From positions 197,639 to 261,638 of the forward strand of contig JAAOMT010000289.1 in assembly GCA_016748015.1 (NCBI GenBank): a stretch of 64,000 bases of DNA, read 5' to 3'. The notes below the pieces were generated by a model, which did no database searches, was not told where the DNA came from, and saw nothing but the letters and a program-made list of their open reading frames with translations. Position 1 is the first letter of the stretch. Each line of letters opens with the position of its first letter. The position numbers were made by a program, and so were the translations under genes. This DNA is from Geosiphon pyriformis uo1. Taxonomy: Eukaryota; Fungi; Glomeromycota. Shown here in pieces: positions 1 to 64,000 of the stretch.

Positions 1-1107
1 AAAATTAGACTTTAACAAAGTTTAAAAAATAAAAAATTTTCTGGTCCTAACCAATTTGTGAGAACTAAAAAAATTTCTGGAATTAACAAAATACTACTGT
101 CAATTTATTAAAAACTTCTTTAATATTGCCAAATTTTTCTATTACTTATTATTAAAATATGTTTTATATATATAGAAAATTAACTAACAAAAAGCTTTTA
201 ACTATCTCAAATAACAACTTATTAAAGCTCCAATCTTAATTTATCTGAACTTTAATAAGCACTCTATTGTAGTTACAAATATCTTAAAAAATACATTAGG
301 AATTATCTTATTATAAATTAGACCAGATAATTAAAAACATTTAATTATATATGCTAATTACAGTATTAACATTACTAAAAAAATATACAGTGCTACTAAT
401 ATAGAATGTTTTACCATTTACTAGACTATATAAAACTAAAGATATTAACTTTGTCAACTATTTGACTTATATACAGATCATAAAAAACTGATTTAGTTAC
501 TTAGTAAACTACAACTCAAAAAAAATATGCAAAATAAAATACTTACTTACAGCAGTTTTTATACAAAGTATATTATAAAGAAAGAGCTAAAAACACCAAT
601 ACCAATAGCTTATTAAAAATAACTTAAATATAATTATAAACTAATAAATACAATTACCTATTAATAATTATATTAATATTTGTTTATACTTTAATTTGAA
701 AAGAAATTATTTCAATAGAAACAAAATGTTATACAAAAACAAATTCAAAACTATTTCTTGTACAATAATTAATTATATTGTTAAGAATACCAAAATTATC
801 TTACACCACAATGAATTATAAAAGATACCAAAAAAACTATCTTGTTTAACATATACTTAAATTTAACAACAAAACACTTTAACAAAAATATTATCTTAGA
901 AAAAACAATTAATCTATATTATTGGCTTACAATATATAAAAATATCTTTAAATACATCTTCAATTGTAATTTTTGTCAAAGAAAAAAAAAAGCCAGAACA
1001 ACAAAATTACTTTGCTTTATTTTAGTTAAAAATTCATTTAATAAAATTGGAATTGATTTGATTAGATCTCTCTCTATTATCTCTAAAAAAAATTGTTATA
1101 TTACTGT
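1..1107 (+). pseudogene. pol: Element A pol remnant (RT end, RNase H, integrase zinc finger and first catalytic D)
   Basis: ORF 842-1135 contains an HHCC remnant (CNFCQR) and the IGIDL motif, with many transition stops. Confidence 0.8.
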
Positions 1108-1895
1108 TATTATAGGTGATTATTTGGGGTCTTAAATCAAATAACAAATCCATAACTTGATGCTCAAAAGCTATTCGCAATGATGGTAATCTGAAGGTAT
1201 TGTTATCTAAAGGTTTTGGTTGAGTTTTTTGTATAATAGACAGAGATTTAATAGTTGTTTATCTATAGCTTCTCAAAATCGCAATTCTGTCAATTTCTTT
1301 TTTCAGCTTGATGGCTGGTACTCTTCTAGTAAGTAATTTGTAATTTCTTTATGTGTTCTACTCACTCGCAAGGATCTTTTATCAAGCAATCCTTGACATC
1401 AATAATTTAGAACTTAATTTCTAATCAATTAGTAAACAACAAAAAGAAAATACAAGAAATAAAGAAAAGATAGGAAAATAAGCCAAGGCAATAAATTTTA
1501 GTATCCCATCAATAGCTGTAATCAAGAGCTATTGTTTCAGTATGGTTAAGTATCAATCACAATCAACATAAAGTATTGATAGTGGAGAGTGGATTGGAGA
1601 TAGTAAATAATTATTTATTTAATATTTGTGGTGTAAAAAGTTGCTTAAATCAAATCTAAACTGAGAAGTCTCCCTTTTTCTACTTCTAATGCTATTGATA
1701 TATATACATAATTGAGATTCCTTAATTCTTTGATTCTTCACACCAGGAATCCTGCAATTCCTTGTATGAGAATCCTGAAATTTCTGGAATTCTGGAATTC
1801 TTTTGAGAGAAATCTTAGAATTCCATATTTACTATGGCTACTTCTGATTGGCTAATTTATATGCTAATATACTTCCTATATTCTATGAGTTAATA
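1108..1895 (-). repeat. 3' LTR of element B
   Basis: Aligns end to end with 22192-22905 and 17685-18532; adjacent PPT (minus strand aaagaggagggaataa). Confidence 0.92.
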
Positions 1896-1915
1896 TTATT
1901 CCCTCCTCTTTAATA

Positions 1916-2541
1916 TTAAGTTCTGTTAAGATCTCCTAATTTTAATTCTCTGTCTTTAAGTATTTTTTGAACTTTTTTTTCAAGAATTACTTGTGCTATT
2001 TTGTTCTGTAATTCTTCAAATTGAGAGCATTGATTATTTTTCCCATTTGGTTAATAGTAATGTAGTTTATTTCTGGATTGGGTAAAATTTCTGGTCGATC
2101 TTGAAATTTGGTATGTAGTCAATAAATAGCTTTTGCTTGTGTGATCAAATTGTTTTTTCCCACAAATTGTTCCAGTTGTTGTAGTATTGTTGTGTCAAAT
2201 AATCATTTTGTTTTATCTGTATACAAGCCCTGAATGTTCAAGTGTTGTCCCAAATAAAAGTAATAAAAGTTTTTTGGAAATTGTTGTATCTACTAATTCC
2301 AAGTTTCTATTGTCAATTCTTGATATTGAATGATCTTTAGTTGTGTTTCTATTGCCAATTTCATTTTTGTGATTATTTTGTTCACAGTGTTTTCTGTTTT
2401 TCTCCATATTTTATCTTATGGTCTTTTTTTGGTGTTTGTGTATCTAATAATTTGTTGATTGATTGTAATTTCCATCTCTTGTTATTGAATTAGTTGAAAA
2501 AGTTGTTGTGCTAGTGAGTGAATACCGTCAGTAATCTCCAT
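1916..2541 (-). pseudogene. Element B extra ORF3 (unknown soluble protein, env position)
   Basis: Reconstructed frame MEITDGIHSLAQQLF...GQHLNIQGLYTDKTK*LFD...AKAIY*LH...ITINQMGK...FEELQNKIAQVILEKKV...NRT*, ending just before the PPT; homologous to 15155-15770. Confidence 0.75.
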
Positions 2542-2609
2542 TTTTCTGTTGTCTTTTGTTATGTATATTATGTCTTTATATACTCCTTTGGTTGTTTGAT
2601 TTTATGTGT

Positions 2610-3960
2610 TTGGTTTAATAATTATAATTGGTTTTAGATCTCGTGAAATCTTATTTGGTTTGATTAGTAATTTTTGTACTTCTAATTGTGGAATATTATT
2701 GGTAGATAATAATGCTATATGGTGATATTGTTTCAGTCAATTACTATGTACTGCTTTGGTTAAGATTTTGTTGTTCAACCTTAATTTATAAGTTTCATTT
2801 CCAAGAATTTCTTCTATGTGAAATGGTCCATCCCATTTGGGGTCAAATTTTCCACTCCATTGTTTTTTTACTTTAATACAATGTAGAAGTACTTTGTCTC
2901 CAATCTTGAATTCAACTGGTTTCTCTGGTAGTTGGTTATTATGTCTTTTTTTTTGTTTTTCTTGTGACTTTTGGATGTTATCAGCTGCTCTTTGCCATGT
3001 GTTTTTTAATGTCTCCATTAAGTTATATGTTTTTCTTAACAATGTTTTTTTAAGATTCTCTTCTGTTATTGGTTCTGTTAGATATGTTTTGACTTCTATC
3101 TTAACTGGTAATGTTGCTGTTCTACTGTATACTAATTTAAATGGTGTTGCTTGTGTAGTGTCTTGCTTTATTGTCCGATAAGCAAATAATACTAATGATA
3201 TAATCAAATTCTATTTGTTCTGGTTTTTTTGGCTGATTTTGGCAATGACTTTACACAATATTCTGTTAAACCTTTCAACTAATCCATTTGTTTGTAGATG
3301 ATATGGTAATGATAATAGTCTTTTTATCCCAAATTTTTGACTTAATTCTGCCAATATTCTATTCACAAAGTAAGTTCTTTGATCTGATAGTAGTTTTTTT
3401 GAACATTTGTGTTGACAGATCAAATCTTAATGAATGAATTTGGCAACAGATTCTGGATCTGCTTTTTGAATGGCTTTTGCTTTTGGCTATTTTGTGAGAT
3501 AATCCATGGCTACTGCAATATATTTGTTGCTTCTGCTGATTATTGTTAATGGTTTAATCAAGTCAATTCCAATGTGATTGAATAGTTGTTCTACTTTGAT
3601 CAGTCTTAATGGTTCACTGGGTTTTGTTCTATCTCTTCTTTGACAAACATCACAATTTTGAACATATTAGATGATGTCTGAATACATTAATGGTTAATAA
3701 TATCTTTTTCTGGTTTTTTTCATGGTTGCTTTTTTATAAAAATATCCTGCTGTTGGATCTGAGTGTATGTTAAATAATATTGTCTCTTTCTCTGGTTCTG
3801 TGATTACTCTGGTTGATTGATCTGGATTTTTTTTGTTTTTCTGGTAAGGTATTTTTTGATGGTTAATAAAATATTTTGATTGTTGTTTTATGTTTTTTTG
3901 TTTTTTTTAAGATAATTTCTTCTTGAAAAATTTGGTATTTATATAATATTAGAGTTGTTA
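2610..3960 (-). pseudogene. Element B integrase
   Basis: IGIDLI, LSDQRTYF, QTNGLVERFN (DDE core) and KWDGPFHIEEILG (GPY/F) in ORFs 3211-3423 and 2737-3207. Confidence 0.92.
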
Positions 3961-3999
3961 ATATTTTTGTATATTCATCTTTTGTTATATTTTTGGGTT

Positions 4000-5543
4000 G
4001 AAATGTTTTTAGATTTGTCTTATTTATAACAATCTATTGGCATTTCTGTTTTCTTTTCCTTTTTTGTAATGTACTGTATAATTAAATGATGAAAATTTTA
4101 TTTTCTATTTGGCATGGCAATTGTCTCTAAATTCTTGCTTCTGGATTGAAGTCAATCCTTTGTGATTAGTGTATACATTAAACTTTTGACTCAAGTATTT
4201 TTTTTATTTGATGACAGTCTAATAGATAGCTAAATGTTTCAGTACTGGAGTTCCATAGTTCTTTTCAGCTGGACTTAAGCTTCTATTAGCATAAGCTACT
4301 AAATATTCTTGTCTGTCTGGTTTTTTTTGAGATAATACTGCTCCTAATGCTTGACCTAATACATTGGTGGTAATAATAAATGGTTTGCTGTGGTCTGGAT
4401 AGATTAATACTAAGGCTTGAATAAGCTTTCTTCTTAATACATCAAAAGCTTCTTGTTAAGTTTCTGTCTATTTATATTTGATGTTCTTTGTTTGGAGTTG
4501 GTGTAGTGGTTAAGCTATTTTGAAAAAGTCTTTAATAAAGTAATAGTAGTAATCAGCAAATCCCAAGAATGCTTTTAATTCTGTGAAATTGTTTGGTACT
4601 GGAAAGTTCTTAACAATTTCGATCTTATCTGAATCTGTTTTGATACTGTTTTTGCTTACAATATGTCCTAAAAACTTGAGTTCTATTTTGCCAAAGAAGT
4701 ATTTGTTTGCATTTAATTTCAATCCTGTTTATTTGAGTCTTTCAAATACTTGTTGGAGATGATGCAGATGATCATCAAATATTTTTGAGAACACATTGGT
4801 GTTGTTTAAGTATATGACTACTGATTTCCATAGTAGTTTAGTATAGACAATTTCTATCAGCCATTGAAATATGGCTGGAGTATTTATCAAGCTAAATGGC
4901 ATTACTTTAAATTCAAAGTTTTTCTCCTGAGTTGTAAAAGCTGTTTTTCCCTTGTCTTATGGTTTCATGGCTACTTGCCAATAACTACTGTTTAAGTCTA
5001 AAGTTGAGAACTATTTCTTTCCTCTAAAAGCCTCAAATAGTTTTTGAATTTTTGGAGTTGGGTAGCTATCACTTTTGGTTACTCCATTCAGTTTCCAGTA
5101 ATCTACACAAAAGTGGATTTTCCCATTTTTCTTATGGATTAGTACCACTGATGATAACCATGGGCTCATTAATGGCTGAATTAGCTTGTTGTCAAGCATC
5201 CAATTGATTTCTTGATGAATGATTTCATGGCTGGCTGGTGGTATCTTATATGCTCTTTGTTTGATTGGCATTGTATCTTCAGTCTTGATCTGGTGCTGAA
5301 TTATGTCAGTTCTGCCAAATTTATTTTCGCTGACAAAAATATCATTAAAGTTGTTAAGTAACATCTTGAGTTGCATTTGTTGAAGTGGGTTCAAGTTTCC
5401 CAAGTTTATTTGTTCCAACTGTTCTGGCTAGAGCAGATAACATTTTTCTCATCCATATATTGTTTAAGATGTGATATCTACATATCTGCACAATTGTAGA
5501 AAATCTGGAATGGTGTTTGGCAATTGGTCCTCAATTTTGGTGG
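4000..5543 (-). pseudogene. Element B reverse transcriptase and RNase H
   Basis: PIKQRAYK...SPWLSSVVL..KKNGKIHFCVDY (5011-5418), K..FLGHIVSKNSIKTD (4510-4722) and RNase H FIITTNVLG..LGAVLSQ. Confidence 0.92.
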
Positions 5544-6420
5544 TGTTACTTATAAAAAAAAACAGATATAGAAAAATAGTAGACCAATAAGAGAGTAGTA
5601 GTTAGCATGTAAGCACATTGCTCAGCAATGTGGAGCAAAATCAGAAATTATGACATATCAATTAGCAATGTGGAACAATGTCAAGAAAATATGGCACATT
5701 TTTTAACAATGTGAGCATTGCTTGAGAAATTATAGCACATCACTTGAGAATGTAAGCAATCTTGTAAAACCCAAATTATGTATATATAGTGATAATATTA
5801 GAAGTAAAAAAAAGAGACCTCTTAGTTTAGATTTCATCTAAGCAACCTTCCAATTCATGAATATCAATAAATAATTATTTTTTATCTCAAATCCACTCTT
5901 CACTATCAACACTTTATGTTAATAGTAATTGATACTTAACCATGCTGAAACAATAGCTCTTGATTATGGCTATTAATGGGATACTAACTTGCAATTGCTT
6001 TTGTTTATTTTATTTTATTTTATTTTATTTTCTTCTATTTCTTTGTTTTACTAATTGATTGAGGATTAAGCACTGAGTTATTGACATCAAGAATAGTCTG
6101 GTAAAAGACCCCAAAGGAAGAGTATAGAATTTATATATATATACAGATAGCTTACCAGAAGGGCATCTCTGCCAGATTACCAGCCACCATGCTGAGAAAA
6201 AAATTTGATGAAATTGCAATTCCGGAAGGCTACTAGAAAGACAACAATTAAATCTCTGTCCATTATACAAAAAACTCAATAACAAAATCTTCAGATAAAC
6301 TACACCGTCAAATAATAATAAATGTATCAATATTACCAATATCATCTACCAAATTAGTCACTGAATACCAAGTTATGGATTTGTTATTTGATTTAAGACC
6401 CCAAATAATTACCTGTAATA
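5544..6420 (+). repeat. 5' LTR of element C, with U3 array of palindromic CACATTGCTCAGCAATGTG-type units (~5605-5765)
   Basis: Direct repeat of 15791-16658; TATA-like tatgtatatatag at ~5777. Confidence 0.93.
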
Positions 6421-6422
6421 TT

Positions 6423-6439
6423 TGGTGCTCTCTGTAAGG
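6423..6439 (+). promoter_or_regulatory. Primer-binding site (consensus TGGTGCTCCCTGTGAGG)
   Basis: TGG starts 2 nt after the LTR end. The same sequence occurs at 22173-22189 (-), 51157-51173 and 60095-60111, and is complementary to a tRNA 3' end ...CCUCACAGGGAGCACCA. Confidence 0.85.
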
Positions 6440-6449
6440 TATAATCCTA

Positions 6450-9400
6450 CAGAGAATCAACACCAACAACAATCATCTAAAAGTGGCAGAATCAGAAAAC
6501 ATAGGAGCAAACCATTTAGGATTTACTAAATCTTTGTTTTAACAGTACGGCCAACAATTAGGACTAAACAATAACCACTTTCCAGCAGAATCCACCTTTA
6601 ATTTTTACATCAATGATAAAATTACAGACTGTTTAGGAGGAACAGTTAACATTGAATCTGCAAGAAAAAATTTCTATACAGAATTATTTCATCATACCAG
6701 CTTACCAAAAAACTACAGTTTCATACCAATTATTAGGAAAATCAATCAAACCATTAAAAAATATACACAACAACAATTTCCCATTACCTATGTAGACAAA
6801 GGCAAAAGAAGGTTGTGAACACCAGCAGTAACACCAAAACAAATACAACTACCTACTTAGAAGAAAACCAGAGTTGAATCACCAACCAATCCATTATACT
6901 ATTATATACCAGAAAGTGCCATCAACATCTCATCAACAGGTGTGTCCACATCACACATGGCATTAACATTTGGCCAACTCCTATTTCAAAATAAACAAAA
7001 AAAAGCAGAGTTATTAGAAACTTATGGCGACTACTTTGAGGGATTTAAATCACAATCCCCAATGCCATCAGGATTCCGATTACCATCACCTTAACCAAAT
7101 TTTGGAAATGCAAATCTCTAAAAGATAACAGAATCAGAAGAAGAAGAAAAAAAAGAAGCAGAAAATCAAGAATTTACTTACCAGAACCCAATTCTAGAGA
7201 ACCCAAATATTAAAACCCCAAACTTTTAGACTCAACAAGATCCAAAGTTAGAAAATCCAGAAATTGAAACTCCAAACTTTCAAACTCCTCAAAATTTGAA
7301 CAATACAAACTCCGAAACAATTAATCAGCAAAACTTACTCCCAGTAATCATCATTGATCAACCACCAATTGTACCAATATTAAGACCAATTCCACAGCTG
7401 CCTCTTCAGCAACCTATTCAACCACTGCTTCAACAACTCCAACAGCTGTTTCAACACAACAACAACTGCAACTACCACAACAACAACAACAACAACTGAA
7501 CTTAGATCCAATGGCCTACACTTTAATAGTGAAACTAGAGAAGTTTACAAGTAAAGAAAACGACACTCAAATATGGCTCAACAATGTTGAAAAGGCCATC
7601 ATGGCCAATGGATAGAATGATGTGAGAGTCCTCCAAGCCATCTCTTATTTTCTCCAAGATACTACCAATTCATGATATCAAAGCCTAGCCAACAAACTCC
7701 AAAATTTCAATGCATTCAAGCTTACATTTCTATAATACTTTAGTAATAATAATAGCATTAATCAATTGGCAAACACTTTTACCACTATTAAGCAAGAAGA
7801 AAATGAAGCAGTCACTACATACTTAGGATGCTTTCACAAAAATCTGTACCAAATACAAGCAATCCAAGCTGATTATTTCACAGCACCACAAATTCTAAAT
7901 TAGTTCATCAGAGGTCTGCACAGTAGCATCCTCCAATACATATGTCCAATGCACCCAGTAGACCTTCAAGCCATAGTTACTAATGCCAGAAATTTTGAAG
8001 CAGCCAAACTTGAAGCTAACTATGCCCAAGCTGTAAATCTATTAATGAATGGATCATCTAAATTGGATTCCAAATTGAAACAATTTAGTGATTCCATTAA
8101 CTAGAAGCTTGAAGGATACTTAGCTGACAATTGCGCAATTTATCAACCACTTTAACAACGTAATAATTTAAGAATCACAAATCACTCACAAAATCAGTTA
8201 CATTCCTCATCATTATTCAATCAGCCATGGCAGCAAGAAATACATATCTGTCACTACTGTGGTAAACAAGGACATTTGAGAATCAATTGTCAGTCAAGAA
8301 TAGAAAACCAATGATTGGAAAATCAATATCAAAACTCTGATTGCTGGTGTTATCAGACAAAATTAGAGATATTATTTAGCATGAAATTATCTTTATAATT
8401 TCTATTATTAATTAGCATATATTATTGTTTCAAATTATCATTTATTATATTAGCAAAATGTCCGAAATTATCATTTAATTAATAACCTAATTTGTACATA
8501 ACACAAATGTAACTTAATTGCAATGATCAATCATGCAATACTCCAAACTATGTAACATTCAAAAAGTTCACTGAAATTTGTAGAAATTTGCCAAAATAAT
8601 TGATAGTTCACCAAAATATCTAATAGTTCACAGAAATAACTTGTAGTTTGCTGAAATGTATCTTTAATTCAGCAAAATTGTAGAAAATAGCAAAGTTCAA
8701 ATTCATAAAATAGTGTTATGACAAGTTGTATAAAAGAAGAGCTTCTCTTTTCAAGAAAAGGTATCTTACTTCAGATTTAACAATTAGAATCATTCTTTAC
8801 ACACAAAGACAAAATAAAAATATCAAATAATTTGAAAAGCCAAATTCTTAGTTATTCTCTTGAAATTAACTAATTTCTACTAACAGTTTGAAATTAACTA
8901 GCTACCAATTTTAGTAAACTGTTAAAATACGTTCAGGCCTAGATCCGAAACGACTTCCATAAATCAGTTTTTACTTTTTTTTTACATTTCTTTTATTTTC
9001 TTTCTTTTCTCATTATAAATCAATTGGGTAGCCTACAGACGAGAATTCCTGTAAAAGAGTTGACTTTTATAGTAAAGTAACTACACATTTTAGTAAGCTT
9101 TTAGATGAGCATTTTCTGGAAAAGAGTTGACATTTACTACAATGTAACTACATAAAATAACTGGTAAGGAATTGGCCATTCTACTTATAAGCCCAGCAGT
9201 TCAAATTATAGGAGATAATTTGAAGATAAATTCAGTTATTGGAGGTTCAAACACTTCCCATAGTCATGAATTAACAGCATTACAACAAACATATAAGAGC
9301 TAAGAAGAGACCAAAAACTTCCAGTAATACTGGTTTCCAACTCCGAGTTACCAATCCAATCCAGCATCATATCAACCAACTTACTGCCAATGATGCAACA

Positions 9401-9800
9401 ACCAATATATCAACTATTTGTATATCAATTTCCAGTTTATCAACCATAGACACTGATAATATATCAACTACTGCAGTCACAAATAATTTATCAGACACCC
9501 ACAGTTCAAACACTGCTATCAAATCCAGCTCAAATAACATCAAAAAACCCTATATTGAGAGTCATCCAAAACTGGAGATTGGCAATAGTTGTTCACCAAC
9601 CAATTCCCAGTTTATCCAACCAGAGTTCAGGAACCAAATATACTCAAAACCTGAGTTTCCAGAACTATTTAAGTCTCCTGGTTACTCCAGAAGATGCCCA
9701 ACCCAATAATTTGGAAACCAATTAACAAACAACACTTACCAGCAACATTCCACCAGCTATCATCACCAAGAACAAATTACTGGATGCTATTTTTCCATTT
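6450..9800 (+). pseudogene. gag: Element C leader ORF plus Gag (capsid start MAYTLIVKLEKF at 7511; CCHC knuckle CHYCGKQGHLRINC at ~8248-8290)
   Basis: Retrotransposon capsid pattern KLEKF...WLN.VEKAI.ANG*ND...AI.YFLQD...S*YQSL and a zinc knuckle; interrupted by solo LTR 8348-9329. Confidence 0.85.
8348..9329 (+). mobile_element. Solo LTR D1 (family with no internal body in this window)
   Basis: TGTTAT...GTAATA ends; 4-bp TSD CTGG (8344-8347/9330-9333); near-identical to 58502-59462. Confidence 0.9.
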
Positions 9801-9821
9801 GAACTCGAAGAACTGTTAGCC

Positions 9822-10260
9822 ATGTCATTATTTAGTGGAGCTGCTCTTGAAGAAAAACTCATTACCACCATATACACTGATACCAAAGTTGATGGCCACT
9901 CAATCAAACTAATCTTAGACAGTGGATTAGCCGGCAGCATCATCACAAGACAACTCATAGACCAATTAGGTCACCGAATTAATCGAGCTGTCAGTGCCAG
10001 AATTATAACAGCCGATGGAGTGACCAAAACTTTAATTAGTGAGATTAACAATCCACCCATTGAAATTAACAGCATCATAGTACCTATCAAAGTTCTAGTA
10101 ATGGAAGCAACACAGTACTAAGCACTAGTTAGTAACAACTGACTAGTCAAAACAAACACCATACTAGACTGAAACATGCAGGAGCTTCAACTTAGCCAGA
10201 ATGGTCAACACACCTGCATACCAGTCACATGTGGTTATTTCAAAACTACCAACATGCCAA
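9822..10260 (+). pseudogene. Element C aspartic protease
   Basis: IKLILDSGLAGSII (DSG at 9918-9926), flap IITADG, and ALV.NNWL region. Confidence 0.9.
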
Positions 10261-10569
10261 CACCACTCATCAAGTTCAAGGAAGAAGAAAATAAACCTAC
10301 CTGCGAAGTGTACCAAGTCTCATGGGCTGACAAAGACCACAATGAATTATCACTAGTACTCTCATCGGACAACAATGGGAAAGGAAAGAAAAAAGAAAAA
10401 TTTATCTGAAATTCCAACCAAGCCTGGAGAACCAATGACAACCAAGAAGAGCTAATAAATTGAGAATGGGAAGAAAAGACAAAAGAAAAAGGAAAAGAGA
10501 AGGTAGAAAGATCAATATTCATCAGCACCACCACTTATAATTCCTATACTATACTACAGCAATCTGCTT

Positions 10570-11380
10570 ATTGCTGTCCAAAACTGATATGTGTTGATTG
10601 CAGCAAGAAATTGTCATCAATAGATGCTTACTGTGGCAATGATAAGAAATACCAGATGGCAACCAAGTTCTACTGTCGCTTATGTGTTATAAAACATTTC
10701 AAAAGACCAAAATGAGTAGAAAAATGAGATAATAAGCTGTGCTTGGCTTGTGAGGAAACTTTCCTTGACAAAAAAATATGGAATGACATTCCTGGGAGGG
10801 GGAGAACATGCAACAAATCATGTTAATACATGAGTCTCATAAGTGACTGGATAAGAAAAAAAACACCTATAGACACTACCTGGAGACATGCAGTCAAACA
10901 ATTGGATGAATGTCCACACAATAACAACAAAATCTGGCAAATGGCACTTGCCAAAATTGAAGGAGCATCACCAGAAGAAATAAAAACAATTAAAAATAAT
11001 CCATCTGAATTCATAAAACTTAACTGGGACCCAGAACCAATCATAAATCTACTAGATCCAGAACAATTCTATGAACACTATCAGGAATTAGCACCCACTA
11101 GAGAGAAACAAGAGCAACAGTTGAAAAAAATCAACACTCAATTATATGACTATTGTTTAATTTTCTGTGACTTTCAATATTGTAATGAGTGTGACCTCAT
11201 TTACAATCCACCACCATGCATGATTTATATAATCCCAGAAGAAGATAAACTAATAAGCAGCTGTGTATCAGAATCGAAATCAATTTTTAATCTTGATTCA
11301 AACTCTGACAACAATGATAATGAGAATAATAGTTCTAGCTCCATTCAAAATAGCAACAAAAAAATCAATGATTCAGACTT
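10570..11380 (+). pseudogene. Element C Cys-rich/zinc-finger-like pol insert with acidic N/D/S linker
   Basis: CVDC..., YCRLC, CLACE, CNKSC, a helical segment, then (C)DYCLIFCDFQYCNECD; conserved in B, H and K. Confidence 0.75.
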
Positions 11381-11439
11381 TGATCAAACCCCGAAATATA
11401 CATTGCACTTCTTGATCTCTCCAAAAAGCAGGAACTTAA

Positions 11440-11873
11440 ATGATATAGTGACAATAATGAGGGTATTATGCCAGAACACATGCATAATACTGATGCAGAG
11501 TTTGATCTGAGATATTTAGAGAAGAATGCTATCATATTGGAACCACATTTTCACATCTGTATTAATCTTAAGATAGCACTGAAAATTTTAGCAACAACAA
11601 TGATTTAGTTAGCATTTAGGAATAGCTTAGTGAAAAAGGGAATCAACATCAGAGGAGGAATAATTAACACAGGATATGTAGAAAATATCATTATTATGCT
11701 ACAAAATAATTCAAAAAAGACATATATTATAGAGCCAAATAAAAAAATAGCACAGGCAATATTTCTATCTCTGGTGAAAATAGCTCAGTTAGTGTTAATG
11801 GGAAGCAGGGAAGAACTAGAAATCACAGCTAGAGGGATACAGAGATTTAGTTCAACAGGTAGAATAAATATAC
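11440..11873 (+). pseudogene. dut: Element C dUTPase domain between protease and RT
   Basis: All five trimeric dUTPase motifs recognisable across C and B: D(A/T)(G/E)FDL, (S/F)RNSL, GGII(D/N)T(G/E)YVENI, KKIAQAIF, RGIQ(G/R)F(G/S)S. Confidence 0.92.
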
Positions 11874-12399
11874 CAGTTAATATGGTGGAAAAAAAAGTTA
11901 TTGACAAAGGAGAAATTATCTCAACCTGTCAATTAATTTCCATTCTATTATATGACTAGTATATGTTAGCCATAAAAAAAGAAGTAAAGAATCAAGTTCA
12001 GTTGTTTGAAGCAGAAGCCATCATTTGTGAATCAGAAAAGATTGGACTCACTAATCTTTACATATCAGCCAAAAACCCCAAAAATATCAAAATTCCCATC
12101 CATAACACAACTGAAAATGTTATTAAGATACCAAAAAGAACCACTATTGAATACTTAACTACTGAAGTTGAGGATCAACTACCAAACTACATTCCAGATT
12201 TTCCACAGCTTTGTGGATATGTGGATATCACATCACAAATCATTTATGAATAAAGCAAATGTTATCTGCTCCAACTGAAACAATTGGAACAGATAAATTT
12301 GGGAAATTTAGACCCACTTTAATGGATGCAACTCAAGATATTACTCAACAATTTCAACAACATTTTTGCCAGTAAAAATGAATTTGGCAGAACTAACAT

Positions 12400-13690
12400 A
12401 ATCCAGCACTAGATCAAAACTGGAGATGCAATGCCAATAAAACAAAAAGCATATAAAGTACCATCAGCCAGCCATGAAATCATTCATCAAAAAATTAACC
12501 GAATGCTTGACAATAGGCTAATTCAGCCATTAATGAGTCCATGGTCATCACTAGTAGTACTAGTCCAAAAGAAAAATGGAAAAATCCGTTTTTGTGTAAA
12601 TTATCAAAAACTGAATGGAGTAACTAAAGATGATAGTTATCCAACTCCAAAAATCCAAGAACTATTTAACGTTTTTGGAGGAAATAAATAGTTCTTAACA
12701 TTAGATTTAGATAGTGATTACTGGCAAGTAGCCATGAATCCAGCTGACAAAAAAAAAACAGCATTTACTACAAGAGAGGGAAATTTTGAGTTTGAAGTCA
12801 TGCCATTTGGCTTAATGAATGTTCCAGCAACATTCCAATGGCTCATAAAAATTGTCTATACTAAATTATTATGAAAATCAGTAGTTGTATACTTGGATGA
12901 CACCAATATGTTCTCAAAAACATTTGACGATCATCTGCATCATTTTCAACAAGTATTTGAAAGATTAAGAAGAGCTGGATTGAAACTAAATGCAACCAAA
13001 TATTTCTTTGGAAAAACTGAACTCAAGTTTTTGGGACATATTGTAAGCAAAGATGGAATCAAAACGGATCCAAACAAGATTAAAGTTGTCAAAAACTTTC
13101 CAGTACCAAACAATTTCACAGAACTAAGAGCATTCTTGGAATTTGCAGGGTACTATTGCCACTTTATCAAGAACTTTTCTAAACTGGTCCAGCCACTCCA
13201 TCATTTACAAACTAAGAATGTGAAGTATGAATGAACAGAAGCTCAACAAAAAGCATTTGACACACTAAGAAGAAGACTTATTCAAGCTCTGGTGTTGATG
13301 TATCTAGATCACAGTAAACCATTTATTATTACTACTAATGCATTGAGTCAAGCATTAAAAGCAGTACTATCACAAAAAAGACCAGATGAAAGAGAACATC
13401 CAGTAGCATATGTCAGCCAAAGCTTGAGTCCAGCTGAAAAAAACTATGGAACACCAGCATTAGAACACTTAGCAATTTATTGGGCAGTCATAAAATGAAA
13501 AAAATACTTGAGCCAAAAGTTTGAAATATATACGAATCACAAAGAATTGACTTCAATCCAGAAAAATTTGAAAACAATTGCCATGCCAGATAGAAAATAG
13601 AACTTTTACCATTTAATTATACAGTACATTATAAAAAGAGAAAAGACAATGAAAATATTGATGGATTGTTACAAATGAGACAAATCTAAA
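12400..13690 (+). pseudogene. Element C reverse transcriptase and RNase H
   Basis: SPWSSLVVLVQKKNGKIRFCVNY, VMPFGL, YLDD (12890-12901), FLGHIV; RNase H FIITTNA, AEKNY, LEHLAIYWAV. Confidence 0.95.
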
Positions 13691-13719
13691 ACATTTCAAC
13701 CCAAAAATATAACAAAAGA

Positions 13720-15100
13720 TAAATATCCAAAAATACCAACAACTACAACATTATATAAATACCCAATTGTTCAAGGAAAAATTATCTCAAAAGAAACAAA
13801 AAAACATAAAACAACAATCAAAATATTTTATCAACCATCAAAATATACTTTACTAAAAGAACAGAAGAAATTCAAAGCAACTAACCAGAGTAATCACAGA
13901 ACCAGAGAAAGAAACAATATTATTCAACATGCACTCAGATCCAACAGCAAAACACTTTCACAAAGAAGCAACCATGGAAAGAACCAGAAAAAGATATTAT
14001 TGGCCATCAATATATCCAGACATCATTCAATATGTTTAAAATTGTGATGCTTGTTAGAGAAGAAGTGGAACAAAACCCAGTAAACCATTAAGACCAATCA
14101 AAATAGGACAACTATTTGATTGCATTGGAATTGACTTAGTCGGACCATTAACAATCACCAGTAGAAGCAACAAATATATTACAGTAGCCATGGACTATCT
14201 CACTAAATGGCCAGAAGCAAAAGCCATTCAAAGAACAGATGCAGAATTTGTTGCCGAATTCATTTATCAAGATTTGATTTGTCAACATAAATGTTCAAAA
14301 AAACTACTATCAGATCAAAGAACCTACTTTGTGAACAGAACATTAACAGAATTAAGTCAAAAATTTGAAATTAAAAGACCATTATCATTACCATATCATC
14401 CACAAATGAATGGCTTAGTTGAAAGATTTAATAGAATACTGTGTAAAGCAATAGCCAAAATTAGCCAAAAAACCAGGATAAATGGAATTTGTTTATACCA
14501 TCAGTATTATTTGCTTATTAGACAATAAAGCAAGATACCACACAAGCAACACTATTTGAATTAGTATACAGTAGAACAGCAACATTACCAGTTGAGATAA
14601 AAGTCAAAACATATCCAACAAAACCAATAACAGAAAATAATTTCTAAGAAACATTGTTAAGAAGAACATATGACTTAATGGAAACACTAGAAAACAGATG
14701 ATAAAAAGCAGTTGATAACATTCAAAAGTTACAAGAAAAGCAAAAAGAATAACATGATAATCAACTACCAGATAAACCAGTTGAATTTAAGATTGGAGAC
14801 AAAGTACTATTACATTATACCAAAGCAGAAAAACAATGAAGTAGAAAATTTGACCCCAAATGGAACAGACCATTTCACATAGAAGAAATTCTAGGAAATA
14901 GAGCTTATAAATTAAGATGAGACAACAAAATCTTAGCCAAAGCAACACATAATGATCGACTGAAATCATATCATGAGATAGCATCATCATTTACCAATAA
15001 TATTTCACAACTGGGAGTACAAAGAATACTAGTTTAACCAGATAAGATTTCATGAGATTTAGAACCAATCATAGTTATTAAATCAAACATGTCAAATTGA
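13720..15100 (+). pseudogene. Element C integrase (HHCC, DDE, GPY/F; no chromodomain)
   Basis: MHSDPTAKHF...YYWP...CDAC, IGIDLVGPL, DYLTKWPEA, LSDQRTYF, NGLVERFN, PFHIEEIL. Confidence 0.93.
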
Positions 15101-15154
15101 ACAACCAAAAAGTATATAAAAACACAGTACACATGACAAAAGCAGCCAAAAAAA

Positions 15155-15770
15155 ATGGAAATACCAGATCATATTCACACTATAGCTCAACAATTGTTCC
15201 AGGCCTTAAGTCAACAACAGTTAGACATGGAAATTGTTATTAACAACCAAATAATTTGCTATCAAGACAAAAAATACACCATATTAGCGGCTGTCAAAGA
15301 ATGATAAAAACTGGACAGATAACTTAATAAAAAAAGTGAAAAACACTTTTGGGAAAATACCTATTTTGGCAGCAACAGAAGAGCTTACAAAAGAAAATTG
15401 AAAGCAATGGACAGAACAACTTTTAATATCATATTGCTACTACCAGTTAGGTCAAAAGTTGAATATTTAAGAGTTGTATATCGACAAATCCAAGAGAATA
15501 TTCAACCAAGACATAATACAACAAATTGAAGAATTTATTGGAAAGAAGACAAATTCAACACTACATGTTAAAACCATGTACTGACTACACAACATATTTC
15601 GGAACTATTCAGAAATACTGTTATACTTTGACATGAAAACCATAACTATTAACCAATGGGGAAAAATGAACAATACACAAGTAAAAGACATAAAAAACAG
15701 AGTCGAACAAACAATACTTGAAAAAAAAGTATTAGAATTAATTCAAAATGAAGATTTTGATGGAACTTAA
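15155..15770 (+). pseudogene. Element C extra ORF3 (unknown soluble protein, env position)
   Basis: MEIPDHIHTIAQQLFQAL...YCYYQLGQKLNI*ELYIDKSKRIFNQDIIQQIEEFIGKK...KTMY*LHNIF...ITINQWGKMNNTQVKDIKNRVEQTILEKKVLELIQNEDFDGT*; the stop abuts the PPT. Confidence 0.78.
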
Positions 15771-15790
15771 TATTAAAAAAGAGGAAATAA

Positions 15791-16658
15791 TATTACTTAT
15801 AAAAAGAAAACAGATATAGAAAAATAGTAGACCAATAAGAAAGTAGTAGTTAGCATGTGAACACATTACTCAGCAATATAGAACAAGGTCAGAAATCATG
15901 GCACATCACTCAGCAATGTAGAGCAATGTCAAAAAAATATGACACATTGCTCAGCAACATGAGCATTGCTTGAAAAATTATAACACATCACTCGAGAATG
16001 TGAGCAATCTCATAGAACCCAAATTATGTATATATAGTGATAGCATTAGAAGTAGAAAAAAGAGATCTCTCAGTTTAGATTTTATCTAAGCAACCTTCCA
16101 ATTCACAAATATCAATAAATAATTATTCTTTATTTTAAATTCACTCTCCACTATCAACACTTTATGTTGATAGTAATTGATACTTAACCATACTGGAACA
16201 ATAGCTTTTGATTACAGCTATTGACGGAATACTAACTTGCAATTACTTTTGTTTATTTTCTTTTATTTTCTTCTATTTCTTTGTTTTACTAATTAATTGA
16301 AAATTAAGCACTAAGTTATTAATATCAAAAATAGCCTGATAAAAGACCCCAAAGAAAAGATATAGGATTTATATATATTAATGGATAGCTTACCAAAAAG
16401 GCATCTCTGCCAGATTACTGGCCACCACGCTGAGAAAAAAATTCAATGGAATTGTGATTCTAAGAGGCTACTGGAAAAACAACAATTGAATCTCTGTCCA
16501 TTATACAAAGAACTCAACAACAAAACCTTCAGATAAATCACACTGTCAAATAATAACAAACATACTAACATTACCAATACCATCTACCAGATTAGTCACT
16601 GAACACCAAGTTATGGATTTGTTATTTGATTTGAAACTCCAAATAATCACCTGTAACA
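15791..16658 (+). repeat. 3' LTR of element C
   Basis: Direct repeat of 5544-6420, preceded by the PPT and followed by TSD GTGG. Confidence 0.93.
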
Positions 16659-16944
16659 GTGGTTAAGTAACCAATAGTAGTTCCTTCCAGTATTTTAATG
16701 ATATTTTCTGTGTTGTTATAAATGGAAATTTTGATGTGTTTGTGGTTCCTGGCTGGTATGTGTAGATTGACTAATCCAATATTTTCTGATTTACAAAGTG
16801 TTGCTTCTGTCTCAAAAATCTAAACCTGATTCTTTACTTTTCTCTCTATGGTTACTATGTATTAGTCATATGGTAGAATAGAAATTAATTGATGGGTGGA
16901 GATAATTTCTCCCTTGTTAATAATCTCTTCTTCTGCCATATTGA

Positions 16945-17390
16945 CTGGTACATTTATTCTATCTATTGATCCAAATCCCTGTATCCCTCTAACTGTAATT
17001 CCTAATTTTTTTCTGTTTCCTACTAACATTAACTGAACTATTTTCATCAAAGGTAAGAATATTGCCTGTGCTATCTTTTTGTTTGGCTCTATAATATAGG
17101 TCTTTTCAGAGTTATTTTGTAGCATTGCAATAATGTTTTCTACATATTCTGTATCAATTATTCCTCCTTTGATGTTGATTTCTTTTTTTGCTAAACTATT
17201 CCTAGATGCTAGTTAAACCATTGTTGTTGCTGGAATTTTTAGTGCTATTTTAAGATTAATACAGGTGTGTGAATGTGGTTCCAATTTGATGGCATTTTTT
17301 TCTGGATATCTTAGATCAAACCCTGTATCGATATCATGCACATATTTTGGCATAATGCTTTCATCATTGTTGCTAAACCATTTTAATTCC
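16945..17390 (-). pseudogene. dut: Element B dUTPase
   Basis: ORFs 17213-17665 (DTGFDLRYP) and 16862-17125 (KKIAQAIFLP, RGIQGFGS). Confidence 0.92.
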
Positions 17391-17684
17391 TGCTCCTTAG
17401 AGAGATCAGGAAGTGTGATGTATTGTTTGGGATTTAAATTGGAGTTTGAATTATTGTAATTTTTGTTGCCATTTTGAATAGAGCTGGAATCATTATTTTT
17501 GTTGTCATCATTGTCAGAGTTTGAATTAGACTTGAACAGTGATTCTGATTCCAATTCACAGCTGCTAATTGGTTTTTTTTCCTCTGGGATCATGTAGATC
17601 ATGTATGGTGGTAGATTGTAAATAAGGTTACACTTATTACAATATTGGAAGTTACATAGGATCAAACAATGATCACATAGTCGC

Positions 17685-18532
17685 TGTTACAAGTGATTAT
17701 TTGGGGTCTCAAAGCAAATAACAAATCTGTAACTTGGTGCTCAATTGATATAAAGATGTTGATTACTGAAGGTGGTTTGTATCTGAAGGTTTTAGTTAAG
17801 TTCTTTGTATAATGGACAGAGATTTAATAGTTGTTTTCAATAGCCTTTTAGAATTGCAATTCCATCAATTTTTTTCTCAGCTTGGTGGCTGGCAATCCTC
17901 TGGTAAATAATTTGTAATTTTTGTATGTGCTTTACCCACTTACAGGAGTCTTTTACCAGGCAATCTTTGATGTCAATAATTCAGCACTTAATCCTTAATC
18001 AATTTAGTAAACAACAAAAAAAATAACAATAGAAAATAAAAAAAACAAAGAAAATAAAGAAATAAGCCAAGATGATTTTTGCAAGTTAGTATCTCGTCAA
18101 TAGCCATGATTAAAAGCTATTGTTCTAGTGTGGTTAAGTATGAATTACTATCAACACTTCATGTTAATAGTAAAAAGTGAATTGAGATAATGAATAATTA
18201 TTTATTGATATTTGTAATGTGAAAGATTGCTTAGATTAAATCTAAACTGAGAGATCTGTTTTTTCTACTTCTAATATTACTACTATATATATAATTAAGA
18301 TTCCTCAATTCCTCAATTCTTCACACCAGAAATTCTGGAATTCCTGAAATCCTACAATTCCTTTGAGAGGAATTCTGGAATTCTGGAATCCTGCGATTTT
18401 TTGTATGAGAATCCTGGAATTCTGAAATCTTGCAATTCCTCTGATAGAAATTCTGGAATTCCACATTTACTACAGTTACTTCTGATTGGCTAATTTATAC
18501 TAATATATACTTTCTATATTCTATGAGTAACA
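17685..18532 (-). mobile_element. Solo LTR E (same family as B LTRs) inserted in B's Cys-rich pol insert
   Basis: TGTTAC...GTAACA ends; homologous to 1108-1895 with an expanded GGAATTCC-type array (~18295-18465); degenerate TSD TCGC/TTGG; host frame is continuous across it. Confidence 0.85.
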
Positions 18533-19915
18533 TTGGATGTTGATTTCTTTCAAGCATTATTCTTGTTCTTTTTAAGTAGATGCTAATTCTTAGTAGTGTT
18601 TGTGGAATTGTTCTGGATCTAAGAAATTTATGACTGGTTCTGAGTCCCAGTCAAGTTCTATGGGTTCTGGTGAGCTGTTTTTGATCATCCTGATTTTTTC
18701 TGGTAATGCTCCTTCAATTTTGGTGAGTGCCATTTGCCAAATTTTATTGTCATTGTGTGGGCATCCATTTAAATATTTTACAGCTTTTCTCCAAATGGCT
18801 TCTATTGGTGTTTTTTTTCTAACCCAGTCACTTATTAAGATTATGTATTAACACAATTTGTTGCATGTTCTTTCTTGCCCAAGAATGTTATTCCATATTC
18901 CTTCATCTAGAAAAGTTTTTTCACAAGCCAAGCATGATTTATTATACCATTTTTCTACTCATTTTGGTCTTCCAAAGTGTTCAATAATGCATGGACAGCA
19001 ATAAAACTTAGTTGCTATTTGGTATTCTTTATTGTTACTATAGTATGTATCTATTGACAATAATTTCTTGCTGCAATCAACACATATAAGCTTTAGTCAG
19101 TAATAGATAGATTGTTGTAGAGTAGTATAGGTGTAGGAGTTATAAGTAGTAGTGTTAATGGATGTTGTTTCTTTTTTTTTCTCTTTTCTTTTTCCCTTAT
19201 TGTTTTTTTTTCACTTCAAAGTTGATGATTTGTTTGGTTTATTGTCAGTTCCTCAAGCTTGGTTGGTATTCCAGATAAGTTTTTCCTTTTTTTTTTCTTT
19301 TTCATTGTCATCTCAGGAGAGTATTGACAGTAATTTATTGTGGTCATTTTCAGCCCATAATACTTGATAGACTTTTCAAGTAGGTTTCTTCTCTTTTTTT
19401 TCAAACTCAATAAGTGGTGCTGATGTATTGATGGTCTTGAAATGGTCACACATGGCTGGAACACGTGTGTGTTAACTGTTCTGGCAAACTTGAAGCTCCT
19501 GTGTGTTCCAATCAAGTGTTGTATTGGTTTTGAACAATCAATCATTATTAACAAGTGCTTGATATTGAGTGGCTTCCATGATTAATATCTTGATTGGTAT
19601 GATAATGTCATTGACTTTGATGAGTAGATTATCTATTTTACCAATTGAAGTCTTGGTGGCTCCATTAGCTGTAATTATTTTTGCACTGGCAGCTCGATCA
19701 ACTTGGTGACCTAATTGGTTCATAAGCTGTCTTGTAATGATGCTGTCAGCTGATCCACTATCTAGAATCAGTTTGATGGAATGGCCATTAATTTTGGCAT
19801 CAGTGTACATTACAGTAATGAATTTTTTCTTAAGAATGGCTCCACTGAACCAAAGAACTTCTGATAGTTCTTTGATTTCAAAAAAAAATATAGCTGCAAA
19901 TAACTCATCTTCCAT
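18533..19915 (-). pseudogene. Element B protease and N-terminal part of the Cys-rich insert
   Basis: IKLILDSGSADSII in ORF 19538-19915; CVDC/YCCPC/CLAC motifs at ~18850-19090. Confidence 0.88.
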
Positions 19916-22160
19916 GATAGTGGCTGGTAGAATATTGCTGATCAGTGTTGATTGTCAGTTGGTTTCTGGGTTATTAGGTTGGGTGTCTTCTGAGATAACC
20001 AAAAAACTTAAATAGTGTTGGGAATTTGGGTTTTGTGCATACTCAGTTTCCAAATTCTGAGACTGTGATTCTAATTGTTGCATGGAGGAGCTGGAGATTG
20101 GTTGGTAAACAACCATTGCTGATCTCCAATTTTGAGTGACTCTCAATCTAAAGTTTCTTGATGTCATCTAAGTTGGGTTTAATAGCAGTATTTGAACTGC
20201 AGATGTCTGATAAATTATTTGTGACTGCAGTAATTGATATATTACTTGTGACTGTGGTTGATAAACTGGAGATTAATATGCAGGTGGTTAATATATTGGC
20301 TGCTGTATTATTGGCAGGTAAGTTGATATTGGTCTTGATTTGAATAATAATTCGAAGTTTGAATTCTGCAATCAGAGTTTCAGTATTGATTTTCCGATCA
20401 TGGGTTATTATAAGAATGGCAGTTAGCTTGAATATGGCCTTGTTTATCACAGTTGTGACAGACTTGCATCTCTGGCTGCCATAGTTGATTGGACAATGAT
20501 AATGAACATGACTGATTTTGGAAACAATTCACATTTTCTGAATTATTGCATCATTGTAGTGATTAATAAATTGCACAATTGTTAGTTAAGTATTCCTCAA
20601 TTTTCTGATTGATTGAATTGCTGAAGTGCTTCAGTTTGGAATCTAGGTCAGATGATCCATTCATTACTAAATTTACAGCTTGAATGTAATTGGCCTCTAA
20701 TTCAGCTAACTTGAAATCTCTGGTATGTATGACTGCATCTTGCAGGGTGGCTGAATGCATTAGTCATATGTGTTGTAGAATGCTGCTGCATAATTTATGA
20801 ATGAACTGATTTAGGATCTGCACTACTGTAAAATAATTAGGATCAATGGCTTGGATCTGACACAGATTTCTATGGAAGTGTTTTAGGTAAGTAGTGACTG
20901 TTTCTGTGTTTCCTTATTTTATGGTAGTGAAGGTACTTGCCAAGCAGTTGATGCTGTTATTATCACTGAAGTATCTTAGGAATTTTAATTTAAATGCATC
21001 AAAGTTTTGGGGTTTCTGGGCTAAGCTATAATACCATGAGTTGGCAATATCTTTAAGAAAATATGGAATGACTTGCATTGTTTTGGCATTATCCCAGTTA
21101 TTGGCAGTAATGGCTTTGGCAACATCATTAATCCATGCTTAGGCATTGTCCTCTTTACCAGAAAATTTTTCCAGCTTTGTGATTGGTGCATATGCCATTT
21201 GTTGTTGTTATTATTGTGGCTGTTGAAGCAGCTACTGGAGTTGTTGAAGTGGTTGAAGCAGTTGTTAAATAGGTTGTTAAAGTGGTTGCTGTTAAATCAG
21301 TTCAATAATCAGTTCAATTAGTGGCTGATTGATAACAATTACTGAAGATAAGTTTTGCTAATTAATTGTTTTAGGTTTTGAATTGTTCTGGATTTGAATG
21401 TTCAGAGTTTTAGCTTCCAGATTTTCTAGAATCAGGTTTTGGTAAGTAAATTCTTAATCTTCACTTTCTTTTTTTAATTTAGTTACTTTTTACAGACTCG
21501 TGGTTCTGAAATTTGGTTGAGGTAATGGTTGACCAAAATCTTGATGGTGTTGGTAATCATGATTTAAATCCTTCAAAATATTTGCCATATGGTCCTAATA
21601 ATTCTGCTCTTTTTTGTTTACTTTGAAATGGAAATCATCCAAAGGTTAATGTTGTGTTTGATGTAGATGCATCTGCTGAAGATATATTGATGGCACTTTC
21701 TAATGTATAATGGTATGATAGATTGGTTGGTGATTCAACTCTGGTTTTCTTCCAAGTGGGTGGTTGTATCTTTTTGGGTGTTACTATTGGTATTTGCAAT
21801 CTTCTTTTGTTTTTGTCTGCATAGATAATAGAGAATTGTTGTTGGGTGTATCTTTCAATAGTTTGATTGATTTCTCTAATGATTGGTGTAAAACTGTAGT
21901 TTCTTGATAAGCTGGTATATTGAAACAATTCTGTATAGAAATTTTCTTTTGTGGATTTAATGTTAACTGTTCCTCCTAAGCAGTCTGTAATTTTATTGTT
22001 GATGTAAAAGTTGAAGACTAATTCTGCTGGGAAATGGTTGTTGTTTAATTCTAATAGCTGGCTGTACTATTGAAACAAGAATTTGGCGAATTCTAAATGG
22101 TTTGCTCTTATGATTTCTGATTCTGCCACTTTTGGATAATTGTTGTTGGTGTTGGTTCTC
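19916..22160 (-). pseudogene. gag: Element B leader ORF plus Gag
   Basis: Collinear with 6450-9800 (ORFs 21635-21928, 20563-20760); capsid start MAYAPITKLENF near 21197. Confidence 0.85.
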
Positions 22161-22191
22161 TGTAAGATTATACCTTACAGGGAGCACCAAA

Positions 22192-22905
22192 TGTTACAGG
22201 TGATTATTTGGGATCTTAAATCAAATAACAAACCTGTAACTTGGTACTTAGAAGCTATTCACAATGATAGTGATCTAAAGATATTATTATTTAAAGGTTT
22301 TGGTTGAGTTCTTTGTATAATGAACAGAGATTTAATAATTGTTTATTTGTAGCTTCCTAGAATCACAATTCTGTCAATTTCTTTCTTTAGCTTAATGGCC
22401 AGTACTTTTTTGGTAAGTAATCTGTAATTTCTTTATGTGCTCTACTCACTCACAAGGGTCTTTTACTAAGCAATTTTTGATGTCAATAATTTAGCACTTA
22501 ATCCCTAATCAATTAATAAACAACAAAAAAAAAATACAAGAAATAAAGAAAAGATAAGAAAATAAGCCAAGGTGATAAATGTTAGTATCTCATCAATAGT
22601 TGTGATCAAGAGCTATTGTTCCAGGGTGGTTAAGTATCAATCACAATCAACATGAAGTATTGATAGTAGAAAGTGGATTGGAGATAGTAAATAATTATTT
22701 ATTTGATATTTGTGGTATAGAAAGTTGCTTAGATCAAATCTAAACTGAGAAGTCTTCTTTTTTTACTTTTAATGCTACTGATATATATACATAATTGAGA
22801 TTTCTCAATTTCTTTGAAAAAAATCCTGGAATTCCACATTTACTATGGCTATTTCTTATTGGCTAATTTATATGCTAATATACTTCCTATATTCTATGAG
22901 TAACA
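22192..22905 (-). repeat. 5' LTR of element B (U3 array contracted relative to 3' LTR)
   Basis: Homologous to 1108-1895; PBS immediately internal. Confidence 0.92.
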
Positions 22906-22909
22906 CTAT

Positions 22910-24503
22910 ATATTATCTTATCAAATAGTTTGAAGCTAGAACTATTCAAGTGGCAAATACCAAAATAATAGTCGAATTTGTACATCAAAATTTAATCTGT
23001 TAACATAAATGCTCAAAAAAATTATTATTTAACCAAAGAATTTATTTTGTTAATAGCACATTTGCCAAACTAAGCCAACAATTTAGAATAAAACAATTAT
23101 TATTATTATCATATTACTCTTAAACAAATAAATTGATAAAACAATTTAACCAAATATTATATAAAACATTAGCAAAAATAAGTTATAAAAATACACAATA
23201 ATAAGGCCTATTTATATTTTTAGTATTATTAATATACTAAACATTAAAACAAAATACTATTCAGTTTATACTATTTAAATTAGTCTATAGAAAAAAAACT
23301 ATACTACTTATTAAACAAAAATTACCTATTTTTCTGACTAAAACAATTACCAAAAAAAATTTTGAAGCTATTTTGCATTAAAAAACATATCAATTCATAG
23401 AAACATTGAAAAACAATTATAGAATAGCAGTTAATAATATTAGTAATACTTAAAAATAACAGAAAAAAAAACATAATAATTGCTTATTTAATTAGCCAAT
23501 TAAATTCAAAATTAAAAATCAAGTATTATTATATTGTATTAAAGCTAAAAAACAGTGAAATAAAAAGTTTGACTCAAAATAGGACAGACTATTTTATATA
23601 CACAAAGTTTTAGACAATAAAACTTATAAATTATAATTAAAAAACAGGATTTTAAAAAAAATTGCATATAAAAATTGTCTAAAAATTTATTATACAATAC
23701 AAAAATTATTGTTATTTATATTTCAATTAGAAACACAAATTCCATTAATTAGACCAAAAAATATATCATAAGATTTAGAACCAATTATTATTATTGAACA
23801 CAATTTATATATGACAATTTAAATTACATAAAATAAAGATATAAATACCAAAAAGACAAATATAGATTTCTTAAACAAAATCTTGAAACTTTTACAATTA
23901 TTTAAAACAATTCAACAATCTACAATATTAATAAAAATTACAATTAATAGAAAAAAAAATACAATACAAAAATATAAGCAAGAAAAAAGTTTAACAAAAA
24001 CTAAATGTTCTTATTTTTATAATTAATTAAGAAAAAAAAATATATAATTGCATATATTTGACAAAATTAAGAAAACTTTAAGCAAACTAATTATAAAACT
24101 AATAACAAAAAAATAGACACCAAAAATCTTCAAAAAATAGAAAAAAAGACTTTTACTAATATACTGGTTTTTTAAAATTAGTAAAAAACTAGATCTATAA
24201 ATATTATACTTAGACATTAACAAACAAATATTCAACAAAAAAGCTCTCAAACAAATAGAAAAATTTATTAAAAAAAACAACTTAATACTATACTATAAAA
24301 CAATATATTAATTATATTTAGCATTTAAATATTGTTTAATCATACTATTAAACAATTTATTAAAAGTTATTACAGTTAACAACATAAGATAAATAACAAA
24401 TTCACAATTTGAAAACCTACAAAAAGCAATATTCAATATAATAATTGAACATTATAATAAAAGAACAATTGTTATAGATACATATAATTTTACAGGAACT
24501 TAA
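22910..24503 (+). pseudogene. Element A integrase C-terminal half plus extra ORF3 (~23811-24503)
   Basis: Collinear with 14190-15770 (..DLEPIIII; ..ISKKLDL*ILYLDINKQIFNKKALKQIEKFIKK..; ends NFTGT* before the PPT). Confidence 0.78.
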
Positions 24504-24522
24504 TTTTTAAAAAGAGAGATAA

Positions 24523-26292
24523 TATTATCTAAGTAAAAAAGCCAAATTAAAAAATATTAAAAAATGTGATTAAAATATGATAACATAAAAAAAACATAAT
24601 AATATAAAATAACACATTCTGTGGCTGTCCAAAAGTGCATTTACAATAAATGTTACCCTAGTGTTTTGTGTCTATATTGTGGTAAAGTAGAGGTGTCTGA
24701 TCATGTGTTTTCTTGTGTGGTTGATGATTTAGCTTGCCATCAGATCTTGGAATCTTGCATGTCTTCTTGGAGGGTGCTTTTTGGTCTCTCTCTTCCTTTT
24801 TTGGGTGTATTGCAAATGCTGTTAATCTGTGCTTTAGACTTCCCAGTTTTCTTAGCTCTTTACAAAGGTTTTGTTTTCAATAAATAGCTTCAGGAGACTA
24901 TTTCTGTTTTCCATAATTCCAAAGTTGCTGGTGTTAAAATTGCTGATTTTGTGCACTTTATTTGTCTTGCTTTTAGGAATGATGTTTGGTTGGTCCATGC
25001 TAAGCATTGTGCATTTATGGAAAAGAATAGCCTAATTCCAGTAAATGGCTCGATCTCTGTTTCGGTTTCTGGTTTGGCTTCAGGGTTTTCGGCTGGTGTG
25101 ATTGAATTGTTTGGCATTGTTGAGACTTTTGGTGTCTGTTTTGGTTTTCACAAGTCTTGTTCATTTTTTTCAGGTATTAGTAACCCAGTTTCTGTCAATA
25201 TAAGTGCATAGTGTTGTTCTAATTGGCTTGAGTGGCTGGTTACGTGTAGAAAATGCATGATTCACACTTAGTTTAGATTATTTCCTTGATGTATAGTTCT
25301 AAGTAGTATTTGGACCTCACTCATTAAATAAATAAATAAAAATAAAAAATAACACAAAATAATACATAATAATTTAGAATAATACAAAATAATACACAAT
25401 AATATAAAATAGTACAGAATAACTAATCATAATATAGAATAACTAATTATAATATAAAAAAACAAAGCAACAACAGAAATAATAAGCAATAACTAGTAAT
25501 AATAAATGGTTAAAAGCAATCTTATAAAACTAGAAAATATATATAAAAATAAATAGTTTTAGCAAATAAAAAAAAACAAACAGAAGATAAAAATATATTT
25601 TCTTAAAATATATCTTAGCTTTAAAAACTTAATAAATCTTTTTTATCTTATTTTTTTTATAATCTTATATTTACAATTAAATAAAAATATTATTCAATTT
25701 ACTTGTACATAATTCTTAAATTTGTGTTGTCAAAATTAAATTAATTATTTTTTTTACTTTTGTTCCAGACCAGATGCTCTTAGCATAAACTATTTTAGAA
25801 TTCTAATAACTTAAACTAATTACTTTTGATTATGGCAATTAATAATATTAATTTTTCTTTTTTTTTTTCTTATTTTTCTTTTTTTTCTTTTTTGAATTCT
25901 CTCTTTTTTTGGGTAGAGTAATAATATTAAAAAAATCAACTGTTTGGAAATAAACTTTATAATAGTCTAATAAAAAAACTTTTTATAGATTTGAATATTA
26001 ACTTTATCTTATTAGCTTATTAAAAAAGCAAAAAAACAATATTAAATCTTAATAACTGCATTCAACTAGCTTAAAAAAAATAACTTATATATAATTTAAT
26101 TATAAACAGTTAAATCACATTTCTGTGTCTTATAATTAAAGAACTCTACAATAAATTTACATTTATTGAAAACCTTCAGAAATTGATAACTCTAATTTGC
26201 TGTTTATGCAAACAAAAAAATCTTTAAGCTTATTTACTTAAATATAAAACACCAAATATTACTATTATATCTTATCAAGTTTATCTATAATA
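24523..26292 (+). repeat. 3' LTR of element A (interrupted by LINE fragment); U3 array of ~10-nt ATAACACAAA-like units
   Basis: Follows the PPT and begins TATTA (decayed TGTTA). The end is inferred where the old-LINE reading frame resumes (~26293); boundary approximate. Confidence 0.6.
24617..25340 (+). mobile_element. 5'-truncated LINE 3' end (ORF2 C-terminal CCHC domain, 3' UTR, (TAAA)n tail)
   Basis: ORF 24621-25211 with one in-frame TAG; CLYCGKVEVSDHVFSC zinc finger; tail ~25325-25345; TSD aaaataacaca (24606-24616/25346-25356); higher GC than flanks. Confidence 0.88.
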
Positions 26293-26754
26293 ATATATGT
26301 AATACTAAATTATTGTAATATTTTTAAAGTTTATTTAAAATATTAAACAAACTAGCAGTTTTACTATTAAAAAGCTTGTTAATTATATTTAATATTTTCT
26401 TAAAACCTATTATACCTATAACTTTAAAAAAAATATTATCATTTATATAATTTAAAAATAAGTATTAATATTATTATAAGTTAGAAATACTGTTTAAAAT
26501 TAATCTTTTTTATGTTTAATCTTTAATAATACTATCTATTTTAAACTTAATATCTTCAAAAACCAAAATTAATTTATTATTTATAATTAAATAGTCTAAT
26601 ACTATTTTACAAAATAAGTATTCTTTTTTTTATTTAAGTTTAATAAATATGATCCAATCACTATTTAGTACTTTAGAACAAATTAAATATTCTAAATTAA
26701 GTGTATTTTATGTATTTTTTATATGTAATCAGCTATTCAAACCAGTTTAGACTA

Positions 26755-29612
26755 CTATACTGCTATTTTACAAGAAAACTTGTACAAAGTAGATATTTTT
26801 TGAACAATATCAAATAAAATAAGATTACTAAAAACCAATTCAATAAGCTATTTGGCCATTTTTATGAAACTAGACTTAACTTTAAGAGATTTAAATTTCC
26901 AAAATGCTATTAATTTACCAAATACTTTATTACTTATTTCAACAAGAACTTTAAAATTACCAGATAAATCAATATTTTCTATATTATATTCTGTTTTTAA
27001 TAATACTATCTTTCTTTTCAACTTACCAATAGTTTTGTTTAAAGCACTTAAATATACTATAAGTTTATTAATCTTGTTTCCAAGCTTGCTGTTTGACATA
27101 AAATTACTCTTGACAAATTGTTCAAATACAATTATCAATACACCAACAGAATTAACAATTAAATTGACCAAAATTAACAATTTAATTAAATTAAATTTCA
27201 GAAATACTAGCCAAAAAAAGACCAAAAAATTAGCAACAGCTACAAAAAAAGAAGCAAGAGCCACTAAAAAAAAAACATAAAGAGATTCAAAAAAACAGAG
27301 ATCTTGGCATAAAACTTAGTACTTACAAAATATGAAACAAATATTTTAGAAATCTTGAAAAAAAAAGGTGAAAAAATCTTATAGTCTACAGTCAGATGAC
27401 CTATTTTTTGACATCTAAAACAGCATTAACAGCCAAGAATTTTTTATCAGATACAATACTTTTTTAGTATACTAGTCTTGAAAATTACAGTATTCAAATC
27501 AATCTAAAATCTAAATATAATCAGAGCAAACCAAAAACAATAACCAGAATTAAGAGAATAAGAAATAAAACATGTCAAATCACTAATCTAAAAAATTATA
27601 TTACTGATTTCAAAAACAGTATAGCCAAAAAAAAGTTGACCAACTTGGCTGTAAATTTATTATAAAACAAAATAATTTTATTTTAATTTACCAAAAAAAA
27701 GATTCCAACACTATTTTTGTTTATCAATATTAACCAATAATTTAAAGCAGATGTAATAGTATTTAGCTTTTTAAAATAAATAACAATATATTATTAAACA
27801 CTAGTAAATTTTAGTATAACATGAACAATTTTATCAAAGATATCAAGTACTGTTTTAATATTAGTAACAAACATATTTAAAGACATATTATGTAAAGCAA
27901 CAATAGCAAAAAACTCAGAAATTACCAAAAATTTGGCAATTTTAAGAGTAGTCAAATAAATAGAACTCATAAACTCAACCAAAAAAACAGCTTCTAAAAA
28001 CTTTTGAAAGGCAAACTCTACACAAAAAAAGCTTTATATTATCTTTTAACACTGATTTTGCATTCAAAAAACCATATACAGACTAAAAAACAGTCTTAAT
28101 ATAAACCAATTTAATCTTGAAAGTAGTAATAAAAACCAAAGTAGAGATTATCTACTTAGTAAACTTTTGATAATTAAAAATAATTTTTTAAGCACTATTA
28201 ATAACATACTAAATAATGCAACAAAAATCTTATTTAAGATCTCATTAAAAACTACAAAAATATTTAGTATAACAATAACAGAAACAAGTAACTGCTCTTA
28301 TTTTTTTGAATTTTTAGTTTTTTTGACTATTTTTTTTTAAGAAACAGTAATAACAGCATTAGATGTAAAAGTTATAGAGAAGAAAATCAGCTTGTTAACT
28401 AATTTGTTATTAAAAATCTTTGGACTCTTAGAAAAAATAGAGACAACACTAAAATTAACCCAAGTGTGTCTCTTTAAAAGAACTTTGACTGGAAAAAAAC
28501 CAGCCAAAGATAAAAAAGATGCTTTAGTAGTCACTGTTACAGATAATTATTTAAAGTGTTGGAATAAATAACAAATCTGTAACTTGGTGCTTAATAGCTG
28601 GTAATGTTAGTAATTTCTGAAGATTTTGGAGTTTAAAGGTTTTGGTTGAGTCTTTTATATAATGAACAGAGTTTTAATTAATGGTTTCTTTTATGAATTT
28701 TTTTCTTCAATATAATGGCCAGTTTATTTTGACAGTCATGTTTTTTTGGTAAGCTATTTTTAAATTTCTACTCTTATTTTCAGGTCTTTTACCAGACTAT
28801 TTTTAATATTAAATACTTAGCACTTAATTTCTTTTAATTAATTAGTAAACAATAAAAAAATAAAAATAAAATAAAAATAAAAAAAAATAAAAAAAATTAA
28901 TAAAAAATTAGTATCCTATTAATAACTGTAATCAAGAGTTATTGGTCTAGTATAATTAAGTCTTAAATTCTATTAACATAGAGTGTTAATAGAGTAGAAA
29001 TAATTAATATTGCTTTAATTAAGTAATGATAATATAGATTCAGGAAATAATTAATATTTTATTAATATGTGATTTAATTCTGTTTTAAGTTGTAGAAAAC
29101 TACCTTTTGAAGAGAGAGGTATTATATATTTAATGGTTTTAACTGATTTGTTTCGATCAATTCTGTTTTTAATACTCTCATTATATATATATATTTTTTA
29201 TTATATAAGATTTCACATTTTTTTGAACAATGTGTCCTATTTTTTCTGATAATATGCTTATTGCTGAGCAATATGTCATGATTTTTTAACAATATGCTTA
29301 TTGCTAAGCAGTGTGTCATAATTTACTAACAATATGTATATTGCTGAGCAATATATCATAATTTTTTAATATTGTGCTCATTTACTAAGTTTTATTTTTC
29401 TATTGGTCTATTTTTTTATTTGTTTTTTTTATTTGTACTTTTTCTATAAGTAACACTACCAAAGACAGTTTTTATTATCAATATTTAAAGAAAAAGCTTT
29501 TAAGATATTTTGTCTGGCAGTTTTTACAACAAAAAATACTTTTTTGGTTAAAACTTTATGAAATACCAAAAAAAATATCAATTATAGCTTTTTTACTTTT
29601 TGCTCTAATTAT
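26755..29612 (-). pseudogene. ORF1p-like protein of the HAL1-like element (RRM-like region, CCHC knuckle, C-terminal coiled coil); split by solo LTR F
   Basis: ORFs 28337-28534, 27794-27982 and 26848-27264; knuckle remnant CFRCQKIGHLTVDY at ~27383-27425. Confidence 0.75.
28535..29455 (-). mobile_element. Solo LTR F (C-type U3, variant R/U5)
   Basis: TGTTAC...GTAACA ends; TTGCTGAGCAA units at ~29255-29390; degenerate TSD TCAC/CTAC. Confidence 0.85.
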
Positions 29613-29647
29613 GATTATAAAATTAAGAAAACAAAAAGAATATATAT

Positions 29648-30472
29648 TGTTACTTATAAAAATAAGAATAATAATAAGTAAAAAAAATAGCCAATCAGAA
29701 AAAAGCATATTAAATAAAAGAATTCTAAAATTTTTTTCAGGAAATTGCAGGATTCCAGAATTTTAAGATTCCTTTTAAAGGAATTGAAAAATTTCAAGAA
29801 ATCTTGTATAATATAAATTATGAATATATAGTGAGAGTATTAGAAGCAAAAAAAGTATTTAATTAATTCAGAATTTAAAATAACAATACTCCTCTTTTCA
29901 AAAAATAGTTTTTTATAACTTGAAATAAAATTATACCAATATTAATAAAATTATTTATTATTATCTAATTTATATTATCATTACTTAATTAAGAAATATT
30001 AATCAATTTTACACTATTAACACTCTATATTAATAAAATTTAATATTTAATTATACTGAACCAATTGCTTTTAATTATGATTATTAACAAAAAAATTTTT
30101 TCTTATTTTCTTTTTTATTTCTTTTATTTTGTTTTATTTTGTTTTATTTTTTTTGTTGTTTACTAATTGATTAAAAAATTAAGTACTAAGTAATTAACAT
30201 CAAAAATAGTTTGGTAAAAAACTTGGGAATAAAAATAGAAAACTTAAGAATAGCTTATCAAAAGAATATAACTGTTAGAATAAATCAGTTATTATACTGA
30301 AAAAAAAAATTCATAAAAAAAACTATCAATTGAATCTTTATCTATTATACAAAAAACTTAACCAAAACTTTTAGACTTCAAAATTTTTAAAAACTACTAT
30401 CATTAATAGCTATTAAACACCAAGTTATGGGTTTGTTATTTGTTTTAGTATTCCAAATAATTACTTGTAACA
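29648..30472 (+). mobile_element. Solo LTR G (B-type U3, variant R/U5)
   Basis: TGTTAC...GTAACA ends; TSD ATAT (29644-29647/30473-30476); gaattgcaggattccagaatt units at ~29720-29800. Confidence 0.87.
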
Positions 30473-33400
30473 ATATATAATATAAGTATTTTAAGATATT
30501 TTTAATAATATAATCTTTGTTTATTGCAAAATTTTCTATATATTTTAAAATAATTGATCTAATTTTTAATTTTTTTAATCTCAAAAACTTTGAAAGTTTA
30601 AACACACAATAAAACTTTTTTGTATTACAAAACACAAAATAAATATTATTAAATTAGCACTAATATTCAAAAAGTTTAAATACAAGCAGATTTTTCAATA
30701 TTAAAAAACTTTTAATAAATTATTAATAAATCAAATTCAATATTTGGCTTAAAATATAATGCTTTAACAATCTTAAAAACCAGAATTTTCAACTTATGTA
30801 ATTTGAATAAAAGTTTAAAAAAAAACAATATTATACTTTTTATATTATAACTTAAAAAAATTTTGTTTGCAAAAAAACAAACTACCTTATAATTCACATT
30901 TTACATAGAGTCTAAATTAAAAAATTTTGTTAAAATAAAGAAGTCAGCATAAAACAAAACACAATTGGCTTTTGTAATATTCTTAAAATAAGCTTATTTA
31001 ACATTTTTTGTACTTTTTATATTGAATTTTTACTGATTTTTGTTTGTTTATTTGTTTGCAAAAAAATTTAACTGTGTATTTAGAAGTCTATTTAAACCAA
31101 TAAAAACAAAAACTGTTTAGTAATTAGTGTTAAAAAAGTTAATAACATTTATTATATATTTGTTTATTACAATATTAATAAAGCTTGTAAAAACTAAAAT
31201 AAAGTTTAATATTTTATTTATACTCTTGCAATTTTTTTATGTAGTTATATTTTCAATTAAAAATTAATCAAACTAAAAAGTAATAATATTATAATATATT
31301 AATCAATTATTAAATAACAATATAAATAGCACAGATTAATAAATAAAATTAGAAAATATGACATGTATACAATAGTATATAAAAAATGCACAAATGTATT
31401 CAATTTAACATGATTACAAACAAGTGAGCCAAGAAGCACCTACAGTTAAACAAAAGGCTTAATAGTTTAACAATTACTTACTAATCAGTTAAAATAAGTA
31501 TAATCATATATAATTCAAAACATGTATATATATAATAGCTTTCAAACTAAAAAAAATACAGACAAGAAAAAAAATAATAAACAAAAAGTCAATTAGGCGA
31601 AATAAAAATGAAAAATTTGGATTATAATCTTAAAAAAAGCTGAACAGTATATTTATCAAGCTTTATATTATTTATTAATACTAAAATCAATAGAATTGAA
31701 GATCTTTTTTTTTTATAATTCAGTCTTTCATAAATAATCTAAATGACCATTACTTCTCTTTTACCATTATTTTTTTGTTGAGAAAAAACAACAATAAAAA
31801 CGTCTAATATGCTAACAAAAACACAAATAAAGCCCAAGCTTAACAAAATTGAAAACACATTAAAAAGATATTAAATACATAAAATTACTTAGAAAATACT
31901 TTTAATATCTTGGCCAAAATTAACAATTAACTTAAAAATCCAGAATAAGCTTTTTATATCTTTAGAAAAATAATCTCTAATCAAGATTATTTTACAAATA
32001 CTAATTTGTATTGAATTCTACTTTTTGTTTTAATTTTTTTTAAATTTATTAAGAATAAAATACTGCTTTATTACAAGTAAAAAAAATACAGATATTACAA
32101 GATAAAAAAAGTATTTCTGTAAAAGTCTTAAGAAAAAACACAATTAAAAATATAGAGATACAACAGAAATTCTTCTTAAAAAATTAATATAGTAATAATT
32201 ATTAACAGCAATTTTGATAAAAATATTATATTACACACAAAATTCAATAACAAAAACACTTACTAGAAGAAATTATTCAATATCTGTTAGGATGTTAGGA
32301 AAACTTACTAAGCTAATTTTCAGATTCTTAAATAAGAATTTAGCATAAATTAAAAGTAATGCTAATTAAGATTAATATACTTATCTTTATATCAAAATTA
32401 AATAATTTATTATATCATTACTTGATCTAAAAAGCCATAGAAATTAATTATAATATGACTATTATAGGAAAAAAAAACACTCATAATATTTGGTATTTAC
32501 TCTAAGAGTCAATTTTAATCTATTCAATTTACCTAAATCCTAACAATAATTAATTGTGTAAATTAATAGATTAAAATAGCAGAATCAGCAACAATCACTA
32601 ATTTTTTTACCCGAAACTTATATTATCAATTTTAAAAAAGAGTGGAATTACCTAATAATTTTTTTTTAATTAACACAATTTTTCTTACAACTATTATCAA
32701 TAACAAAATATTAATTACTATATTTTTTTTTGAACTTAAGAAAAAAAATTTATCTTTATCTTGTTTAATAAAACCACTTTAAATAAAACCAATCACTGCC
32801 ATATATACTGAAACAAAAACAAATAATAAATTCATCAAACTAGTCCTAAACAGCAGATCAGTAGGAAGCATTATTTCTCTTTAATTAATAAACTAATTAG
32901 GTTATCAAATTAACAAAAATACCAGTACTTTTATTATTACCACTAACAGAGCAAAGAAAATGCCAATCAAAAAAATTGACTCTTTTTTCTTTGACATAAA
33001 CAGAATAATTATTTTTACTAAAGTATTAGTTATAAATACAACTTAATACCAAGCATTAATCAGAAATAATTAATTAGAAAAAGCAAATGCCACTTTAAAT
33101 TGGTTAATTTAAGAGTTACAACTAATATATTAAGAACAATACACATAAGTATTTGCTATATATAAATATTTTAAAAGAAATTTTTACACAAACAATTCAC
33201 TCTAGTTTAAATTTGAAAAAATGTTGGAAATGAAAGCTATCAAATTATATCAGATTAAGTGGAACAAAAATAACTGTAAAAAACTACCATCTGTTTTTAA
33301 GTAGACTAACAAAATCTCTAACTTTATACTATTGTACTTTCTTCATCTCCAATATTACTAAAGTTATCAACCAAAATTACAATGTTTAGTTTGTCAAAAA

Positions 33401-34149
33401 AAACTATCTTTTATAATAGCTTGTATTGCTTTACATAAAAATAACTAACAAATTATCTACTATTATTGTAATCAATATCACAAAAAAATGTATGGATATT
33501 TAAAATGAACAGGAAAATAGGACAAAACTTTTTATATCACATGTAAAAAAATCTTATCTAATAAATGCAATTAGATTAATATGCAATTTAGAGAAGTCAT
33601 ATATAATCTTATTAATATACTGTTCTTATTATTGACTAGATAAGAAAAAAATTTTTCTTTAATATTACTTATAATAAAGTCTTAAATCACATATATTATT
33701 ACTCACATAATACTAAACAACTGTATAATACAGCTAAAGCAAACATACAAGATGAAATGGCTAAAGAAATTCAAAATTAGAAAACACTGGCAGAAGTTAT
33801 TAAAAAAGTTGTTAGATACAATCTTTTAAATCTCCTACAAAAATTTTAAGACTACTATTAAGAACTTTGTTCAACACAAGAAAAGCAAAAACAATACTTT
33901 GTACAGATAAATACTTATTTGTATAAGAACTGCTTAATCTTTTATTAATTACAATGTTATTTTGATTGTTAGCCCCAGTCCAAATTATTTAAAAAAACAG
34001 CTTAATCTAGAAATTATTCAAATCATAAAGCAAAAAATACAATCTTACAAACACTAAAAATGCTATTAAACAATTTACATATCTTTATTAATTTTCAACA
34101 AAAATTAAATATTAAATACTTCATTAACAACAATTAAAGAATTCTTTTA

Positions 34150-34530
34150 GAATGAACACATTCAACTAATATTAAACTTGATCTTTAATATTCCAAAATT
34201 AAACACTAATGTTAAAATCATTTGTTGTTATTAGAATTAACCTAAAAATAGTGTTCAAAATACCAACTGAAACCATAATACAAATAGTTTTTCAATCTAG
34301 TTTAGCCAAAAAGAAAATTAATATTAAAAAAGAAATTATAGACTTTAAATATATGAAAAATCTTATAGTTTTATTACACAACAAATCAGACCAATCATAT
34401 GTGATTAAACTAAAAGAAAAAATTATACAAGCAATTTTCTTATCTTTACTTTAAATTACTAGATTAATTATCATTAAGACCTGAAAAAACTAAGAGAAAC
34501 TAAACATAGAACTCAAAATCTTGGTTTTAT
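34150..34530 (+). pseudogene. dut: Element H dUTPase remnant
   Basis: ORF 34209-34454 (QSSLAKKKINIKKEIIDFKYMKNL...EKIIQAIFL) is collinear with 11440-11873. Confidence 0.8.
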
Positions 34531-36543
34531 GTAAACAGTTACACTAGTAGTTAACTACATAAAAACAATGCAGAAAAACTTAGCCATAATTTGAATCAAT
34601 AAAATAATTACAATCTTACTATTCAGAATATACTTATTTAATATATACAAAAAGGCAACAAAAAAAGATCTTTTATTTAAACTGTATATTTTTCTTTGTA
34701 AACAATTTTTAATTAGTCTTATTAATTTGTATATATTATACTATAACTACCTGCAAATAAAAATACTGATTTACAACTTATTCAAAAAAACTATATACTT
34801 ATCTAAAAATACAGTTTTAAGATATTTAAGTACAAATATTACTAATTAATATGAATTTCAGAAAATCTTTGACTTTCTTTAGTTGGTGTTATATTATAAA
34901 ACTGAACTGATTTCATTAAAATTAAGTACTAAATATTACCAAATAACTAATGAAAAGTTAATTAAGCTTAATCTTAGATCATTAAACTCTTTACAATAAA
35001 GACAATTAAAAGCACTTATCTTAAAATACTTAAACATTTTTGCCAAAAAAAATGAGTTTAAACAAACCAACTTAGTTCATTATCAGATTTATACAAAAAA
35101 CACATTATTTATTAAGCAATATATTTATTGAGTACTATTATTTAAACATAATTTTATAAAAAAAGAAGTTAATTAAATATTAAAAAACGGGCTTATATAA
35201 CCCTTTATAAGTCCTTGGTCTTTATCTGTCATTCTAGTACAGAAAAAAAATAAAAAAATCCAATTTTGCATTAATTATAGAAAATTCAATAATATTACTA
35301 AGAAAAATATTTACTTTTTATCATAAATTAATAAAATTTTGAATATTCTAGAAAAATTTAAATGGTTTTCAATCTTAGATTTTGCTAGTAAATATTAACA
35401 AATAGCCATGAATTCCAACAACCAGAAAAAAACTATCTTTACAATTCAAAATAACAATTATAAATTTAATATAATGCTATTTAGATTAACTAATGTCTTT
35501 GTAATATTTCAATAACTAATAGATATTGTCTACTTCAGAATTCTGTAAAAATCTGTAAGAGTCTATTTGAACAACACAAATGTGTTCTTGTCAACATTTA
35601 AAAAACATCTTAAATATCTACAGCAAGTTTTTAAAAAACTTTAGACTATTAGACCAAAACTTAATCCCAAAAAATACTTCTTCAGAAAATTACAACTTGT
35701 TTTTCTAAGGCATATTATTAAAAAAAAAGAATAAAACCCAACTTTATGAAAATTGAAAAAGTCAAAAATTTTCCTTGTTTTTAAAATCTAACTGAACTTC
35801 ATAGATTTTTAGAACTTACTTCATACTATCAAAAATTTATTAAAAACTTTTTAATAATGGCTTAACTGTTAAATTAATTATTAGCCAAAAATACAACACA
35901 AAAATAAAGTAAAAAACAAAAATAAGCATTTAACTACCTAAAACAAAAGCTTATTAAAGCTTCTATCTTAGTATACTCCAATTTTACCAAGAAATTTGTA
36001 TTTACAACCAATGTTTTCAGAATAGATTTAGGTGCCATGTTATCACAACAAAACAAAAAAAAAACACATAGTTATATATGTTAGCAGAGATCTAAGCATA
36101 ACCAAAAAAACTATGCAGCTTATGAAGTAAAATGTTTTGCAATTATATGAGCCATAAAATATTTTAGACAATATTTGTTATATAATCTATTTAATATTAT
36201 TACAAATTACAAAAAACTTATCTGATTAATAAACAAAAACTTTTTGGAAAAATGTTATGTCAGATAAGTTACTATTTTACAATTCTATATATTTAACATT
36301 ATTTATAAAGAAAAAACTAAGAACACAAATGCAGACTGTTTATCCCAAATAAAACATACATAATTATTAAGAATCACTTATTAAATAATCAAAATAAATA
36401 TTAAAACATACCAATGTTTGATATATTACTTTATAATTCTTCAATTATCAATAAAACTATTGTTGAAAAAACAAACAAAAATTCAGAAACAAGCTAAATA
36501 TTATCTTGTTGAAAACAATATACTGTATTAATACTACTAATAT

Positions 36544-37445
36544 TATTACAGATACTTATTTGGAGTGCTAATACAAATAACAGATCCATAATTTGATACT
36601 TAATAAGTAATATGATTGAGAGTATCTAAAGATTTTTGGATTGAAGTTTTTTGTATAATGAACAAAAATTTAATGGTTGTTTTCAGTAGTCTCCCAAAAT
36701 ATTGATTTTATCAAATTTCTTTTTTCAACATGATAGTCAGTTTATTCTGACAGTTGTGCTCTTCTGGTAAGCTATCTGTTAAGTTATAACTCTATATCCT
36801 TATTTTTGGGTCTTTTACCAGGCTATTTTTAATGTTAATTAATCAGTGCTTAATCCTTTAAATCAGTTTAATAAACAACAAACAACAAAAAAAAAGAAAG
36901 AAAATAAAAAAAACAAAAGGAAATAAAATAAAATAAAAAATTGGTATTCTATTAATAACTGTAATTAAAAACTATTGTTTTAGTATAGTTAAATATTAGA
37001 TTCTATTAACATAAAGTGTTGATAGAATAGAGATAATTACTATTTTTTAATCAAGTAATAATAACATAAATTTAGATAGTAATTAATAATTTATTAATAT
37101 ATAATATAGATTTTGAATTGGTTCTAACTATTTTTTTAACTGAAAATTCTAGTCAAATGTTCTAACTGTGGATTTTGTCTTTTCTGCTTCTAATATTCTC
37201 ACTATATATACATAATTAATGTTCTATAAGATCTCACATATTCATAAACCATGTGCTATAATTTCTTAAGCAATGTTCATATTGCTAAGTAATGTGTTTT
37301 AATCTACTAATATTGTTCACATTGTTAAGCAATATCCCATAATTTATTAGCAATATGTTTATGTGCTCAATACTATTCTTTTATTGGTCTATTTTTTTAT
37401 TTGTTTTTTCTATTATTTCTCTTGTACTCTTTTTTATAAATAACA
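36544..37445 (-). mobile_element. Solo LTR I (C-type U3) inserted at the start of H integrase
   Basis: TATTAC...TAACA ends; TSD ATAT/ACAT; homologous to C and F LTRs. Confidence 0.85.
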
Positions 37446-38849
37446 ACATAATCTATTCTAAGTAATTACTAAAACTAAGAAAAAAATTATTCTTTACAAC
37501 ATGTACTTAGATTCAAATACAGAACACTTTACAAAAAAAGCTATAATTTAATAAACAATTAGTTAGTATTATTGGCCAAAAATGTACATTAATGTTATTT
37601 AATACATTTATAATTGCAATATATATTAAAAAAAAAAAGAATCAAAAGCAACCAAATTGTTATAACCTATTAAAATAGGAAGACTATTTAACAGAGTAGG
37701 AATTAATCTAATAAAATCATTAACTATTATTACCAAAAAGAACCAATATATTGCAATCACTGTAGACTATTTAACAAAATAGCCAGAAGTAAAGGCCATT
37801 AAAACTGCAGATGCTAAATTAATTGCCAATTTCGTGTATAAAAATTTGATCTGTAAACATAATTGTCCAAAAAAGCTACTCTTAGATCAAAAAACCTACT
37901 TTGTAAACAATTTGCTTGCTAAAATTAGTTAATGCTTTAAGATAAAACAACTTTTTTTATTACCTTATCATCTACAAACAAATAGATTGGTAAAACATTT
38001 TAATAGAATATTATATAAATTACTGACAAAAATAAGCAATAAAATAGAACAAGAATGTGATTTATTTATCTCTTTAGTTTTATTGATTTATCAAATACTA
38101 AAATATGATATTACAAAATTCACACCATTTAAATTAGCATGTAAAAGAAATACTATATTATCTATAAAACTAATAATAAACACCTATCTAACAGAATCTA
38201 TAAATAAGATTAATTTATAAGAAATTATTAAAAGACAGACTTACAAATTGTTAGAAAAACTAAAAAACAATTACTAATATGTAATCAATAATATTGAGTA
38301 CTTTCAAGAACAACAAAAAGTTTAACATAATAGTAAACTCCAAAACAACTTATTGTCTACAAAATAGGAAACAAAGTTTTATTATATTGAATAAAAACAA
38401 AAAAACAATAAAGCAAAAAATTTAACAACAAATAAAATGAACTCTTCTATGTTCATAATATCTTGGATAATAGAGCATAAAAGTTATATTTAAATAATAA
38501 AATTTTGAAAAAAGTTATACACAATAACCAATTAAAAATCTACTATTAACAATAATTATCTGATTTGTTAATACTCAAATTAAAAACACATATATCAATT
38601 GTGTTTTTTAACCAAATTTCATAAGACTTAAAACCAATAGTAATTATTGAACATTATTTAAAAGACAATTAATTTAATCAATTATATTTGAATTATTATC
38701 ATTAATATTTAAAAAATAAAGAATTAAAACAATCTTAAAAATAGTTAAAAAAATCAAAAATATTAAATTATTAAAGAAATCTCTTTAAAATTTTAATATA
38801 TAAAAATAATTTAATTTAGTATTTATTTATTATTTATTTATTTTATTAT

Positions 38850-39420
38850 AAATATATCTGAAAATATTATAAATAATTATTCTTAATAATTTTAAAATAT
38901 TGTATTGAAAAAAAAATTCAGCCATATGAAAAAATGAGCCAAACACAAATTGTTTTAATTCTTACTATGAAAAACAAAAAATGCCAACATATTGATCAAT
39001 AAAATTATAAAAAAATCTCAGCTTTTAAAAAATACAATGTCCAAAGAAGAAACAAACTTAATTGTTTTTTTTTGCTATATATACTTCATAATAGCCACAC
39101 AATTAGACTTTTAAACAATTTACACTAAGAAAAATAGTAAAAAAATTGACAAAACAAAACTCCAGAAGTTTGAAAAACTAACTAAAAAAAGCAATTCTAA
39201 ACACTATTTTAGAGCAGCATATCAATTCTATATTCTGTTTTAATATTTTTCAGAAGTATTGTTAACAAACAAAATAAACATATTCACTCTTAATAGAATT
39301 AAAAGACTTATTAACAATAAATTTCAAAATTTGCAAAAACAAATAGTTCAAACAAATATACAGACTTTTATATTAGATGTCAACATTAAAAAAATACACA
39401 TTAATTTTGATAGAGCTTAA
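38850..39420 (+). pseudogene. Element H extra ORF3
   Basis: ..CYIYFIIATQLDF*TIYTKK...YFRAAYQFYILF*YFSEVLL...FTLNRIKRLINNKFQNLQKQIVQT...NFDRA* ending before the PPT; start approximate. Confidence 0.65.
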
Positions 39421-40915
39421 TCTTAAGAAAAAAATAATATTACCTAATAGAAATTAGCAAAAATCAAAAGTAATAATATTGTAATATATTAACCAATTAT
39501 TAAATAACAGTATAAATAGCACAGATCAACAAATAAAATTAAAAAACATAATATGTACATAATAATATGCAAAATGTACACAAATGCACTTAATTTAACA
39601 TAATTATAAACAAATAAGCCAAAAAATATTTACAATCAAACAAAAAGCCCAATAGCTTAGCAATTACTTACTAATTAGTTAAAATAGACACAATTATGTA
39701 TAACTTGAAATCTGTATATTTATAATAGCTTTCTAACTAAAAAAAAGACAAATAAGAAGAAAAAATAATAAAAAACAAAAAGTTAATTAAACAAAATAAA
39801 AACAAAAAAAAGTGAAAGAATTAGATTATAATTTGGTTTTCCATGAATAATTTAAAGGACCACTATTTTTTTTACTATTGCTTTTTTATTAAAAAAAAAC
39901 AATAGTGGAAATATTTAATATGCTAACAAAAGCATAAATAAGATCTAAGCTTAACAAAATTGAAAACATATTAAAAAGATATTAAATACATAAAATTACT
40001 TAAAAAATACTTGTAATAACTTGGCTAAAATTAACAGTTAACTTAAAAATCTCTTTATATCTTTAGAAAAATAATCTTTGATTAAGATTATTTTATGAAT
40101 ACTAATTTGTGTTAAATTTTACTTTTTATTTTAATTCTTTTTGAATTTATTAGAAATAGAATATCACTTTATTATAAGTAAAAAAATACAGACATTTGAT
40201 ATTAGTATAAGATAAAAAAAATATCTCTATAAGAGTCTTAAAGAAAGATACAATCAAAAATGTAAAAATACAACAATAATTTTCCTTGAAAACCTAGTAT
40301 GGCAGCAGTTATTAATAGCAATTTTGATGAAAGCATTATGTTACACACAAAATTCAATAACAAAGACACTTACTAGAAGAAATTATTCAATATTTGTTAG
40401 AAAGTTAAGAAAATTTACTGAATTAATCTTCAAATTCTTAAATAAGAGAATAATAATAATATATTAAACAAAAATCCAGTATATATTAAAAGTAACACTA
40501 ATTAAGACAAATATACTTATTTTTATGTTAAAATTAAATAATTTATTATATCATCACTTGATCTAAAAAGCTATAAAAATTAATTATAGTACAATTATTA
40601 AAGAAAAAAAAACATTTATAACAATATTTTCTAAAACTAACACTTTTTTAAAATTTATTTTTATTAAAATTATCATCCAAAATTACAAAAAAAACCTTAT
40701 TAATAGTTTTAAAAATTAATATATTAATATTTTTATTAAATTAAGATATGTAATTATAATAATATTAGTATAAATTTCCAAAATAAACACTAAAAGTTTG
40801 TTCTTAAATAATAATTTAATAGATAAAAATTAATTATTGATTTTAATAATCTTATATATATATTTAACCAAGTTATTATTTATGATAATAACAATACCAA
40901 AGCCCAAATAACTAG

Positions 40916-41789
40916 TATTATAAGTTGGTTTTCTTGGTATAATAAATGTGAATATTTTGTTTTAATTGTAATTAGTTTTTTATAAATTTTTTAATTTTAT
41001 TTGTGTAATAATATTGATATTATATTAAAACTTTTTTTTTAATATTACAATATAAATTATTTTTTTATTTTTTTATTTTTAATTGTTGTATGTATTTATG
41101 TACTTTTTTTCAAAGACTAAAATAAAATATACTTGCTGTTTTGGGATTTTTTCTGAAACTATTTTTGTAATTGTCTAATATGTTTCTCTAATCTAAAAAC
41201 ATGAATTATTAATAGTTTTTAGTACTTTTATTAATTTTTATAATAAAGCTTTTATCAATTAATAACAACATAAATAATCTTGATCAATAATTGTTTTTTC
41301 AAAAAATTTAATTGATAAATAATAGTTTTATTCAATAAATAACACAAGTAAATATTTTAATATTTTAAATTATAATAATTCTGTTTTTAATATTATTTCT
41401 GATTTTTTTTTGATTTAAAAATTTTTTTGAATATTTTATTAAAAGTAAAAGCAAATAAATAATTAAAATAAAAAATTAAAATTTGACAAAATTAAACTAT
41501 TAAATAAATTGTTGTTTTTCTTAATATTAAAGCTATTATATATATATATATATTTGTAGTTTTACAAAAAAACATATTATAATACTCTTTTTTTAATATC
41601 TTAACTTAGTATTTGCTATTATTATTAATTAGTATTTATTATTATTATAAACTAATATTTGCTGCTATTATAAAATAATACCTGCTATTATATTAATTAT
41701 TACTTTTTTAAAATTATTACTATACTATATTATAATTGAATAATTTAAATTATTTTATAATTTTTTTGCTAAATTTTTAAACTATAATA
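40916..41789 (-). mobile_element. Solo LTR M (very eroded) inserted in the old LINE's APE domain
   Basis: TATTAT...ATAATA ends and TSD CTAG/CCAG; removing it restores LINE codons NSG|YLG; (TA)n at ~41535-41553; orientation tentative. Confidence 0.62.
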
Positions 41790-44117
41790 CCAGAATTTAA
41801 ATTGGAAATGTAAATTTAAATACTATTAAACTTATTTATAATTTATAAATAGATTTTGCTTTTTAATTTAATTTTAATAACAATAGAAATTAAATTGTTT
41901 TTATATTTATGCCACTTAAATATGTTATTTTGTTTAATAAAATTGTTTATTTTATGTATGTTATATATAACAATTTTTTAAATAAGACTAATCATTGAAA
42001 AAATAAAAAAATAGACATATTAAAAACTAAAACCAAATTATTAAATCTGGTTATTAAGTTTATAATTAACTTAAATAGATTTTTAATTTGAAATTCTAAT
42101 TTAATTATATTTAAAAAAGCTAAAAAACTTAATATTATTACAGTTTTGCTATTAGTAACTATATTTAAATTTTTTCCTATTATTATATCTTTTATTTAAT
42201 CTTATAATAAAAAAGTTATCAATAGCTAATATTTAAAATTAAACTAAAAAAATATTAGTATATGTGTATTTAATCTTTTAGCTAATTTATTAATCTGTTT
42301 TATAAGATTAATAAAATTGTGTTTTAAGATTAAAAATTGTAATTTCAAATCTATATATATTAGTAAAGAAGATTTAATAACAAAAGCCAAATTAAAATTT
42401 AATAAAAAATTTATAAAAGCTTAAAAGTATATATACTAATAATTAATACTTAAATTTTGTTTTTAAAAAATATTAAACAAAAAATTAAAACAGTTTTTTT
42501 GACATAAATATTTGCCAATCTAACTTTATTTAATTTTGACAAAAAAATTTATTTTTGAATTATATATTAACCAATAATAAAAAGATCTATATATAAAAAA
42601 AATATAACCAAATTTCTTATAAATTAACTATTATGTTAAAATTAAATAAGACCAATAAAAAAAAATATTTTTTATAATAAAAATTATAGACATAGTTTTT
42701 AAAAGGCTATTTTTAAAATCAAAATATACAAAAACATAACAAGTTTTAAAATAAATAATTAAATTTCAATTAATAAAACAGATTTTTTTATTGTTAAAAA
42801 GAACAAAATTTTACAGATTATATATATTTGTGTCAATAAAAAGAATATAAAGCAATATTCTGTACAAATTTTTTTATTTTATAATTGTTTATTAATATCA
42901 GTTTTAATTATATAAATAGTATTTTTTTCTAATAAAAATAAACTATTGAAATGTTAAAAAATTAGTTTGTTTTTGATTATTAAATTTTACAACAGTTTTT
43001 TATTGCTTTATCAACTGTATTTAATTAATTTAATAATATTATAATTAGTTAATACAGTTTATATAGTTTTTAGAAATATTTCTATAGAAATTTTTTTAAT
43101 TATACTGTTTGATTTATTTAATTGTTTATTGGATATTTGAAATCAATATTTATCACAACATTTTAATTATTTATTAAATTTACTGTTGTTATTATTGTTT
43201 TTTTAAAAGTAAAAGATATTTAAATTATTTTATCAAACTTTAAAAAAATAAAACTTTTGCAAAATTATTTATACCAAAGAAAAATTTTTTAATAATCTTT
43301 AATTTCTCTTAAGATAATTTTTTAAATATTATTAAGAAATTAATATTTAAAACAAAAGACTTACAGATTAGAATATTAATTAAAAACTTTAAAAAAAGAA
43401 AAAAAAGTTATTTAATACATTATTATTATAATTGCTATTAATGTTAAAATTAATTTGTTCAAAAAGTTTTTTAAATACACACTTTAAAACAATTTTTTTT
43501 GGTTTTTTAAAAGTTATATTACTATTTTTTGTTCTAAATTATTATTATTTTTAAGCTAAAAACTGGTTTTTTTTTAAAAACTCTTTATTTATATTTATAT
43601 TTTCTGTTTTAATGGTGTTTTTAACATCTAAAACAGCTATTTTATTAGTTAAAAATACATCTTAAGAAGTATTAAGACTAATTATAATAGCAGATTTTTT
43701 TAAAATTATTATCTTTACATTTTTTTTTAGTTAATAAATCTGTAATTACTAAGTTAATACCAAATTTTTTTTTGATTTTTTTATATTTAAATTACTATTT
43801 ATGTTAACAGCTTTGTAATTAAACAAAAAAAGGTTTAAAATATTAAATTAAATAATAAAATATAAAAAAATCAAAAAGCTTCTTTTAGAAATATCACTTT
43901 TTTTTGGAAAATTTAGAATATAAAAAAAAAATGTTTTTTTAGATTTTTTATGATCTTTTTTAGTATTATTTAAATATACAAATTATAATTTATTTTATTA
44001 AAATTATTTATTTTTAATATTTAAATTATTATTAATAATAAATATTAATAATATTTATTTAAAAAACTTAACAATATTAAAATAATAGTTTTTGATTATA
44101 ATATAAATAAAATACTA

Positions 44118-44118
44118 G

Positions 44119-44157
<39 letters not shown>

Positions 44158-44200
44158 GTTATTGTTGTTGTTGTTTTGTTTTGTTTTGTTTTGTTTGTTA
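44118..44200. repeat. Compound microsatellite (TTA)n(TTG)n(TTTTG)n
   Basis: Read directly from the sequence. Confidence 0.9.
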
Positions 44201-44650
44201 TTTATATTAATTAGTTAAAAAAAAGTATTAAGATTATAACATTAAGAATTTTTTAATAAAAAACACAAAAATAAACATAAAATTAAACTTATTAATAATT
44301 AGATTACTTATTAAAAAAGTAATAAAAATCAAAATAAACTGGTTATTATGTTTAAAAAATAAAATGCCAAATATTATTAATTATTATAACTTAAATTTTT
44401 GTTAATTATACAAAAAACTTAATTTTTAAAATTTTTAAATCTATCAAAATCTTTAAAATTATTTATTAAATTACAATATTAATTTATAACTATTTAATCA
44501 TATAATTATTTATTTATTTATTTTTTATTTTATTAATAAGTACAGCTTAACTACTATTTAGTATACAGAAACAAAGCAAAATACATCAAACTAAATATGG
44601 CTCATGTATTATCTAAATATGACCAGCCACTCAGACCAATCAAGACAATA

Positions 44651-47600
44651 CTATATACCAATAAAAACTTTTGTATCATTGTTTAAACCAGAAAATAACA
44701 TATATTATTTTTGTAAGCCAAAATTAATAGCAAAAGATTCAGCAATACCAAGCAAGTAAATCACTCTTTTAAACAAAAAGCTAGACAAACTATACAATAA
44801 AACAAAAATCTTATTTGTATTATAAACCAGACCATTTTTCTTCATATTTACCCTAAACTTAGATTTTAGCAATCAAGAATTATTACAATAGTTATTAGCC
44901 AAATAGCAAACAAAATTGATCATTACTAACACCACTCTTTTTTTATTAGTAAAAATAAATAATGTCTCCTTAACCCATTCTCTAAAAACAAAATTTTTAC
45001 ACAAGACAATATACATATCAACATTAGAGATTTCTAAAAAAATATGTAACACTAATAATAATATTAGAAGATAATCTTTTACTGAGGATTTCCACAATTC
45101 AACATAACTAAACACAATATTAAAACATACAAAGACATCTGCAAAACAAGTAAAAACATAATCAGATAATTCCATATCATCACATATTAAACATAAAATG
45201 CTTAAATAATTTTTGTTATACAGTTTTTTATGAACAGCCACCAGCAATTTTCTGTAAACAGTCTTTATTAGATATATATATAGAATAGTCAACTTTTTAC
45301 TGGTAAATTCAGCCAACATATGAAAATTAGAATGCCAAACTGAAGCAATACATTCTCAATTTACACACTAGATAACTAAGCTGTCTAAAACATCTGTACT
45401 AAAACCTGCTTTCTATAAAGCCTGACACATAATCTGGTAAATATTCTGAATAAAATGACAAGTATTACCTAAGACAATTAAACTATCTGCAACAAGAAAC
45501 TTCTTATAAATTCCAACAAAAAAAACCAGACTTAACTGTACTACAACACAGGCCAGAATATCTGCATAATTATTATCTATAATGCTTAAATAACCTTTTA
45601 TTTTAATCTATCTTACTAAAATGTCTTTAGATTTAATCAAATTAGTAACATGATGTCTTTTTACTTAATACTTGTTTCAAAAATTAGGCTAATTTTGTTT
45701 ACATTTCAATAAATATACAGCCAAGACTGTTTAGCTATCCATATGTAAAACAACTGTACAAGATAAGAAAATACATTCCAAAGCCAAAACAATTGCCTGT
45801 AATTCCAATAATGTAGAGAACAACAATTCATATATCTTAATACCAACACTCATCTTAATTTCAAAAAAGTAAGTTGCAGCTCCATAAGTAATATCTTTTG
45901 TATTCAGATCTTTCAGTAAATTATTTGTGTAAATATTTATTGCTCCAGCCCAATCTCATGCAAATGTTTGCAAATATCTAAGAATTTACCTAAGCAAAAA
46001 AAATTAAAGCAGTTCAAGTCAACAGTACTACTACCAAACTCTAATAAGCAATTATTTATATATGCTAAAGTCTTATTAAACCAGATTGGTACCAGATTTT
46101 TCAAACTCTATTTTTTTCAACACTAAAAAGTTTTCCAATTCATGACCAGATCATGTTTGGTTAGCAAACAATTTCTAAAAACTATACTGAAATGTTTCAG
46201 AAAATACACCACATCAAAATAGTAAGTCTTTTCCAAAATTTTTAACATTAAATAGTGACTAGAACCATGAAACACACAAGATAAATTATTGGCCAAAGAA
46301 GTTTTAGTGTCCAGAAAAATCCTTATAACTTCTGCCAAAAAATTATTTATAGGATTGACTTTTAGCTTAATTAGGTATTGCAAAAAATTTAGAAGTATTC
46401 ATCTCAAAACTTGCAAATCTAAAGCATAATACTTAAACAAATGGCCAAAAATCCCTGACAAATTAGAAAATCCAATCACCAAAGCTACCTTGGCTTCAGT
46501 CTGTATTTGTTCAAAAAACTTCAAACCATAAAAAAATGGATAATATAATGTTTTATTGGAAAAATCTTTTGGCAAATAAGCTTTAAATTTGAGCCTCTTC
46601 CTTATTATAGTATTCTATTTCCAACACACATTTTTAGCAACAAAACTGAATTGTATACAATAACTAATAATAGACTGTAAAACTGCTGAAACCAGATAAG
46701 AAAATTGTTTATTAAATATTGTCTTCTTGATAATTATATTTGAAAAAAACTTGATATTAAATTGTACTTTAACAAGACTTGGCTTAAACAATCTCTCTAT
46801 TAATAAAAAAATACCCAAGTATCTATGAGATTTACTACTTTTAGCAATAAAAATAGATAGCCTACTGATGTGTAATAAAGCATCAAATACTCTCTGGTTG
46901 ATAGAAATAATAACAGTCTTATCATTATTAATTAAAATATCATTAATTCTAAAAAACTTATTAACAATATTCAGAATATACTGAATTAAAACCTAACTAT
47001 TTTCCATCCATATTGTATTATCAACAAAAGCATTAGCTGTAAAAAATGAGGATTTACTATTATTATCTTCTATCTGATCAGTTTTAGCTATGAAATTGAA
47101 GTTGATTCTATACTTATATAAATGCTCTTGTCTCTTAATCTTACACAGTAACAGATCATAAAAAATCTTTCAGAAAAGTGGAGAAAAAATCTCACCCTAA
47201 TTCAGCCTATCATAAACCTTGTAACTATCTAAAAAACTGAAATTAGTTATTATTTTATTAAATCTGTTTTCATGGATGTTTCTAAAAAATCTTATAAATC
47301 TATTGCACATTTTAATATGTTTTAGACTGAATCTTAAATAATGCTATCCAACAAAATTATAGGCTTTGCACATGTTCTGCAAAACCAACCAGATTTTTTG
47401 ACCTTTTTCCAATACATTCTTAATTATTAAACCAATAGCAAAAACAGAAGATTAAGTTGAAATACTTCTTAAGACTGAAAAATTATTATCATAAAGAATG
47501 TTAAACTTACTACAAACAGATAAAATCTGATCTAATAGAATTTTGGACAGAATTTTTTTCACTGTTTTTATTAATGCAATTGGTCAGGTGTTGGTAGAAT

Positions 47601-49333
47601 GCTATTTTAATTATAGAGTTTAGGAATTATAGAAACTCAAGCTTTCTTCTATGGAACTAGAATATTACTAAGTCTTAAACAAGAATTCAACAGATCCAAA
47701 AAACAAACCATTACATTATTGTTACAATGTTTCCACAACTCATTAGATATGCCAAAAAAACCAATAGCTTTGTTATCAGGTAATTCACAAATGACCAAAA
47801 ATAATTCATCCAAACCAATATCACTTATTATATCAGAGAAAGCATCATTTTTAACATATTTCAAAAGAGCATATTGACAAGCCCACAAACCAGACAAAAC
47901 TAAAAAAACTTTCTACTTACAAGTCCAGTTTAATATGATTCTATTCATTTCAATCTTTATCTCATCTGATTCTAAAATTAAATCATTTTTAATCATCAAA
48001 TAATCCAAAACAACTTTGTAAAATAGTTACTCCAAAACACTTCTTATCATGTTACTCTTATTCAAACTGAAACTTTCCATCTGTTTTTCAACTGCATCTC
48101 TAATAGATTTACTCTTGGCTATTTTAGACTTATAATACTTTGACTTATGATATCCTTTCTTAACTTTTGATAAATGTCCACTTAATTTAATTAATCTTAC
48201 ACCATTCTGGAACATGACAATAATCTTAAAAGCCTTAATATTATTAAGACTTAATCACATTCTAACAAGTCAATTGAACTTAAACATCTTACTTAAACTT
48301 AAACACTTCATTAACTTAATAATTAGTAATTCCAGCTTGAAAAACTTTGAAAATTGTTTGTTTCTTAAGCAGTTAAAGTCACAAAACCAATGTCTAAAAA
48401 ACATTTTATTAGTTAAATTACATACAACACTCTTCAAAATTTTTCACATCTCATCCAGATTTTCTATGGTCTTAGTAGTCACAAAATTACACATAGCTGT
48501 AGACAAATTATTTGAAAAATAGTTTTTAAACTACATCTATTTGGCCTCATTTGCACCTTTAAAATAAAATTTCTAATGATTTTTATTAGTTTGTTTGCAA
48601 GCACTATTCAAATAAGCATTTAACAAACTTTTTAATCCAACCAACACTACAACTACCATGTAATCAGTATTAAAAAATTCTAATACAGAGCCAATTTTAT
48701 GCCCAACAATAGCCGAAAACAGACTTTTATCCACAAAAATATAATTTATAATCTTTTTGATTCTTCTGAAATTGCTCTAAGTAAAAAATTTATTCAAAGA
48801 ATGGCCACCAAACAAATTAATTAAACTCATGTCCAAACATTTCCTGAAACTTGCACTTTTTTTAGAGTTATTTTCATTGAAGTTACCACTCAAAATCACA
48901 AATGAATTAGTATTAATAGCCTTAAAAATAATTAAGTTAATACTAAAAGCCTAAGAATATCAAAGTTTAGCTGATACATTAACATATAAACCTAAAAACA
49001 TAACTGAAAGCTTATTTTTAAACAACAATCAAACAGAAATAACTCTGCAAAGAATCTCTTCAACTTTTGAAACATAATAAGACAGGAAACAGTTTATAAT
49101 AACAGCTACACCCATATCAAGAAAATTTTCATTAAGACTAGAACTAAAAATACAAACATCTTTAAATTTATTCTTGATTTATAGCTTAATATTAAATTTT
49201 AACTTAGTTTTAGTAAGAATAGAAACTATGTTGTCAAACTTCAAATGTCAACAAACAATGTCTTCTTGTTTTGCCAAGTTTGTCATACTCTTAATATTAT
49301 ACATAGTTACTTTTCAGATGAGGTTGGTTATTG
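44651..49333 (-). pseudogene. LINE ORF2 (APE endonuclease, RT, RNase H, C-terminal zinc finger)
   Basis: APE: KVTMYNIKSMTNLAKQEDIVC*H, ILVGNFNEN, KIINYIF, TDY. RT: RYLGIF, FVDNTIW (~47010-47030). RNase H: IYTNNLL..GAATYF, ELQAIVLAL, DS, IKGYLSIIDNNYADILA (~45550-45940). Zinc finger: CLICDDMELSDYVFTC. Confidence 0.88.
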
Positions 49334-50402
49334 AAAAGAAAGAAAAGCCAAAAAACCTAAACCAGTACACAACTGATTTAATTTCACTAACACTAAATAT
49401 ACAAAAGCATTAAGAGCCAACAACTTTGACTTCAAACTGCTCACTTTGGTGGTCAAGATCTTAGAGTTATTTAAGCTTAAAGTTGAAGTCCTATCAATTA
49501 CAACTAAAGAATAAAGTGTAAAAAACACATGGAGAACATTCATAGCCACATCCAAATCTGTATTTAAGACCAAAGACACAACAGCAACAAAAGGAGAAGA
49601 TTGAGAGGCAGACACTTGTGGTACCAAATTAATAATATTCAATTTCTTAACAATGTTTAACATTTAGTCCAAGAAGCATTTCACAATAACCAAACAAAAA
49701 TCAATTGATATAATATTTTAAGTAACTGAGATGTTTCTAATATTGTGTAGTACACCAGAAAAAGAGAAAAAACCAGAACCAAAACTGAGACCAAAATGAG
49801 AATTATTAGAGAAAACAACAAGAAAAACCACCTAGGCTCAAAATTTGTCATCAAAGGCAACAGAATAAGAGATTAAAATGCTTTTTTTCACATACAACTT
49901 AACAAGCTAGAAGTAATTCTCTTTTGAAACAACCTTTTTATAAGTTTTTTATAAAAATAATAGAACAAACACACTTAATACATTATATTTAAGAGCTAAA
50001 TGTTCAAAATGTTCATGCTTTTCACACTAAACCAAATTTATCCTAGCCTATAAGAGTTTTATATTACCAAAAATTGGTTCAGTGTAAAAAACAGACTTTA
50101 ATTTCTCATTCAAATCAAAACTAATAATAACACAATAAACATAATTGCCAAATTTAAGTAAGTAATTAATAATGCAAGTTTTTTTACCAGTTTTATCCAC
50201 TAAATTGCTAAGATCATAAGCTGTTGTTCCTATGAGTAGAATAAACAAAAGTGCTCTAAAACAATCTCTAAACATCCAATTATCTTGATTCTTTATAGCT
50301 ATAGCAACACATACAAAATTTTTCTCAATCAGAAATAATTATTTTAAAGCTAACTGTTCAGTCTAACCCAATTTAGCAAATTCAATCACTGCTTTTTGCT
50401 AT
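49328..50402 (-). pseudogene. LINE ORF1 C-terminal part (continues at 58213-58385)
   Basis: ORFs 50048-50275 and 49328-49663; CCHC remnant at ~49985-50030; coiled coil. Confidence 0.8.
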
Positions 50403-50489
50403 TGTTATAGTTGAAACTTATACTTCTTATTAATTATCACATGTATTAGCCACTAATGTCACATAAATTAGCCATTCTATTTTTAGATA

Positions 50490-50625
50490 GTGATCATTGA
50501 CCTGATCAATGACTTGACCATTGATCTGATTATTGACTTGATTATTGACCTAATCAATGACCTGATCAATAACCTAATCATTAACTTGATTATTGATTTA
50601 GTCATTAACTTGATCATTAATCACT
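50490..50625 (+). repeat. U3 tandem array of 12-nt TTGACCTGATCA-type units (also 57552-57685)
   Basis: About 10-11 degenerate copies with the palindromic core TGATCA in both J LTRs. Confidence 0.88.
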
Positions 50626-51670
50626 TTTGATAGCTATATAAGTGATGAATTTTTTAGCTGTGAAGAAGCACATTCAAAGTAATAAAGAATAAATAAAATA
50701 ACAACTTTCATCTCAATTATTCTCTTATTGCTAAATTTCTTTTCTCTGCCTTCAAGTATCTGAACATCTTAAAGATAAAAGATTACTTATTGGTCTTTAC
50801 CTACCTTTTTTCTAAAACGTATAAGTGTAGCATTTGAAGATTATTAAATAAAACATGACTAAAAAACACATTTAATACTTGATATTGAATTCTAAGAGTG
50901 CTGACATGAGGCATAGAATTATACTAAGTGTGATTATTTGTTGACAGTACAGACTATCCCTTTACCTTCAGATTCCCCAGTTATCTTTGAAAAGTATAAC
51001 AACTGAGATATTTTATGAGACTGATCTCACACATTGAATCTATACTTATTCAATTCGCTTTTTAAAGTTGAATTCTCTTTGATTCCTTTTATCATCCTAC
51101 AATCCTGTTCTCCCTTGCTATCCGTTAACTTGTTACTCCAACTCGTAACATAAAAGTGGTGCTCCCTGTGAGGTTGTCAAAATCCACTTTGTTTCTTATT
51201 GTATAGGTGATTATTCATATCTGCCACAACAATCAGAAGAACACTTTAAAGCACATAACAAAAATGATCTAGACTTTATTGAACTCAATCCTTTGCCTTT
51301 CTGCTTGATTTGCTTCCTCATTGAAAAACAATCCAGCAGACAATTTCAAAACTTTTGGAACTGGTTCCTGAATGAGCATACAGCTGAAACCTACACAGCT
51401 TATACAACCTATTACTTTGATTAAGCTTATTTTGAAGACAACTTTGAAGAAAGAAACAACAGTATCAATCAGCTTTTATATTCTGTAACTTTTAAACAAC
51501 AGCCCCCTGATTTCGAATATTTGAATCATCAAATCCACATTTAGATTGCTGCCCATTAATCAACAGAAACTCCTCTTGAAACAGAAGAAGAAAGCTATCA
51601 AACCACTCCTGTTTTTGATCTCTTTTCAAGTGAATCAGAACACTTCACACAAACTGTTACACCTGAATCA

Positions 51671-52746
51671 ATGGCTCAAGACCCTCTACAACAAACATTC
51701 TAATTGCTCTTCAAGGTATACAGACTGCTTTAGGGTAAAGAAACAACACCCTATTACTATTATTCAGAGGTAATGCCTAAGATCTAATCAAATAACTAGA
51801 TGATTTTGAGAGAACTGCCACAGCAAACCAGTATGATAATGAATACAAGTTCCAAATTATTGGTGACTACCTCCAAGGCTCTCCTGCTACTTGGTTCTCA
51901 CAAGAAACTAATGCCAATGCTCAACAAAAAATCATTAGATGGGCACCAGCAAATACTGGAGAAGACAACATCTCTTTTACTACCCAGTTTGAAACAAAAT
52001 TCAGAACCCCAATATTAATATCTAAATGGCACATAGAACTGGAAAAAAAAACCCAAGGCCCTGGAGAAGTAGTGACAGAATATGCCAAAGCAATAAGAAA
52101 ACTTATTAAATGGGTAGACTCTAGAAGAAATTGGACAGAAGAGCAGAAAATACATTCCTTCACAAAAGAACTGAGAACTGATTTATCATATGCTCTTTGG
52201 CCTCTTTTGGCTTTAAAAGACAACCCAACAATGGACATGGTTATTAAACTTGTTCAACAAATTGAAGACAACCAAAGAATGCACTTGGGATCTATGCTTC
52301 CAGTTTTTGCTCTTGCTTTTATTATAGCTTCTGCTCTACAAATAACTGCTATTTTTTTTGCTGCCCAAACTCAAGACCCAAATGAACAGTTAATAGATAG
52401 ACTTACAGCTAATCTTGCTTGGTTATTAGAACCATTGGCCCAAGCAGTTAGAGAGAATCAACAATTTCAAAAAACCAGATTTGAACCCCACTTCAATCAG
52501 CTCCAACAACCACTATATCAAAGACAGCAAAATCATGGCCCACCTGTGTGCTATCATTGTGGACTAACTGGACACTTTTCCAGAGACTGTAACAATCCTC
52601 TTTTACCACCTCCAGCTCCCAGAAACAATGATAATCAAAACAACAAAACTATCAACAACAATATCACCAATCAAAGACCCAATCATGCTAACATCAATTT
52701 CTTTAGAGAGGATCTCTTAGCTAAAGCCACTGTTTATTACCTTTAA
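51671..52746 (+). pseudogene. gag: Element J Gag with CCHC knuckle
   Basis: Capsid motifs (LDDFERTATANQY, YLQGSPATWF, TQGPGEVVTEYAK) and CYHCGLTGHFSRDC. Confidence 0.9.
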
Positions 52747-52768
52747 ACTGATAGGTGCATCTTCAAAG

Positions 52769-55700
52769 AGTGAGAGTGCAAGCCAACCAAAAGAAAATTC
52801 TTTTTATGCTTTTAACTTAACTGATGATGACCATGACATGGATGAATTAGCAATCAACACCTCTGAATCAACAAGAAAGAAGAAAAAAGCCAAGGTTGAT
52901 TTTGTTCTAGATCCAAAGAAAGCCTTCACATCAACTGCTAATAACAATAAACCACTAAAGACTAAAGTTTTTAAAAATTCTCCAAAGTTAGAACCCCCAG
53001 AAATTGTACAAAAATCTGGACTCTATTTTGTTGTCAAGGATCTCATAGAAATGTTTGCACACATTACATTTGGCCAACTGATGATCCATCCACAATTCAG
53101 AAAAAATCTTTGCAAATCATTAATACCAAAGAAGAAGACACTAAAAACCAACAAACACTCTTGCCAAGCTGAACTCACTGACAACAGCAATGTCACTCCT
53201 CTGATTTGTAAAGCCCAAGTGGCTGGTTACTTTATTGACCTGATCCTAGACAGTAGATCATTTATTAGCGTCATTGTCAAACACTTCTTAAAAGCAATTG
53301 GCAGAAAGATTGATGAACTATCCACACGACTAATAACTAACATACATGATAACAAGAAAAAAGATCTGAGCATAGCCAAAGCTGTTCCTGTCTGAATCAA
53401 TGGCATCAGTATTGAAACTAACATGAAAGTATCTGAAGCAAAAAAATACACTATAATAGTTGGCAATGAATGGCTCAAGAAAGCAAAAGCCTTGTTTGAT
53501 TATGAACTCTGTGAATTGACCATCAGATGTGGTGAGAAACCCATTGTGGTTAAATGTTGTCATTAGACAACTCCTTCAGTACCCAAAAAAAGCCAAGAAG
53601 AAGAGCAATCAGATGAGTCAGATGATGAAAAAAGTGATAAAGAAGATGAACAAAAAGAACAAAAAAAAACTGCTGAACTTGCTTACACCATCTTTACCAG
53701 TAATGACAAACCATTAAATAATGTCAAAGCAGATAAAAAAGAAATTATAGTAAATAGCAAGCTGATCTGCTGGCCCTACTATAATATTTTTAGAAGAACC
53801 TTTAACTGAAAGCCTGGCAAGAAAGCCAAATACAGCTATTAGTGGCATGGCCCTTATGCCAGATGCTGGTGCAATAAACCTTTGTATTCACCAAGTGATG
53901 AATGCAAATCCTGCCTAATCTATTACAAAGATTGGGAACCAATCAGTTTAATACCCAGGGAAGAAATAAAAAAAGTACAGAAGTCCTTTGAAAATGAACC
54001 ATCTGAGATCCAATCATTTGTTGTAGAACAAAGAAAACCTTCCCCAGAAGAAAAAAAAGTAGATATTGAAAACCTATTGGTTAGAAACAGCCCAGTTATC
54101 TCAAAAGAAGATAATACCCCTGGACAAACTCATGTGATACAACACACCATCACCACCAAAGAAACTCACCCCATTTATTTGAAGTCTTATCAATTCAATT
54201 ATTGCAATGATGAGTTTATCAAGAAAGAGATAAACTGAATGAAAGATCTTGGATTTATACAAAAAACCAAGAATGAATGGGCTTTCTCAGTTGTAGTGGT
54301 ATCCAAGAAAGGTGGAACCCTATGCTTCTGTGTTGACTATCATCAACTAAATACCATCACTATAAGAGACATGTACCCACTTCCCAAAATTGATGCAATG
54401 CTAGATAAATTCAATGGTGCTGCTTTCTTCTTAACCATTAACTTAACTGCTGAATTCTGGCAAGTAGAGATGAATCCAGAAAGCAAAAAGAAAACTGCTT
54501 TCATCACCAAGTATGGCACTTATGAATTCACAGTCATGCCTTTTGGTCTCACCAATGCTCTTCCTATCTTTCAATGCCTAATAGATAAAATGTTTAAATT
54601 AGTAAAAAAAAACTTTGTTCTGGTTTATTTGGATGACATAATAATATATTCAAAAACCTGGGATGAACATTTTAAACACCTGCAAAAGATTTTTGACCTT
54701 CTTAGAAATGCTGACCTTAAGATCAACCCAATCAAATCTTTCTTTGGACGCCAATCAACCCAATTCCTTGTTCATCTTATTACAAAAGACGGAATCTTTC
54801 CTGACCCAGCTAAAATTGAAAAAGTTCAAAACATTAAACAACCAATAAATGTTCCTGAACTATGCTCTTTTCTTGGTTTGGCCTCTTACTATCGCAAATT
54901 TATTAAGAATTTCTCCAAAACCATCTTTCCTCTTAATCAGCTACTCAGAAAAAATGTCAATTATCACTGGAGCACTCATTAACAAAAAGCTTTTGAAATT
55001 CTGAAGGAAAAACTTGTTACTAAACCAATTCTCAAGCAACCTGATCTGGATCGATCTTTTATTCTCCACACTGATGTATCTGGCTATAGACTTGGTGCTG
55101 TTCTTTCACAGAAAAATGAAAATGGCAGAAAACATGCCATAGCATATGCCAGTAGATCTTTTACACCAGCAGAAAAGAACTATTCAGTTACTAAACAAGA
55201 ATGTTTAGCAGTAGTTTGGGCCACCAACTACTGGAATCAATATCTTTTTGGTGCAAAATTCTTAGTGGTAACAGATTATCAAGCTTTGGTTTGGTTGCAT
55301 AATAAAAAGAAGCTGGAACACAAATGAATAACTCACTGAATACTCCACTTGGATGAATTTGACTATAATATTCAACACCACAAAAGAACAAATCATCAAA
55401 ATGCCAATGCTCTCTCTAGACTTACCATTCAGTGACAGTACAATTTCACAAACTAAACCAATCTAAGTAGTAACTTCTTCACAAACAAACACGATAATGG
55501 ACTTGAACAACTACTCTGCCTTAATAGAATTTTTGGGTAAAAGACAATACCCACCAGAATACACTTGACAGCAAAGAGAACATTTGCACAAACAATCAAA
55601 TTTTTATTTGATCTGCCAGAACCAATTATACAAAAGAAACAGAAAAGATTCTGACCGCCTCTAGAGAGTCATTAAATTTGAAAAAAGAGAAATTGTAATA

Positions 55701-56811
55701 TACAATATGCACACTGACTTATTAGCTGAACACTTTGGAAAAAACAAAGACAATTCAGAAAACTTTAGCTCACTATTATTGGCCTACTTTGGGAAAAAAC
55801 ATTGCTGAATACATCAAAACCTATAACATTTGCCAAAAAAGAGGCAAACCCAATTACAAAGAAGATATTCATCCAATCTTTGTTGGTCAACTATTTGACA
55901 GAATTGGTATAGATGTTGTTGGACTTTTAACAATAACTCCTGATAGCAATAGATACATTATTACAGCTACCAACTATCTCACAAAATGGGTAGAAGCAAG
56001 AGCTATTTCAGACCAAACAGCAGTCTCAATAGCCAATTTCATTTATGAAGATATCATTTGCCATTATGGTTGCACCAAAGAACTTTTATTTAATAGAAAA
56101 AGAGCTTTTCTCAGTACACTGGTTGAAAAACTTTGTAGAAAAATGGAAATATATCATAAACTTTCCTTCCCTTATCACCCCTAAACAAATGGCCTAGTGA
56201 AACATTTCAATAGAACATTATGTAAAATCTTAGCCAAAACCAGTGAAGAAACAAACTTATGAGACAAAGTACTGTCTTCAGCCTTGTTTGCTTATAGAAC
56301 TGTGAATTATGACATAACAAGTTATGAACTTTTTTATCTGTTCTATGGACGCATAACAACACTACCAATAGAAATTGACATTGAAACAATACCCTTTAAA
56401 GAAATCACAATAGAAAATTACAAAGACATTTTGCAAAGAAGACTTGGTACCATTTTTGACTCCTTGATAGAAGCACAAATAATTGCTTTTGAAAAGATAA
56501 AACAGTTTCAAGAAAAGCTTAAGAAAAAGAAAACCTATAAAACACTTTCCTTAAGTGTTGATGATTTGGTACTAGAATACCATTTAAACAAAGACAATGT
56601 TTATGGTGATAAATTTTCTAGCCAGTGAAAAGGACCCTTTTTAGTCAACAAAGTCTTGAACAATGGTTCTTATATTCTTCAAGATCAATCTGAAACAATC
56701 TTCAATAATTGTCCTGTTCACAGTACACAACTCAAGAAATATCATAAACGACCTGATTGGCTGCCTGTTGTAATGATACCAACTCAAATAATCAGCAAAA
56801 ATCAAGTATAA
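52769..56811 (+). pseudogene. pol: Element J Pol (protease, small Cys insert, RT, RNase H, integrase)
   Basis: LILDSR (~53240-53257), VMPFGL, YLDD (~54626), ILHTDVS, AEKNY, HYYWP, IGIDVVG, NGLVKHFN, KGPFLV. Confidence 0.93.
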
Positions 56812-56852
56812 ATAAATGCATCATTCCCAAAACAGAGGTATTTTCAATTGAC

Positions 56853-57495
56853 ATGAACAATTATTTTCTGGATCAAAACATTCAAAACACTTTCTATACT
56901 CTCCATGAGTATTGGATCAAAAACTATCTAAATGCTATTCTGACTATTGGAAAACAAACCACCATAACTGATAACAATGGAACACATACTGTTATTAGAC
57001 CAAAGAAAACTACTACTAGAAGAAAAAAAATTGGTAGTAAAATAGATAAATATCTGTTGAAAAGTATAACAATAACTATACTTCTGTCTTCCAACACAAT
57101 TAGAAAAATACTTTAAGAAATCTTACTCATAAACAAAAACTTGTCATATGGAAGGCAATTAGAACTCTATGGTCATCTTGGTAAAATCATAGAGGATATG
57201 AAACTCATGAAGAAAACAACTTCAGAGATACAGGCAAAAATTTTGGGCATTATACAGTTGGATGTCTTAAGAGTTTTAACTAAAAACTCTAATACAAAGA
57301 TTTGGTCTCTTGGATACAAAACTCATTTTGTCTCAAGTGTTATATATCTTATCCACAAAAGACTTCAACAAACTAGTTAGCTTTGAGTTAGATAAAACCC
57401 TTCAAATAGATTATACCATAAATAGCTTAATTTCACCAGAGCTCAATCTCTTTGAAGAGGATGATATTACAGTTGAAACTTATACTTCTTATTAA
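56853..57495 (+). pseudogene. Element J extra ORF3
   Basis: MNNYFLDQNIQNTFYTLHEYW...QLELYGHLGKII...ILSTKDFNKLV...PELNLFEEDDITVETYTSY*, running through the PPT into the LTR; broken by a stop and a frameshift. Confidence 0.68.
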
Positions 57496-58501
57496 TTATC
57501 ACATGTATTAACCATTAATGTCACATAAATTAGCCACTCTATTTTTAGATAGTGATTATTGACCTGATCAATGACCTGACCATTGACCTGATTATTGACC
57601 TGATCATTGACCTAATCATTGACCTGATCAATAACCTGACTATTGACCTAATTATTAACTTAGTTGTTAACCTGATCATTGATCACTTTTGATAGCTATA
57701 TAAGTGATGAATCTTTTAGCTGTGAAGAAGCACATTCAAAGTAATAAAAAATAAATAAAATAACAACTTTCATCTCAATTATTTTCTTATTACTAAATTC
57801 TTTTTCTCTACCTTCAAGTATCTGAACATCTTAAAGATAAAAGATTACTTGTTGGTCTTTACCTACCTTTTTTCTAAAATGTATAAGTGTAACATTTGAA
57901 GATTATTGAATAAAACATAACTAAAGAGCACATCTAATACTTGATATTGAATTCTAAGAGTGCTGACATAAGGCATAGAATTATGTTAAGTGTGATCATT
58001 TGTTGACAGTATGGACTATCTCTCTACCTTCAGATTCTCTGGTTATCTTTGAAAAGTATAGCAACTGAGATATTTTATGAGACTGATCTTATACATTGAA
58101 TCTATACTTATTTAATTCGCTCTTTAAAGTTGAATTCTCTTTGATTCCTTTCATCATCCTACAATCCTGTTCTCTCTTGCTATCCATTAACTTGTTACTT
58201 CAACCCATAACACTATATCTTAATTAGTTGAATTTTAATTAACACAATCTGACCAAAATTGGCAACTGTAACAAAGATTATTTCCTTAAATGTATTTATA
58301 AAAATTTTTTTAATAATTATGATTTAATTTAAATGAATTCCTTGTTTTTTGAGATCACTGTTTACAATAATGCCTTTTTTTCTGGTGATATTCATAAAAA
58401 GAAAACAGATATAGAAAATAGCAGACCAATAAGAGAATAGTATTTAGCACATGAACATATTGCTCAAAAAATCATAGCACATTGCTCAGGAATGTGAGCG
58501 A

Positions 58502-59462
58502 TGTTACCAGATGAAATTAGAGATATTATTTAGCATGAAATTATCTTATAATTTCTATCATTAATTAGCATATATTATTGTTTCAAATGATCACTTATTA
58601 CATTAGCAAAAATGTCTGAAATTATCATTTAATTAATAACCCAAATTGTACACAACACAAATGTAACCTAATTGTGATGATCAATCATGGAATACCCCAA
58701 ACTATGTAACATTCAGAAGTTTGCCGAAATTTGTAGAAATTTGTTGAAATAATTGATAGTTTACCGAAATATTTAATAGTTCACCGAAATGTATCTTTAG
58801 TTCAGCGAAATTGTAGAAAATAGCAAAGTTCAAGTTCATAGAATAGTGTTACAACAAGTTGTATAAAAGAAGAGCTTCTCTCTTCGAGAAAATGTATCTT
58901 ACTTTAGATTTATCTCTTAAAACCATTCCTATACACACAAAAAGAAATAAATATCAAATAATTCGAAAAACCAAATTCTTTAATTATTGTACTTGGAAAA
59001 TTCCCAAAACCCAACTAACATTTCGAAATTGATTAGCTACCAATTTCAGTAAACTGTTAGTGACTCCAGGCCTGGATAGAAAAACGTTCCCTTGATAAAA
59101 ATCTTATTTCTTTTACATTTCTTTTATTTTTCTTTTTTTTTCTTATTACAATCATTAAAGTAGCCTACAGATGAGATTCCTGTAGAAGAGTTGACTTTCA
59201 CAGCAAAGTAACTACACATTTTTAGTGAGCTTCCAGACGAGCAATTCCTGGAAAAGAGTTGACGTTTACTACAATGTAACTACATAAAGCAACTGGCATG
59301 GAATTGGTCATTCCACTCATAAGCCTAGCAAGTTCAAATTATAGGAGATAATTTGAAGATAAATTCAGTTATTGAAGGTTCAACCACATCCAGAAAACGT
59401 GAATTCACAGCAAATAAGTATCAACAACATTACAGAAAAGAGACCAAAAACTTCCAGTAACA
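58502..59462 (+). mobile_element. Solo LTR D2 inserted in the U3 array of K's 5' LTR
   Basis: TGTTAC...GTAACA ends; TSD GCGA (58498-58501)/GCAA (59463-59466); homologous to 8348-9329. Confidence 0.92.
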
Positions 59463-60124
59463 GCAATCTCATAGAACATCAATTAGGTATATATAGTAGC
59501 AGTGTTAAAAGTAGAAAAAAAACAGAATTCTTTAATTAGAAATCTTCCATCAACAAATATTAAATAAATAAATCATTTACCATCCAAATCCACTCTTCAC
59601 TATCAACATTTCATGTTGATAGAAATTGATACTTAACCATGCTGAAACAATAGCTCTTGATTATGACTATTGACAAGATACTAACTTACACATTGTCTTG
59701 GCTTATTTCTTTATTTTCTTTTATTTCTTTTTTTTTTGATTTTATTGTTGCATACTAACTGCTTAAGAATTAAAGCACTGAGTAATTGATGTCATGGATA
59801 GCCTGGTAAAAGACCCAGAAATAAGGGTGAAATTATATATATATTAACAGATAGCTTACCAGAAAAGCACAACTGCCAAAATAAACTGGCCACCAAGCTG
59901 AAGACAGAAATTGGGAACACAACTCACCAACCAATTACATCATCATTGAATCTCTGTTCATTATACAAAGAACTCAACTCTAAAACCTTCAAATACAACC
60001 AACGTACTAGTAAAACCAACATTGTCAAGATATTGAGCATTAAGTTATGGATTTGTTATTTGATTTGAGACCCCAAATAATCATCTGTAATATTTGGTGC
60101 TCTCTGTGAGGTATAATCTTACAG

Positions 60125-63100
60125 AGAACCAGCACCATCAACAATCATTCAAAAGTGACAGAATTAGAAATCATAAGAACAAACTATCTAGGATTTGCCA
60201 AATTCTTATTCCAACAGTACAGTCAACAATTAGGATTGAACCATAATCATTTCCCAGCAGAATCAGCCTTCAACTTTTACATCAACAATAAAATTATAGA
60301 CTGCTTAGAAAGAACAGTTAACATTGAATCTGCAAAAGAAAATTTCTATACAGAATTATTTTAACATACCAGCTTACCAAAAAACTACAGTTTCGCACCA
60401 ATTATTAGGAAAATCAATCAAACTATTGAAAGGTATACACAACAACAATTCCTCATCACCTATGTAGATAAAAGCAAAGGAAGATTGCAAACCCCAGCAG
60501 TAACACCAAAACAAATACAACCACCCAATTGGAAGAAAACCCAAGTTGAATCATCCACCAATCTATCATATTATTATACGCCCAGAAGTGCTATCAACAT
60601 CTTATCAACAAACGCATTTACATTAAATGTAACATCAACTTTTGGATGCTTCCCATTTCAAAGTAAACAAAAAAAAGCAGAGTTATTAGAACCATATAGC
60701 AATTATTTTGAAGGATTTAAATTGCAATCACCAATGCCATTAGGATTCCAATCTTTACTACCCCAACCAGATTTCAGAACTGCAAGTTCTTGGGAAGTAA
60801 TGGAATCAGAAAAAGACCAAAAAGAAGAGGAAAAAGAATCTGAAGATCAAGAATTTACTTATCAGAACCTGATCACTGAAAAGCCAGAAATCAAAACCCC
60901 AAACTTTCAGACTCAACAAAATCTAAATTTAGAAAATCCAGAAATTAAAACTCTGAATTTTCAAACACAGCACAATCAGAATAATTGAAACCCCGACATT
61001 AATAATCAACAACACTTACCTTCAATAATCATGATCAATTCATCCTCAGCTCTATCAATTGACAAACAGCAATAACAGCCACTTCAGCCACCTCAACTAC
61101 CATAGCAGCTGCTTTTATAGCTGCAACAACAATCCCAACTATACTTAGATCCAATGATCTATGCTCCAATAGCAATACTCGAGAAATTCACTGGTAAAGA
61201 AGACAACACCCAAGTATGGCTTAATGACATAGAAAAAGCCATAGTGGCTAATGAATGGAATGATGCCAGAGCAATGCAAGCCATTCCATATTTTCTTTAG
61301 GATACTGCTAATTCATGATATCAAAGCCTAGTCAACAAACCCCAAGATTTTAATGCATTTAAAATTGAGTTCTTAAGATACTTCAGCAACAATAACAGCA
61401 TTAACAGACTAGCAAACACCTTCACTACTATCAAACAAGAAGAAAATAAAGCAGTTACTACTTACTTAAGATGCTTCTACAAAAATCTGCACTAGATTCA
61501 AGCCATTGATGCCAATTACTTCACAGTGGCCCAAATCTTAAATTAGTTTATTTGCGGATTATGCAGTAGTATTCTGCAAAACGTACATCCAATATATCCC
61601 GTTGATTTGCAAGCAGCCATCACAAACACCAGAGATTTTGAAGCCACTGAATTAGAAGCCAACCATGCCCAAGCTGTTAATCTAGTAATGAATGGGTCAT
61701 CTGAATTGAATTCCAAATTGAAACAATTTAGTGATTCCATCAATCAGAAATTAGAGGGATACTTAGCTAACAATTATGCAATTTATCAACCACCACAATA
61801 ATGCAATAATTCCAGAAACATGAATCGTTTCCAGAATTAGTTATTTCTATCATCATCAACCAATTAACAGTGGCAACAGGAAACGCATGTTTGCCACTAT
61901 TATGATAAACAAGGACACCTACAAATTGATTGTCACTATTGCTTAAATAACCAATGATTGGAAAATCAATATCAAAACCCCAATCACCAGTTTTGAATTC
62001 CAAATAACCTACTAAACTCAGAGCCACACCATCAGAATTACATATCTATGATGCAGCAGCCAATTTATCAACCACCAGTATATCAAGCACCAATTTATCA
62101 ACCAACAACACCAACAATTTATCAACCATAGGCACAACTCATTTATCAGCTGCAGGTAATCTATCAGCCTTAACAAATTCCAACCCCGCCACAGAACTTA
62201 CTTCAAAACAGAACTCAAAGGCCAAGATTGACTTAACAAAGCTGGAGATCATCAATGATAGTTCACCAACTGATCCCTAGTTCTTCTACACAACCAGCAG
62301 AATCTTGACAATGGAATTCGGACACCAAGTATGCCCAAAATCCGAATTTCCAGAACTATTTAAGCCTCCTGGTTATCCCAAAAGACACTCAACCCAATAA
62401 TCCAGAAACCAAACAACAATTAACACTTACCAGCAATATTCTCTCAGCTACTATCACCAAGAATGAAACACTGAATGCCATCTTTCTATTCAAACTCGAA
62501 AAAACCACACCAGTTCTATTATTCAGTGGAGCCACTTTTAACACCAAACTGATTACTGCCATGTACATTAACACAAAGATTGATAGTCACACCATCAAAC
62601 TGATCCTAGACAATGGATCAGCTGACAGCATCATCACAAAACAACTTATAGACCAATTAGGTCACCAAGTTGATTGTGCTGCCAGCACCAGGATCATAAC
62701 TGCCAATGGAGCAACCAAAACCCCTATTGGTGAAATTGATGACTTTCCTTTTGAAGTCAATGGTATTATCATTCCCATCAAAGTCTTAGTGATAGAAGCA
62801 ACCCAATATTAGACATTAGTAGGGAATGATTGGTTATCTAAAACCAATACCATACTGGACTGGATAACACAAAAGCTTCAACTGAGCCAAAACAGTCGAC
62901 ACACACGTGTACTAGCCACATGTGGCCATTTCAAACCCATTAACTCAACAACACCACTTATTGAATTCAAGGAAGAAGAGAAGAAACCTACCTGGGAAGC
63001 CTACCAAGTTTTCTGGGCCAACACAGAACACAATGAACTGCCGCCAATACTTTTGTGGGATGACAACAGCAAAGGAAAGCAGAGCAAAGAACTTATCTGG

Positions 63101-63933
63101 AAAGCCGACCAAGCCTGAAAAACTGACAATGACCAAGAAAAACAAATAAATTGGGAATAGAAAGAAGACAAAAAGGGAAAAAGAAAGGAGAAAAAAGAAG
63201 AACCAACAACCAACAGCAAACCCACTTATAATTCCTACATTACACCCCACTGATCCACTTATTGCTACTCAAAACTAGTATGTGTCAATTGTGGCAAGAA
63301 ATTGTCATCAATGGGTGTTTGTTGTGACGATGATAAGGAGTACACTTCGGCAATAAAATTCTACTGTTACTTATGCATAATTGAATGCTTTGGAAGGCCA
63401 AAATGGATTGGAAAATGGGACAATGAATCATGCTTGGCTTGTGGAGAAACTTTTTTAGATGAAGAAATGTGGAACAACATTCTTGGGTAAGAAGAAATGT
63501 ATGACAAATTATGTCAATACACAATCCTTATAAGTGACTGGGTGAGAAAAGAAATGTCCATAGACACTGTCTGGAGATAAGTCATCAAACATCTAGACGG
63601 GTGCCCACATAATGATGATGAAATCTGGCAAATGACACTCACTAAAATCGAAGGAGCGACCCCAGAAGAGATAAAAACAATTAAAAATAACCCACTTGAA
63701 CCTATAGAACTCGACTGGGATCCAGAACCAGTCATAAATTTCTTAGATCCAAAACAATTCTATGAACATTATCAAAAGCTAGCACCTATCAGGGAAGAAC
63801 AAGAGTAGCGTTTAGAGCAGTTAAATATTCGGTTATGTCAACATTGCTTAATTCCCTGTGACTTTCAATATTGTAATGAGTGTGACCTCATTTACAATCC
63901 ACCACCACACATGATCTACACAATCCCAGAAGA
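60125..63933 (+). pseudogene. Element K leader ORF, Gag, protease and Cys-rich insert
   Basis: Collinear with 6450-11250 of element C; CVNC, CC, YCYLC, CLACG, CQHCLIPCDFQYCNEC. Confidence 0.88.
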
Positions 63934-64000
63934 ATAAACAATGTACAAGTAGAAGACGTAAAAAATAAAGTCAAACAAACAATACTAGAAAAAAAAGTAT

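Follow-up and report, generated by a model that had tools for sequence, protein, structure and literature searches.

The window analysed here is a stretch of 64,000 nucleotides from the genome of the fungus Geosiphon pyriformis (contig JAAOMT010000289.1, positions 197,639 to 261,638), and it is made up of nested and decayed LTR elements. Its GC content ranges from 13 to 38%, with a drop to 13-18% at 38-44 kb, and CpG is depleted (observed/expected 0.11). The elements have LTRs that end in TG..CA, a PBS (TGGTGCTC), a polypurine tract (PPT) and target duplications (4 bp, GTGG, for element C; CTAT for element J, which is a distant full-length element). The Pfam domains found in the window and in fragments of the metagenome element L001 follow the Ty3/gypsy order: protease, dUTPase, RT, RNase H, integrase zinc finger, core and SH3. 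By these features and this domain order the elements are Ty3/gypsy LTR retrotransposons, so that the term proviruses, used in the preliminary description, has to be replaced: they are retrotransposons of a fungus. The dUTPase domain lies between protease and RT (11609-11959 in C, 16862-17212 in B), and an unannotated region precedes it. Foreign solo LTRs are found within the gag of element C and within the U3 of element K (8348-9327 and 58503-59460); they belong to another family and have their own U3 repeats with a period of about 20 bp. The LTR start of element A is split by an insertion (24615-25330), and a related stretch is found at 44506-44764. Differences within the LTR pairs are nearly all transitions (104 against 5 transversions in C, 59 against 1 in J), and for this reason divergence between families was measured by transversions. 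The C-to-T/G-to-A decay in the LTR pairs goes beyond CpG alone and, in element C, CpA is as frequent as CpG.

Table 1. Elements, ORF3 copies and U3 arrays in the window (position 1 is its first nucleotide).
Feature	Position	Strand	Remarks
Element B	1110-22905	-	Element C and a solo B-type LTR nested inside
Element B 3' LTR	1110-1900	-	U3 array of GAATTCCAGAATT type
Element B ORF3 (B type)	1916-2541	-	In frame with B integrase
Element C	5544-16657	+	Inserted in element B
Element C 5' LTR	5544-6418	+	Best-kept palindrome at 5614-5632
Element C integrase (zinc finger, core, SH3) and 33-codon linker to ORF3 Met	13689-15154	+	Frame of the ORF3 start
Element C ORF3 (C type)	15155-15770	+	Stops; one frameshift near 15271-15306
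Element C polypurine tract	15771-15792	+	0/22 transversions versus B, inside divergent block
Element C 3' LTR	15791-16657	+	U3 to about 16025, TATA about 16029-16036, then R-U5
C-type U3 array	15861-16012	+	40-41 bp period, 3.8 copies
Solo B-type LTR inside element B	17684-18532	-	Longest B-type array, 18331-18461, 39-bp period
Element B 5' LTR	22192-22905	-	
Element A ORF3 (A type)	23862-24503	+	Same frame as A integrase; strong decay
A-type array, 10-bp tandem	25326-25442	+	Non-palindromic; displaced from LTR start by insertion
Solo LTR, second R-U5 backbone	28535-29455	-	C-type U3
Solo LTR, second R-U5 backbone	29645-30472	+	B-type U3
Solo LTR inside element H, second R-U5 backbone	36546-37447	-	C-type U3
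Element H ORF3	38896-39420	+	Most decayed copy
Element J frame, same position as ORF3	56808-57377	+	Nearly open, 190 codons
J-type U3 array, 12-bp tandem	57553-57682	+	Also at 50491-50618
Element K 5' U3, C type	58391-58502	+	Interrupted by the foreign solo LTR
Element K ORF3 tail, C-like	63928-64000	+	Joined to pre-dUTPase region by internal deletion

Between the integrase and the PPT, elements A, B, C and H carry a frame of about 205-230 codons, termed ORF3. The four copies are mutually homologous by tblastn and by a family profile, which gives best domain scores of 132 (A), 203 (B), 181 (C) and 63 bits (H), against a best of 10.0 over 858 chunks for the reversed-sequence control. All copies in the window contain stops, together with a frameshift in B and C, and the C copy is 76% identical to the Geosiphon model P0007. 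A frame of some 200 residues had been claimed for every element of the window, and this stands for A, B, C and H. The frame of element J scores at best -0.6 bits with the ORF3 family profile, below the shuffled controls (median -0.1), so that homology was not detected; it is possibly a second accessory protein, unrelated or very distant, that is paired with the 12-bp U3 tandem. In element K, ORF3 is represented at the edge of the window by a tail of about 24 codons, with a score of 14 bits. Since this tail is joined straight to the pre-dUTPase region, K derives from the C family by an internal deletion; its U3 and its tail do pair as in C, as had been proposed, but on so few codons and in a deletion derivative they give no independent test of the ORF3/U3 pairing.

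The named matches of the ORF3 protein are all hypothetical proteins of G. pyriformis. The C protein gave 10 matches among 27 candidates, the B protein 99 of 137, and the profile 48 of 49 matches, among 3270 candidates. The 185 database proteins that were gathered have as best type B (116), A (41), C (17), P0157-type (8) and P0158-type (3), counts that mirror the queries used and not copy numbers, and the types are 24-40% identical to each other. When all representatives were used as queries, 54 matches were obtained, and the 10 that were looked up comprise 8 Geosiphon proteins and 2 metagenome proteins. In the first metagenome element, L001, RT-RH is followed by a stop, the integrase, a stop, 316 bp and then an intact ORF3 of 230 codons, which is in a frame other than that of the integrase and overruns the PPT into the LTR. 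In the second, L002, the integrase tail and a stop are followed by an unrelated frame of 137 codons (L002:398-811, no Pfam match) and then by ORF3. The gene is thus old, has been kept open and can exist as an ORF of its own. In 10 out of 10 pairs, transversions are fewest at the second codon position, with the caveat that the alignment is protein-guided, and 6 of the 7 type representatives, as aligned, retain the start Met.

The intact homologues are acidic. No membrane helix was found in any of the 7 representatives (best 19-residue Kyte-Doolittle mean of 0.27-1.29), which bears out the earlier observation that ORF3 has no transmembrane stretch and is not Env. Among 22 members, the Pfam search gave no chromodomain, no SH3, no family of the Tas/Bel1 type, although Pfam holds a Bel family, and neither of the VANC domains DUF1985 and DUF287; membership of ORF3 in the Tas or VANC families was rejected on these grounds. 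The core is all-helical in the structure model, from which a helical bundle is predicted for the product; Foldseek gave no match in the viral or PDB libraries. Likenesses to the N-terminal domain of YhcG (DUF1016_N) and to the ParB/Spo0J DNA-binding domain are not significant. The variable residues lie right after a conserved L-x-x-x-x-G-K-T-N turn. The evidence thus supports ORF3 as a real, conserved and soluble accessory protein that is not Env. It constitutes a previously undescribed conserved protein family, of which no description was found in the literature searched.

The layout of the integrase is unusual in these elements. In 5 out of 5 elements (C, B, J, H and L001), a stop lies 3-5 codons past the end motif of RNase H (13591-13593 in C, 772-774 in L001, and the matching places in the others). 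The integrase of this Ty3/gypsy lineage therefore seems to form an ORF of its own, for which a start lies nearby in L001, B and J. Downstream, the integrase frame of A, B and C runs on into ORF3 across 30-33 codons. This linker contains one or two stops whose place differs between copies, and it is open, over 33 codons, in 1 of the 185 models (P0076). Each window copy also has a stop 12-16 codons past the integrase-tail motif, near the place where the integrase of L002 ends. The preliminary description had counted it as a refutation of its proposal if ORF3 mapped to an integrase C-terminal domain with no nucleic-acid binding. The shared frame in A, B and C bears on this condition, although ORF3 is separate in L001 and L002; an integrase-ORF3 fusion is possible in some families.

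The U3 motifs first described occur well beyond chance expectation. In the window, the C-type motif has 11 strand matches (7 places) against 0.01 expected, the B-type 9 against 0.28 and the J-type 10 against 0.32; a J-type match at 53235 is the one that lies outside LTRs. The adjective palindromic, which had been applied to all arrays, fits the C-type units, CACATTGC-N3-GCAATGTG with 9-bp arms, and the B-type units with their short arms. The J-type 12-bp tandem holds a 6-bp palindrome, the A-type tandem is not palindromic, and no array was found at the LTR start of element H. Both the B and the C arrays sit between a CCAAT box (15830 in C) and the TATA. About 120 nt past the TATA, a hairpin with a 10-bp stem (16150-16174) has counterparts at matching places in five other LTRs and on both R-U5 backbones, with z of -2.7 to -2.9 in 4 of the 6 copies folded. 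Being common to different ORF3 types, it is possibly a polyadenylation or TAR-like signal.

The comparison of B and C shows how abruptly the 3' part of these elements can differ. Their pol is close, as had been noted, with 50/1476 transversions in RT-RH and 27/1402 in the integrase, while ORF3 is divergent (123/607), as is U3 (49/184), with 40/585 in R-U5. A two-breakpoint fit places the ends of the divergent block at 15143, 12 bp upstream of the Met of ORF3, and at 16022, just before the TATA. The divergence of ORF3 is ten times that of the integrase in the B-C pair against about twice in the other 9 pairs, which in terms of sequence identifies B and C as mosaics. Moreover, three solo LTRs (at 28.5k, 30k and 37k) have a common second R-U5 backbone (support 100) with U3 of types C, B and C, so both U3 types occur on two R-U5 backbones. 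In a public run, which may be the source sample and whose depth gives no copy number, 9370 contigs fall on 14900-16100, and in 32 of them the end of a B-type U3 runs into the shared sequence at 16022. The exchange of the ORF3+U3 block between element backbones is therefore likely from the sequences.

The co-inheritance of ORF3 and its array as a module, as originally proposed, is seen in this one sharply bounded block, but linkage on the 3' end of the RNA could suffice to produce it. ORF3, PPT and U3 follow one another without interruption at the 3' end of the genomic RNA, and a single template switch where the integrase ends, followed by normal strand transfer, replaces the three together. 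Their co-inheritance is thus expected without any lock-and-key relation, and simple physical linkage could explain the pairing of ORF3 and array. The linked pairs in the window are those of B, C and K, and of the 185 database models 2 contain U3, P0105 being concordant and P0149 joining a B-type tail to a C-type array, joins that are ambiguous because of nested insertions.

The reading that we put forward, with a confidence somewhat short of even, is that ORF3 binds the array in the U3 of its own family and thereby acts on the promoter of the element, and that the block is exchanged. The helical bundle would contact DNA through the L-x-x-x-x-G-K-T-N turn and the following helix, in the role of a helix-turn-helix, the variable residues right after the turn would provide the family specificity, and the target would be the array between the CCAAT and TATA boxes. 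The ORF3+U3 block would be swapped between backbones by template switching during reverse transcription. The outcome could be the activation of the promoter or its protection from methylation or, where ORF3 and integrase are in frame, the retention of the integrase on its own cDNA end. It is a good deal less probable that a Ty3/gypsy lineage of early-diverging fungi encodes its own sequence-specific DNA-binding protein with an array, as a swappable lock-and-key cassette. Since a conserved stop cuts the integrase from Pol and several families have integrase and ORF3 in one frame, the ORF3 domain could in that case tether the integrase to its own cDNA ends, which can be likened to the use of subterminal repeats by transposases. 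Transposases that activate cognate copies were reportedly described in a 2026 preprint. No comparable self-recognition module was found for LTR retrotransposons in the literature searched.

Extra ORFs between pol and the 3' LTR are known from plants (aORF-3S/3R, PMC7264820) and bdelloids (ORF3 types, PMC5408684) and, like ORF3, they are conserved in most copies and mostly of unknown function. The Geosiphon ORF3 differs from them by its fungal host, its sense orientation and its lack of membrane helix, enzyme domain and Pfam match, and its elements by the divergence of ORF3 being tied to the U3 array and by the stop that separates the integrase from RT-RH. The foamy-virus Tas/Bel1 protein, the product of a 3' accessory gene, attaches to response elements located in the LTR of its own virus (PMC517496), which would be the same mode of action by analogy, but it belongs to a retrovirus with env and no sequence match to ORF3 was found. 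VANC of VANDAL transposons, with its DUF1985/DUF287 domains, is also element-encoded, diverges faster than the core enzyme and has family-specific tandem motifs; it differs in that VANDALs are DNA transposons whose targets lie in introns and upstream regions and not in a U3 (PMC5735166). A VANC-like co-variation of protein and motifs is possible in view of the B/C block, but there are few linked copies and one model is discordant.

Other explanations have to be weighed against cognate binding. The array units appear to resemble host bZIP and heat-shock-type words, and in B as in C the arrays are flanked by the CCAAT box and the TATA. They may be enhancers for host transcription factors or small-RNA hot spots, quick to evolve and carried along by adjacency, with ORF3 acting on the RNA or the particle (export or packaging in the manner of Rev or CERV, or recruitment of the separately encoded integrase into the particle). 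We regard this as possible, if rather doubtful. The ends of the block match the RNA 3' end and the last high-identity stretch of pol, the intact homologues are acidic, P0149 is discordant, and an integrase cut off by a stop after RNase H in 5 out of 5 elements may need a helper. There are also precedents: Sireviruses have a fast-evolving, palindrome-rich U3, explained by siRNA targeting and not by an element protein, albeit in a Copia lineage (PMC4728375), and the RNA of Cer1 is exported by an element protein, CERV (PMC10309623). Such a role leaves unexplained, however, both the persistence of two deep ORF3/U3 types across backbones and the variable positions that follow the conserved turn.

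ORF3 could also be a targeting domain of the integrase that functionally stands in for the chromodomain of chromoviruses, fused or read through at the integrase C terminus in Geosiphon families and separate in others, and whose partner where insertion takes place would be chromatin or a protein of the host. The heavy nesting of the elements in each other would fit, as would the passage of the A, B and C integrase frame into ORF3, the open linker of P0076 and the differing places of the linker stops; but the integrase of L001 and L002 ends at a stop with ORF3 encoded apart, every window copy has its stop shortly after the integrase-tail motif, the start Met is mostly kept, and Pfam finds neither chromodomain nor SH3 in ORF3, so we consider this unlikely. 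Still more improbable, by a wide margin of belief, is an env-like or coat-like structural protein or a non-functional remnant, given the lack of a membrane helix, the intact frames with residues conserved at 25-40% identity across lineages, and the absence of Foldseek matches in the viral or PDB libraries.

Extra 3' ORFs are common in LTR retrotransposons and their function is mostly unknown. In this respect B and C, which have nearly identical pol and differ in one gene and one promoter array, amount to a natural swap experiment. Should ORF3 turn out not to bind its cognate array, what is left would still be a conserved protein family new to description, together with a split integrase of unusual layout. 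LTRs make up 41.2% of the G. pyriformis genome (PMC11952901), and high CG methylation of transposable elements is reported for Rhizophagus (10.1101/2021.03.30.436303). If cognate binding is true, these elements would be retrotransposons that regulate themselves in the manner of Tas or VANC. This would add to the DNA-binding proteins a small family that looks programmable, and it could help explain the expansion of LTR elements in G. pyriformis under strong cytosine decay.
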